DNA of 62,715 nucleotides, filler included, from Stramenopiles sp. TOSAG23-2 (GCA_900128395.1; 46 parts of 46 records of this genome joined end to end with filler, not necessarily neighbours in it), one strand, 5' to 3'; shown: positions 1-62,715, counted from the first letter of the whole stretch. Notes: generated by a model not told the origin, from the letters alone. A program made the numbers and translations.

Positions 1-2
1 TC

Positions 3-1064
3 GCAGAACTCATCACCCATTGGATTAACGTCAATATTCTCAATATTGAAACTTTTGAAATTCCGTTCTAAGCTGACAACGTCTTGTACAATAACTTGTG
101 TACATGTTCCCAGATAATCAGTTGGTCCGCAAATTTCAGGAACAATGTATTGTTCTGCTAACAGAGTTGGTATAGCATATTCTGCATATTCTTTCAATAC
201 TAATTCCAACGAATCGCTATATTCCATTTGATAGTATTCTGCATAATGGGCAGTGAGATAGTCTATCCCTTCCGTTGTCATAGGCATATCGGGATTGGTA
301 CCAATTTCCTTCAACTTTTCAAAGTCAACGTTCCCCTCTTCATCTAGAGGACATGTGAATGTTGGATACAACTTAAAACCTCCAGTAACACATGTAATGC
401 ACTGTCCACATTCTAAACAAGCTGCACTATTTGGTTTGCAGTAATTTTCGCCTGCAGTTGCCAATTCGGTAATGCATGTGTCGCATGCTTCATGTATCGA
501 TTCTTGTTGAAGCCTACGCAAAGTTCGCCCAGAGTGACGTGCACGTGTTAGTCTGCGTTTGCGTTGATCAGTTTTTGGAGTTATAACACTCCCAAGTCGT
601 CGTCTTGAATCGGTTCCCGCTGTTGCTATGGTGGCGCCACTAGAAGATTTAGCAACAGACGTACCTCCAACTACTCGACTTTCCTTTGATATCTCATTCG
701 CTGAATATGCTGCAAGCAACAACATACCAAGAAACATAATAAAGAACAAAACCAATGCACATATGGCTCTTTTCAAATGTTTATTTTTTTTTGTTTGTGC
801 ACCAAGGTCTTCCTCTAGGGATAAAATTTCGAGTAGTGATATTTCTCCATCACCATCTCGATCAAGATTTTTGATGTTAAGAATGGTTTTTTTCTGCTCC
901 TCTGTTAGTTTGCCGGTGTTGCTGGCGTCTAACAAAAATTGTTCGACATCTTTAACATTAAAAGTAGGTACTTCCATTTCTCCTAAACCATACTTTGATG
1001 CTTCCTTCTTGACTGCAACCTTCCTGTTGTCTTCCGTCAATTCAATATGCTTATTCCCGTCCAT
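3..1064 (-). CDS. EF-hand + single TM + Cys-rich extracellular region protein (3'-truncated; missing from ORF track)
   Basis: Hand translation of minus strand from ATG at 1064: MDGNKHIELTEDN...LDRDGDGEISLLE (EF-hand loop), hydrophobic ALVLFFIMFLGMLLLAAY, three RRL motifs, CxxC-rich segment (CDTC, CLECGQCITC); open to window edge. The + ORF 628-1110 is its antisense shadow. Confidence 0.8.
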   Translation of the reverse strand, partial: MDGNKHIELTEDNRKVAVKKEASKYGLGEMEVPTFNVKDVEQFLLDASNTGKLTEEQKKTILNIKNLDRDGDGEISLLEILSLEEDLGAQTKKNKHLKRAICALVLFFIMFLGMLLLAAYSANEISKESRVVGGTSVAKSSSGATIATAGTDSRRRLGSVITPKTDQRKRRLTRARHSGRTLRRLQQESIHEACDTCITELATAGENYCKPNSAACLECGQCITCVTGGFKLYPTFTCPLDEEGNVDFEKLKEIGTNPDMPMTTEGIDYLTAHYAEYYQMEYSDSLELVLKEYAEYAIPTLLAEQYIVPEICGPTDYLGTCTQVIVQDVVSLERNFKSFNIENIDVNPMGDEFC

Positions 1065-1276
1065 TTTTCAATCGAAGAGAACAGGCAGTAATTTTCCTTT
1101 AGATACTTAAATTGATTTGATAATATATGCAATATAGTTTGTATAATTCTATTATTGTATATTGATTGTCGCAGTGTGTATATATGTATATATTATTGTT
1201 GAAGTAGTAAGAGTACAAAGGTTATTATAGTCTATATATTAATAATAACAATAATAGTATTATTTTTAGTTGTATT

Positions 1277-1376
1277 NNNNNNNNNNNNNNNNNNNNNNNN
1301 NNNNNNNNNNNNNNNNNNNNTTAATTAATTAANNNNNNNNNNNNNNNNNNNNNNNNNNNNNNNNNNNNNNNNNNNN
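1277..1376. other. Artificial assembly linker (first of 45 identical 100-bp linkers)
   Basis: 44 N + TTAATTAATTAA (stops in all six frames) + 44 N, recurring every ~1.36 kb. Confidence 0.99.
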
Positions 1377-1378
1377 TT

Positions 1379-1669
1379 CCATTTGCGATGGATCGTTTAG
1401 GAAATTTAATTTTCAGTTTTATTTTTGGTATATTATTTAGTTGTTATATTGTGTATGATACACAACTGATTGGTAAGTTTTGTTGTTTATATTTTTTATG
1501 ATGTACATAATTTTCTGATTTTAACTAACAATGTTTGCTATATTTAATAGTTGGTGGAAACCATTCGTATCAATTTGAAATTGATGATTATGTATTTGCA
1601 ACATTAAGTTTGTATATGGATATTATACAATTGTTTTTAGCGGTATTAGCATTTGGTACGCAGAGGTAA
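1379..1669 (+). CDS. Bax inhibitor-1/Lifeguard (TMBIM) family protein, 3' part, spliced: join(<1379..1472,1551..1669)
   Basis: Spliced translation FGILFSCYIVYDTQLIVGGNHSYQFEIDDYVFATLSLYMDIIQLFLAVL matches the TMBIM C-terminal signature (YDTQ.I.GG...DDY..A.L.LY.DI); TAA at 1667-1669. Confidence 0.92.
1473..1550 (+). other. 78-nt spliceosomal intron
   Basis: GTAAGT donor at 1473, ACTAAC branch-like site 1524-1529, TAG acceptor ending 1550; removal restores the TMBIM motif. Confidence 0.92.
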
Positions 1670-2555
1670 TAAATATATAATATATATATATTTAAAAAAA
1701 TATGCGTTTTTCGCTTGCAGTGTTAAAAGTAAATTAAAACAGAATTTTAATTACACGGACATTGGTGAGAGAGCTAGAGAGAGAGAGAGAGAGTAGAAAT
1801 CGTTCCAATTTTTTTACATGTGTGTGGATTTAAACAATTTTAAAAATGAGAGTGGTGGATATATACAATAGATATCTATCATATATGACAACACCATGTT
1901 TTTATTTATTTTACATATATGACAGGTGTGTGAATCTTCATCATCACACCGTTCTATGTTTAAGAGGATGGATGTTTTAATTAAGTGTTTCCGTGTCAAA
2001 AAAAAGATTTTTTTTTTTTCAGTTCTTCGTTAAAATGGGGAAGGAGGATTTATAGCATTCCTGGCATTGCTGGATTGCACAACTCCAACCTATATAATCT
2101 TTTATCACTTCAAAATAAGGAGAAGTTAACCCTGGTTAGCATTATATATTATAATATAATACATAGCACCGCCTCTCTATAGACTATATCTCCAACCAAC
2201 CACCTTTATCCTTTTATTACTTATTACTTTATAACTTATTATACTTTATCACTTGATTTTTCTTCATGGCGGCCATGAAAAATTAAAATTTTGAGTGGAT
2301 TTGGACGAATTTGATAGGCAACATTACATTGAACGGTATGATAAAAAAGAAGAAGAAGATAAGTACAATTTTAAAAAGATTTTATCAGACACTTTTCTAT
2401 AGGTGTGTGGAAAGATTAATATATATATATATATATATATACGTATATTTACTCCCAATATTATATATACAATTCATTTTTAAGAATTTATCAAAACATA
2501 TCAACATATATGTACAACCAGTCTTTACGTGTATTTGTATAAATAATTTGAAACA

Positions 2556-2652
2556 ATGGGTGGTGGTACATCAAAAAACAGAGGCAATAAAAAAATTATA
2601 CCACAATTTACCGTAACAATTGTAATTAATAATGAAGCAATTGTTGCTATTG
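2556..2652 (+). CDS. 5' end of a probable N-myristoylated protein
   Basis: AAACAATGG context; MGGGTSKNRGNKK fits MGxxxS plus basic residues; runs off contig. Confidence 0.5.
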
Positions 2653-3018
2653 NNNNNNNNNNNNNNNNNNNNNNNNNNNNNNNNNNNNNNNNNNNNTTAA
2701 TTAATTAANNNNNNNNNNNNNNNNNNNNNNNNNNNNNNNNNNNNNNNNNNNNTATAGAATTTCAGAACGTTTTAGACTAATAATCTTGAAGTCAATGTTT
2801 CTAAGTACAAACTAAATATTGGATTGTAGCTTGTATTTATATGTTATTTTGTGAATTTAATTAGTATATTAAATTTCATGCCTATTACTTTCTTGAGATA
2901 AAAAATGGTTTCCAAAGTTTTGTTTTGCCAGTGGTGGAGATTTGAAAAATAGGTGTTTTTTCTAACTGATTTTGCGGATTAATGCTATTCCTATATTAAA
3001 TCCCCTGAGCCGATGGAA

Positions 3019-3216
3019 ATTCAAACTTAGTCTATAGATTAATGGTACTTGATTGTGATCCTATATACAAATTCAAACTTAGTCTATAATAATGGTACTT
3101 GATTGTGTTCCTATATATATATTCAAACTTAGTCTATAGTAATCGTACTTGATTGTGTTTGTATATAGAAATTCAAACTTAGTCTATAGTAATGGTACTT
3201 GATTGTGTTCCTATAT
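3019..3216. repeat. Tandem repeat, 4 x ~50 bp
   Basis: ATTCAAACTTAGTCTATA..AAT(G/C)GTACTTGATTGTG units start 3019, 3071, 3121, 3171. Confidence 0.97.
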
Positions 3217-3234
3217 CCGTTTCAGTAAATAGGA

Positions 3235-3424
3235 GGTACATAGGATTACGGACAATTACAGTTATATAGCATTACTGTCAAATACAGGTACATAGCATTA
3301 CTGTCAAATACAGGTACATAGCATTCGTAATGATATTCCCACTTGTATATATATCACAAGGTATATAGCATTACGGGAAATTACAGGTACATAGCATTGG
3401 TAATGGTAGCACCAACATAGCATT
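3235..3424. repeat. Degenerate 26-bp tandem repeat with GGTAYATAGCATT core
   Basis: Cores at 3235, 3261, 3287, 3313, 3360, 3386, plus partial copies to 3424. Confidence 0.9.
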
Positions 3425-3444
3425 GCAATCCCAAAATTCAGAGT

Positions 3445-3869
3445 TGTATTGTAGGGTTTTACGGTTTTTAATTTACCAAACTGACGACTATTTAGAGTGC
3501 GATTGGGATAATAATATCCGATAATAAATAATTAATGGAACTGTCAGTAACAGTAGATACAAGATTATTTTTAGAGGATAAAAATGCCTGTATTGTAGGG
3601 TTTTACGGGTTTTAATTTGCCAAACTGACTATTTAGAGTGCGATTGGGATAATAATATCCGATAATAAATAATTAATGGAACTGTCAGTAACAGTAGATA
3701 CAAGATTATTTTTAGAGGATAAAAATGCCTGTATTGTAGGGTTTTACGGGTTTTAATTTGCCAAACTGACTATTTAGAGTGCGATTGGGATAATAATATC
3801 CGATAATAAATAATTAATGGAACTGTCAGTAACAGTAGATACATGATTATTTTTAGAGGATAAAAATCC
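3445..3869. repeat. Satellite, 3 x 141-144 bp
   Basis: Near-identical units starting TGTATTGTAGGGTTTTACGG at 3445, 3589, 3730. Confidence 0.98.
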
Positions 3870-4346
3870 TTGATCGCTTTTATTTTTAGCTTTTTTTAAC
3901 CAAAAATCATCATCATTTTATTGACAGTTAAAAAATATATATTTTTTTATAAAACACGAATATACCACCATCCCGATATAATTTTTACTGTGCCGGCCAG
4001 TCGTAAATTTTCGGTACAAATTGTTCNNNNNNNNNNNNNNNNNNNNNNNNNNNNNNNNNNNNNNNNNNNNTTAATTAATTAANNNNNNNNNNNNNNNNNN
4101 NNNNNNNNNNNNNNNNNNNNNNNNNNGCTATCTCTTCCGTGCAATATAAGTACGGTTCAATATCCAGTAGCTGTATTGGGTGAAAGACATTTGGATTATT
4201 TGTTGTTCCTGCATGCTTCCCTCCTTTGATATTGAATACCATATCCAGGGCATTTACAATCACAAAAATATTGCATAAAATTTCATACCGCTCCTTTGTT
4301 CGAGGTGGGATACACAATGATGAATGGTGAACAATCAAGGAAGACA

Positions 4347-5258
4347 ATGCTGCCACTTGTCGCTTTATTACTTTTGGTATCGACAACAATAGCGACAACA
4401 CCAACTATAACATTAAATAATGGCGTTTTGTTACCTGCAATTGCAGCTGGAACATGGCAATACAAACCTGAAATTGCGGAACAAAGTGTAAACGATGCGT
4501 TTGAAGCAGGGTTTACACACATCGATACAGCACACGATTATGATAATCAAGAAGGTGTAGGTAAGGCATTACAAGGAAGAAAACGAGATTCATTTTTTTT
4601 AACAACAAAGGTTCCAGGTTGTGGTTTACAAGGTATTTCAAAAGCTAATTGTGCTCAAGATAGTTCCGCTGCAATTGATGCCAACTTGAAACAATTAGGC
4701 CTGGACTATGTTGATTTATTATTGATTCATTTTCCACCATTACTTGGTTGTAAAGTAGAATCCAATTGTAAAGCTATACAAAGTCAATATGCTGCACTTG
4801 AAGCTGCATTGACAGCGAAGAAAACAAGAGCTATTGGCGTATCCAACTTTTGCATTAGTTGTTTTGAATGTTTAAATAAAACAATGAAAGTTACTCCTGC
4901 AATTAATCAAGTTAAGTATCACGTAGGAATGGGTTCAGATCCTGGTGGATTAAAATCATATTGCTCAGAACAAGGTATACATATGCAAGCATATTCACCT
5001 TTAGGTGATAATGCATCTGCATTAATTGAAGGACCATTGTTGGAAAAAATTGGTACTGCACACAATAAGAGTTCTGTACAAGTAGCACTTTCATGGATAT
5101 GGCAAAATGCAGTTCCTGTTGTCACAAAAAGTACAAAATTACCCCATTTAAGAGATGATATCGATATTTTTGATTTCAAATTTAGTGCAGATGAATTAAA
5201 CGAATTAAATTCACAAACGCAACCATCTGGATCACCTAGTTTTATGTGTAAAAGTTAA
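4347..5258 (+). CDS. Aldo-keto reductase with N-terminal signal peptide
   Basis: ITLNNG, GTW, HIDTAHDY, FLTTK, LKQLGLDYVDLLLIHFP, RAIGVSNF, AYSPLG, VTKS; D/Y/K/H tetrad present; likely start ATG 4347 (MLPLVALLLLVSTTIA). Confidence 0.95.
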   Translation: MLPLVALLLLVSTTIATTPTITLNNGVLLPAIAAGTWQYKPEIAEQSVNDAFEAGFTHIDTAHDYDNQEGVGKALQGRKRDSFFLTTKVPGCGLQGISKANCAQDSSAAIDANLKQLGLDYVDLLLIHFPPLLGCKVESNCKAIQSQYAALEAALTAKKTRAIGVSNFCISCFECLNKTMKVTPAINQVKYHVGMGSDPGGLKSYCSEQGIHMQAYSPLGDNASALIEGPLLEKIGTAHNKSSVQVALSWIWQNAVPVVTKSTKLPHLRDDIDIFDFKFSADELNELNSQTQPSGSPSFMCKS

Positions 5259-6201
5259 AGAAAATATCAATATATATATCTAGGTACGAACTCAAATTGC
5301 AAGTTTCCCAGGAGTTGTGTTTATATATATATATATTATTAATATTATATACGAGTTCGTATTATAATATATTATGTATTTTTCTGCATGGTGTATTAAN
5401 NNNNNNNNNNNNNNNNNNNNNNNNNNNNNNNNNNNNNNNNNNNTTAATTAATTAANNNNNNNNNNNNNNNNNNNNNNNNNNNNNNNNNNNNNNNNNNNNA
5501 ATATGTATTAGAAGGTTGCAACATCTTGCGAAGACTTATCTTATATTCGTTCTCTTTTGCATTACTCTTTTTCCATTGCATCTCTCTCCTCTCCTTTCCA
5601 TCTATTGTTGCAGTTCGTTATACTTGTTGGTAATAATAATATCTGATGTTAATGGTGTATATAAACACGGTATATTTATATTTTATCAATGGGAGACCGT
5701 GCCCAAAAATTAAAATGAATCTTAATGCTGTGTGGATGCTAGACTACATGTTTTGAGTTGGTTTTTACCACCACACAGCGCAGTAAAAAGGAAAAAGAAA
5801 CTCAACATGCGAAAACACAGTAAGATGCAGTTTCAGTTGCTTTTTACAAGGCTACAACAATATATACGTAAGTACAGCCTTTTCCACTTTTGTTTTTTCA
5901 GTAGTGTACCCTTTTATATTTGCCTGGAATCCAAGCCCCAAGCTATCATACTAAAACACCAAAACGAATCCTATGTAATAACAAAACTACATAGAAATAG
6001 TAGGGAAGAAAGCGTTGAAAAATGCATCGACTAACTTCTTTGTTTTCTTCGAAGAAAAAAAAAATGGGGGGCTAAACTGGTCATATACATTAATATTACT
6101 AAAACTTCATTTATATAGATACACACACACACACACATAAGTTTATACTGGAAAGCCTATCGATATACATATACAAATATAGGAACATATATTGTGTAAA
6201 A

Positions 6202-6772
6202 ATGAAGCGAGCGTTTTCGTTGATAATAGCTTTAATAGCTATAGCTGTAATCCATGTAAAAAGTACAAACGTACCGGGTTCTGGTATACCAGATAATCAG
6301 CCATTGTTACAAGAAAGTAATAGTAATAGTGATAATAGTTTAAATAATGACGAAGCAGTAGATCGTCAACGAAGCTTTCGTTTCAAAGCAGAAAGATCTA
6401 ATGTGGAACTATTTGCAAATAGTCGCCAGGCGACACGTATGAAGAAAGGTGGTATTATGGGTGCAGTAGAGGGGGCAGCCAAAGGCGCGGTTAATAAACA
6501 GGTTACAAAAAAGGCAAAGTCTATGGGATTAATATATAGGTTTTATCCAGAAGAAAAAGTATATGCTCAAAACGAGGAGAAAGCTAAACAAATGGTTGTA
6601 ACTATGAAAGATAGAAATAAAAAGAATTTAGAAAAGTGGAAAAAAGAAAATGCTGCATGGTTAGCAGAGGCTAAGAAAAGTATTGGAGGTTACTCATGGG
6701 GAGATAAACAATTATGCGGTAGTTGCCATATAGTTTTAAATATTGCTTGGCATAATGTCGAACAAATAGCGC
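6202..6772 (+). CDS. Secreted protein, possibly entering a saposin/Canopy-like domain (3'-truncated)
   Basis: Signal peptide MKRAFSLIIALIAIAVIHVKS; LCGSCHIV (CxxC then helix) at truncated end. Domain call tentative. Confidence 0.65.
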
Positions 6773-7850
6773 NNNNNNNNNNNNNNNNNNNNNNNNNNNN
6801 NNNNNNNNNNNNNNNNTTAATTAATTAANNNNNNNNNNNNNNNNNNNNNNNNNNNNNNNNNNNNNNNNNNNNCGTTATACCTTTCTAGAAAATCTTCCAC
6901 ACCGTCAACGATACACAACCAGAAGCTACAACCACCAGCCGCACCAGCCGGTACCAACCACACCTGTCAATAAGAGTTGTTACTGTTTCGAACAATCCCC
7001 TGGCCGTGTCTATCTTTCTCTACACGCGCTGGATATGTTTTTACAGGTTTGAGAAAAAGCTATCAACTGGTGCGTATGATCGGAAAAACAGAAAAATACC
7101 CAAACACAATATATAGTTTCCCAACACGGATAAAAATAATCCCACACAGCAGTGATATTTCTAGGCCAGATACGAGATATATACTCGTTCAATGAATGCA
7201 CACGTTGCTAAATGTCTACACGAATAAATATATATTCTACACGTCTTGCCAATACGTCGAAGGGGTGTGTGTTGGTTGTGTATATATGTATTTTTATTTA
7301 AATAAATAATATTTATTCATTCATTTTGGGTGAGGGAGTTTAACTCCTTGATTTAGCATGGTAATAGCATTGAATAGCAGGAAAATAGCAAATGTGTGAG
7401 CTAATGGCAATGATACCGCAACATCTCTAGTACACTTGGCAAAAAAAAAAATTAAAAAAAAAATATCTTTTTTTTATTAATAATAATTTAATTTAAATGA
7501 ATAAAAATATTATTTATACATAAATGAAATAAATGAATCAATAATCGTATCCACCTCATATATACTCTTTTCACACGATTGTATCTATCTATGATTAATC
7601 ATGATAACCAGCATTTAATTCATCCATTCACACCGTATGTTTTATACAGTGTGATGGTTTTATTGTCGGCTTGTGAAGAAATGCATTCATTCCATTTTAT
7701 ATAAAAAAGATACCTTTCAACCACTCATGATGCTATTCCATGCTAACAAGACCCTCCGCGGATGTTTGATAGGCCAAAATCTTCCTTACTTTACGAAACA
7801 TGTACTGGAGAGGGGGATGAACGGGAGCTAATGTGCTCCTTTTCTTAAAG

Positions 7851-8145
7851 CGTCTTGTGATATCACCCTGCTAAAATTTCTAATTTTTATTTAGGATTTC
7901 TAGCAGGCATTTATGATTAGACGAGCAAATACTCTAACACATCCAAAAAAAATGATCATAAATCTTAGACACTTTGCTCGTCTTGTGGTATCACCCTGCT
8001 AACTTTTCTAAAAAATATTTAGGATTTCTAGCAGGCATGTACCATTAGACGAGACACTTTAACAATCTAGATTGTCTTCGACCCTTTGCGCGTCTTGTGG
8101 TATCACCATGCTAAATTTTCTAAAAAATATTTAGGATTTCTAGCA
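7851..8145. repeat. Array of ~80-bp hairpin repeats (2 complete, 1 truncated) with variable spacers
   Basis: CGTCTTGTG(A/G)TATCACC(C/A)TGCTAA...TTTAGGATTTCTAGCA at ~7851, ~7979, ~8091; each unit is self-complementary. Confidence 0.92.
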
Positions 8146-8802
8146 NNNNNNNNNNNNNNNNNNNNNNNNNNNNNNNNNNNNNNNNNNNNTTAATTAATTA
8201 ANNNNNNNNNNNNNNNNNNNNNNNNNNNNNNNNNNNNNNNNNNNNGCACTTTATCATCATATTTTTGTTGTGACATTATTATTATTGTTATCTATATATA
8301 TAAATAAATGGGGTGGCTTATATATATGTGTGTAAATGTATATATACTAAATGAAAAGAGACCGACGCGTGTAAGTATATATGTGTGATACTCTCTGCTT
8401 GTTTTTTTTTTTTCCAGAACGATTAAATGTATAATGTTTTGTTAATTCTATATTTACACACACTTCTTCCATTTACGTGTTAGTATATAATATATCTATT
8501 AATAAATTAATGATTATTATTTTAATTTCCAGAAGATAATATGATTATATTTACTAGGGGCTAACGCCGCCGGCAAATGTTCGAAATAAGGAAGAAGTAA
8601 TTGCAATCATTTTGGGTGGCCGGCGTCGTACATTAATTTTATGTTGTTATTCATATAAATACTTGTTCTAATTTCTTTCAGCTGTGTTTCTAAATCGTCT
8701 GGTATCCTTAAATATTAAAAATACACTATTCACTATTAAATTATTGTTACTTTATTTACAAAATCCACGGTTTCTTGTAATTTTTTGCCAATTGTTATGG
8801 TT

Positions 8803-9391
8803 ATTTCAATATCTTGGTATTTTTTCTAATTTCTATCCACTTTCTTCTACAATTTCTTGTATTTCCTTAACACAAAACCAATCTACTACTGACATTTAGC
8901 TAAAGATAATTCCATTTTCGGTACAAAAAATGTCTACAATATGTCTTAACACTATTAACAAAGAAAAAATATGTTAATTTTAGACGATTTAAGTATATAA
9001 AACACATTTTCTCTATCATCCCGATTTACAAAAAAATGCTATTTTGGTGGAAAAATTTCTTCATTCACCACATAACTGTGGGACATGCACTTTCTTGCGG
9101 TAATTTCAATATATTGGTATTTTTTCTAATTTCTATCCACTTTTTTCTACCTTTTCTTATGTCTCCTTAATTAAAAAATAACACCATTTATAATTAACAT
9201 TTTGTTACGTTTACTACCAAATCCTCGGCAAAAATATAAACAACTTTTTTTAACACTAATAACAATGCAAAAATATATTAATTTTCTCTGATTTAAGTAT
9301 GTAAAACACATTTTCTCTACCATCCCGATTTACAAAAAAACGCTATTTTGGTGGAAAAAGTTCTTCATTCACCACATAACTGTGGGACATG
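8803..9391. repeat. Diverged tandem duplication, 2 x ~300 bp
   Basis: ATTTCAATAT.TTGGTATTTTTTCTAATTTCTATCCACTTT ... CATCCCGATTTACAAAAAAA ... CACCACATAACTGTGGGACATG at ~8803-9087 and ~9103-9391. Confidence 0.93.
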
Positions 9392-9924
9392 GTATCCTCT
9401 CCTGACATATGATGGCACAACACGGAAAATTTTTTTTGACATTTTTTTCGACATTCTCTCAGTGCCCCAATGCAACCGACTTCAGGAACGGAGTGGTACG
9501 ATTTCTTAGACTCCAAANNNNNNNNNNNNNNNNNNNNNNNNNNNNNNNNNNNNNNNNNNNNTTAATTAATTAANNNNNNNNNNNNNNNNNNNNNNNNNNN
9601 NNNNNNNNNNNNNNNNNTAGTTTTATCAGTAATTTTTTGAGTTAAATATTGATTGGTGTTCGGTATGAAAATAAAATATATTATTGAACGATTGAATTCT
9701 TTCCCTTTATCGATATAGATATGTATATCTACAAAACTATATTTATCACAATATATTATTCTATTTTATACTTATTAATTCAAATAAATCCCAAATCATC
9801 ATTAAAAAAAATGATGAATGAAGATGTGAAAATCATGTTAATTTAGTATTCTAATTGGCACATTCAAGTATAATTATTGGTTCATTTGATAGGTAAAACC
9901 CTATTTTAAACATGAAAAATTTCA

Positions 9925-10586
9925 TCATAGAGGCCGAACTATCCCAGCTAGCTCTATAGTAATTGAAGTATATGCTATTGTAGAATGCATGTAAATGACT
10001 GATTCTCCCACATTGTATGGAAATTTTTTGTTATCATATTTTATTGTGTTTAGAGTAAATTCGTTATAAGAATTCATTAATGTCTTAAGCTTTTCTGTAC
10101 AAATATTATTGCCATCACAGATATGTTTTTTAAACTTGTTGCAGAACATTGGTTCTGATTTCATTTTAAATTTAGTCGCTGGTGTTGTTATTGGAACCAA
10201 ACTTGACTTAAAACAAATTATGGAATAAATTAACGGATCCTTTACATTTAATATCAATTTTTCCATTCTTTGTGATATTTTTAAATGTTTCAATATTGAC
10301 CTTTTTTTATGCCTAGTATCACTACCGAAGTCATACCGTTCATACAATTCATCAATTGAATAGTGAAATGATTCATCATTGTACAAGTAATTTTTTTTTG
10401 TTGAATATACTTGTTTAGACTCATAAATATCATCATTTATGACACACATCAATACATTTGGATGCGGTCTAATAGTGCGTACGGTTTCAAATAATTTATT
10501 ATTTAATAATAAAATATTTTTTGTTTGTTGTTGACATACATTTACATTAGCTTCTGCTGCAATGAGTAAACTCGCCATTATCATCC
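9925..10586 (-). CDS. Hypothetical protein; begins with an ankyrin-like fragment
   Basis: >200 open codons in AT-rich DNA; LLIAAEANVN resembles an ankyrin repeat end; 5' end overlaps an opposite-strand EGF-like fragment. Confidence 0.55.
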
Positions 10587-10720
10587 AAAGTATATTGTAT
10601 GCTGATTTAGGTTGGACCGGAAACCATTGCAACGTGTGTGATAAGTGTTGGAAAGGCAAAGACTGTGACATTTGTAAGACAGGCTTCGACCAGAACACGA
10701 ATTGCAAGTGCGAGTTCTAA
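10562..10720 (+). CDS. EGF/laminin-like Cys-rich fragment
   Basis: DLGWTGNHCNVCDKCWKGKDCDICKTGFDQNTNCKCEF* (GWTG.HC, W.G.DC..C..GF pattern). Confidence 0.55.
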   Translation: MSKLAIIIQSILYADLGWTGNHCNVCDKCWKGKDCDICKTGFDQNTNCKCEF

Positions 10721-10990
10721 CCTTTTGGAAATCTGTCACTGGGATAAGATAGATATAAATGTAGATATAATATATATGCATTACATGAAAAAAAAATAGG
10801 TACAGGTACATTCAACCATTTACCATTTGAGGCATTTGGCACATGTGATAGGCACACTTCCCTTTAATAATATACGAATAATTTGTACNNNNNNNNNNNN
10901 NNNNNNNNNNNNNNNNNNNNNNNNNNNNNNNNTTAATTAATTAANNNNNNNNNNNNNNNNNNNNNNNNNNNNNNNNNNNNNNNNNNNNCC

Positions 10991-12259
10991 GTTGGAGGTA
11001 AAGTACCACAAGTTATTGCTACTGTTCAAGATATGATGACGAAATCCGTATTGGTACGTTACATTGATGCATCTACTGGTAAAGTTACGGTGACGGAGAA
11101 AATTGATTTGGAAATTATCGACATGTTCCTTTTACCAAATAAAAATCAACGAGGTGCAAATATCATGGTGCTTGTTGATGCAAATGATAATTTAGTCATT
11201 TTGCCAAAACAATCGAGTTCTAAAATGTCAAGTAGGGAATTTTTACAACAATATGAAAAATTGCATTTCTCAAGCGTGGATCAGGAACAATTGGCATTAA
11301 ATGGCTATGGTGCAACTGTGCATGAAGAAACCGATGAGTTGAAACGTTATAAATTATGGTCAGTTCAATTTCCAAAACGGAGTGATGGAACAACTAAAAT
11401 TGCTGCTATTTCATCTATCGAATCAAGTGGTGGTGGTTTAAATTCCCCGGTGCATATTTTAGGAGATGATAGTTTGATGCTAAAGCATTTGAATCCACAT
11501 TTAATAGCAGTAGCAGTCATCACATCTGAAAGAACTGATTCCAATATTTTGAAACAAACTGTCACTATTTCATTAATTGATGCTGTTACTGGGCGTGTCG
11601 TCCAACGATTTTTCCATAAAAATTGTGCCGGGCCAGTGAAAGTAACGCAAAGTGAAAATTGGGTATTTTATTCATATTGGAATATGAAAGCGCGCAGAAC
11701 AGAGATAAGCAGCATCGCATTGTATGATGGGGCAATCGATTCGAATTCCTTGAACCCATGGACGACCTTGCCAAAAGTTGTACAAAATGAAAACAAAGCG
11801 TTGGATACATCATTCTCATCCTACGACTCAGAACAGCCAGTTATTTTACAGAAAACATTTATTTTTCCATGCGGTATCACTTCATTATCTGGGGTACATA
11901 CACTCGGAGGCGTGACTGAAAAGCAATTATTAATAGGTACTGTGAATGGACAAATTTACTCATTAGACCGTAGGTTTTTAGACCCTCGTAGACCTTCAGG
12001 TAAACCATCTAAATCCGATCAAATGGAAGGCCTTATGCCATACATGCCTATTTTACCTGTAATGAACCAAAATGTCTTATCGTATACAAAAGAAATTGAA
12101 CGTTTAGACACGATTGTTAGTGCTCCAGCTGGACTTGAATCAACTACTTTAGTGTTGGGTTATGGGTTGGATATGTTTTTCACACGTGCAATGCCATCAC
12201 AAGGTTTTGATATTTTACCTGAAGAATTTCAATGGGAGTTATTGATTATTATGATTCTA
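10991..12259 (+). CDS. EMC1: ER membrane protein complex subunit 1, C-terminal region (truncated both ends)
   Basis: VHILGDDSLMLKHLNPH, LIDAVTGR, SENWVFYSYWN, RFLDPRRP, EGLMPYMP, LESTTLVLGYGLDMFFTR, FDIL.E.F then TM start. Confidence 0.96.
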
Positions 12260-12663
12260 NNNNNNNNNNNNNNNNNNNNNNNNNNNNNNNNNNNNNNNNN
12301 NNNTTAATTAATTAANNNNNNNNNNNNNNNNNNNNNNNNNNNNNNNNNNNNNNNNNNNNCTTCGTATTTTTATAGATTGAGAGAGTTTACACAAAATCAG
12401 CTTTTTATAAAAAACTCTTTTATAAAAAAAATACGAAAAAATATAAAAAATAATACACGACACACAACATATTTTTTAATATTATTTTTTTTGACCTTGT
12501 TTTTGCTAAAATCACATAAATTTTAATTTAACTCTTTCGTACGTGCGTACGTCATAATGCAAAGATTTTTATCTTTTCCTCCAAACATCTCTGCTAAAAG
12601 TTTTTCATCCTCGTAAAAATATGTAATTTAAAATACAAAATGCGCCCTCGAGAAGAGACGAAT

Positions 12664-13101
12664 TTAAACGTAACTTGCATTAGATCCGAACCTATGTGTA
12701 CCATCTGGATTAATCCCTAAATTATTACAAATTGTAACAAATTCTTCCAAAATCAATTCTCTGTATTTACCGCTGTTTGTTTGCAACATGTCCTCCAACT
12801 GTTTCAACGCGGTACTATTGCTTCCTTGCGTTTTCTCAATAAAAGACCGGAATTCATTGATATCCACGGAATTAGATCTGTCAGTATCTAGTCGCTCAAA
12901 CAAATCTAAATATTTTAGTCGCTCTGATAATTCCACTTTGTTTTGATTTGGATCTTGGCTGTTTGCAGATAAGAAATCAAATTGATCATATTCTGCAATA
13001 AAATTTTCATCGCTACATTTCGGCGATGATGGTGATGATCCCATTACTAAAAATATAGATAATTGGATAATAAATAACTTATAAACGATAGATAAGATCA
13101 T
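12664..13101 (-). CDS. Small secreted EF-hand protein
   Basis: Hydrophobic N-terminus; FERLDTDRSNSVDINEF canonical EF-hand. Confidence 0.8.
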   Translation of the reverse strand: MILSIVYKLFIIQLSIFLVMGSSPSSPKCSDENFIAEYDQFDFLSANSQDPNQNKVELSERLKYLDLFERLDTDRSNSVDINEFRSFIEKTQGSNSTALKQLEDMLQTNSGKYRELILEEFVTICNNLGINPDGTHRFGSNASYV

Positions 13102-15325
13102 GTTTGTTGTTTGTTTGTTGTTTGTAATATTGGAGTATTAAAATGTATATATTAATAGTATTATACCAATATGCTTTTACTGAATTTGTGATTTTCCTCG
13201 ATTTGTTAAGTAATTGTTTTTTCTTTATTGTTTTGTTTTTGTGAATTGTTACGTTCACATTCTTGTAAGATATTATTTTTTTGATATGTGTACATGATTA
13301 TTCATAGTGCATAATATATGGTGTAATGAGTGTCTATTTTTGCATGCCCAGCATGTGCAAAGATCGAAGATTAAGATTGTGTAATGCTGTGTCATGTATT
13401 TTAAAAATGTGTTCATATTGCACGATCCAAAAAAAAATAGGATAGCACTGACAAAATCGATGGAAAATAACACGGCACACAATGGAAAAATATTCAAATT
13501 TTCTGTAACTAGATCTTACATCTAAGCTATCGCAGAACCATTCAATTTGACATAGAAATTAATTTACATGGGAATATCATTGAGCGTTTTCATCAACCTC
13601 ATGAGTTTTCCATATTTAGGAGCAAAATACNNNNNNNNNNNNNNNNNNNNNNNNNNNNNNNNNNNNNNNNNNNNTTAATTAATTAANNNNNNNNNNNNNN
13701 NNNNNNNNNNNNNNNNNNNNNNNNNNNNNNCATTTGATTTGTATAACTACGTCGTAATAATTTTGTAGTTGATCTTGCAATTGCATTTAACATGTTAAAT
13801 ATTGATTTATATATATATATATATATATGTTTATTGGTATATGATATATTTATAGATATGATATGTATTATATGAAAACGATAATGAAAGTTGATGTTCT
13901 CTCTTCTTTTTTTGTATCATATACTGAATATCTGTATATATATAATAACATGTATAACATCTATCTATGTGTATCTATATATACTGTATAAATCTATTTT
14001 ATTATTATTCATATTCAAAAAGAAAATCTTCTTTTTTGTAGCTGTACCAGGTAACAACCCTATTTAGAACATGAAAAATGGATCTAATATGTTGTCTCTG
14101 CCACAAAACCTATTAATAAAATGACGATAATCTTTACTATCGATAAAAATATCTTCTTTCACTTTTTTCTGTCTCCCCTCCTTCACTTCAACCTGTACAT
14201 ATAACCCAAAAGTGTGTATCGCCCCGAAAATAATTTAAATATTCACCATGTACTTCAAGTGCGTCCATATTCACACCGTTAGTTGAAGACATTTTTTTAA
14301 TACTTTTTATATATGCCAAATTATTAACTGATGCTACTATTGTTCCATACACTGCCTCCCCAAGTGTGCATGTGCTTGCGTTACTGCCAAGCAAGCCCAT
14401 AGGGCATAAACTACATTATTAAATGTTTAATGATTTGGACCTTTATTGATTCTTCACCACTATGTTAATTAAACAGCATATTGCTGACCACAATATCTCC
14501 ATAATTGCATGTAAAGAAATCTTCACTGGTTGCAACTACTTTTACCATTCAACTAATGATTCTAACATTTGAAAAAGTAATCGACAATTGCAAGTAACAT
14601 ATGTGTGGGAACATGAAAGAAGTAATTGATGCTCTGGGTGTATTAATTTTGACAGAAATGTATACAAGTAGTTGGCCTGAATAATGCATTTTGGAAAAAA
14701 TAGATGCATAGAATTCCAGATGAAGTTGGAAGTGTTGTGTCGAATGTGTATTTGTAGTATTCTAATTTCGCTTTCAAGTATAAATTATTGTTATTTGATA
14801 GGGGGATCTAGTTTTACTTTACTATAGGAAAAAACCTTACTGCTGAGACGTTTTATTGGATTTATCTGTTGAAACACATGCACCAATGCACATCAAATTA
14901 ATACACAAATGGACAACAACATGTAAATATAGACACACATTTTAATAATGTTAATTAATAAAATATATATACAATTGATAAAAGGTAATATTTGTTAACA
15001 NNNNNNNNNNNNNNNNNNNNNNNNNNNNNNNNNNNNNNNNNNNNTTAATTAATTAANNNNNNNNNNNNNNNNNNNNNNNNNNNNNNNNNNNNNNNNNNNN
15101 CCTTAAATTTTCCCAATATAACCAAGACAATTAAGGCATCTAACTTAACGCTATTCCGCTGTAATTAAAATTACAGTAAGCGTAATCTTATGCTGTATTA
15201 TGGTTTAAGAGACTGAAAATTTAAGGGAAGATTGGGAACTTTAAGACACTGTAACTTTGCGATAGCATACGCCAAATAAAATTCCTTAGTCTTTTTATAG
15301 GACATAATATGTTTAAGTATGAAAT

Positions 15326-15472
15326 GTAAAAAGCAAAATCCCTTTTTTTCGGCGGCGAGTAAAAAAGCAAAATCCCTTTTTTTCGGCGGTGAGTAAAAAA
15401 GCAAAATCCCTTTTTTGTTGACAGCGAGTAAAAAAGCAAAATCCCTTTTTGTATGCCAAATAGCAAAATCGC
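15326..15472. repeat. Minisatellite, 4+ x 33-35 bp
   Basis: GTAAAAAAGCAAAATCCCTTTTT units at ~15326, 15359, 15393, 15428, partial at 15461. Confidence 0.95.
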
Positions 15473-15499
15473 TATTTTACCATCTACAAATATTTTGTC

Positions 15500-15660
15500 A
15501 ATAAAACACTATAGTAGCCTATAGCAAAATATTAAGCAATTCCCATACGGCGTAAAAATTATGATCACGTAAATTTAATGATTACACGCTATTATAGCTT
15601 CCGCCTAATTTTCTTTAATAAAACACTATAGTAGCCTATAGCAAAATCTTAAGCAATTTC
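15500..15660. repeat. Direct repeat, 2 x ~43 bp
   Basis: AATAAAACACTATAGTAGCCTATAGCAAAAT.TTAAGCAATT at ~15500 and ~15617, each followed by CCATACGGCG. Confidence 0.92.
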
Positions 15661-15755
15661 TATCTCTCCTGCCCATACGGCGGCAGGCTGGCGAGCTAGC
15701 TGGCGTATGCCCAATTACTATAAAAAATACTACCATAGATCCTTCCTATATAATT

Positions 15756-15888
15756 TGCGAAGGAAACGAAGGAAAATCAACAAAAAAATAATATAATGAA
15801 AAGTTGAGAGAAAAGTTGAGAGTAAAAAAAAATTCTCAACTTTTTGAAAAAAAAAAAAAAAGGTCGATTTCCCTTCGTTTCCTTCGCA
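15756..15888. repeat. Nested inverted repeat around AT-rich core
   Basis: TGCGAAGGAAACGAAGGAAAATC / GATTTCCCTTCGTTTCCTTCGCA (one mismatch); inner AAAAGTTGAGA x2 / TCTCAACTTTT. Confidence 0.92.
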
Positions 15889-16102
15889 CATAGGCAAAAG
15901 TATAAGCGACATTAAGAAAAGTTATACTAACCCCTTTTTTTTTCCATTACACTCCCTTCGCAAAATCGATGATTTTGGCTGTTTTTATGCCATTTTTCTC
16001 AAAATCACCAAAAAATCAGCAAAAAAACGTGAAAAAAACGCATTATTTTTATCAAAAAATGATGAATTTTGGCAAAAATATGTCAAAAATGAACGATTTT
16101 TA

Positions 16103-16369
16103 TCAAAAAAACAGTGAAATTTGAGCAGTATCTGTGTATGTTTTATTATAACCACTTGATAAAATTTTTTTCAGATTATTCATATTAATAGGCTCTTTGA
16201 TCTGTTTATCAAAATGGAATAAGTTACTGGTATTTTTTTTAATAATCCATAAATTCGAGTTTTTCATTTCTAAAGTATTGTTCGATTTTTTTTTGTTGCG
16301 TCGAACGAAATTTTTATTTTTAGATTCTGTTATGGTAGATTCCATTTTACTTTCTGTTATGGTAGATTA
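16103..16369 (-). CDS. C-terminal fragment of a Lys/Asn-rich hypothetical protein
   Basis: Open to contig edge with repeated STITESK; no family recognised. Confidence 0.4.
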
Positions 16370-16777
16370 NNNNNNNNNNNNNNNNNNNNNNNNNNNNNNN
16401 NNNNNNNNNNNNNTTAATTAATTAANNNNNNNNNNNNNNNNNNNNNNNNNNNNNNNNNNNNNNNNNNNNTACAAGTATAGCAGATTTGTAGTGTTTGATG
16501 TATTTGATAGACAAGGGAATTTTTACACTCAATCTTATCTCCATGCTATCTGGCTATTATTTTCTATTTTCACGAAAATCCGCAGTTTGCAGTTTTTGCC
16601 AGTTTGCAGGAATGTGCAAATCCTGGAAATCAACGGCACTTTTTTTACCTTTGTTGCCTTTATATTGAATTTATATCACTGCTTTTTTTGGTACTGTAAG
16701 TATAAGTTTGTAAGATTTGCAATTGGAAAAGAACATCCAAAGTAAAGAAACCAGTAGATAGTCAATTTTACTATTTT

Positions 16778-17567
16778 TATGTCTACGAAAGATATTATGC
16801 AAGTGTAATATCATTTGTAGGACCAATTATAGGTTTTTATATATTAATATCCACCTTTTTAGACATGTTTACTGCTTCACAACAAAAGCAAAATGATAAT
16901 GGTACTACGAATAATAATTTAATAAACATTAAGAAACAAACATTGAAACAATATCTAATGAAACGGAAATTTCCACCGAATTTAATTAAAAAAATAAATA
17001 CAGTTGATAGTTTTAATGAAATAGCATTACTTGATCAATTGCCATATGAGTTACGCGAGGATATGAAAATGTATAAAGCAAAAGTAGCATTAGCTAAAAC
17101 ACCATTATTTGAAACGACAAGCAAACGTTTTATTGATGCGTTAAGCAAAAAATTTACATTCAATTCGTTTGCACGTCACCAATATGTCATAAATGCAGGC
17201 ACTACCATGTATAATATGGAACTACACATTATACGACGCGGAGTTTTGGAACAAATCGATGCTGCAATGAATGATATTCTTTGGATTTATCATGACAATG
17301 AGATATTTGGATCAAATGCATTGATGCAACGTAAAATTGCGTATAAATTTTCTTTACGAGCACGCTTTTATACAGAAGTGTTTTCATTATCAAAAAAATC
17401 ATATTTTGATGTATTAAATAAATTTCCAGATGACTTTAGAACTATATCAACACGATTTCCACGTGATGATATCAGGCAACTTATGGAACTTTTGAAAAAA
17501 GATATGATAAAGTCTAAAGAGAAGAGCAAACATGATGAAGATTTCGATAATCATAGTAGTAGTAGTA

Positions 17568-17603
<36 letters not shown>

Positions 17604-17737
17604 CTATAGCAAATGACAACAACAAAGGAAAAAAAGTGGATTTACAATCAACTGGTACAAATTTAATATTTTATAAAGAAGTCAGTATTTTGAAAATATT
17701 GTTGGAACAAGAAAAAATAGATCCAAATGCATGTTAG
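16778..17737 (+). CDS. Cyclic-nucleotide-binding ion channel (KCNH/CNG/HCN-like), last TM + C-linker + CNBD
   Basis: Frame open upstream of ORF-track start (ERYYASVISFVGPIIGFYILISTFLDM); LKQYLMKRKFP, LLDQLPYELREDM, PLFE, IIRRGVLE, EIFG, FSLSKKSYFDVLNKFP. Confidence 0.88.
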
Positions 17738-17837
17738 NNNNNNNNNNNNNNNNNNNNNNNNNNNNNNNNNNNNNNNNNNNNTTAATTAATTAANNNNNNN
17801 NNNNNNNNNNNNNNNNNNNNNNNNNNNNNNNNNNNNN

Positions 17838-18743
17838 CAAACTATTTTTAAAACATCAATCCATTTATTTACTTCATTTACATCATTACAATAAAATGAA
17901 TATTTCATTGTCTTTGTTTCATTTTCAAGTGTAAATGAAAATGGCTGATTCTCATTTTCATTATTATTATTTTTAGTAACATCAGTTACATCATAATTTC
18001 GTAATATAAATCCGTGTATAGGTGTATCTGCAAATGAATCTACGTATAAAAGTAGCATTCCATTTTCCTTTACAGATACCCAACGCGATATAGGATAAGG
18101 ATAATCATCCATTTTCACTAAAAGCCAACCAGACGTATCAACTATTATTATACTACTGTCGTCGTCTTTGCCATTATTGTTGTTGTTGTTATTGAAATTA
18201 ACTTGACTAGGGGATGCAGCTTTATTTCTTACATCACCATTCAATGGCGATGTACTTGTTTCTGCATTTTTACTGGCAATCCTGATTGTCGTTGGTGTTG
18301 GTGTTTTTTCAACATTATCTTCCAAAGATGATGTTATGTTTAACATTCTTATTTTGTTTCTTCTTAGCGTTTGTTTCTTTAGTAACAGAGGAGTTATTCA
18401 TAGTAGTAGTGGTTGAAGGTTCAACAATATCCGTATTTGGTGTCGTTATATCTGATATGATTGCATTTTTATCCGGCGTATCTTTATTTACAGATGTCTT
18501 GACATCATTTTTCACAACAACTCCTGCCTTTGCTGATAAATATAATTTATGATATTTCCCTTTTTCAACAATTACGTTCTTATATTGAGTTTCTACTGTT
18601 TTAATTTCTTTTTCTAAATAATGTTTCTCATCTTCCCATAATATTTTTTCCCGTTGATGTTTTAAAATGAGTTCCTTCTCTCGCAATTGGTATTCTTGCT
18701 TGATCTTTTGCAAGTTCTCAATCAATCCATCCATCTGATCCAT
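17838..18743 (-). CDS. Coiled-coil + PH domain protein with apparent +1 frameshift near 18315-18400 (3'-truncated)
   Basis: ORF 18315-18743 coiled coil overlaps ORF starting 18346 with PH motifs (SGWLLV, RWVSV, FSFTL, YSFYC...EVNKWIDVL). Confidence 0.75.
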
Positions 18744-19205
18744 GGTTACCTTTGATTATGTAAGAACGCACAAAGTTATTCGTCTATTGTATGTATGTAC
18801 ATAATGTCTTCTATAATTTCTGTGAACTGTTGTATCTAATATATAACATAAATATATTTTTGTTTTATATGTTGTTTTTCTCAGGCATATGTCCATGCTA
18901 TTGCACTGGTCGTTATTTATTAAAATGATTTTTTTTGCATAATAATTATTAGGTCATAACTACGACGAAAACGAATTTATAGGCCGCGGTGTGGTCGATG
19001 CATTGTTGATGCTGTGTTCATGCTAATTTTGTTTCCAATCGATAGTACATCCTGTTATGTGGTTAAAATCGTCAAGCAGTTGCTAAATATAATAATGTTA
19101 TAATTNNNNNNNNNNNNNNNNNNNNNNNNNNNNNNNNNNNNNNNNNNNNTTAATTAATTAANNNNNNNNNNNNNNNNNNNNNNNNNNNNNNNNNNNNNNN
19201 NNNNN

Positions 19206-19257
19206 TTCAAAAGAATACAATAACTGAAATAATCTATCTCACACTAGTGTGTTGATA
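19206..19257. repeat. Dispersed repeat family copy (also ~32575-32691, ~33189-33344, ~61270-61358)
   Basis: 31-bp exact match 19206-19236 = 61316-61346; blocks TCAAAAGAATACA, AATAATCTA, CTATCTCAC shared with other contigs. Confidence 0.8.
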
Positions 19258-19381
19258 TTCTCATAATCGAGAATACCAATGAATATATAAATTTAAAGAT
19301 TTTATATAAAAAATTCTCTTATTTATTAATTTAAAGATTTTATTTACTCATATATGTCATACGAACGTATATTTTAAATTT

Positions 19382-20023
19382 TTACAACTTAAAATATTCT
19401 ATGACAAAAGGTGTCTCTGGTTTTACTAAAAATGATGAATCTTTTATATTCTGTAATTTTCTTGCTTCGTCATCTACTCTTCGTAGCAAATCAGTTTTTG
19501 AATTATTAGATTCAAATGATCCGGTTAACAGCAATGATGGTAAACGAACATTATTATGCCTTTCTTTTCTTGACATTTTTCTACCAGCACGAGCAGAGTA
19601 ATATCGACGCCAGCAAGATAAATTTTTCTGTTGGTATGAGTCTTTATCATTATTATTATTAGACCATCGAGTTTGATTATTTATTATGGCATTATTGTTC
19701 ATCATCTCACCGTCATTATCGTTATATTGTTGAATTAATTGTGCTATGACTTCATATTCTCCAACACTTTCATATAGTAATGCAGTACGAATTGGTGCAT
19801 TAATAAGTCTATTTCGTTTTATTATAGTACCTCGTATTGAAATGTTTCCACCAATAACAAGGTAAACGGTGGTGGCTTTATCCCCTTTCTTAAATACCAC
19901 TTGCCTTTTTTTAAATTGCTTCATTGAACAATCTTTAATAACATCTTTCACATCATCATATTTTAAACCAGCAAAGCAAAATGTTTTCATCGCTATTAAC
20001 AGACGGAAACAAGGGACACACAA
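19382..20023 (-). CDS. cNMP-binding domain protein (fragment)
   Basis: FKKRQVVFKKGDKATTVYLVIGGNISI, ESVGE, RRYYSARA. Confidence 0.75.
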   Translation of the reverse strand: MCVPCFRLLIAMKTFCFAGLKYDDVKDVIKDCSMKQFKKRQVVFKKGDKATTVYLVIGGNISIRGTIIKRNRLINAPIRTALLYESVGEYEVIAQLIQQYNDNDGEMMNNNAIINNQTRWSNNNNDKDSYQQKNLSCWRRYYSARAGRKMSRKERHNNVRLPSLLLTGSFESNNSKTDLLRRVDDEARKLQNIKDSSFLVKPETPFVIEYFKL

Positions 20024-20573
20024 AAATTAGAGATAATTAAAATTACTGGAGGTGTCACGATATTATAAACTTTATTTTAATAAATGACCGCTGTACTCTT
20101 TTTTTAAAAAAAAAATACAAAATGGAATGTGTAGCACTGTACATAATATTTTAACAGAGTATTAAATGTTAAATGTGTCAAATGAATATATGTGGGGATA
20201 CATGTGCACATGTAGCTTGTAAAGAGATACTTAAACAAAACTAATTATTAAACTGTTTAACTCCTCTCTCTGCTCTCCAGCTCTCTACCAGGTAGCGTTA
20301 CCAGGTATTTACCTGGAGCTGGAGCTCTACTGTAGCTGTAGCTATATACCTTAAGATAATCTAGGCATGTTGTTCTGTTTAAGGTAAGTCTCGTCCTATG
20401 TGCGTTGTTTTCAATTTTCAACAGAAAAAAATATTCATGAATTGATGATATCATCCACCCATTCCCCAACGATNNNNNNNNNNNNNNNNNNNNNNNNNNN
20501 NNNNNNNNNNNNNNNNNTTAATTAATTAANNNNNNNNNNNNNNNNNNNNNNNNNNNNNNNNNNNNNNNNNNNN

Positions 20574-21841
20574 TGGAATACGCCCCAGCAAATTACCCTC
20601 AGTGCTAGCGGCGACGATATAGACAACGATGTGGATGAAGAAATGTTTGAAGTGCTGTACTATGCATCTACAGCAGACTCGATATTTCAATCGAAAGCAA
20701 CCAACAACACAGTCATTACGCGTATTGCGGACGATGATACTGCTGGTATCATAATCGAAAGTGACAACATTATTGCATTGACCGAAGGTAGCGGGAATAA
20801 GACGCTCAATATAAAACAATTAGCATCTGAACCGTTGCATGATGTCACCATTTCCATAACGTCATCCTCCGCACTCATCGAAGCAACGCCAACAAGTATG
20901 ACAGTACTAAAGTCGAATTGGAATACAATGAATCAAGAAATTACTGTAAAAGCCATAGATGGTGATTACAGTGGTGGTACAACGTTTACAGTAAAATTAT
21001 CGTGTACTAGTGTGGATCCAAAGTACAATAGTGCATCAACAGATGTAAATCAAGCTGTAACAGTAGCAACCGTTGGTCCAACAAAAGGTGAAATAGTTAT
21101 TCCACAAACAGGTCAATCCAGTGAAGGAAGCGCATACACATACTCTGTAAGACTGTCGATGGCGCCAGCAGATGTATCAAAGAGCGTCACCGTAGGCATT
21201 ACGTCATCGGATAACACAAAATGTACACTGTCTGCATCATCCGTTGAGTTGAAAAATAGTAATTACGAAAACGGTATAACCGTAGCTGTTACTTTGCTGG
21301 ATAATGTTGTGGATGAAGGAACCGACCAAACTTCGTTTACATGTACATTAACGCATACCGTTACACAAACGACAGATTCTTACTACACAAATATCGGCAC
21401 GAAAACGTTGATATTAAACAGTGTCAACAACGACAACGCGGATGCCAAATTGCAATTGGTAGCAGCAGGTGGTGGGTTTGAGTATAAATTAAAAGTGGTT
21501 GGTCCATTGGCAATTACCGAGGGGACCGATACCTCATATGGTTTGGTATTGGACACCGAGCCAACACAAAATGTGATGGTATACCCAGCCATCACATCAC
21601 CACGAAGCAATACACCGTTGAGTGTGACATTGTCGCCATCTAAAGTTGCATTTACACCTTCCAACTGGAATACGCCCCAGCAAATTACCCTCAGTGCTAG
21701 CGGCGACGATATAGACAACGATGTGGATGAAGAAATGTTTGAAGTGCTGTACTATGCATCTACAGCAGACTCGATATTTCAATCGAAAGCAACCAACAAC
21801 ACAGTCATTACGCGTATTGCGGACGATGATACTGCTGGTAT
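20574..21841 (+). CDS. Internal fragment of a large repetitive Ig-like/Calx-beta-associated surface protein
   Basis: Open across whole contig; Thr/Val/Ser-rich beta modules with FTPSNWNTPQ, KSNWNTMNQ, NSNYENG; 364-aa super-repeat. Confidence 0.85.
21666..21841. repeat. 176-bp direct repeat of contig start (20574-20749), period 1092 bp
   Basis: TGGAATACGCCCCAGCAAATT...GATACTGCTGGTAT at both ends, same frame. Confidence 0.97.
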
Positions 21842-22182
21842 NNNNNNNNNNNNNNNNNNNNNNNNNNNNNNNNNNNNNNNNNNNNTTAATTAATTAANNN
21901 NNNNNNNNNNNNNNNNNNNNNNNNNNNNNNNNNNNNNNNNNGTAAAACTGTAACTAAAATTAATCTTTTTTTTTTTTTTTTTTTATTAGAAAAAAACAAC
22001 ACATTATTATAGTGCTATAGCGGTGCTATAATTATTATTTTATCACATAATAAAACTTATATATTATATATATACCCATAAATCAACATACAAAAGGATA
22101 CATATATACTGTATTATTATTTCCATATATATACAAATACACAATATATAATCCATCATTAGACAACCAAAAGTTAAGAAAT

Positions 22183-22824
22183 ATGGCTGAATCTACTACT
22201 TGGGCATTCAATTTCTTAACGTTTTTAAATCATGGTGTTTTCGCTGCCTTGTTTTTATGGCGATTGGCAATATCACCAGATGGATTAACCCCAGACCCTA
22301 CTAGAGCGTTAAAAGTGGAGAGCGAAACTGTGTGTTCGATGATTGGCTGTGACCCGGTTGACGTAAACAAACGCTCTGTAGCAATCATAAAACCTTTTTT
22401 TGAAAGTAGTGGTCTAGGTGATGGTGCATTTTTTATGTTTTGGTATATGGCATTAGAAGGATGTTTGCATTTAGGAATCTGCTATGGGAGTTTTTTATTA
22501 TTATTTATAGAAAGAACACGTTATGCTGAAAAAGTTTATCATTGGGCATTGCTAGGAGAAATTATATTGATGGATATTGCATATACTGCTGGCTTCAATG
22601 GTGTAATGTATTATTGTGGATTTAATTCTGAGCAATGTGTGCCACCTAACGTATCTAGTGATGGTACTTTTATTGATGGTGCATTGTATGCATATTTCAT
22701 TTTAACAGTAACATGGTTACAAAATATCAGTGTGATTATGGATTTAGTTACATACCCAGTGGAACTAGAATGTGCTGGTAGGGCTTTACAAATGGATGCT
22801 GCTACTGAGAAAAAGGTTAATTAA
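22183..22824 (+). CDS. Multi-pass membrane protein, unknown family
   Basis: Complete 213-aa ORF with about four hydrophobic segments. Confidence 0.85.
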   Translation: MAESTTWAFNFLTFLNHGVFAALFLWRLAISPDGLTPDPTRALKVESETVCSMIGCDPVDVNKRSVAIIKPFFESSGLGDGAFFMFWYMALEGCLHLGICYGSFLLLFIERTRYAEKVYHWALLGEIILMDIAYTAGFNGVMYYCGFNSEQCVPPNVSSDGTFIDGALYAYFILTVTWLQNISVIMDLVTYPVELECAGRALQMDAATEKKVN

Positions 22825-23310
22825 ATTATATATATATATATATATATATTTAAAAAAAAAATAAAATATATACGAACTTCGTATAATACGCGTTTTCGTA
22901 ATATATTTTATTTTACCCTTCATAGATCGTATCATACGCGCATGTATTTTTCTTTTACTACGCTGACCATTATTTTTAATATATATGCTTTCCCTTCTTT
23001 TATTTTACCTGACCACATTTCTTTCAATTGTTTTTCTCGTTTTTTATTATTAATAATTACGTCTCTCAGCACAACAAGAATGCAAAGCATGTTTAGCTAA
23101 GGAACCTACAATAATATATTAGGACAAGCATCATTTTTTATACAAAAGCCAAGAAGTACGATTGGCCAAAATTACACCAATATTATAAGAGAAAATATCC
23201 TTAATTAATNNNNNNNNNNNNNNNNNNNNNNNNNNNNNNNNNNNNNNNNNNNNTTAATTAATTAANNNNNNNNNNNNNNNNNNNNNNNNNNNNNNNNNNN
23301 NNNNNNNNNA

Positions 23311-24108
23311 AAAACCAAAAATGAATGGGAACCGGGGTGTCAAAATCAATGTCCATATTTTAAATGTTCAAAAAGTTCTAAAAGAAAAGAACTAGATTTT
23401 GTGTTGACATTATTGTTAAAGGAATGGTCAAAAATTTCTGGCGCATCTGAGTTGGATATAATGACAATTAATACTTTTGGATCATTAATTGCAAGTACTT
23501 ATAGAAACAATATAGTAATGCCATGGGATACTGATTTAGATTTTTTAATTTGGGCACATGATATGATTAAAGTAGAAAATTTTATGGATGAATACAATGC
23601 TAGGAAACATAATACGTTTCGGCTGGTGATTCAGCCAGATTGGAGATGTAAACATTTGGAGATTCCTGGAGATTGGGGTGGTCGGCATTATTATGATCCA
23701 AATGGTAAAATGTCCAAGACCCCTTTTGGTAATAGTAGGCAAAACCTACTTTCTGTGCCTTTCGTTGCTCCAAACATCAGGTTAATACATAAAGATTCGA
23801 AATTTTATATGGATATGTGGGGCATGTATAGCGGCCTTGCTTCCGCTAAGGTTTCACCGATGGAAGGAGGTAAAGCAACATATCAATCTTCCAAATATGT
23901 TAATTTTATTGATAAAAATTACGGATATATAAATGTTTTGCGAAATGAAATCTTTCCTTTAAAACGATGTTTATTAAATGGTATACAAATTTGGTGTCCT
24001 AATAAGCCAAAGCCGATATTAAAAAAGGTATTTCACACCGATCCAGTCGAAAATGATCATGTTTTAAATAGGCGAAATGGATGTTGGGAACCGAGAGGAG
24101 AGAGATAG
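23311..24108 (+). CDS. LicD/fukutin-related nucleotidyltransferase-fold protein (5'-truncated)
   Basis: FGSLI...MPWDTDLDF, YMDMW, EIFPLKRC.LNG...CPNKP; frame open from contig start. Confidence 0.9.
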   Translation, partial: KTKNEWEPGCQNQCPYFKCSKSSKRKELDFVLTLLLKEWSKISGASELDIMTINTFGSLIASTYRNNIVMPWDTDLDFLIWAHDMIKVENFMDEYNARKHNTFRLVIQPDWRCKHLEIPGDWGGRHYYDPNGKMSKTPFGNSRQNLLSVPFVAPNIRLIHKDSKFYMDMWGMYSGLASAKVSPMEGGKATYQSSKYVNFIDKNYGYINVLRNEIFPLKRCLLNGIQIWCPNKPKPILKKVFHTDPVENDHVLNRRNGCWEPRGER

Positions 24109-24238
24109 TTGAAGTGGAGGATGTGGAGGATGTAGAGGTGTAGATGTGTGTATATTACATAATACTTGGTTATAACTATTCTTTTATATTTCACGTTTTA
24201 CTTTATCCTCATTCTCTCTCCTTGGCTTTTAAATTCTT

Positions 24239-24574
24239 TTAGTAATCGTCTTCTTCATCTTCTTCTGGTTCTATACGATCACCATTTTCATCATGGCGAT
24301 TTGCAATTCCACCTTTTGAACGTAAAAGTGCAATGATTTCTTGTTGAATTGGACTATCATTATCTTCATATGCATAGTCCAGGGGAGTGTATCCTGCCCA
24401 GTCCGTGGTCTTATTAATGCTATCAAGAGACATATAATTTAGCAAGACTTGAATCAAATTAGTATCCGTTCTGTTTGCTGCAAAATGTAATGCATTCGAT
24501 CCATCACTCTTTGCAATATTAGGATCAGCTTCACATTGTTCAATCAAATATTTAACTATTTGGAAATGTTCGTT
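24239..24574 (-). CDS. Ankyrin-repeat protein C-terminus
   Basis: HFQIVKYLIEQCEADPN, GSNALHFAA, GYTPLDYA, IIALLRSKGG. Confidence 0.9.
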   Translation of the reverse strand, partial: NEHFQIVKYLIEQCEADPNIAKSDGSNALHFAANRTDTNLIQVLLNYMSLDSINKTTDWAGYTPLDYAYEDNDSPIQQEIIALLRSKGGIANRHDENGDRIEPEEDEEDDY

Positions 24575-24676
24575 CGNNNNNNNNNNNNNNNNNNNNNNNN
24601 NNNNNNNNNNNNNNNNNNNNTTAATTAATTAANNNNNNNNNNNNNNNNNNNNNNNNNNNNNNNNNNNNNNNNNNNN

Positions 24677-25680
24677 AAAAGAGTTTGTTGCTGTACTGTA
24701 AGTCCCTAAATTCAATCGGTATATTATACGAAAGGTCATTGAATAATGTATAGTTCTTATCTTTATCAATTTTCCACAAAATATTTTTATTTTTACCAAC
24801 TAAGCTATTATTAGAAGATTTAACAGACTTTTCTTCCATGTTACATTTTGAATTACAAATGTTAGAAAACTTTTGTTTTTTCTCTGGAAATTCATTATAT
24901 ACGCATACAGGAATATCATCACCAAAAAGACGCGGCCAATGCTGGCATTTATCTATTTTTTTTCGAACTTGACGAAACAATATATCCCCAACAACAATAG
25001 AATCTCCCAGGGTTTGATGGCATTTATTTTTACAAGTGCAATTGAATCTGTCCTCATTTTTTGGTTTGTCTGGAAATAAATAACCGAACATCGGTCCTTT
25101 CACCCAATCCCAGAAATCATTTTCTGTCGCAATATCGTAGTAATTTAGTGGCAATTCCTCAGATAGTTCTTCACGAACAAGGTGCTCATGAGAGTCCACA
25201 GTTAAATCAAATGTATCATAACTTTGAGCTTTGTCGATGTTGTTCAATGATACCATTCCCATTAAGAATAACAATAAAAATAGAAATGTGCAAAATATGA
25301 ATTTTCTCCCTTTTTGCCAGTTGGTGAGTTCTAGTTGTATACGGTATTTTGTATATCCAGTTGATTTTTGTAATTCGTCTAAGATATTTTTCCATCCCTC
25401 TACAGTCCATCTCATATCTTCATTTTCTATAACAATTTGGTCATATTCTTGGTCTTCTTGTTCCCTATTTTGTTCCAGTTCTTCATTTAAATAAAACAGT
25501 GCCAGATCATATGGGGATATCGGATGAGTATCGGTGTACCACCACCGTGGTATACATCTTTTGAAACACCAATGACCGCTATCACTTGTAGGAAAATATA
25601 AGCTTGGTTCAACGGAACTAGTACCGCTTCCATCATTTATTAAAATCTTTACTATTTCTACGCTTCCCATCGGACTGGCA
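24677..25680 (-). CDS. Polycystin-2 (TRPP)-like channel fragment preceded by ankyrin-like repeat
   Basis: GSVEIVKILI (ankyrin), TM FIFCTFLFLLLFLMGMV, then polycystin-domain-like YYDIATENDFWDWVKGPM...VVGDILFRQVR...C. Confidence 0.82.
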
Positions 25681-25943
25681 ATTATCCTTTGCATCTAGCT
25701 TGTCAAGAGACTAATTCAAAAACGCACCTTGAGCATATACTTCGAATGATTGATGTGGCAAGTTCTGTCGGAGAGTCTCAAAACGAACATGGGGAATTAC
25801 CTTTGCATGTAGCAACAAAAAAAGTTGCTAGCTTTTTTGTTATAGAAGCATTATTAAATGTATATTCTGCAAATAAAGTTATGAAAAGAGATAACGACAA
25901 AAAATATCCTGACGTATCTATATACTTTCTGCATCATGGCTTT
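25677..25943 (+). CDS. Ankyrin-repeat fragment
   Basis: GNYPLHLACQ, HGELPLHVA, VIEALL; no ATG before the first repeat. Confidence 0.8.
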
Positions 25944-26235
25944 NNNNNNNNNNNNNNNNNNNNNNNNNNNNNNNNNNNNNNNNNNNNTTAATTAATTAAN
26001 NNNNNNNNNNNNNNNNNNNNNNNNNNNNNNNNNNNNNNNNNNNAAAGTATTCATTGCACTCGCCAAAAATATAAAATTTGGTACTTTTAAGTATATATTA
26101 TTTGTATACTAAATGGATATAAAATGCAGATTCTCCCATTTTGGGTTTTATATCAAATACAAAAACCAATTTATCCGCAAAAAAAAAATTCAAATGGTCG
26201 ATTTAAGTGCAAATAAGAATACTAAATTTTCATAG

Positions 26236-26577
26236 TTGCCAAGTCCACAAACTACTACAAACAATCCAGCGATTGAAACCACTGTTGCTCCACCATTATC
26301 ATCTAATGGAAATAATGGAAGTAATAGTAATACAGCTGATTCAATTTATAGTTTACAAATAGTTTTAACATTTTTGTTGATATTGACATTGTTTGTTCTG
26401 GTGTTGTTGGTTTACATGAATCGAACCATGTATCATAAGTTAGTACGCCTACAAGGACATGAGTTAGATGATATCTATCTACGCGTAGTTCTTCTAATAC
26501 ATCGTTATACATCCCGTAAGTCCTCCCTCGTCCGCGTAGTTTTAAGTGTTTACAATAGTAAAAGTGATACATCGTAG
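26236..26577 (+). CDS. Possible fragment of single-pass membrane protein
   Basis: Pro/Thr/Asn stalk then IVLTFLLILTLFVLVLLVYM; start unclear, 3' part may be non-coding. Confidence 0.4.
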   Translation: MPSPQTTTNNPAIETTVAPPLSSNGNNGSNSNTADSIYSLQIVLTFLLILTLFVLVLLVYMNRTMYHKLVRLQGHELDDIYLRVVLLIHRYTSRKSSLVRVVLSVYNSKSDTS

Positions 26578-26916
26578 TTTGAGATAAAGGCGTGTTTTAA
26601 GTTAATTTTAAGAGATATAGTAGTTAAATTACACGTTAGTAGTAGTCTATCCGATAAATATTTATTAGAAGTGTATATCTATCGTAATCCTCTCACACCG
26701 TTAAATATAGTATATTTTATATCTATATTTGTGTGGTGGATGTATTATTATACCCAGCCTAAAATTATTATAATTAATGGGAAGACAATAATATTATACT
26801 TACTATGGTATTGGCCAGGTTCAGAAACGCATTAAAAAAATTATCACAAAAAGCAAAAGCAAAAGCAATGAACGTGCTTAGACACTTTAACTTTGCTCGT
26901 TGTTTAATCTTCTCGC

Positions 26917-26981
26917 ACGTCGGTTCTTATCCCCTCAAAAGATAGCCCAGACGTCGGTTCTTATCCCCTCAAAAGATAGCC
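26917..26981. repeat. Direct repeat, 2 x 31 bp (period 34)
   Basis: ACGTCGGTTCTTATCCCCTCAAAAGATAGCC at 26917 and 26951. Confidence 0.95.
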
Positions 26982-27472
26982 TTCTGGGAAAATCCATGAT
27001 GACACACCTGCTATCCCTATGCTAGTAAAATTAATTGGTATAGTCAAGTACAGTTCGTGCCATTATTCCCCATATCATTTTGTGGAGTACTATACATATG
27101 CTGTGTCGATGTTAATTTTTATAACTACTCACTATTGATTTTGATCAAAAAAAGGTAGAAATCTATTACGTATTTGATAGGATTAGGTTTTGTAGTGTCG
27201 GTAATTTAAGTATAAAATAATACACACATGTCACACACATCATCCTCTAAAAAACGCCAAATTCAAATTTAAACAAAAATAATCACCAATATGATTACTT
27301 TAGATATCTTNNNNNNNNNNNNNNNNNNNNNNNNNNNNNNNNNNNNNNNNNNNNTTAATTAATTAANNNNNNNNNNNNNNNNNNNNNNNNNNNNNNNNNN
27401 NNNNNNNNNNTGTGAAATCATCCATATCCTCCTCATCCATATTCTCAGCCATATTGTTTTTCAAAAGATGCC

Positions 27473-28677
27473 ATGAAATCATTTTATTTGTTAAACAATG
27501 GCAAATTTCAAGAAGCTACTTTAAACCAATTTAGAGCTGGTTTACAAATTGGAATGTTTGTTGATGTTTATGATACAGAAAGTAGCATGTGGCGCCTTGG
27601 AACAGTTAAATTGCTTAACGGCCCGGAACAACAAAAAGTCATAGCCTTGTATGGATTTACTGATAGATTTGATATTTCATTGAACAGAGAAGAAGCAAAA
27701 CGTCGTTTATATCCATATCGATGGCATACTAAAAATTTATACTATCCAAAGACGAAGATTTTGAATCCGTTTGTACGTTACACCACAAGCAATACAAGAA
27801 AACGTACATGTTGTAATTGAGGAGTATTATCGTGTAACGGGAGCAATTTATAAAATGAATATGGATTACCAGCACTTCAAAAAGCATTCCCTATACATAC
27901 CAGGACATGAAATGGTGATTATTCCAGTAGCCAAAGTAAAAGAAGAGACAGGAAGTTCATCACGTACCAACTTAGTCGAGCTTCGACACCCTCGAGGCAA
28001 TGAAGTACGAGTTGTAGAAGTTGGGGGTGCAGATGATGTATCCTCCCAAACAGAAATGCCTAAAAATAATAATGTTGAAACAAGTCACGATATTATTAGA
28101 AGGCGAAGCAATGAAATGTCATTGAAAGAAATAAATTATGGCAGTGAAGTTTCAGTGAAGACGTTGCTCTCCAAGGATCAAGATTTTGTTCCAATAGAAA
28201 ACTCTAATGCTACAATAACTTTACTGAGCAGTGTTGTAATCAATACTACAGAAATTAAAAAGCATAAAATGTATTGGTCAAATCGTTTACGATTCTTATT
28301 TCAACGTTTTAGAATCGTTGTGTGTAAAATTATTGTATTACGACGTATGTTTCATTTGTTTGGGGAAGTAAGGTTTCGCCGAAATAATACAGAAGGTATT
28401 GCTAATGTTGCAATAAATGGGTATGATATGAATGACCCTAATGGCATCAATGGATTAGCCACAGGAGCATTGCAGCAACTTCGTGGAGATTTTACTCGTA
28501 TGGAAGATTGGCGATACTATGAGGTGGTGAGGAGGTATCCTGGTCTACTTGAAGAAATGTTTCATAATTACCGAAGGATCGGGTGGGATGGTGATGATAT
28601 GCGTGCTATGATGATGCTGGGGCGGGGCAACAACAATGATAATAATAACAATAATAATAATAATAATAATAACGATC
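27473..28677 (+). CDS. Tudor/Agenet/MBT-like domain protein with apparent +1 frameshift near 27771-27820 (3'-truncated)
   Basis: LQIGMFVDVYD...WRLGTV...YGFTDRFD...RLYPYRWHT resembles the Royal-family barrels at 53497-54405; continues in overlapping ORF from 27771; poly-Asn at end. Confidence 0.65.
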
Positions 28678-29128
28678 NNNNNNNNNNNNNNNNNNNNNNN
28701 NNNNNNNNNNNNNNNNNNNNNTTAATTAATTAANNNNNNNNNNNNNNNNNNNNNNNNNNNNNNNNNNNNNNNNNNNNGGAATGAATAAAAAATTAAAATA
28801 CGCGTACATTTATATTATATATTACGGAAGAGTATAAAATATACGACGCGTATATATATAATACGAACTCGTATATATAAAAAAGAGAGAGAAATATTTT
28901 ATTTTTTGCTTGAATTTGAATAAAATTTACGAGTATGTATTATATTAATATTAATAGAGTATAAAAATGAACTGATGTTTAAAAAAATCTAGTAAAGTTT
29001 AAATAAAAAGTAAGTACGAATTCGTATAATAATAATTTTACATCCCCATGGCCTCTAAATACACATTATATCCACATTATATAAATAAATTAATAAAAAA
29101 TAAATAGTACGGTCGCTCCCCAACAAAA

Positions 29129-29525
29129 CTACCCTGACGATAACATTTGCTTCTCCTGTTCGGACATATGTTGACCTGGATGTTGCAATGCATTTTTTGC
29201 TTGTTCTACAGGATGCCCTGGTTTGTTTCTATTATCTATACATTGTTGATATGGATCACCAGCTTTTTCCATTTCCGGTGTAACATTTGGCAATTGGCAT
29301 TCTTGCGGTTTGTATTCACATGTACTCGATAGCTTCAACCAATCTTTCTCTGTATATGGGCAACTACACATGCAACGACATTGATCAGTTGCAGATGCAC
29401 CAGTTGGATTTGTTTTTAATGATTCTTCCGATGGAGATACTGGTTCAGAGCATTGTACCATTGCTTGTGCAAATTTTGAATTTGCAAAACGATACCATGC
29501 TTGTAAACATTTCGATCTCGTTAAT
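29129..29525 (-). CDS. C-terminal part of Cys-rich hypothetical protein
   Basis: KCLQAWY...QCRCMCSCPY...CEYKPQEC...QQC; 5' end unresolved. Confidence 0.6.
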
Positions 29526-29591
29526 ATTATAATATACTGTATTTGATATGTAAAACAATACGTTACTGATAATGAAATGCTTGTAAACAAG

Positions 29592-29841
29592 TCAATCTCG
29601 TAATAAAACCCTCGTCATAAAGATTAAGAAGTGGTTTCCTGACATTGATAAGATAGACTCGTTGACGATTGACCTGATACAAAAATTCTAACGATTTTTA
29701 TGTAAGTTGGAGGCGGTGTGTACTCTTCGATTTCGTTACGAAATACTGTAAATACTGATCAATCTCGTAACAAAACCCTCGTCATTGATGAATAGGTGGT
29801 TTCCTTTCGGTGATAAGATGCAGACTCATTGAAGATTGACC
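29592..29841. repeat. Diverged direct repeat, 2 x ~83 bp (period ~167)
   Basis: TCAATCTCGTAA.AAAACCCTCGTCAT...GTGGTTTCCT...TGATAAGAT...AGACTC.TTGA.GATTGACC at 29592 and 29759. Confidence 0.9.
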
Positions 29842-30144
29842 CACTCCAGCTTATTGACTATTTGACGACTATGATTGCCTCTTTCTGCTAATGAATATGA
29901 TATTGACAATTGACATATATATTGACAGTTTAATTTGTGACCGCTTTTTTTTTTTATAGTAGCAAATCACAGCCGTAAAGTAGACTATTAATATTATAGC
30001 TATTATACTTGCTAGTAATATATATCCCGCGAAAGATGGATGTANNNNNNNNNNNNNNNNNNNNNNNNNNNNNNNNNNNNNNNNNNNNTTAATTAATTAA
30101 NNNNNNNNNNNNNNNNNNNNNNNNNNNNNNNNNNNNNNNNNNNN

Positions 30145-31252
30145 TATTAGTATTATATTTTTGTTGAGATGCTCTTTCACAGGCATCCTCAATTGCTTTT
30201 CTCCATTTTTTTTCTTCCTTGTGTTTTAATCCAGCATCTGGGTATAAATAATACGTACGTTTCTCTCTATCTTTCAATGAAGATGCTACAATTTGAAATG
30301 TATTTGGATGCTTTTCCCTCATTTCACGCGAAGCTGGTACAACTTTCATGCCTTTCAACCAAATTGTACCAAGTGGACGAACACTTTCTGGTGCTTTGAA
30401 ATAGTAAATTACATCACTTTTAATAAGAAACCATCTACGTATCCAATTCGTTCGTTTCTCACCTTTTTTATATAGAAATCCTTGTTTATATATACCTAAT
30501 TGATGTTGAGCTTGAATTTTTACCGATGTATCATTGCCATTTATTGATGGATTAAACATATTATCTTCGTTCACAATAAAATTCTTAAAATCCTTAACAA
30601 ATTTGTTTAATTTATTCGTAACCCCAAAAAGTAACCGTGTTCGTTTGATGGATTCGCGACGTGCCGTGCCACGTGATTTATTGGATCCTCCACCACTATC
30701 CAAAACTTTATTTTTCTCACGTTCGAATTCTTTTTCCATAATTTCAGCAGTTGAGTTTCTATGCGCAAGTTTTTTTTTCTTTCTATGTTCCGTATACAAA
30801 CCAAATATACGCCTGGCAAGCAATCCAGAAACAACATCAAATGGTTCATCATAGATATAAGTTGGAATGGCGATTTTACCGCCTCTATATTCCCATACTT
30901 CACGTGCAATATTTTCTATTAGTTCATCGGATATAGAAATATCATAAAAAGGTCGTTTTCGATTATTATATCTACCGCTTGAAAAATAACTTTGCAACAA
31001 TTTTCTACATTTTTGATGTCGCTCAGCATCATCTTCTTCGTTTCTAAAATGTATCACTTCACATAAAAAATTAAAATCGTGTTTGTAATGTGGATAGTTA
31101 TTTTTTAAATATTTTTTCATACTATTATGATTTTCTACATGTTCTAAAAAAGTTAAAAATCTATCTTCTAAGTCAGCAGTTTCCAACGTGGATAACGATG
31201 GTGTCCTAACTCGAAACAAGGAGGAACCACGACGGTATGGTTTGCTATTCAT
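30145..31252 (-). CDS. RGS domain + PH domain protein (3'-truncated)
   Basis: RGS-like FNFLCEVIHFR...LLQSYF...ISISDEL...IYDEP; PH KQGFLYKKGEKRTNWIRRWF...PLGTIWL...KWRKAI. Confidence 0.87.
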
Positions 31253-31270
31253 ATTCTGTTATGCGATTAA

Positions 31271-31305
<35 letters not shown>

Positions 31306-31649
31306 ATGAGAAAAAGAGAAAGAAAGAGATATAGAGAGAGATACGCTTCCTAATTCTTTGTATGATATTATCCTATTTCTCTACATGTACGACAAACAAC
31401 GACGGCAACTNNNNNNNNNNNNNNNNNNNNNNNNNNNNNNNNNNNNNNNNNNNNTTAATTAATTAANNNNNNNNNNNNNNNNNNNNNNNNNNNNNNNNNN
31501 NNNNNNNNNNCGCAATAAGCGTATAAAAAATACACGAGTATGCATTATATATAATATATACATGTGTGTGTATAAAAATATATACGTATTTTATAAATTA
31601 TATATATACACACATAGTAACAATTTTCTTTTCCTTTTTTCCTTTCATA

Positions 31650-32403
31650 TCATATATCATCAATGATTTTTTCCGCACTAATATATGCAATAATCTTATT
31701 ATTTGTATTATCATCCTTTTCATCATTAACATGGCTTCCATCATCATTTTTTTTACGAGTATCTGTATAGATGTAATAATACTGTACAATCGACGCTGTC
31801 AATATTATCACAGCAACTAAAATCCAAAACAAAGCCCCTAATCCAATAGTTTTTCCAATAGTAGGATGTGTATTCCAAGGTACTATTAAAGTCCACATAA
31901 TTGTGATATTAAATACGCAATATAACAATATTTTCATGTATGACCACGAGGCAATAAATCTACTATTAGAATTAAATAATTTCATTGACAATATTTGTCC
32001 TTCTTTTTTGGTTAGTATTATAAATTTGAAAAATCCAAGAATACAATTGGACACAATCCAATAACCAAGCGGAAAAGAGAAAAGCTAATCCAATATAATG
32101 TAATATGTAAATGATAATATAATCAGCATTTTGTGAATTCCATAAACATAGACGACTCATTTCTTCACCATCAGGACATTTTACATATCTACCAGAATTA
32201 CGACACCAACTACCGAGAGATAATAATCCAGCTGAGCCAAGATACAATAAAAACATAATGATGCTAAAATATCGTTCTTTATTTTTAGTTATAGCTATTA
32301 AAACAATCCAATGAATACCAAAAATCCAACCTAAAGTAATCCACATAATATATGCTATAAATATAATTACATATGTATTTAACACATTTTTTTTCTCCAT
32401 CAT
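31650..32403 (-). CDS. TM2-like multi-pass membrane protein split by apparent +1 frameshift
   Basis: AYIMWITLGWIFGIHW and AWLLD resemble TM2 domain; overlapping ORF 31650-32054 adds two TM segments. Confidence 0.65.
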
Positions 32404-32574
32404 TATTTTCTATTTAAATATACAAACAAACACACACATATATATATATATATATATTACTCTTCGTNNNNNNNNNNNNNNNNNNNNNNNNNNNNNNNNN
32501 NNNNNNNNNNNNNNNNNNNNNNNNNNNNNNNNNNNNNNNNNNNNNNNNNNNNNNNNNNTACATATAATATATGT

Positions 32575-32691
32575 AAATGTACGCGTATTTTAATTTTTTA
32601 TTTCTACGTCGTGATAATCCCTACTATCCAAAGAGTAATTTATCCAAGAAGCCAATATTAATAATATCTATCTCACTGAAATGTGTCAATA
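32575..32691. repeat. Dispersed repeat family copy
   Basis: AAATGTACGCGTATTTTAATTTTT ... CTATCTCAC..AAATGTGTCAATA shared with 33189-33344. Confidence 0.8.
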
Positions 32692-33188
32692 TATATACAT
32701 ACATAAATAATTTCAAACTAATACTTATACATACATGCATATACACACACATGCATGCATATAATAATAAATAATANNNNNNNNNNNNNNNNNNNNNNNN
32801 NNNNNNNNNNNNNNNNNNNNTTAATTAATTAANNNNNNNNNNNNNNNNNNNNNNNNNNNNNNNNNNNNNNNNNNNNATTATCATATTTTTTGCATGATGA
32901 TTTTGGAGTTATCAAATAGCTGGATAGGATATAGCACCTGCTGATGTGTGTACGTTCTATATAAAGAAGTTGTGACATTTGACGTTGTACCAAACATGCT
33001 CTTAATAGGCTTAAAGAAAGCATCTGCACAGTCCACCATTATTTAATATTTCATGTGTAGGATAATTATAAATATGCAAGATATTAGATTTTGTACATGT
33101 ACACCCAGTTATTTTTAAATCTGGTTAAAAAATCTAAAGTTAATAAATAATTTTTTACTTCTCGTGGTAAAGTTATTTTTATATTTTT

Positions 33189-33344
33189 AAATGTACGCGT
33201 ATTTTAATTTTTAATTCTCTCTATATATTCCTATATACCCATGACAATTCCTATTCTCAAAAGAATACAGTGACTTAGCCAAATATTAAAAATAATCTAT
33301 TTTAACCATCGATTAAATAAGCTATCTCACAAAATGTGTCAATA
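33189..33344. repeat. Dispersed repeat family copy
   Basis: Has ATGTACGCGTATTTTAATTTTT, CATGACAATTCCTA, TCAAAAGAATACA, AATAATCTA, CTATCTCACAAAATGTGTCAATA blocks. Confidence 0.8.
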
Positions 33345-33530
33345 ATTCCTGTGGTAATCTTTTTTTGTTGTCCATTGGTGACTGTTGTGTCTACGTGATA
33401 ATGTACTTCGCCAGGTGTTTCTGCGGTTAGTTATTTATAGTAATCACTTGCAGTACAATCAATAGTCACTGAAGCANNNNNNNNNNNNNNNNNNNNNNNN
33501 NNNNNNNNNNNNNNNNNNNNNNNNNNNNNN

Positions 33531-34134
33531 AAGCATGAGTAGATCGTTCACAGGCGATATAAAACAAATTATCTTTATCTATCCGATAAATTTGCTCAGT
33601 TTCATTTCTACATTCTAAATCATTATTTATCCCTGCCCTATGGCCTGCTTTTGTGATATTTGCATTTAATTCATCTGCCGAATATGTTTTTCCAGGCAGC
33701 ATTAAACTATCTAGTTGAAAATATTGCGAAGGTATCTCACCGGAAACACTTGTCAATCTTAAATCTAAACATTTTAAAAATGGTAAAGTTATATCTGGCA
33801 GCGAGCCGTAAATTCCTACATTATCAAATAAGTACATATAACGTAAAGCTTTCAAAGGTGTTAGTATTGTTTCAATTTTACCTTCTAGTTTATTCTTTGC
33901 TAAATTTAAATATGTTAATTTTGTACAGCTTTTCCAAGCTCTTACCGATCCATGAAGACTTGCGTCTGTTACAGTTAATTTTGTTAAATTGCATAATGTT
34001 CCTGAATGTTCACCAAAATCGCTTTCCATGGGAAGACTAACATTTAAACCGGTATTGTATACTCTACCAGTTATTACAGTCAGAACTTGTGTCGATGCCA
34101 TAAAAAATCCAAAAAGAGATAAAATGTAAAACAT
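33531..34134 (-). CDS. Leucine-rich-repeat protein, plant-type LRRs (interrupted by scaffold gap)
   Basis: LTYLNLAKNKLEGKI, LRYMYLFDNVGIYGSLP, LKCLDLRLTSVSGEIP. Confidence 0.88.
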
Positions 34135-34783
34135 AAATGCCNNNNNNNNNNNNNNNNNNNNNNNNNNNNNNNNNNNNNNNNNNNNTTAATTAATTAANNN
34201 NNNNNNNNNNNNNNNNNNNNNNNNNNNNNNNNNNNNNNNNNGCCTGCTAAATATACTAAAATACTTAACTCCTAAAACATGAAAGCCGTAGACTCTTTTG
34301 ATAGGTCTCAACAGTACTTAACCATCCCAACACGGCTAAGAACTCCCAGGCGAATAGCACTAATTCCAACAACTTCAAACAGACGTTCAAAAAGTCCGCA
34401 GCAGGTGTACAATACGGATATTTATAGATATAAGATGCCTTTATTAGATTTATGGATGATGGCACTAATTTAAACCGTTAATCATTATGGAATACAAAAA
34501 TAATAATATATTTCATGGATAAAAATAATTTATGGTACTTTTACACCCTCTATTTTGCATAACGCTATTGCAATGTAAAAAAACTTGAAAACAAGAAAAA
34601 AGGACATAGACGAGCAAACAGGTGTACCAATGCTGTGTATATACTTCCTGACAATTCCACAATGCTGTGTTTATGTATCCTTACAATTCTCTTACAATTC
34701 TATCACAAAATATTATTCTTCAAATGTGGTGTTCAAGTACGAATGTACATAGGTTATTTTATTACCATTAGTATACTCCACGC

Positions 34784-34903
34784 CGTCAAGATTTTCGTGA
34801 GTCAAACATATCTCTTCTATAAGAACGACTCACACAAAGAAAAAATGTCGTCAAGATTTTCGTGAGTCAAATATGCATCTTCTATAAGAATGACTCACAC
34901 ACA
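34784..34903. repeat. Direct repeat, 2 x 65 bp, each with internal inverted repeat
   Basis: CGTCAAGATTTTCGTGAGTCAAA...TCTTCTATAAGAA.GACTCACAC at 34784 and 34849. Confidence 0.93.
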
Positions 34904-34948
34904 AAACAAAATCCAGATGTATGTTGGCAATATCAATGTTATTGACCC

Positions 34949-35200
34949 CAGGGAGTCTAGGGAGTCTTCAGGGACTTTTAGAAACTTTGAATAGCATTGG
35001 AATACGCTTTGTTTAGGGAGTCTAGGGAGTCTAGGGAGTGTCTAAAAAAGAAATAATCGAATACAAAAAAAAGTTAAAAAAATCTTTTCTTCTTTTTTAT
35101 TTTAACACACTCCCTGGAGTCCCTGGACTCCCTATACGCCTACTGTGCGCATGCTAATCAAACTCGCTGAAAGTCCCTGACGACTCCCTGGACTCCCTAG
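34949..35200. repeat. Mirror-symmetric iteron element (6 + 6 copies of YAGGGA[G/C]TC around AT-rich core)
   Basis: Triplets at 34949-34977 and 35014-35040; reverse-complement triplets at 35108-35134 and 35171-35200; core 35041-35107. Confidence 0.95.
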
Positions 35201-35705
35201 GCCATCCTGTATACCTGCTATTCAAATTCCCTAAACTCATAAACAATAAAGAAACATCCGTTCGAGATGAAATAAAATTATCGTTATAATTTTCTGATAT
35301 AAAAGAATCCAAAAATCTATCCACAATTCGTGATGTGCTGTTTGTAGATTAACCTCTGTCAATATATTTTGGTACATTGGAAACGAAATGTATTGGTCAT
35401 TTATCATATGAATAAGGTTAAACATGTGTTGGTACGTGTTGTACACATGTTGCAAGATATTAATACCCTCATGCAAGGGTTGTTCGGGCTAGATTGAGCA
35501 GAAAGTNNNNNNNNNNNNNNNNNNNNNNNNNNNNNNNNNNNNNNNNNNNNTTAATTAATTAANNNNNNNNNNNNNNNNNNNNNNNNNNNNNNNNNNNNNN
35601 NNNNNNTATACATATACGTGTACATGACACACATAAAACATTCTAAATACCTTTTCATTCTATATAAGCATATATATATACAAAAAAGAAGAAGAAAACT
35701 GTTAA

Positions 35706-36338
<633 letters not shown>

Positions 36339-36971
36339 ATATTAATAATGTGTACATAAAATTACGTACGTCGTGTGTTGTACATATTATCCAGTAGGCC
36401 ATACAAATTATGTATGTGTATGTGTGTGTATGTGTGTGTGTGAAACAGAAGATAAGTGTTTATAAAAAATGAGAGAGCAGATATATTAAATATGTATCAT
36501 TATGATATTATGATATTAATAATATATATATGATATGATATCATACGATTCGTATTTTAAAAAAATATATGAAATTATGAGATGTGCAGATATATTAGTT
36601 TTATCGTCAAAAAAAATAAAAATATACACAAACACCACCACCACGAATATTCGTATATTTTAAAAATATATTTAAATATACTGACACGTACCACGCGCGG
36701 AAGGGCAAAAACTCTCTCTCTCTCTCTATCATTTTTTTTTCTTCTTCACACACACTTGTTTTATTTTTTCCTTTGACCTTTCTTTTGTTTTTATATTTTA
36801 AAAGTATTATTTTTTGTGTGTTTTTTTACAAAACTTTTTTCAATCCATCATATAAACCAGCTGGTTGTGTANNNNNNNNNNNNNNNNNNNNNNNNNNNNN
36901 NNNNNNNNNNNNNNNTTAATTAATTAANNNNNNNNNNNNNNNNNNNNNNNNNNNNNNNNNNNNNNNNNNNN

Positions 36972-37307
36972 TATATTTGGTGTAGATGTTGTTCCTGTTG
37001 TTGTAGTTGGCGATTGTTTTGGTGATACTATACGTGCAGATGGTATACTACTATATTGTTGTCCTTGTTTTGTTTTTTTAATTGTTTGTATTGATGGTTG
37101 ATGTTGTACATGCAATGGTATGGATGATAATTGGTTTAATTTTAATATGTTATTATTATTATTATTATTGTTGTTTAATGTAATCGACTGAAAGGTTGGT
37201 GGATATAATAATGTATTTGTATGTATTGCTTTATGCGCACGTTGTATCGCTTTTTCTGCATTGTATATCGATGGATGTACTGGTTTTGGTTTACGTGGTG
37301 TTGGCAT
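36972..37307 (-). CDS. N-terminal low-complexity fragment of hypothetical protein
   Basis: ATG 37307, poly-Asn and Thr/Gln-rich, open to contig edge. Confidence 0.55.
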
Positions 37308-38383
37308 TTTGTTTGTATAAAGATGATGTCAACTTGGTTATTTATCTTTGCAATTATATACCAGAAAACCTCCCCCCACAAAGTGATGAATAATAATAAT
37401 AATACGTAAATATATATACAGTATATATTATATCAAAAATTGAATCAAACAATGAATGAAAAATAAAATATGATTGCTTCTTTTTCTGTCGTCGTCGTCG
37501 TTGTTTACACGGATATGCAGCTATAATGAAATGAAATGTATATTTACATCACACCCAGATCACACACTCTCTGGCATGTACGCACAGTTCATTATATATA
37601 TGTATACAGTACACATTTCTTACAGTTAGATATATATATATATTTGCAATGTGCAATGACAATGATGTGTCCATCATAGTCGATCTCCCTGTAGTATTTA
37701 CATGCTATTATACTCACAAGGTACATAGCATTGATACTTCTCGATCCCCCTATTATATATTATATTCTTCGCTGCGCTCATATTTTAACGTATGGGCTGT
37801 AGCAGGGAAGAACGAAGGGAATCGAGTACCCCTATTACTCCTAACTACTAACTACACAATAAATTATTGATCCCCATCATCTATAATGCTATTTGTATGT
37901 TAAAACCTATGAACGCTGGTTAGATAGGTATATTATCCCACATGGTACTATAAGTATACTAAAATAATCATCAACCATAAGTCTTCATCAATCCAGAAAT
38001 GCAACTTGCAAATAATAATATCCGAAGTTAAAAAGGATACCTTAACCTGGTACCTGGTACCACACCACCACACTGGCACACCACTAGGTGTGAAGTACAT
38101 ACCAATGAATTAATAATAGAAGAGATCTGGGAGATCGACAATGTGAAGATATATAGATATATATATATATACGGCGGTGTATTATTATATTATTATCAGC
38201 ATCAATATATATAGTTGGCATAAATTACCAACATANNNNNNNNNNNNNNNNNNNNNNNNNNNNNNNNNNNNNNNNNNNNTTAATTAATTAANNNNNNNNN
38301 NNNNNNNNNNNNNNNNNNNNNNNNNNNNNNNNNNNTATATATATATATTGTGACAACTAATTAATTATAATATTATCGAAACT

Positions 38384-39118
38384 ATGGCGACGAAAGCGGC
38401 ATCAGTACCATGGATGGTATCATTGGCATTGTATATGCAAAGAAAAAAATTACATGCTAGTAAAGAAAGTCCAATAAAGAAAGCGACGAAACATATTGCA
38501 AGAAACGTTGTAAATGCAGTGACGGAGCAAGTTGCAAAAGTACCAGTTGAATCGTATTTTCAATGGTATCAAAGAGGTCTCCTTGAAAACCCATACATGT
38601 TTAAAGGTTTGACTTCAACAACGTTGAAAATGTTATCAGATATGACGGGACAACTCATTTCTGAAGGTAAAGTTGTCAGCTTCCGTACAATGGTATCGTT
38701 TGGAATGTTTGGTTTCTTTATTGATTCACCGTTATGCCATAATTGGTATGCGTTTGTAAATCGCGTTACACCACAATATACCGGTGGCTCGTTGTTCCTA
38801 ACAACAGCTATTAATTGTGCACTGGATCAATTCCTTTTCAATCCATTTTATTATGTGGTTTGGATGATATCCTTTGGTTACATGGCTGGTTCATTTGAAA
38901 GTTGGGAAGAAGCAACTGATAAAGTGAAACGTGATTTATGGCCAGCAATGTTAGCAGCATGGCGTGTATGGCCATTTTATACATTTATTAGTATGTATTT
39001 CTTACCAGAGGAATGGTGGATGCCAGTTGGATATTTCGTAGGATATTGTTTTAATACATATTTGAAATTATTATCTGTATGGAGTGATAAAACAGTTGCT
39101 GATAAAAAAGAAGAATAA
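38384..39118 (+). CDS. Mpv17/PMP22 family membrane protein
   Basis: WYQRGLLENPYMFKGLTS...SDMTGQ, SPLCHNWY, LDQFLFNP, AAWRVWP; complete ORF. Confidence 0.94.
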   Translation: MATKAASVPWMVSLALYMQRKKLHASKESPIKKATKHIARNVVNAVTEQVAKVPVESYFQWYQRGLLENPYMFKGLTSTTLKMLSDMTGQLISEGKVVSFRTMVSFGMFGFFIDSPLCHNWYAFVNRVTPQYTGGSLFLTTAINCALDQFLFNPFYYVVWMISFGYMAGSFESWEEATDKVKRDLWPAMLAAWRVWPFYTFISMYFLPEEWWMPVGYFVGYCFNTYLKLLSVWSDKTVADKKEE

Positions 39119-39232
39119 ATGAAAATGTGGAAAGGACTATTACGTGTGTATATTATCTGTATGGAGTGATAAAACAGTTGCTGATAAAAAAGAAGAATAA
39201 ATGAAAATGTGGAAAGGACTATTACGTGTGTA
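39069..39232. repeat. Exact tandem duplication, 2 x 82 bp, spanning the Mpv17 stop codon
   Basis: 39069-39150 = 39151-39232. Confidence 0.97.
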
Positions 39233-39478
39233 AATTAGTTATCATATATAGACTACGGTGTGTGTCGTTTTTTTGTAATATGATAATATATATATGATGG
39301 TGCTTGAGTGTGGTGCAGCAAAACATTTTAAAATAACACAAAATATTTTTTACTACACACACTGTAAAATTTTTTCATAAAAAGTATTTCATAATATATA
39401 TATAATATATTTTTACACATTTTTAATATACGACGAAGTAAAATACATTAAAATATACATGAGATTAACACATATAAC

Positions 39479-39599
39479 TCATTTCTCCTTCTCCTGCTCC
39501 TTCTTATATTTTAGTTGGAGCGCACGACGGTCAGCCTGGTCAGCAGCCATCTTCTTCTTCTGTTCCTTCTTTCGTTGTTTTGCTGCTTTTTTACGCATA
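39479..39599 (-). CDS. C-terminal basic coiled-coil fragment
   Basis: MRKKAAKQRKKEQKKKMAADQADRRALQLKYKKEQEKEK* (TGA at 39479-39481). Confidence 0.6.
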
Positions 39600-39699
39600 N
39601 NNNNNNNNNNNNNNNNNNNNNNNNNNNNNNNNNNNNNNNNNNNTTAATTAATTAANNNNNNNNNNNNNNNNNNNNNNNNNNNNNNNNNNNNNNNNNNNN

Positions 39700-40949
39700 G
39701 CAATAACATCATGTTTGGTAAATGGAAAATTTTCCCAACTCCATTTAAAACGATTTAACATGGCACGATGATTTCCACAAACACCTTTTGGTACACCAGT
39801 TGATCCAGAAGTATATAATATATATGCTAATGAAGTATCTTTTACAATCGTATTATCAATAGTTGCATCTTCTTCATCTTCGTGTTGTTGTTGCTTATTT
39901 AAATTATTTATTCCAAGCTCTTGTGTATATAAATATTTTTTCATAATTACTTCTACATTAATAATATCATCATTTGTTATACGTTTGATTTTTACATGAT
40001 TGATGTTATTATTATTATCGTTTTCTTCTTGATTATTGTTTTTTGTTTTTTTTGATGTTGGATGTTTTTTGAAAATAGATAAAGTTTGACTTTCAACTAA
40101 TATAAATGATAATTTACTATCATTACCCATAAATTGTATACGTGATTTTGGATATGTTGGATCCAATGGTACATATGGATTCCCAGTTTTCATTACAGCT
40201 AATATAGATGCAATGGCATAATGTCCATTGCATGATACACCAACAGGATTTTCACTATTTGGAAACAAACCATTGTCTAATAATGTTTGAGCAATTAATG
40301 TTGACATTGCATTTAATTGTTGATATGATATTTGAAATTTTTCAGATACGATAATTGCAATTCTATTTGGTTGTTGCATTACTTGGCGTTGAATATAACT
40401 ATGGATAGTATTTCTTGATGAATTCGCTGTTTTTAATGGTATATTTGGTATGGTAATAGTATCATCGTTGAACATGTTATTATTAGTATTATTATTAATA
40501 GTATTCTTGTTTGTTGAATGAATATTATTATTATTATTACCATTATTATTACTAACACCACTGCCAAATCCAAGTCCTAACCATTGCAATAATGTTGGAC
40601 GAGATGCTGTATCTTCTGATAATGATTTAGCACGTTTATTCATCGATGATGATGATGACGTGTGTCGTGTATGATTATTATAATTATTGTGAAATGCAGT
40701 TGATTGTGCACGTGAGTTGGATCGTCGGGATTTTTTTTGTTTATTATTAAAAAAAACATTATTAGAAGAAGCGACACGATATCCTTTTTTATTGTATTTA
40801 TCACGTTTGTATCGTAAGGTGACACTTCTTCTATCGATTAAATCTTGTCGTTGAAATAAGTTGTCGTTGTCGTTGTTGTTGTTGGTATTACCACGTGTGT
40901 TTTTCGTCTTTTTTTTCGTTGGTGATGAATGTACAAATGAGTTAATCAT
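39700..40949 (-). CDS. NRPS-type adenylation (AMP-binding) domain protein with Asn-rich N-terminus (3'-truncated)
   Basis: ISYQQLN (A1), ILAVMKTGNPYVPLDPTYP (A2), LAYILYTSGSTGVPKGV (A3). Confidence 0.92.
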
Positions 40950-41064
40950 GTTGATATAGCAANNNNNNNNNNNNNNNNNNNNNNNNNNNNNNNNNNNNNN
41001 NNNNNNTTAATTAATTAANNNNNNNNNNNNNNNNNNNNNNNNNNNNNNNNNNNNNNNNNNNNAA

Positions 41065-42291
41065 CGGTTGGAAGATTGGGACAGTTACGTATGGTTATTG
41101 GCCCAAGTGTACGCGCACGTTGTAATTTTAATGAAAGTCGTCGGGGATGAGGCAGAGAATAGGAAGGATTGGGTTGGAATGGATGAATTTGAGGAGATTT
41201 TTATGGGCGACGAACGAGTGAACATCACGGACGACCCGCGTTTACCGGCGTTGCTTCGCGAGTGGAATTCCTCGATTACGAAAATCGCTCGCGTGAATTT
41301 AGACTTGTTAAACATGATAATCGGAATCGATGGCGAGGAGAATTTAAAGAAAGTTCCGAGTTTTTGCGGCGAGTTGATGCGAGAAGTAGAAAAGATGTAC
41401 GGATTTCATCACAAAGATGAGTACGATTGGGGCGTGAAAAGCGAAGTGATTGAGATTGCGATGAAAATACCAGAAGCTCGTCGATCGAAAAAATCGCCGG
41501 GGAGAGACCTCGTGCAAAATCAAATAGCGTTAGAAACAGCAGACTTGAGCGCAGCTGTTTTTCATCAGAAGTATTTCAAAACACAGAAACCGTGTGTGGT
41601 GAGAAAATACGCCAACGAACAAAAGTGGAAACTTCTCGATTTATGTAAAACGACAGAATTTTTACGAGATGAGATGTTTGGCGGTAGTCGCGTCGTGCCG
41701 GTTGAGTACGGATTCCCGGGTAGTGGCGATTCCGGCACAGGCGTCGTGAGTTTAGCCGAGTTCTCGGAGGCGCTGAATGCAAGTAATGCCGTGGATTCAA
41801 GTGGAGACGGAGCCAGTATCCGATTCAAAATCGCGTACGTCTCGCAACATTGCTTGTTCCATCACGCGCCAGAACTCCAAAAATATATCTCGATCCCACA
41901 TTTGACGCTTGGGAAAGTCACTAGTGAGGGCGCATCAAATCTCTGGATAGGAACGAGAGAGACCCGAACATCGCTTCATCGAGACCCATATAACAACATC
42001 TTTGTTCAAGTGAGTGGATTCAAGTACATCCGCATTTATCTCGACGACCAAACTGAGAAACTCTATTCGGAAGCTGTGATGACGACAGGTGGAAAGAAAC
42101 AAGTGAACGCGTTCACGCGAAGTTTTGTGAAGGATGTGGAAAATCCAGACGTGAAGAGGTTTCCAAAATTTGTAGAAGCGACGTATTTCGACACAATTTT
42201 ACATCCTGGAGATGCCATGTTCATCCCATACGGAGCGTGGCATTACGTTCGATCTCTCTCGACCAGCGTGAGCGTAAATTTTTGGTTTTAG
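41065..42291 (+). CDS. KDM8: JmjC hydroxylase, JMJD5/KDM8-like (5'-truncated)
   Basis: RVVPVEYG, AYVSQHCLF, LWIG...TSLHRDPYNNIFVQVSGFKYIRIY, LHPGDAMFIP..AWHYVRSLS.SVSVNFWF; HxD...H triad. Confidence 0.9.
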   Translation, partial: RLEDWDSYVWLLAQVYAHVVILMKVVGDEAENRKDWVGMDEFEEIFMGDERVNITDDPRLPALLREWNSSITKIARVNLDLLNMIIGIDGEENLKKVPSFCGELMREVEKMYGFHHKDEYDWGVKSEVIEIAMKIPEARRSKKSPGRDLVQNQIALETADLSAAVFHQKYFKTQKPCVVRKYANEQKWKLLDLCKTTEFLRDEMFGGSRVVPVEYGFPGSGDSGTGVVSLAEFSEALNASNAVDSSGDGASIRFKIAYVSQHCLFHHAPELQKYISIPHLTLGKVTSEGASNLWIGTRETRTSLHRDPYNNIFVQVSGFKYIRIYLDDQTEKLYSEAVMTTGGKKQVNAFTRSFVKDVENPDVKRFPKFVEATYFDTILHPGDAMFIPYGAWHYVRSLSTSVSVNFWF

Positions 42292-42854
42292 GTGCTCGCG
42301 AGATGATTTGTAAAAAAGGCAAGCANNNNNNNNNNNNNNNNNNNNNNNNNNNNNNNNNNNNNNNNNNNNTTAATTAATTAANNNNNNNNNNNNNNNNNNN
42401 NNNNNNNNNNNNNNNNNNNNNNNNNCGTTTGATATAACATTTTTCCATTTCTTATATATACACAATTATTATTTATTTATTACTGCAACTATTATTCATA
42501 TAAGAAGTATGTATTATTATTTTACCACGTGCCCACCTGGCCCACCACCAGTATAATATAACTTATTTATAGATTTATTAGCTGATCTCTACCACCACCA
42601 CCACCACCGTGCTACGGCCATAGGAAAAAGAAAAAGAAGTTTAAGTTAATATAGCATGTATTTACTACTACGATCTTAGAGTAAATCCAAGATGGAATTG
42701 GCACTACACTACACACATATATATATGGATAGGCGGCATAGATATTTAGAAAATTTCAAAGTCAATTTATTAATACATGTAGCACAATACTATAGTATTT
42801 TATTTTTTTTTCAATATCTCCTTCCCTCTCGTCTAAAAATTATACCACGAGAGT

Positions 42855-43232
42855 TTAGCATTTTTCTGTTCTTGCTGCCATATCTCTACTACTACACATA
42901 TCCGCATCACTATAAACTTTGCTTTTTGGATTTGACAAGTTTTTTAACATGTCTTGAATAAAACCAACGGTCTTTGTGTCTGGTACAAACATTTTAATGT
43001 ACGATTCATATTTACCACCTGGCATAATTTTGGTAACGAGATTTGGATCAAGTTTTTCAATAAAACCCATATCATCTTTCGTGTCTTCATTATTTCCAAC
43101 TGTATTTTTTAACACTCTCATTGTCCTTTTCAATCCATATAAAAAATTTTTCGTATGAAATGAGTCTGATACAGTCTTTGCACGGTATGTAGCGGCAAAC
43201 ATTAATGCAATCATATTCATTGTTTTTATCAT
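42855..43232 (-). CDS. Hypothetical protein or gene remnant
   Basis: 125-codon ORF with protein-like composition; no family recognised. Confidence 0.4.
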   Translation of the reverse strand: MIKTMNMIALMFAATYRAKTVSDSFHTKNFLYGLKRTMRVLKNTVGNNEDTKDDMGFIEKLDPNLVTKIMPGGKYESYIKMFVPDTKTVGFIQDMLKNLSNPKSKVYSDADMCSSRDMAARTEKC

Positions 43233-43788
43233 TTTTATAATACTATTGATATATATCTATCTATATACATATATATATATATAGATAAGTAATATAAATG
43301 CAATATCATACATTAATATAGACATTGTTGATTGTTGATACAATTATTAATATTGGTTCATATAAATTCATTCGTCCCCCTTTTTTTTTTGGCTTTGCTA
43401 ATTTAAAAAAAAAGTCATCAAAAAGCTTAATGGTGTATCCCTGCTATTTTTTATAGGTCTCCATTTATAAACTAACAGCCTACTTGAGAGTGTAAAACAT
43501 GATTTGGCTTTCCTTCACACTCATACTTCTCTTATGTTTCTATTTTATATGTATTGTGCTATTCTTAGAGTTACTATATGTTCCTAGTTAATATTATTTC
43601 TATGTATTATTCTATGTATTATTCTATGTATTATTATGTATATTACATGTTATCTGTACCTTAATATTTATATTGTATTGTATTATTANNNNNNNNNNNN
43701 NNNNNNNNNNNNNNNNNNNNNNNNNNNNNNNNTTAATTAATTAANNNNNNNNNNNNNNNNNNNNNNNNNNNNNNNNNNNNNNNNNNNN

Positions 43789-44664
43789 TTTAAAATCAAT
43801 CATTTTAAATTCTAAATACTTATTAAGTGCAATGTCATTATATGCAAATTTATAAAATGCAAAAATTGCTGTTAAATCTCTAGTATCTACTAATAATTTT
43901 GCAAAATTGGAACGTTCTAATGATATAATTCCTTCCTCTTGTATATCATCAAAATGTTCTTTCAATGCTGCTACAATTTCATCATTTAAATCTATTTTAT
44001 AATGTGCATTATGTGTATGTCTTAATGCATCAGCACCATCCGTTATTGTTATATAATCAATTTCATCTCTTTTAGCGTTTGTTTTATAATTATTTGAAAT
44101 AACAACTAAATCTTTATGTGTCGTTTCTCTTTTTAAAATTTGTTTATGCAATATATTTCGTCGATTTTGTACCATAGCATGCCATCTTTTTCTTTCAGAT
44201 GCCGTTCGTTGAAAACGAGCACCTGTTGGGAGATTATTGTTGTTGTCGCTATCATTATTATCATTCATTGCTGTTGCATTATCGACTGCAAGTTCCGTAA
44301 TATCATCAATAATATCATCAGTTGCTGTCTCATCTTCTTTATTTCTTATTTTATCTAACTCCAAACCTAGTTCTTGCAAACAATTATAAAAATGTATAAA
44401 TTCTGAAAAGGTTACACCTGTAGTAATACTAAAAGTCGTCATTGTTTCTATTGCAGCATTTAACAGTACTTTCTCTCCTTCGCCAAATACTTCATTATTT
44501 TCTTCCGCCTCCGTTGTTTGTTGTACCAATGTTAACATTTCCTTCAGTTCTGGTAAGTCTAACATACCGTTACCATTTATATCAAACGTATCAAACAATG
44601 CTCTTAAAGAGTCTTCTTGTTCGTCAGACCAACTAATTAAATCTATATTATTAGACGATGTCAT
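43789..44664 (-). CDS. EF-hand protein (3'-truncated)
   Basis: LFDTFDINGNGMLDLPELKEML and degenerate second hand GVTFSEFI. Confidence 0.88.
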
Positions 44665-45405
44665 GGGTTATTATTTCTTTTTTTTTTTTACTGTAATTAT
44701 CTAGTAATTTGTTGTTTTACTCATAGACAGATAGGTAGGTAGTTATAGTTGAACATTAAAATAATATATATATATCTGTGCGCTATATATATCTATAGAG
44801 AGAGAAATATTATATTCGTTATAGCACATATTAATACAGTAGTAGTATTAATAAATGAAGTGCTGAAGAAGATAATAATAATAATAAAGCCAGATCTGCG
44901 CGTGAACAAAAAAAAACTGGTGTCCGCGGACCAATCAGTTATACTTGTTAGTCTACCTATTAAATATTACCAGGTAAATCACACACCGCGATAACACATA
45001 ATACTAATATACGCGTACAAAAAACAACACAGCTGGACAGATGAGTGCATNNNNNNNNNNNNNNNNNNNNNNNNNNNNNNNNNNNNNNNNNNNNTTAATT
45101 AATTAANNNNNNNNNNNNNNNNNNNNNNNNNNNNNNNNNNNNNNNNNNNNTATATATATATAATATATCATAATATAATATAATTAATTAAAATATATAT
45201 ATATATACTCGTATATATATGAGTAAGAGAAAATTTTATATATATATTGATCATTTTGTTTTTGCTATTTTGTGGTACGAATGTGCAATAGCTGTATATT
45301 TCAGGTATATTTCAGGTATATACATTCATACATCATGATATCAGAAGATGATATGCATTTTACATAGTGCTCTATATTATGAATTTTATGTCTCTCTCTC
45401 TATTT

Positions 45406-46410
45406 TTAATAATCACTGTCCTCCATATCAACACGCAACAATTTTTTTACCAAATACATTAGATATCTGTCAATGTCTTTCCTATCGTTTGAATATTCTC
45501 GATGCACAATTCGCTCAACATCTGTTAACTTCTTTTGCAGTAACGACACCAACATTTCTGCAATTTCTATGTAATAATGCAGAATCTCTTTCTCACCTTT
45601 GACTAATATTAATGCACAACGTCTATTTGAAAATGGTTCGATATTAGCATTTTCTAACATATCAGTATCCTCTTCTATAGTGGTTGGATACAATAATAAA
45701 CGTCTTCTACATGTACGTGCTAAATATGCAAACGCGGCAACTTCGTTACGTGCTGATATTGGTTCAATCGGATTCTCTGTGATAGGATAATGCATATGAC
45801 CACGTTGAAAAATGACATCTAACTCAGTTTGGTTTGCTACTGCTACTCTACAAAATGATAATAATTCTGCACTACCTTGGTCATCATATGTCATGGAAGC
45901 TCTTGTTACTAATTCACTTGTTGTTAATATTTGTACACGTTGTTCACTTAAAAAATCATCAATCTCCGTCGATGGCAATTCAACGTGTATTGCTATTTCA
46001 TTCATACACCTTCCATCACTTTCCCTATTGTTTTCAACTGCGAAACCATAATGCATTAGAAATTTACTATTGCATTTTTTACCATAGGAATCCATAATTT
46101 GTTGGCCTTTTTCTAACTTTTTTAATGATGTCATGATAAAGGATTGTTGTGCATCACTAAATGTCCAACTAGTCTCCCTAGGTCGATAATGATTTAACAT
46201 ATCTGACCATGGGACTAATGTTGTTCTTTTCACACCATTGATGGAAATACCGAAATTTCTACTACCGACTGCTGTTCTACACCATAAAAAGTCTTCCTCG
46301 TTGAAGTCTTCCCTAAATTCTGGGCATACTCTACATACTTCGTGGTAATCATACAATATATTATTTTTCCTATCATGTATTTGCTGTACAAGCGTTGAAC
46401 CTTCCAACCA
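45406..46410 (-). CDS. SET-domain methyltransferase with Rubisco-LSMT substrate-binding domain (SETD3/SETD6-like; 5'-truncated)
   Basis: FLWCRTAVGSRNF, LVPWSDMLNH, QIMDSYG...LMHYGF, LLSFCRV, YPTTIEED, GEKEIL. Confidence 0.93.
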   Translation of the reverse strand, partial: WLEGSTLVQQIHDRKNNILYDYHEVCRVCPEFREDFNEEDFLWCRTAVGSRNFGISINGVKRTTLVPWSDMLNHYRPRETSWTFSDAQQSFIMTSLKKLEKGQQIMDSYGKKCNSKFLMHYGFAVENNRESDGRCMNEIAIHVELPSTEIDDFLSEQRVQILTTSELVTRASMTYDDQGSAELLSFCRVAVANQTELDVIFQRGHMHYPITENPIEPISARNEVAAFAYLARTCRRRLLLYPTTIEEDTDMLENANIEPFSNRRCALILVKGEKEILHYYIEIAEMLVSLLQKKLTDVERIVHREYSNDRKDIDRYLMYLVKKLLRVDMEDSDY

Positions 46411-46512
46411 NNNNNNNNNNNNNNNNNNNNNNNNNNNNNNNNNNNNNNNNNNNNTTAATTAATTAANNNNNNNNNNNNNNNNNNNNNNNNNNNNNNNNNN
46501 NNNNNNNNNNAA

Positions 46513-47028
46513 TGTCCATCACTTCCGCAGAAATCATATCAAGATTATGGCCTTTCTGGTCCAAGTGACCCGGCCTATCCAAAACAGCTATGTAGTGATA
46601 AATCAGATTTTTTTGTTCGGAATTTCGTTGGTGAACATCCAGTTGTTTGTGGATTAGAACAAGAACTTGGTTTTAGCAGCAGTAAAAGTAAAAACAACGG
46701 TGTTGAAAATGGTGATGGTACAACAAGTAGTGATATGCCATGGCATCAAAATGTTCATATAGTTGGAATATTAGCATTGATTGTAGGTTTTATTTTAGGT
46801 GCGGTTGTCATTAAATTTATTGTTGTAAATATTGTTCAAAAACATAATAAACATCATAATATTAGGAATACAAATAATCCAATGATGAATAATGATGATG
46901 GGACTACTAATATTCCAGCAACAGGTTTAAAAGTTGAAATGCAAAGTGGGAAAACAATTGGTGTAAAAGATGATGATATTCATACAAGGAAGAAAAGTAG
47001 AAATACATGGGCGGAAAATGCAATTTAA
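46513..47028 (+). CDS. C-terminus of single-pass membrane protein
   Basis: Frame open from contig start; TM IVGILALIVGFILGAVVI. Confidence 0.75.
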   Translation, partial: CPSLPQKSYQDYGLSGPSDPAYPKQLCSDKSDFFVRNFVGEHPVVCGLEQELGFSSSKSKNNGVENGDGTTSSDMPWHQNVHIVGILALIVGFILGAVVIKFIVVNIVQKHNKHHNIRNTNNPMMNNDDGTTNIPATGLKVEMQSGKTIGVKDDDIHTRKKSRNTWAENAI

Positions 47029-47870
47029 AAAGGATAAAATTGTAAAAAGGGAAGAGGCGAGGATCTAGACGACTATATATTAGTTCTTTGCAACAGTGTT
47101 TTTGTTTTTTATTTTTAAAAGTTTTACCTCTATTAGGTATAATGAATATAAATATTTTTAGGAATTTTTAATAGCACTTTTTCTCACACTCTCTGTTAAC
47201 ATCACATGCTCTTTTCCTCCCTGCTATCCAGGCTATACTATTTTAATTTTAGTCCTGATGTCTCCATGCTAAATTCCCGACACCTAAACCGTTGGAAAAA
47301 AAAATACAAATTGTAAAATCTGTACGTTGATTTATTAAGTAATTTAATGGGAAATTATAATTTAGATGAAGAAGATTTAACTGGTATTCCAAAAGCGTAC
47401 AAATATAATGTGATTGAGGAAAGGAGTATTGGGTTGTGATAATACGTAACATATATATGTTGTGGGGAAAAGAGAGTGTGATTTTTAGTATATTTTTATA
47501 AATATTATCACGAACTCGTTTGTATATATAACTAAAAATTTCTATAAAATATCAATATGCATCATCTTACGTGCATTTTAAATATTTGTACACATATTGG
47601 AATATCATTTTCGAATTGGTATTTCCCTATCAAAACTATAGATATTAGTATAGTTATAATGTACCTGGAAATGTAGCATATACATATATAATAATTTCAA
47701 TAATGTTGCTATAAAATAATAATTATAAAAAACAAAATAAAAAATGAAAGAAAGCAAAACAACGTAAAAGNNNNNNNNNNNNNNNNNNNNNNNNNNNNNN
47801 NNNNNNNNNNNNNNTTAATTAATTAANNNNNNNNNNNNNNNNNNNNNNNNNNNNNNNNNNNNNNNNNNNN

Positions 47871-49129
47871 TCTACATTTTTACTATTTGATGGTGGAGGT
47901 GGTGGCGGTGGCCTGCCACTTCTACCACCACCCCCACGAAAACTGCTAGGAGGACTTCTTCTACCACCCCCTCCACGAAAACTATTCAGAGGATTCGGGC
48001 AATTTTTACTAATATGACCCCTTCCTCCACATTTAAAACATTCTGCCTCTGGGCATTGACTAGCTCTATGCCCAACTTTTCCACAACAATGGCATACCAT
48101 ATTATTATTTGAATTATCAGAAGCTCCTTTCTTTGGACAATCTTTTGATATATGTCCAAATTCCTTGCAGATGTAACACTGCACTCTATCTAAATTTGGA
48201 CAATCGCGAGACATATGTCCCTTTTCTTTACATTTAAAACATACCCTATCTTCCATATTAACAAAATTACTATTACCGGCTTGTTCGTTATTCCCGGGTG
48301 CTTGGGTCAAGCTTCCTGTCCCACCAACGACAACGCATGCATTTGGCATTGGTGGATTCAAGAGTGCTTCCTCCTCTCTTTTCTTCCTCTTTTCATCTTC
48401 CTCCTTTTTGAATTTTAGAAAATCTTTGTACAAAAGATCGCGCCTTACGCGATCTTGTTCTTTGGCATATTTAATCCACCCCTCTTCATCATTACCATAA
48501 TTAAAAAAATCACTTACATCTGCACCTTCGGCTCTCCACGGCTTTTCCTCCAAGGCATTTATATCTATATCAAATGCAGTTTTCAAACGCCATGGTTCCA
48601 CTGCAAATAATGGATCATATTCCACACCATCATCATTCTCCAAAATTTTTCCACCGACGTTGTTTCCAGCACTAAATGCACTTTTACGCCTTCCTTTGTT
48701 GTCTTCTGCTTGGTTTAACTCGTCACCTGTAATATCAGTAGTAGCAGCGCCGTCATCCACAGGTGCGGTTCCTTCCGATATATTATTATTAGTATCTTTA
48801 GTTGTATCGCTATTTACAATATGATCTGATCTTTTCCAGCTGTTCCTTGCACCGCTAACACGACTGCCAAAACTAGATCTACGATGAAGCTTCCTACTCG
48901 ATGCAGCGGTTGTATCTCCAATTATAATTTCGACATCTTCATCATCGTCAGAATCGCTATCCGAGGACTTATCGCCTTCATCATCATCGCCATCCTCAAC
49001 GCCACTAACAATATTTTTTTCTCCTACATTCTTCTTATCGTTCACATTTACATTTGCTGTTATCGACGACGATTCATTAGCATTTCCCTCTGCAGGTGAA
49101 ACCATCATCATCGTGCTACTAGTATCATT
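47871..49129 (-). CDS. FIP1: Pre-mRNA 3'-end processing factor FIP1 with four CCHC zinc knuckles (truncated)
   Basis: Acidic SDSDDDEDVEIII; Fip1 motif FDIDINALEEKPWRAEGADVSDFFNYG.DEE.W..Y...Q; 4 x CX2CX4HX4C; RGG/Pro-rich tail. Confidence 0.92.
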
Positions 49130-49230
49130 GNNNNNNNNNNNNNNNNNNNNNNNNNNNNNNNNNNNNNNNNNNNNTTAATTAATTAANNNNNNNNNNNNNN
49201 NNNNNNNNNNNNNNNNNNNNNNNNNNNNNN

Positions 49231-49890
49231 GAAGCTGGTTTTACGGAAATCATAGAAAAGATTGATGATAAAAAAGCAAATACAAATAAGAAGAAAAAGA
49301 ACCAACAAAAACGTCAATTCGATAAAATTGTTACAGGAGGGACATTTAATAGTATTTTAGGCCAAAAAGCGTCTAAATATAGTGGCATTGGTTCTAGTAT
49401 TGACATACAAATGTTGTTTAAAATGCTTAATCTTCGTAAATCTGATGTCTATAAAAGTGTAACTTCATTAGAAGTTTTTGTTTCTACAGCACCAAGTAGC
49501 AAAGATGTACCAATGCAACAGGACAATAAAAAGGATGGTGGTAATTCTAATAATATTAGTGGTACTGCTGGTTTGAAAAATATAAATTCTTCATTATCTG
49601 AACGAATACGTTTGGTAAACAAGTTGCGACAAGAAAATATTAGCGCTGATTCTGCATATGAATACAGCCCAAGTACGACATTTCAAAAAGAATTAGCTTT
49701 TAAAAGAAAGGCAAAATATTTATTGGAAGTCAGTTATATTGATAGCAACAGTCGAACAAAGAACATTAAAATGGGCTTATTGAAATATAATGATACACTA
49801 ATTAAAACGCTAAAAAGAGATTTAAATAAAGATCCGGATTGGGTAAATTTTAATAATATAGAAGAAGTTATAAAGTATTTGAAAAATTAA
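49231..49890 (+). CDS. GCN2: eIF2-alpha kinase GCN2-like C-terminus (HisRS-related anticodon-binding region)
   Basis: Open from contig start: IVTGGTFNSIL...GIGSSI, EVFVS, ERIRLVNKLRQENISAD..Y..SPS, degenerate HisRS motif 3 plus anticodon-like domain. Confidence 0.75.
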   Translation, partial: EAGFTEIIEKIDDKKANTNKKKKNQQKRQFDKIVTGGTFNSILGQKASKYSGIGSSIDIQMLFKMLNLRKSDVYKSVTSLEVFVSTAPSSKDVPMQQDNKKDGGNSNNISGTAGLKNINSSLSERIRLVNKLRQENISADSAYEYSPSTTFQKELAFKRKAKYLLEVSYIDSNSRTKNIKMGLLKYNDTLIKTLKRDLNKDPDWVNFNNIEEVIKYLKN

Positions 49891-50591
49891 AAAGTGCTTT
49901 TGAGGCAAAAGAATTTCAGCCGCCATGCACAGCAGGCACTAAAAAAAAGCCGTGAGGATATTGGATAATATATATTAAAGTACACAATAAAATAGTATAT
50001 ACTATAGTGTTTTTTTTTACATTTTACATAAATAAGAAAAACTTTTACAATGTACCAACTTTCTAAAAAAAAAATACTTGTGCACGCTCACTAGAATCAC
50101 CATATCCGTGTCTAATGTTCTTAATCTATCATGAGTGGTCCATATTGATTGAAAATTTATTTCTATCTGATCGTTGTGTTCTAATTTTAATTTCACTTAC
50201 AGTTTCGGCTAAATTGTAACATTTTGCTTTGGGTTCCATTTCCATTGTAAATCCTTGCCTTCTATTTTCTCGGCAAATATAAAACACCAACCAACAATGT
50301 ATTTTTCTTACAATCCATTCGATCTTTTACCCCATCAATTGTATGGAACTCTTTGCTGTTGCCGACTTTATAAAACGCACCTTTTTTATGCGGATTTGTG
50401 AATGGCTTTCAAATTATAACAAGGTCATAACATATATTATAATATTGTTATTACCATGTGTTTCTTGCGGCATTTCTTCATCTGGTAATNNNNNNNNNNN
50501 NNNNNNNNNNNNNNNNNNNNNNNNNNNNNNNNNTTAATTAATTAANNNNNNNNNNNNNNNNNNNNNNNNNNNNNNNNNNNNNNNNNNNNTA

Positions 50592-51848
50592 GAAGGTAGC
50601 ATTCAATCTAGAATTAGTTTCAATGATGAATATAAGTACAATGCTGATCCAGAGACTTGGGATGAAACAACAACAAGACGTCGAGCCAGGGATATTGATC
50701 CACATGATTATCAAGGTGGCGATGGTGAATTTGACGAAATTATAAAACGCTGGAAAGAGAGAAGAAATAGCTCGAACGTTAAAATTGATAGTAAGAATAG
50801 CAAAAAGAAAACAAATAACGCCGATGAATTATTAAATGAAGAAAAGAATGGCATCAATACCATTTTAACGCCAGACACAACATCACGGAAACGGCCCCAC
50901 AATGGTGAAAATGCCACTAAATTAAGATTCCATTTGAAATTTGATACATTATATACATATGATGAACGTGGGAGTGTCATACCACCCTGGAGAAGAGAGC
51001 GTTTGGAATCACAAATACCTAGAATTATACAGCGGCGAGTCAAGATCATACGGCCAATGCATGGTGGCCCACCGCAATGGATTTTATATCATGATTATGG
51101 AATGGCAAACAATAATAACAGCAGTAGCAACAATAGCAGTTTGTATGACCAACAGAAGAAATTGTCTGATTCTTTAAATCGACATCGATATAAATTAAAT
51201 CAACAAGATGAAAAATATTATAATCGTTTCAATCATCAACAACAGCAATTGCACCCACGTCGAGGACACTCAAACGCAATTTTGATTAATTCCTCACAAG
51301 CAGCGGTTATATATGCACAAATTCGATTGTTGAAAAAATATTTTGAAATGTTAGTAGATTACACTAGTCGGACACGTTGGGAAAAAGCTTGTATCAATGC
51401 GTTATGTGAACGGCGTGCTGAAACACATTTACCATTTGTTTTCAATAGATGGCATTCAATGTATCGTGCAGTGCGTTGGCATCGATTGCGTCTTTTAAGC
51501 GTTAGTATTATGAATTGGAAAGAATATACAATTGAATCTCAAGAGGACTATGCGAGGATGACCCATGCGCGAATATATTTTAGATTAAAACATTCGTTAC
51601 ATGGCATTCGACGTTGGAGAGAATATACCAATAGAAAAATTGTTATGAATGAACTAAAGGAACGTGCAGATATGTATCATAGACATTTCATTAAAAGGAC
51701 ATTTTTTAAAAAATGGAATATCGCCTCAATTTCGTCGGCAATGAACAAAGAAAAGTTAGAATACGCTATTGATAATGACCGGTGGAGGGTCTTATTTTAT
51801 GCATTTAATACTATGAAAGAAAATGTTGGTATTTGTGTATGGTTCAAA
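50592..51848 (+). CDS. Sfi1-like centrin-binding repeat protein (internal fragment)
   Basis: Open across contig; repeated A..(7)..L...F..W[K/R/H] units (FNRWH, MNWKEY, RRWREY, FKKWN). Confidence 0.78.
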
Positions 51849-51948
51849 NNNNNNNNNNNNNNNNNNNNNNNNNNNNNNNNNNNNNNNNNNNNTTAATTAA
51901 TTAANNNNNNNNNNNNNNNNNNNNNNNNNNNNNNNNNNNNNNNNNNNN

Positions 51949-52561
51949 GAGCAGTTGGTAAACAATCATGTTTTGTCTTGAAAAATGATAAAATGCATTC
52001 AATAAATTGATTAGATTTTTTCAAAATTTCATTATCTTTAAATTTGCTTAAATTAATATCAGTCTGTGTATTTACATTTATATATTCTTGCATTTCTTTC
52101 AAGTTGTTATTATTTTTTAAATAATTCACATGTTCCTTTTCATCCACGAGCAAAAATTTATTTCGCAATCCCTGATGTTTTGTCTGTGTTTCAATTGTTT
52201 TATGAATGATAATATTATTTCTATTATTATTATTTGTAGTAGCAATTTGATCTAATAATACTTCCTTTTTATGTTCTACTTCGTCTAAATTCTCTTTTAA
52301 TACAATAATAATATCTTTCAATTCAGATATCAACGTATCTTTTTCTTTGATTTGTGATCTTAATTGTTTTGCTGTATTTAATGTTGCTCGAGCACAATCC
52401 ATTGCAAGTTTTCTACTAGTAATTGCTTCTTGGACGTATGAAGAAGAGGAAGGATTAGTGGGAGATTCCTTTCTGGGGATGAATAAAAATGGTGATGATG
52501 ATGGTGATTGTTTACGATTGACATGTTGACGTCTTGATGGTGTATAATAATTTCCTTTCAT
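51949..52561 (-). CDS. Coiled-coil hypothetical protein (3'-truncated)
   Basis: ATG 52561; heptad region LRSQIKEKDTLISELKDII; TQT motifs. Confidence 0.7.
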
Positions 52562-53356
52562 ATTATATTTTTATTGTATTGATGATGATGTTATTATTTA
52601 CAATTTTGTGTTTATGTATGTATGTATACATGTGAGAAGAGGTATTAACATGTTGAGTCATCCATATTATATATTATAGAACACACATGATTGATTTCAT
52701 TGATTGATTTTCGTTAATTAATTTCTCCACTGGCTGTATTATTAAATATAACATAATGCCAGTACTGTACTAGTCGTCTACCAGCCACCTACCACCTGGT
52801 GGTATAATATCAGGGAGTATACGTATTCGTTTATTTCATTTATTGTCCTTACTTTTAAAAAACAAAATTCTTGTAAATAATTAAAATATAAAATATAATC
52901 TTGTAAATATATAATCCTCTCCTGCACTCCTCTCTGGTTGAAAATTGAAAAGCAATATACTTATATATACAGTATATTATAATTGGTTTGATTATATATA
53001 TTTTAATAATTAAATTATAATATATATATATATTCACTCGTATATTCGTATATAAAAACAAAGAGTTTATTTTATCGTATGCATATATAAATAATATTTT
53101 TAATATATCCTAGACACATATTTATAATAAAAATATCATTATACTCTGTGGTAAATATTAACTTATGGCTCAATTAATGGTTTGTACAAAGTTGGTTTTC
53201 TATCTTGNNNNNNNNNNNNNNNNNNNNNNNNNNNNNNNNNNNNNNNNNNNNTTAATTAATTAANNNNNNNNNNNNNNNNNNNNNNNNNNNNNNNNNNNNN
53301 NNNNNNNTTCTCATTGTCGTTATCCAATTTAACTTTCAATTTTCCATCCTTACGGG

Positions 53357-54566
53357 AGGGCATATATATATATTAAATATTTTACTTTTCCATTATTATA
53401 AAATCAAAAAAAAATTCCGGACAAAAAGACATATATCACCTCTCCTTTTATATAATATAACATTTTTACATTTTTATATTTTAATATTTTATGATTCTAA
53501 AACCAACTACGACTCCTATTTACAAAATTTTGGTGGTGGTTCTGTCGCATTAAATTCTGTTGTTGCAGCTGCTGCTGTTGTTGACTATACAAAAACCTAG
53601 CATGTGCCGCACCAACTCGTAAACTATGTGTTCTATATGGTGCTAATCGACTACTTGATTTATCGATCCATTCATCCCATACATTCGGCCATCCTTCATA
53701 ATGTATTAAAACTTGATCATCTTTCACATCTAAAACGACAGATTCATACCAATCACCCATAGTATCTTTACAATCAATAATATCGCCATCTTCAAAATCT
53801 CGAAATTTTCGTTGTGCTTTCCGTTTATTTTTACGTTTTATACTATGTAAGTGCAATGGTGCTAATCGCTCAGGTGATTTTACCATTAACTCGTCAAAAT
53901 TACTATTCCAACCATCAAAATGTACACGAACTTGATCATTACCATGCATAGCTATAATTGTTCCCTCATACCAGCGACCAAATTTATCTTTTGCATCCAG
54001 CTTCGTTCCAACTTGTATCTCCTTTAACCATGATCCTGTATGTGCTGCCAATACAGTTTCTAAATGTGTTTTCTGGGAATTTGTTTCTTCCAATTTTTCT
54101 TTTGTTTCTTTCAATTCTTTTTTTTGTGAATATAAAATTTCTTTCACTTTATCAAACACACATTGACATTTCAAATGTGTTTCTAACTCAAAACGTTTTC
54201 CAATAAATGCACAGCCAAATTCATTATGTGTACAAGATACTTTTTCATGCTTACAAGTACGAACATGATTTTCCAACTCTGAATATTTACCAGTCCAAGT
54301 ACAGTATAATTCTTCCTCCTTCGTATCATCTTTATCATCATTTTTGCTATTATCACCGTTCTCCTCCTCATCATCATCATTTTCTTCAATTGATTTTTTT
54401 TTCAATGATGATGATGATTTTTTTGATTTTGTATTGGCGTCACCGTCCTCATCTTCGGAAGTACTTGTTGTTGTAGTCGTAGTAGTAATAGTTGTTGTTG
54501 TTGACGAAGCATTTTTTGATTTTATAATAATGGAAAAGTAAAATATTTAATATATATATATGCCCT
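53357..54566. repeat. 55-bp exact inverted repeat (53357-53411 / 54512-54566)
   Basis: AGGGCATATATATATATTAAATATTTTACTTTTCCATTATTATAAAATCAAAAAA and its reverse complement at the contig end. Confidence 0.93.
53497..54512 (-). CDS. TRAF/Sina-type zinc finger + coiled coil + two Tudor-knot/MBT-like domains (5'-truncated)
   Basis: CTWTG...HVRTC...CTHNEFGC...HLKCQC; VGTKLDAKD..GRWYEGTI...VHFDGW...DE; GDIIDCKD..GDWYESVV...IHYEGW...WDEWI...RLAP. Confidence 0.88.
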
Positions 54567-54666
54567 NNNNNNNNNNNNNNNNNNNNNNNNNNNNNNNNNN
54601 NNNNNNNNNNTTAATTAATTAANNNNNNNNNNNNNNNNNNNNNNNNNNNNNNNNNNNNNNNNNNNN

Positions 54667-55925
54667 GTTAAATCTTTATTTTCGTTTTGTATTTTCTCGT
54701 TTTTTTGTTCTAGTTGATCAAGCTCGGCTGCACTTAACCTAGTATTGCAAAGACGCCTTGCTGATAATAAATTTAAAAATTCATAATCCTCCCCTGCATT
54801 TACTTCTGTATCCAAGGTTCGTTGGAAACCTCGAGATATCGCAATATTAATTCTATGTCGTATACGCTCAGTATCTTTTGCATCAAGATCATTTTTAAAC
54901 TCAACAGCAGTTAATTGCTCTGTAATTGGTCTTCCATATTGGTGATGCCGTACGGTTTCAAGGTGACATTGTAATTCATTAACATATCTGCTTTCTCTTA
55001 AAATTTTAAATGCATTCATTGTTGCGTACACATGATGTTCTTTTACCATTCGTTCTGGATTTTTTTCACGTTTTGCCGCTTCTTCGCAACGTTCTTTCAA
55101 CAAGCTATACGCAATTGAAATTTCTTGTCCAAATAAACCATGTCCACCAAAATGCCATAGATCCCCTTGACAAACTACAACTTCCAAGTCTGCAACAACA
55201 TTTCTACTTGTGGTATGACCTGAATCGCATTTATCACTCATTTTTTCTTTATATGTTCTACGCCGGCCATATAATGCATCGTGCAACTTAATATCAAAGT
55301 CTTCAAAGACACTTACAGCTTCCCAATCAACCTTAATGGATTTTGCTGTTTTTAATGCATCATCAATATGGTCAAACGTACATACTAGCACCCCTGGTAG
55401 CGCATCACAATAACCACTGCACATGATAACTTTACCACCATGTCCTCTTATGATTGGAATTGAAATTAAATTTAATTCATGCAATGCTATAAAGGCATGG
55501 TGTATTCCATCTTGTGCTTTTACAACGTCGAAGTTGCTTAATGCTAGTAAAAGTACAGTTTGATTTTTTACGTAGCAAAATCGTTTAACTTTATCATAAA
55601 CGGAAAGGAACATTTCGTTTCCAATGGACCGAGCACGGGATGACGTTAAGGAAACATTATCAACATTTAATTCATTTAAATCACTTTCCAATGAATCTAT
55701 AATCTTGCGTTTTCTTTCCATATCATTTTTTATTTTTTCCAGTTCTTTTCTATATTTCATGACAATTGCAAGATTTTTCTCATTACGTTGTTTAATTATT
55801 AAATATTGTCTATGAACCTTTTCATATTTTAGTTTTGAATCTTTCCATGTAGCTTCTTTTTCTTCATAATCGTGATAACTATTATGTAATTTCATTTTAT
55901 CGCTTTCATCTCCACCTCGAATGTA
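54667..55925 (-). CDS. Coiled-coil + degenerate adenylate/guanylate-cyclase-like domain (internal fragment)
   Basis: PIIRGHGGKVI, VCTFDHIDDALKTA, GDL...GLFGQEISIAYSL resemble class III cyclase fold with non-canonical catalytic positions. Confidence 0.65.
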
Positions 55926-56159
55926 NNNNNNNNNNNNNNNNNNNNNNNNNNNNNNNNNNNNNNNNNNNNTTAATTAATTAANNNNNNNNNNNNNNNNNNN
56001 NNNNNNNNNNNNNNNNNNNNNNNNNAATAAATTGTACCAGGGTACAATTCATTATACGCATAATGGATCAAGATGGGAGATGGGAAATGAAAGTGTGAAT
56101 TATTATTATATTAGTCTAAAATATTCGTACACATTATTCTTCTAATAAATTATTTTATT

Positions 56160-56480
56160 TCATTCATTTACATTTACAGTCACGGTTTCATCAAATCGTT
56201 CGTACGCTTCCTCATTTTCTACGTGCTGTTCCACATAATCAATAGGTTTGTTCCAAATCGATACACCACTGATCTTGTCAAAATAATACTCTACGCCATG
56301 ATCCGGGGTTCCGTGGTATTCGTGATCCATCCTTTTGTCCCAATCATGAGGACCGTAACGAACCGAATCGTCTACACCATACCAATCTTCATGTTCCTCT
56401 ATTTGATCTACTTCTTTTTCTCCAATTGTCACAAGATCATCTATTTCACGGATTTCCTTTTCTTTCGCAGCTTGTTTTGA
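56160..56480 (-). CDS. C-terminal fragment with WW-like domain
   Basis: W...GVEYYFDKISGVSIWNKP. Confidence 0.7.
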   Translation of the reverse strand, partial: SKQAAKEKEIREIDDLVTIGEKEVDQIEEHEDWYGVDDSVRYGPHDWDKRMDHEYHGTPDHGVEYYFDKISGVSIWNKPIDYVEQHVENEEAYERFDETVTVNVNE

Positions 56481-56490
56481 AGACATACAC

Positions 56491-57284
56491 ATGATGTCAA
56501 AAAAAGGCAAAGATTCGTCTCACCAACTTGCTAAAGAAGTTATATTTTTCGTTAAAAATAAAACGGATCAAACTGAATTCATTGAAACATTAGCTTTGTT
56601 CTTGCAAAGCAATAATAGGACCGTGCCAGCTTCTTTACATATATATAAACCTGAATTACCACGTATTTTCATGAAAGCGGATGATGATGACTTGCCGGAA
56701 AATTGGATCCCACCAGAACAACGTAAAAGGCGATTGTTGAAGTTTTCTCACGTTCATGGTGCGAAAGTCTCGCAAAATTTGTTTCATAGTTATCAAGATC
56801 CATCAACAGGGCAACAATTTTTTTTATATGCTGTTAATAAAATAATGGAAGCCTCAGTTACAGAGCTTAAAATGCCTTCCGCGCCAACTGATGATCTTAA
56901 TATAGATATATTTGCCAATGACATTGGCGTACATCATTCACAACCATTGGAGGGTATAACAGTACAATCACAATTACCAATAGAGATTGTACGAGAAATT
57001 TATCCAGAGATATCGAATTCGAAATTACCAAAACGTGTTTGTTCTAAATTAAATCATAATAAAATCGATTTTGATATACATATAGCTGATGGATCTTTAA
57101 TGCGATTGAAATTAGAAAGTCGCAAATCTGAATCAAGTAAAGAAGACATATTATCAAATTCAAACAATGGAATTAATGAGAATAATCAAGATGACGACAA
57201 TGCGGATGATAATGGAGATGATGCTAATAGTAAAAAGAAAAAATCATCATCAAGTAAGAAAAAAGGTAAAGGGAAGAGTATCTA
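56491..57284 (+). CDS. Hypothetical protein fragment
   Basis: Long open frame, globular then Asp/Asn/Lys low complexity; family not recognised. Confidence 0.75.
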
Positions 57285-57552
57285 NNNNNNNNNNNNNNNN
57301 NNNNNNNNNNNNNNNNNNNNNNNNNNNNTTAATTAATTAANNNNNNNNNNNNNNNNNNNNNNNNNNNNNNNNNNNNNNNNNNNNATATGGTTTTTGTCCA
57401 TTTAGGGCCAGAAAAGTCCTCTCTCAGATAAACCGGGTCTTATATATATATAAAATATCATTACGATGTTCGTATGATATGATTTTTTAATTTTAAAAAA
57501 CACTTTTATTTTTTACGCGCGTACTCTCCTTGCATTTATTTAATACAGTGAT

Positions 57553-58218
57553 TTAAATGTCAACTGTCATATTTGTAGCTGCAGAAGGGAAGTTTCTACT
57601 ATCGCAATATATAGAACATACCCCTTTACCTATATCACTGGCACTGCAAGGAACTAATTCTTTTGCGTGAAAGGCAGTACAATTAAAGCCACAAACACCA
57701 TACCCACCAGCAAATCCAGGGCCTACGTCAAAACAACTCATAGGTGAATTAGTTGGTCCATCAATGCTGCCAATTTTACAAGGATCTACACCTGTTGAAT
57801 TCACTTCTTCTAAATTGCAGCCAATCAAACAAAGATTTGCTCCATTTGTCAATGGAACTGGTTTTAATTTTGATTTGGCGAACGGAGAGTTTGATGGAAC
57901 TGGAGAGCAATCTTTTGTCTTTTTATCAAAACTACCAGCTGCATTAATTAAACCATATGCACCCCATGGATTTTTCCCACCATTCCACACTGCGGGACCG
58001 TTGTGATAAGGAAATGGACCTTCCACAATTAAACCACCAATTTTTTGGTCTGGATATCCATACAAAATCCCATCAATACCAGGTGGAAAATTTTCAAGAG
58101 TTGGTTCTATGTTTTGCATACCGTTTTTAAATTCACTTGTTTTGATAGATTTTGCATTTACAAATGTTACTAATAATAATGTAAATGTCGTTGCAGCGAT
58201 AACTTTCTTCCCCATCAT
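57553..58218 (-). CDS. Secreted Cys/Gly-rich protein, unknown family
   Basis: Signal peptide KKVIAATTFTLLLVTFVNA; ten Cys in the mature region; complete ORF. Confidence 0.88.
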   Translation of the reverse strand: MMGKKVIAATTFTLLLVTFVNAKSIKTSEFKNGMQNIEPTLENFPPGIDGILYGYPDQKIGGLIVEGPFPYHNGPAVWNGGKNPWGAYGLINAAGSFDKKTKDCSPVPSNSPFAKSKLKPVPLTNGANLCLIGCNLEEVNSTGVDPCKIGSIDGPTNSPMSCFDVGPGFAGGYGVCGFNCTAFHAKELVPCSASDIGKGVCSIYCDSRNFPSAATNMTVDI

Positions 58219-58790
58219 ATTGGACTTGTTTAAGATGTTTTAAAAAAATATTATAGTTGTAAAGGGTTAAATAGATGTTGAATTTATGAAAGAAGCAATT
58301 GTGTTTATATATACAATATATATTCTTACAGTTGCTTATGGATATATATTTTTGTATATACAATGGTATTGACGTGCTATTTATTTTTATTAAAATGCAT
58401 TTTGTTGTTGTTTGATGAAACAGTTTGAAGGTTGAAGGAATATATAGATATTGTGATGGGAAATGGAGGGTGTGTGACCAAAATATATTTATATAATTTC
58501 GATATATATTTTGATATAAGTAGTGTGGATATAAAACCATTTTATTTGTCGTTGCGGATTTGATTAGATTTAGTTCTGGAATAGATTTATTATATATATT
58601 TTTTTTTGTAACATTTTTTATATTATATTATTTAGTGTAATTANNNNNNNNNNNNNNNNNNNNNNNNNNNNNNNNNNNNNNNNNNNNTTAATTAATTAAN
58701 NNNNNNNNNNNNNNNNNNNNNNNNNNNNNNNNNNNNNNNNNNNCGTAAATATATTTTATAAATACACACACAACACCCTTTGTTTTCTTT

Positions 58791-59999
58791 TTATAGACAT
58801 ACCTGCGGTAAAGAACCACCATGAAATGCAACATTTTCCACATTATCACATTTCATTTTACTATTTTTGGAATCTTTCAATTTGCTTTTTAATACAACAT
58901 TATCAAAGAAAATATTTTTACATGGTGCAACTTTAGCACAACTAATGACACCCACGGTTTCTAATTCACGTGATGTACCTCTTATATTTACAAATGAAAT
59001 ATTTTCAAATTGTACAGCTGTTTTTGATGGTGGGCATTTACTTGGCCATGGGCAATATCGTCCTAATAATTGAATTGGTAAATATACACCATCTAAGATA
59101 ATATCTTTGTAAAGAATGTCATATGCATAACCCTTACCATTTGGGTATGATTTGACACGTAAACCACCGCTACTATATATACCTTGTGTAATTCCACCTG
59201 TCGCAGTCATGTTTTCAAATGTTACATTCGAAATCGTACCATTTCGCATACCACCAATAGAAATCCCATGTCCACCGAGACATGTAACATTTTTCACAAT
59301 CACATTGCCTCCTCTACATTTCAACAATAAAGGATCATTTTGGCAATCTACATCTGCCTCACCTAAATTAACAACACTTACACAATCATCCCCATTTGAT
59401 ATGATTGAATTAGTTAACGATTGATCTCTTCCACCATAAAAATTAATACCATCAGTATTCGGTGAAGTTTGTGGTGCTTTTACATATAATTTATTAACGC
59501 GAACAGTTGTACAGTTTCCAACTTCTATATTATGGTTCGGTGAGTCTTCAAAATGTATATTTTCTATTAAAACATCTTCCACGTTACTCAGTGTCAATAA
59601 ATGTGGTCTAAATTCACCTGTTAATTTCCGTGTCCACCAACTCAAACCATCGTTTGATCTAATTGTACCACCACCAACAATTTTAATCTTTTTCCTAGAT
59701 TTATTATTATTATTTGTAATAAAATTTTGTTGGTCATAGTTCGGTAATTTAATATATTCTTTTTTTGGTAACATTGTTATTGTACCTTGAATATCTAACG
59801 TAACAAAATTTGATTTTATTACAATATAGCCAGTCAGATAAGATTGTTCAAACAAGACCGTACAGTTAGTCGAATAATTAGCATCACCACATGTATCTAA
59901 TGTTTTCTGTATTGCATGCCAATCATTAGCTTTACCATCACCTATTGCACCAAAATTTTCAGGCCTCAAAATATTATATGCATGACCAACAATTATTAT
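58791..59999 (-). CDS. Glycoside hydrolase family 28 (polygalacturonase-like), signal peptide truncated
   Basis: FGAIGDG..ND, PNTDG, GDDC, GHGISIG, LRVKS; Cys pattern C...PC.NI. Confidence 0.95.
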   Translation of the reverse strand: MIIVGHAYNILRPENFGAIGDGKANDWHAIQKTLDTCGDANYSTNCTVLFEQSYLTGYIVIKSNFVTLDIQGTITMLPKKEYIKLPNYDQQNFITNNNNKSRKKIKIVGGGTIRSNDGLSWWTRKLTGEFRPHLLTLSNVEDVLIENIHFEDSPNHNIEVGNCTTVRVNKLYVKAPQTSPNTDGINFYGGRDQSLTNSIISNGDDCVSVVNLGEADVDCQNDPLLLKCRGGNVIVKNVTCLGGHGISIGGMRNGTISNVTFENMTATGGITQGIYSSGGLRVKSYPNGKGYAYDILYKDIILDGVYLPIQLLGRYCPWPSKCPPSKTAVQFENISFVNIRGTSRELETVGVISCAKVAPCKNIFFDNVVLKSKLKDSKNSKMKCDNVENVAFHGGSLPQVCL

Positions 60000-60102
60000 A
60001 ANNNNNNNNNNNNNNNNNNNNNNNNNNNNNNNNNNNNNNNNNNNNTTAATTAATTAANNNNNNNNNNNNNNNNNNNNNNNNNNNNNNNNNNNNNNNNNNN
60101 NA

Positions 60103-60897
60103 AGTAGCCAAATATTAGGTATATTAAAACGCACGAACACAGGTAGACGCAGCAGTTCTTACAACAATGAAAATATTATGAAAAGTGGGAGTATTGTTTC
60201 AGAATCTACGGTACACGATACCACATCATTAACTGTGAACTCTGGGTCCCACACTGCAAGAGCAGTTCAAGGAATGATAAACAAAAGTCGTACTAACGAA
60301 GAAAGCCAAGGCGCATTCGAATCTAACAACAACGAGAATAATAGTAATAAAATTGAGGACAACCGGAATATATCCTTTTCTAGATCAAATCCTATATTTA
60401 CCAATACTCGAAGTGGAGAGGCTTCGACAGTCAACATGCCACAGCAACCGGAAAGACCAAATTCAAGGCTCCGGCGTTCATTTTCGACCGGGTCGTACAA
60501 TCAAGGTAGCTTCTTAAATGCAAATGCCTCTAAGCAAGGTAGTTCTCAAAGCAATCAAGGAGGTGGTAATCACAACACCAATGGGCCGACTTCATTTGGT
60601 ATGTTTAATGGTGGCAATGCCATTTCTCGTAAATTCGTATTTCGTCGGAGTAGTGGTGACAGCAGCAATATTAACGATGCAAATAGCCGCCCCGCTTGGA
60701 ATATTGAAGATAATAATTCGCAATCTAGAAGCGGGGGTGTAAATGGTATGAATGCAATTCATAGAGGCAACGCCGATGATGGAGTATCCAATTTCAGTAA
60801 CTCAATATTTGTGACTGATTCGAAAAACGATAAAGATGGAAGTCGGGAAAGTAATTTATTGTGGGATGCTCTTGCCAGTAATAATTTCAAAAAATAA
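60103..60897 (+). CDS. Ser/Asn/Gly-rich disordered C-terminal fragment
   Basis: Open from contig start to TAA 60897. Confidence 0.7.
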   Translation, partial: SSQILGILKRTNTGRRSSSYNNENIMKSGSIVSESTVHDTTSLTVNSGSHTARAVQGMINKSRTNEESQGAFESNNNENNSNKIEDNRNISFSRSNPIFTNTRSGEASTVNMPQQPERPNSRLRRSFSTGSYNQGSFLNANASKQGSSQSNQGGGNHNTNGPTSFGMFNGGNAISRKFVFRRSSGDSSNINDANSRPAWNIEDNNSQSRSGGVNGMNAIHRGNADDGVSNFSNSIFVTDSKNDKDGSRESNLLWDALASNNFKK

Positions 60898-61269
60898 GAA
60901 GTAAAAAGTTTTGTATAAAAATTTTTACACTCTTTCGTATCATATATATACGTAAATGTTCTCTTACACTCACATATATATATATATATATATATATATC
61001 GTATGCATATATAAAAAAATTCTCCTTATGCTTATATTTACGAGTCGTATAATTTAAAGATTTTTTATTTTACTCATAATGTTATATATTATATATTCAC
61101 TATATATGTGTAGTTACCAGAAATAATTAATACTATTACCTAACCAGAATTGCATACAATAAAAGAGAGTGGAAGAATTATTTATATTAATATTGTTTAG
61201 GTCCCGGGGAATCAAGAGGTTGCTTGTGTTTCTTTTTGGCTGGTCGTCGTAACCCTTTATATATATATA

Positions 61270-61358
61270 TATATTTTAATTGTTTTAATTTCCTCATGAT
61301 AATTCCTACGTACTTTTCAAAAGAATACAATAACTGAAATAATCTACGCGTAATTTAT
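61270..61358. repeat. Dispersed repeat family copy
   Basis: CATGATAATTCCTA and TTCAAAAGAATACAATAACTGAAATAATCTA blocks shared with 19206 and 33240-33300. Confidence 0.8.
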
Positions 61359-61458
61359 NNNNNNNNNNNNNNNNNNNNNNNNNNNNNNNNNNNNNNNNNN
61401 NNTTAATTAATTAANNNNNNNNNNNNNNNNNNNNNNNNNNNNNNNNNNNNNNNNNNNN

Positions 61459-62715
61459 ACACCCTGATACGGAATATTTTCCACCCGCGGAAGTACATAA
61501 TGTTACATCTGGTGATCCAACATACCCGGTAGCACATGAAAGACTGTCCTCACAAGCGGTTACATCGCCATTCTTGAATAAACAATTATTCGAGTCTTCG
61601 TTGGCATAATCGTATCCAATAGTTGATGGTCGTTTACATATTGGGTCACATCCAGTTACTGTATAAGCAGCACCAGGAATTGTACACAAGGTAACGTCAA
61701 TATTAGACTTAGTATCGTAATTGGCAGCACATGCAAGACTCTGTGCACAATCGAGTTTATCACCAGAATTTGCTCTAAGACATGTACTACTATTTTCATT
61801 AGTAAAGTTATACCCATTTACATTTGTTGTTGGCCTTTTACATTTTGGTTCACACCCAGAAACTGAATACTCTAACGTAGCACCACTACATACTGTCGCT
61901 GTTGGTACTTGTCCGGGAAGCGTATCCCAATTATTTGCGCACTGCAAGTTAACTTGAAATGTAGCAACATCTAACTTTTCAATACTATTACTAAAATCGT
62001 AACCGTTGACTACTGGTCGCACACATGTGCTTTGACATCCTACTACTGTATAATGTTGACCTGGAGTTGTACATAATGTTACGCTCGGTGTCCCAACATA
62101 ATTCGTAGCACAGCTCAGACTAGCGGAACAAGCATCTTTATTGCCATCCGTAAATAGGCAATTGATTGAATCTTCCTCAGCATAATTATAACCGTTCAGA
62201 TCCGTTTGAGCGTTGTTGTTTTTTGGTCGTGTACATTCTGCTTTACAGCCTGTTAGAGAATATTCCACTTCATCAATTTGACAAACAGTTGCTTGTGGGG
62301 TACCTTTATAACCAGCTGCACACTCCAAACCGGTGACAGAAAACGTAGCAACTGTCAAATTTTCAACTAAGTTTTTATTACCGAAATAATAACCAACAAT
62401 ATTTGATGGACGTTTACATTTATCAACACAACCAGAAACAGAATATGGTCCATCAGATGTACACAATGCTACTAATGGACTTCCTCGGTAATCTGTATCA
62501 CACGCAAGACTTGCAGCACACTTATTGGCATTGCCGTCACTTGAGAGACAATAACTTTTATCTTCCCCCCTGTAATCATACCCTTTTGTTTTAGGCCGTG
62601 TACAATTTTTTGGTTTTACGGGTTCAGGTACACAATTGGAAAAATATGGTTCTCCTTTTGGTTCCTTCCCGTATTCCATGTTCCAATATTTCTCATCACA
62701 CCAAAGTTTTCCTTG
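61459..62715 (-). CDS. Extracellular Cys-rich repeat protein (internal fragment)
   Basis: Six ~62-70 aa modules C.RP...GY...L.CA..Y.G.P....C......Y...GC, in two subtypes. Confidence 0.9.

What the first reader, a model, noticed from the sequence alone, without database searches (positions are those of the whole stretch)
5350..5361. Palindromic TACGA-N1-4-TCGTA element downstream of stop codons of many unrelated genes
Seen: TACGAGTTCGTA 5350-5361 (~90 bp after AKR stop); TACGAACTTCGTA 22871-22883; TACGAACTCGTA 28862-28873 and TACGAATTCGTA 29015-29026 (after minus-strand gene ending 29129); TACGATTCGTA 36544-36554 and CACGAATATTCGTA 36642-36655 (after E2 gene); TACGATGTTCGTA 57462-57474; TACGAGTCGTA 61039-61049. 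Variants: TACGAACGTA 19360-19369, ACGAACTCGT 47510-47519. Arms are constant, the loop varies, stems are sometimes extended by AT pairs (5342-5370, 57455-57480), and ACGCGT often lies nearby. A CG-containing palindrome in very AT-rich 3' flanks stands out and I did not notice it in coding DNA. Established: hairpin-directed 3'-end formation is known in Mimivirus but is not the standard nuclear signal. Inference: a lineage-specific, orientation-independent termination/polyadenylation or gene-boundary signal.
Basis: partly seen in the sequence, partly recalled or inferred. Interest (0 to 1): 0.8.

Follow-up and report, generated by a model that had tools for sequence, protein, structure and literature searches.

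The report
Short palindrome behind gene ends
A short CG-containing palindrome recurs just downstream of genes in this AT-rich marine protist DNA far more often than chance allows; it probably marks gene ends, but how it works is untested.

Summary
TACGA-N(1-3)-TCGTA occurs 7 times in 58.6 kb of non-N sequence, against 0.17 expected. All 7 copies lie 46-255 nt downstream of the stop codon of a long ORF. They occupy 6 of 20 visible 3' flanks and 0 of 20 5' flanks. Single half-sites (TACGA/TCGTA) are also about 3-fold enriched, in 3' flanks only.

The window is 46 short contigs (about 1.27 kb each) joined by artificial linkers. They come from a 30% GC marine eukaryote whose proteins resemble those of MAST-4-type stramenopiles.

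The Mimivirus-like hairpin reading is poorly supported:
- The arms are constant in sequence.
- The stems are 4-5 bp, and the folds are mostly no better than shuffles.
- Only about a third of 3' flanks carry the motif.
- One copy is missing at the same site in a 99%-identical strain.
- Isolated half-sites occur in both orientations.

My best reading (about 0.35) is a lineage-specific double-stranded DNA site for a dimeric protein that marks or insulates gene 3' ends. Rivals are an RNA element of polyadenylation, transposon excision footprints, and an element serving a neighbouring gene or a replication origin. No transcript-end evidence could be obtained. I found no report of the motif in print.

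The parts
5350..5361 (.). Exact copy TACGA-GT-TCGTA, 91 nt after the stop of the aldo/keto reductase gene (4317-5258, +).
   Evidence: It is absent at the orthologous place in L001.
22871..22883 (.). Exact copy TACGA-ACT-TCGTA, 46 nt after the stop of an orphan ORF (22183-22824, +).
22887..22900 (.). Degenerate second copy TACGCG-TTT-TCGTA, 3 nt after the exact copy.
28862..28873 (.). Exact copy TACGA-AC-TCGTA, 255 nt downstream of the stop of the minus-strand ORF 29129-29614.
28842..28852 (.). One-mismatch variant TACGA-C-GCGTA, next to the exact copy at 28862.
29015..29026 (.). Exact copy and perfect 12-nt palindrome TACGAATTCGTA, 102 nt downstream of the stop of the minus-strand ORF 29129-29614.
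36544..36554 (.). Exact copy TACGA-T-TCGTA, 205 nt after the stop of the E2 ubiquitin-conjugating enzyme gene (35718-36338, +).
   Evidence: It is unchanged in a DNA contig of run X1 that has indels on both sides of it.
36642..36655 (.). Variant cACGA-ATAT-TCGTA, about 305 nt after the E2 stop.
57462..57474 (.). Exact copy TACGA-TGT-TCGTA, 78 nt downstream of the stop of the minus-strand ORF 57553-58239.
57514..57523 (.). Related palindrome TACGC-GCGTA, 29 nt downstream of the same stop.
61039..61049 (.). Exact copy TACGA-G-TCGTA, 141 nt after the stop of ORF 60103-60897 (+).
19360..19369 (.). Truncated variant TACGAACGTA, 12 nt downstream of the stop of the minus-strand ORF 19382-19990.
47510..47519 (.). 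Weak variant ACGA-AC-TCGT that lacks the outer T/A, about 480 nt after the stop of ORF 46513-47028 (+).

Best explanation
TACGA-N(1-3)-TCGTA is best written as the 12-nt palindrome TACGAA|TTCGTA with a loose centre and a length tolerance of plus or minus 1 nt. I read it as a lineage-specific cis-element of gene 3' flanks in a compact, AT-rich genome of a MAST-4-like marine stramenopile.

Most likely it is read as double-stranded DNA. A sequence-specific protein would bind each TACGA half-site and bind palindromic pairs as a dimer. Its role would be to mark the downstream boundary of a transcription unit. It could stop or roadblock RNA polymerase II that has passed the poly(A) site, hold a nucleosome-free boundary, or both. 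Either way, closely packed neighbouring genes would not interfere with each other.

Shown: the enrichment, the restriction to 3' flanks, the strand symmetry, the clustering with half-sites, the weak folding, and the incomplete and polymorphic occurrence. Inferred: protein binding, recognition at the DNA level, and any role in termination or insulation.
For: 1. Enrichment. There are 7 copies against 0.17 in shuffles. Within 3' flanks there are 7 against 0.013 in 300 first-order Markov simulations.

2. Place. All 7 of 7 copies lie in 6,483 nt of 3' flank. None lies in 8,787 nt of 5' flank, 10,166 nt of ORF-less contigs or 32,615 nt of ORF. The motif is in 6 of 20 3' flanks and 0 of 20 5' flanks (Fisher p = 0.02), although (TA)5+ runs are equally common in both, at 9 of 20 each. 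In contigs 17 and 45 no coding frame appears for more than 300 nt beyond the motif, so it sits closer to the upstream stop.

3. The half-site is the unit. TACGA/TCGTA is the most enriched 5-mer in 3' flanks that is not made of A/T only, with 34 against 26 in the other non-coding DNA (3.8-fold, p = 3e-7). The 34 compare with 12.4 +/- 3.4 simulated. The 5' flanks, ORF-less contigs and ORFs sit at expectation. Half-sites cluster in the flanks that carry the palindrome.

4. Independent locus. L001 has 3 half-sites in the first 220 nt after the stop of its upstream ORF, against about 0.4 expected.

5. Strand symmetry. Isolated half-sites on the sense strand number 8 TACGA and 12 TCGTA.

6. Sequence is kept, structure is not. 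The 10 outer positions are identical in all 7 copies, while the folds are weak.

7. Lineage specificity. There are 0 copies in 433,269 nt of 28 giant-virus loci with 20-35% GC.

8. Retention. The E2 copy is kept unchanged in a DNA contig of run X1 that has three indels within 65 nt of it.

9. Machinery. A Fip1 homologue lies in the window (47871-49111), so the ordinary cleavage/polyadenylation machinery is present and a separate DNA-level boundary signal is not redundant with it.
Against: - No protein, no binding data and no transcript-end data exist for this motif.
- Only 6 of 20 3' flanks carry it, so it cannot be a general requirement.
- The AKR copy is replaced by unrelated TA-rich sequence in L001, whose coding sequence differs at 9 of 942 nt. 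The motif is therefore dispensable at that locus.
- One-mismatch copies are barely enriched, with 8 observed against about 4 expected, and 6 of the 8 lie in ORFs. That all-or-none pattern is unusual for transcription-factor sites and fits recent insertion of a fixed sequence.
- A spacing that varies by 2 bp is awkward for a rigid dimer.
- The sample is small: 58.6 kb, with 6 independent loci.
Confidence: 0.35

Rival explanations
1. RNA hairpin that directs mRNA 3'-end cleavage and polyadenylation, as in the Mimivirus hairpin rule.
For: The motif is palindromic and lies 46-255 nt after stop codons. The centre varies while the arms pair. Two copies have AT extensions (5342-5370, 57455-57480). 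The variant TACGC/GCGTA at 57514 keeps pairing through a change on both sides.
Against: The z-scores of the 7 exact copies are -0.68, -1.73, -3.62, +0.85, -0.17, -1.69 and +0.06. In the copies at 29015 and 61039 the minimum-energy fold does not pair the arms. Loops of 1-2 nt force the inner pair open, which leaves 4 bp. The arms are constant in sequence, whereas the Mimivirus signal is described as not conserved at the nucleotide level (PMC4402537, passages read). Only 6 of 20 flanks carry the motif. One copy is absent in a near-identical strain. Isolated half-sites, which cannot fold, are enriched as well.
Confidence: 0.08
2. Linear RNA element such as UUCGUA, acting as an auxiliary signal of the ordinary cleavage/polyadenylation machinery. 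It would be comparable to UGUA or to the UA-rich efficiency elements of yeast. The palindrome would supply the same word to transcripts coming from either side.
For: The motif is restricted to 3' flanks. It co-occurs with (TA)5+ runs, in 5 of 6 motif flanks against 4 of 14 others (p = 0.05). Canonical machinery is present, as shown by Fip1. An RNA contig of run X17 carries a 5-nt insertion, TTCGT, that creates a half-site 17 nt after the E2 stop, so such words can lie inside transcripts.
Against: Isolated half-sites show no strand preference, at 8 against 12. Only a minority of flanks carry the motif. The distance from the stop varies between 46 and 255 nt. No poly(A) site has been mapped.
Confidence: 0.15
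3. Excision footprints, or minimal remnants, of a DNA transposon that inserts at TA. The structure would be TA + CGA.. + ..TCG + TA, with the centre varied by end-joining. The copies would have no function of their own.
For: The constant outer TA-CGA/TCG-TA with a variable centre of 1-3 nt is the shape expected of such footprints (my recollection of Tc1/mariner biology, not a call). All copies sit in TA-rich DNA. There is presence/absence polymorphism between strains, and a 5-nt indel makes a half-site. Exact copies far outnumber one-mismatch copies relative to chance. Truncated forms exist, such as 19360.
Against: No TACGA...TCGTA pair at 7-1200 nt has extended inverted repeats; the best is 8 of 15 matching positions among the 41 pairs examined. 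No dispersed repeat other than (TA)n joins the copies. Half-sites are not in excess near contig ends, by my count from the listing. There are 0 copies in 5' flanks although (TA)5+ runs are equally frequent there, and 0 copies in 10 kb of ORF-less contigs. The L001 allele is not a clean single-TA empty site.
Confidence: 0.17
4. Element that serves a neighbouring function and merely happens to lie behind genes. Candidates are a distal promoter or enhancer site of the next gene downstream, or a replication-origin or nucleosome-positioning site in intergenic spacers.
For: ACGCG-containing palindromes that look like promoter elements lie 3-300 nt away in 4-5 of 6 motif-bearing flanks. In L001 the AKR gene is followed by a same-strand ATG about 390 nt after its stop.
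Against: No copy lies in 8.7 kb of the 20 visible 5' flanks, 12 of which are longer than 350 nt. The motif lies nearer the upstream stop than any downstream frame. A density of one per 8 kb is high for origins.
Confidence: 0.1
5. Chance or a composition effect of AT-rich DNA.
For: None beyond the small sample.
Against: None of the 100 shuffles reached 7 copies. Simulation within 3' flanks gave a mean of 0.013. AT-rich control DNA of 433 kb holds 0 copies.
Confidence: 0.01

Closest known systems
Mimiviridae 'hairpin rule' polyadenylation signal (PMC4402537, passages read; Byrne et al. 2009 recalled, not held)
   Same: Both are palindromes in AT-rich DNA just behind genes, and both are usable from either strand.
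   Different: The viral signal is defined by structure and is not conserved in sequence. It is near-universal among the virus's genes and is cut by a viral RNase III-like enzyme. Here the sequence is constant, the stem is 4-5 bp with no folding advantage, and only 6 of 20 flanks carry it. The genes look cellular: EMC1, Fip1, and an E2 that is 80% identical to a labyrinthulomycete protein.
Roadblock termination and boundary formation by general regulatory factors (Reb1, Rap1, Abf1) in budding yeast (PMC5052057, search listing and start of abstract only; the rest recalled)
   Same: Both would be short, sequence-specific double-stranded DNA sites in the intergenic spacers of a compact genome that stop polymerases and bound transcription units. 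They work in either orientation and are present at a subset of genes.
   Different: The motif sequence is unrelated to those sites (recalled). No binding protein is known here. Those yeast sites lie mostly in promoters, whereas this motif is 3'-specific.
Auxiliary polyadenylation elements: UGUA bound by CFIm, and the UA-rich efficiency element of yeast (recalled; PMC11368178 seen in a search listing only)
   Same: Both are short words in 3' flanks that are often repeated, and here they are associated with UA-rich runs.
   Different: Those are strand-specific RNA words at set distances from the cleavage site. This motif is strand-symmetric and its distance from the stop varies.
Excision footprints of TA-targeting Tc1/mariner transposons (recalled)
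   Same: Both have a TA at each side, a few fixed bases from each element end, a variable centre, and polymorphism between strains.
   Different: No matching element was found. There is a strong 3' bias. Single half-sites are enriched as well.
ACGCGT (MluI-box-like) promoter elements (recalled)
   Same: TACGCGTA and TACGCGCGTA share the outer TACG/CGTA and lie beside the motif.
   Different: TACGCGTA occurs in 5' flanks as well as 3' flanks, and twice in an ORF repeat. In three contigs it is the core of a longer conserved element of about 31 nt. It is probably a separate signal.

Membership tests
Mimivirus-type hairpin-rule polyadenylation signal | A palindrome able to form a hairpin lies at the 3' end of the transcription unit. 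| tested here: inconclusive
   The palindrome lies 46-255 nt after stops. The transcript ends could not be mapped (one search gives contigs only).
Mimivirus-type hairpin-rule polyadenylation signal | The signal is defined by structure and is not conserved at the nucleotide level (PMC4402537). | tested here: not met
   All 7 copies share the same 10 outer bases, so there is no covariation to count.
Mimivirus-type hairpin-rule polyadenylation signal | The hairpin is stable compared with background sequence. | tested here: not met
   The z-scores are -0.68, -1.73, -3.62, +0.85, -0.17, -1.69 and +0.06. The arms are unpaired in the minimum-energy fold of 2 of the 7 copies.
Mimivirus-type hairpin-rule polyadenylation signal | The signal is present behind nearly all genes (recalled from Byrne et al. 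2009). | tested here: not met
   Only 6 of 20 3' flanks of at least 100 nt carry it.
Mimivirus-type hairpin-rule polyadenylation signal | A dedicated RNase III-like nuclease and a viral poly(A) polymerase are present. | not testable with these tools
   No genome is held for this window. The window itself encodes a canonical Fip1 homologue.
Roadblock / boundary sites of sequence-specific DNA-binding factors | A short, sequence-specific motif that is independent of orientation. | tested here: met
   The arms are constant. Isolated half-sites occur 8 against 12 on the two strands.
Roadblock / boundary sites of sequence-specific DNA-binding factors | The motif is bound by a protein, and polymerase or transcripts stop just upstream of it. 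| not testable with these tools
   Only assembled contigs of RNA runs could be laid on the sequence, and these cannot show transcript ends.
TA-targeting transposon excision footprint | A TA on both sides with fixed element-end bases and a variable centre. | tested here: met
   All 7 copies read TA-CGA-N(1-3)-TCG-TA.
TA-targeting transposon excision footprint | Source elements with the same termini exist in the genome. | tested here: not met
   None was found in 58.6 kb; the best inner inverted repeat is 8 of 15 among the 41 pairs examined. There is no dispersed repeat. The whole genome is not available, so this is a weak negative.
TA-targeting transposon excision footprint | The allele without the footprint shows a single TA. 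| tested here: not met
   L001 has 5 unrelated bases in place of the 12-nt motif. This is one locus only, in fast-changing TA-rich DNA.

The most novel reading that the evidence does not exclude
MAST-4-type marine stramenopiles use a sequence-defined, bidirectional gene-end element, the 12-nt palindrome TACGAA|TTCGTA with a length tolerance of plus or minus 1 nt. A dedicated DNA-binding factor reads it and terminates or roadblocks RNA polymerase II behind a subset of genes. This would be a nuclear, protein-read counterpart of a terminator in a compact eukaryotic genome. The element would be gained and lost quickly between strains.
Probability: 0.25. Interest if true: 0.7.

Novelty: new variant of a known kind. 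Interest (0 to 1): 0.5.

Why it matters
MAST-4 flagellates are abundant bacterivores in the ocean. They have never been cultured, and nothing is known about how their genes are delimited or regulated.

A short exact motif that marks gene 3' flanks would help in three ways:
- It would be a practical aid to annotating such genomes and metagenome bins.
- It would be a handle for finding the factor that reads it.
- It would be a test case for how compact eukaryotic genomes keep neighbouring transcription units apart.

If the copies turn out to be transposon footprints, they would instead record massive past mobility in a lineage for which no mobile elements have been described.

Tried and rejected
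- **Whole genome.**
  - All four runs are assembled contigs.
  - RNA contigs of X15 and X17 cover the gene to 36404, and the records run 32-36 letters further.
  - No RNA contig covers 36424-36595, which holds the motif. RNA cover resumes near 36720.
  - The DNA run covers the motif.
  - The breaks coincide with TG, TA and CT repeats, where the DNA contigs break too.
  - A back-joint (36632 to 35682, X15) looks like low-complexity mis-laying, and I ignored it.
- **More DNA of the organism.**
  - The prokaryote-genome scan with E2 gave one unrelated 59% hit.
  - Viral-contig scans with E2, AKR and GH28 gave only giant-virus E2 genes at 51-65% identity, nothing, and one spurious hit.
- **Motif scan of viral contigs** (ATATACGA-N1-3-TCGTAT). 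Of these, 116 hold one copy and 1 holds two. Mean GC is 40%. These are scattered single matches with no family.
- **Transposon test.** No extended inverted repeats were found, and no dispersed repeat beyond (TA)n.
- **A viral origin for the motif-bearing contigs.** Their GC3 is 0.250, against 0.251 for the other contigs. The E2 is closer to a labyrinthulomycete protein (80%) than to giant-virus copies (65% or less). Rejected, though four of the six genes are orphans.
- **Known RNAs.** There are no Rfam families at gathering score and no tRNAs in the window.
- **A/T skew around the motif.** The downstream side is T-rich in 6 of 7 copies and the upstream side is inconsistent. The sample is too small to use.
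- **Earlier notes of this scan.** Four look-ups were answered and returned nothing.
- **Literature.** Searches found no report of this motif or of a stramenopile 3' palindrome. One search found the exact 12-mer in two unrelated papers only.

Full report
**What the window is.** The 62,715 bases are not one piece of chromosome. They are 46 contigs of 1,257-1,276 nt, sorted by length and joined by a 100-nt spacer, N44-TTAATTAATTAA-N44. Neighbouring contigs are therefore not neighbours in the genome, and ORFs that cross a spacer are artefacts.

The DNA is 30% G+C with CpG near expectation. It is dense in long intron-poor ORFs for ordinary eukaryotic proteins. These include EMC1, Fip1 with zinc knuckles, an E2 ubiquitin-conjugating enzyme, JmjC/cupin, PH-domain proteins, GH28, Mpv17/PMP22 and an aldo/keto reductase (AKR).

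The AKR has 98%-identical relatives in marine metagenome proteins. At 68% identity it matches a cluster with a member named as a MAST-4 stramenopile protein. The best named relative of the E2 is a labyrinthulomycete protein at 80%. Parts of a 9.5-kb stretch of the window are held by 20 marine sequencing runs of 14 studies. A published description of MAST-4A fits this picture: 33.9% GC and compact genomes with few introns (PMC5269757, passages read). I conclude that the DNA comes from a MAST-4-like marine stramenopile. I did not try to trace it further.

**The observation.** One hundred dinucleotide-preserving shuffles gave a mean of 0.17 and never more than 1. Among all 5-nt arms with loops of 0-6 nt, this is the top palindrome that is not pure A/T. 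The listed variants are present, and there are more of them. As a natural control I took 433 kb of giant-virus contigs with 20-35% GC, fetched for another purpose. They hold no copy.

**Where the copies lie.** I annotated ORFs of at least 100 codons on each contig and classed every base.
- All 7 copies, on 6 contigs, fall in the 6,483 nt that lie downstream of a stop codon. None falls in 8,787 nt upstream of start codons, in 10,166 nt of contigs without a long ORF, or in 32,615 nt of ORF.
- The distance from stop to motif is 46-255 nt.
- Counted by flanks of at least 100 nt, 6 of 20 3' flanks carry the motif and 0 of 20 5' flanks do (p = 0.02).
- Runs of (TA)5 or more are equally frequent on both sides, at 9 of 20 each. 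TA-richness alone therefore does not explain the bias.
- In contigs 17 and 45 no coding frame appears for more than 300 nt beyond the motif. In L001 the next same-strand ATG is about 390 nt after the AKR stop. The motif thus sits in the stop-proximal part of the spacer.

**The half-site is enriched by itself.** An unbiased k-mer comparison of 3' flanks with the other non-coding DNA puts TACGA/TCGTA first among words that are not pure A/T. The counts are 34 against 26 (3.8-fold, p = 3e-7), and for ATACGA 21 against 8. First-order Markov simulations expect 12.4 +/- 3.4 half-sites in the 3' flanks, with a maximum of 22 in 300 runs. The 5' flanks (13 against 12.7), ORF-less contigs (13 against 14.5) and ORFs (49 against 47.6) sit at expectation.

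Half-sites cluster in the flanks that hold the palindrome, for example six in contig 22 and five each in contigs 17 and 45. They are lacking in 8 of the 20 flanks. Isolated half-sites lie in both orientations relative to the gene, 8 against 12. In the one extra locus I could fetch (L001), the spacer behind an upstream 544-codon ORF has three half-sites in its first 220 nt, against about 0.4 expected, and none in the remaining 345 nt.

**Shape of the motif.** Read from the centre, the copies are versions of the perfect 12-mer at 29015 (TACGAA|TTCGTA). They differ from it by a central mismatch or by one base more or fewer, giving lengths of 11, 11, 12, 12, 12, 13 and 13. The ten outer bases never vary.

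One-mismatch copies are hardly enriched. Eight were observed against about four expected, and six of the eight lie in ORFs. The pattern is therefore close to all-or-none. Beside the exact copies lie related palindromes built on TACG...CGTA, at 22887, 28842 and 57514.

**Folding.** As RNA, the 60-nt contexts of the seven exact copies fold at -2.5 to -11.1 kcal/mol. Their z-scores are -0.68, -1.73, -3.62, +0.85, -0.17, -1.69 and +0.06. In two of them (29015, 61039) the arms are not paired in the minimum-energy structure. With loops of 1-2 nt the inner pair must open, which leaves four pairs.

The Mimivirus signal is described as a hairpin-forming palindrome that is not conserved in sequence and is cut by a viral RNase III-like enzyme (PMC4402537, passages read). 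The present motif is the reverse case: fixed sequence, negligible structure, and present at a minority of genes. No Rfam family and no tRNA match anywhere in the window.

**Variation between strains.** L001 is a 3.5-kb metagenome contig whose AKR coding sequence differs from the window's at 9 of 942 nt. It is colinear with the window's 3' flank on both sides of the motif, but in place of the 12-nt motif it has five unrelated A/T bases. A nearby half-site is also changed from TACGAAC to TACGCAC.

At the E2 locus the picture differs. A DNA contig of run X1 keeps the motif unchanged although it has three indels within 65 nt of it. An RNA contig of run X17 has a 5-nt insertion, TTCGT, that creates a half-site 17 nt after the stop. 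These words are thus gained and lost quickly in the TA-rich flanks. One copy is dispensable and one is retained.

**Is it a mobile element?** The TA-CGA...TCG-TA shape with a variable centre recalls the excision footprints of TA-targeting transposons (my recollection, not a call). The polymorphism and the all-or-none pattern fit that idea. Several results speak against it:
- No pair of half-sites 7-1200 nt apart has extended inverted repeats; the best is 8 of 15 among the 41 pairs examined.
- An all-against-all comparison of the contigs links the copies only through (TA)n.
- There is no copy in the 5' flanks or in the ORF-less contigs.
- The L001 allele is not a clean empty site.

Without the genome, the footprint idea cannot be excluded.

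**Could the motif-bearing contigs be viral?** Four of the six genes in front of the motif are orphans, and giant viruses encode E2 enzymes, so I checked. The third-position GC of these genes is 0.250, against 0.251 for the others. The E2 is closer to a cellular stramenopile protein than to the viral ones. Half-sites also lie behind genes for EF-hand, cyclic-nucleotide-binding and SET-associated proteins. I see no sign of a separate origin.

**Transcript ends.** This was the decisive test, and it could not be done. Only one read-laying run was allowed, only one contig could be laid because of the linkers, and every run was available only as assembled contigs. What those contigs cover is given under Tried and rejected. 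It says nothing about where transcripts end.

**Conclusion.** The element is specific to 3' flanks, strand-symmetric, sequence-defined, clustered with its own half-sites, present at about a third of gene ends, and labile between strains.

These properties fit best with a double-stranded DNA site for a protein that binds half-sites and dimerises on the palindrome, marking or insulating gene ends in a compact genome. Yeast offers a working analogy in the roadblock and boundary sites of general regulatory factors (PMC5052057, search listing only). I put this reading at about 0.35. The rivals are:

| Reading | Confidence |
|---|---|
| Transposon excision footprints | 0.17 |
| Linear RNA word that aids ordinary polyadenylation | 0.15 |
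| Element of a neighbouring promoter or replication origin | 0.10 |
| Hairpin-directed polyadenylation proper | 0.08 |

Searches of the held literature found no description of the motif.

Noticed in passing
Whole window; spacers every ~1,370 nt, e.g. 5400-5499: The window is 46 contigs of 1,257-1,276 nt in descending length, joined by N44-TTAATTAATTAA-N44 spacers. Two further N runs, 32468-32558 and 33477-33530, lie inside contigs. Adjacency across spacers is artificial.
   Followed up: yes
28784-28822 (+), 32562-32602 (-), 33181-33220 (-): A conserved element of about 31 nt surrounds the 8-nt palindrome TACGCGTA in three different contigs, at 90-97% identity. In contig 24 it lies upstream of an ORF in the sense direction. 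In contigs 22 and 25 it lies far downstream of one. It may be a promoter module or a small dispersed repeat. TACGCGTA alone occurs 8 times in the window.
   Followed up: partly
20574-20749 and 21666-21841: The two ends of contig 16 are 100% identical over 176 nt, inside an ORF that is open from end to end. This is either a long tandem repeat in a coding region (unit of about 1,092 nt) or a circularly assembled repeat.
   Followed up: no
53357-53411 and 54512-54566: There is a perfect 55-nt inverted repeat between one end of contig 40 and a site near its other end. It is probably an assembly or amplification chimera.
   Followed up: no
19206-19236 and 61316-61346: An identical 31-mer is shared by the start of contig 15 and a site near the end of contig 45. 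The two sequences diverge exactly where contig 45 continues with TACGCGTA. This looks like a branch in the assembly graph, from alleles or a repeat.
   Followed up: no
47871-49111 (-): This ORF carries a Fip1 motif and three CCHC zinc knuckles, so a core factor of the ordinary cleavage/polyadenylation machinery is encoded in the window.
   Followed up: partly
39069-39237: An 87-nt tandem duplication at 99% identity spans the stop codon of the Mpv17/PMP22-family gene.
   Followed up: no
4127-4310 versus L001 2000-2195: Directly upstream of the AKR start codon, the window's contig and the otherwise 99%-identical contig L001 are unrelated. Either the neighbour differs between strains or one of the two contigs is chimeric.
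   Followed up: no
Contigs 3 (3013-3870), 6 (7850-8145), 7 (8799-9391), 26 (34947-35201): ORF-less contigs contain tandem repeats with units of about 145, 130 and 300 nt, and a 250-nt inverted repeat at 73% identity. Their nature is unknown.
   Followed up: no
All 3' flanks versus 5' flanks: The CpG observed/expected ratio is 1.25 in 3' flanks, 0.85 in 5' flanks and 0.90 in ORF-less contigs, although the 3' flanks are the most AT-rich at 26% GC.
   Followed up: partly
53073-53098 and 60997-61021: A shared run of about 18 nt that ends in a TACGA half-site next to a (TA)n run occurs in two contigs.
   Followed up: no
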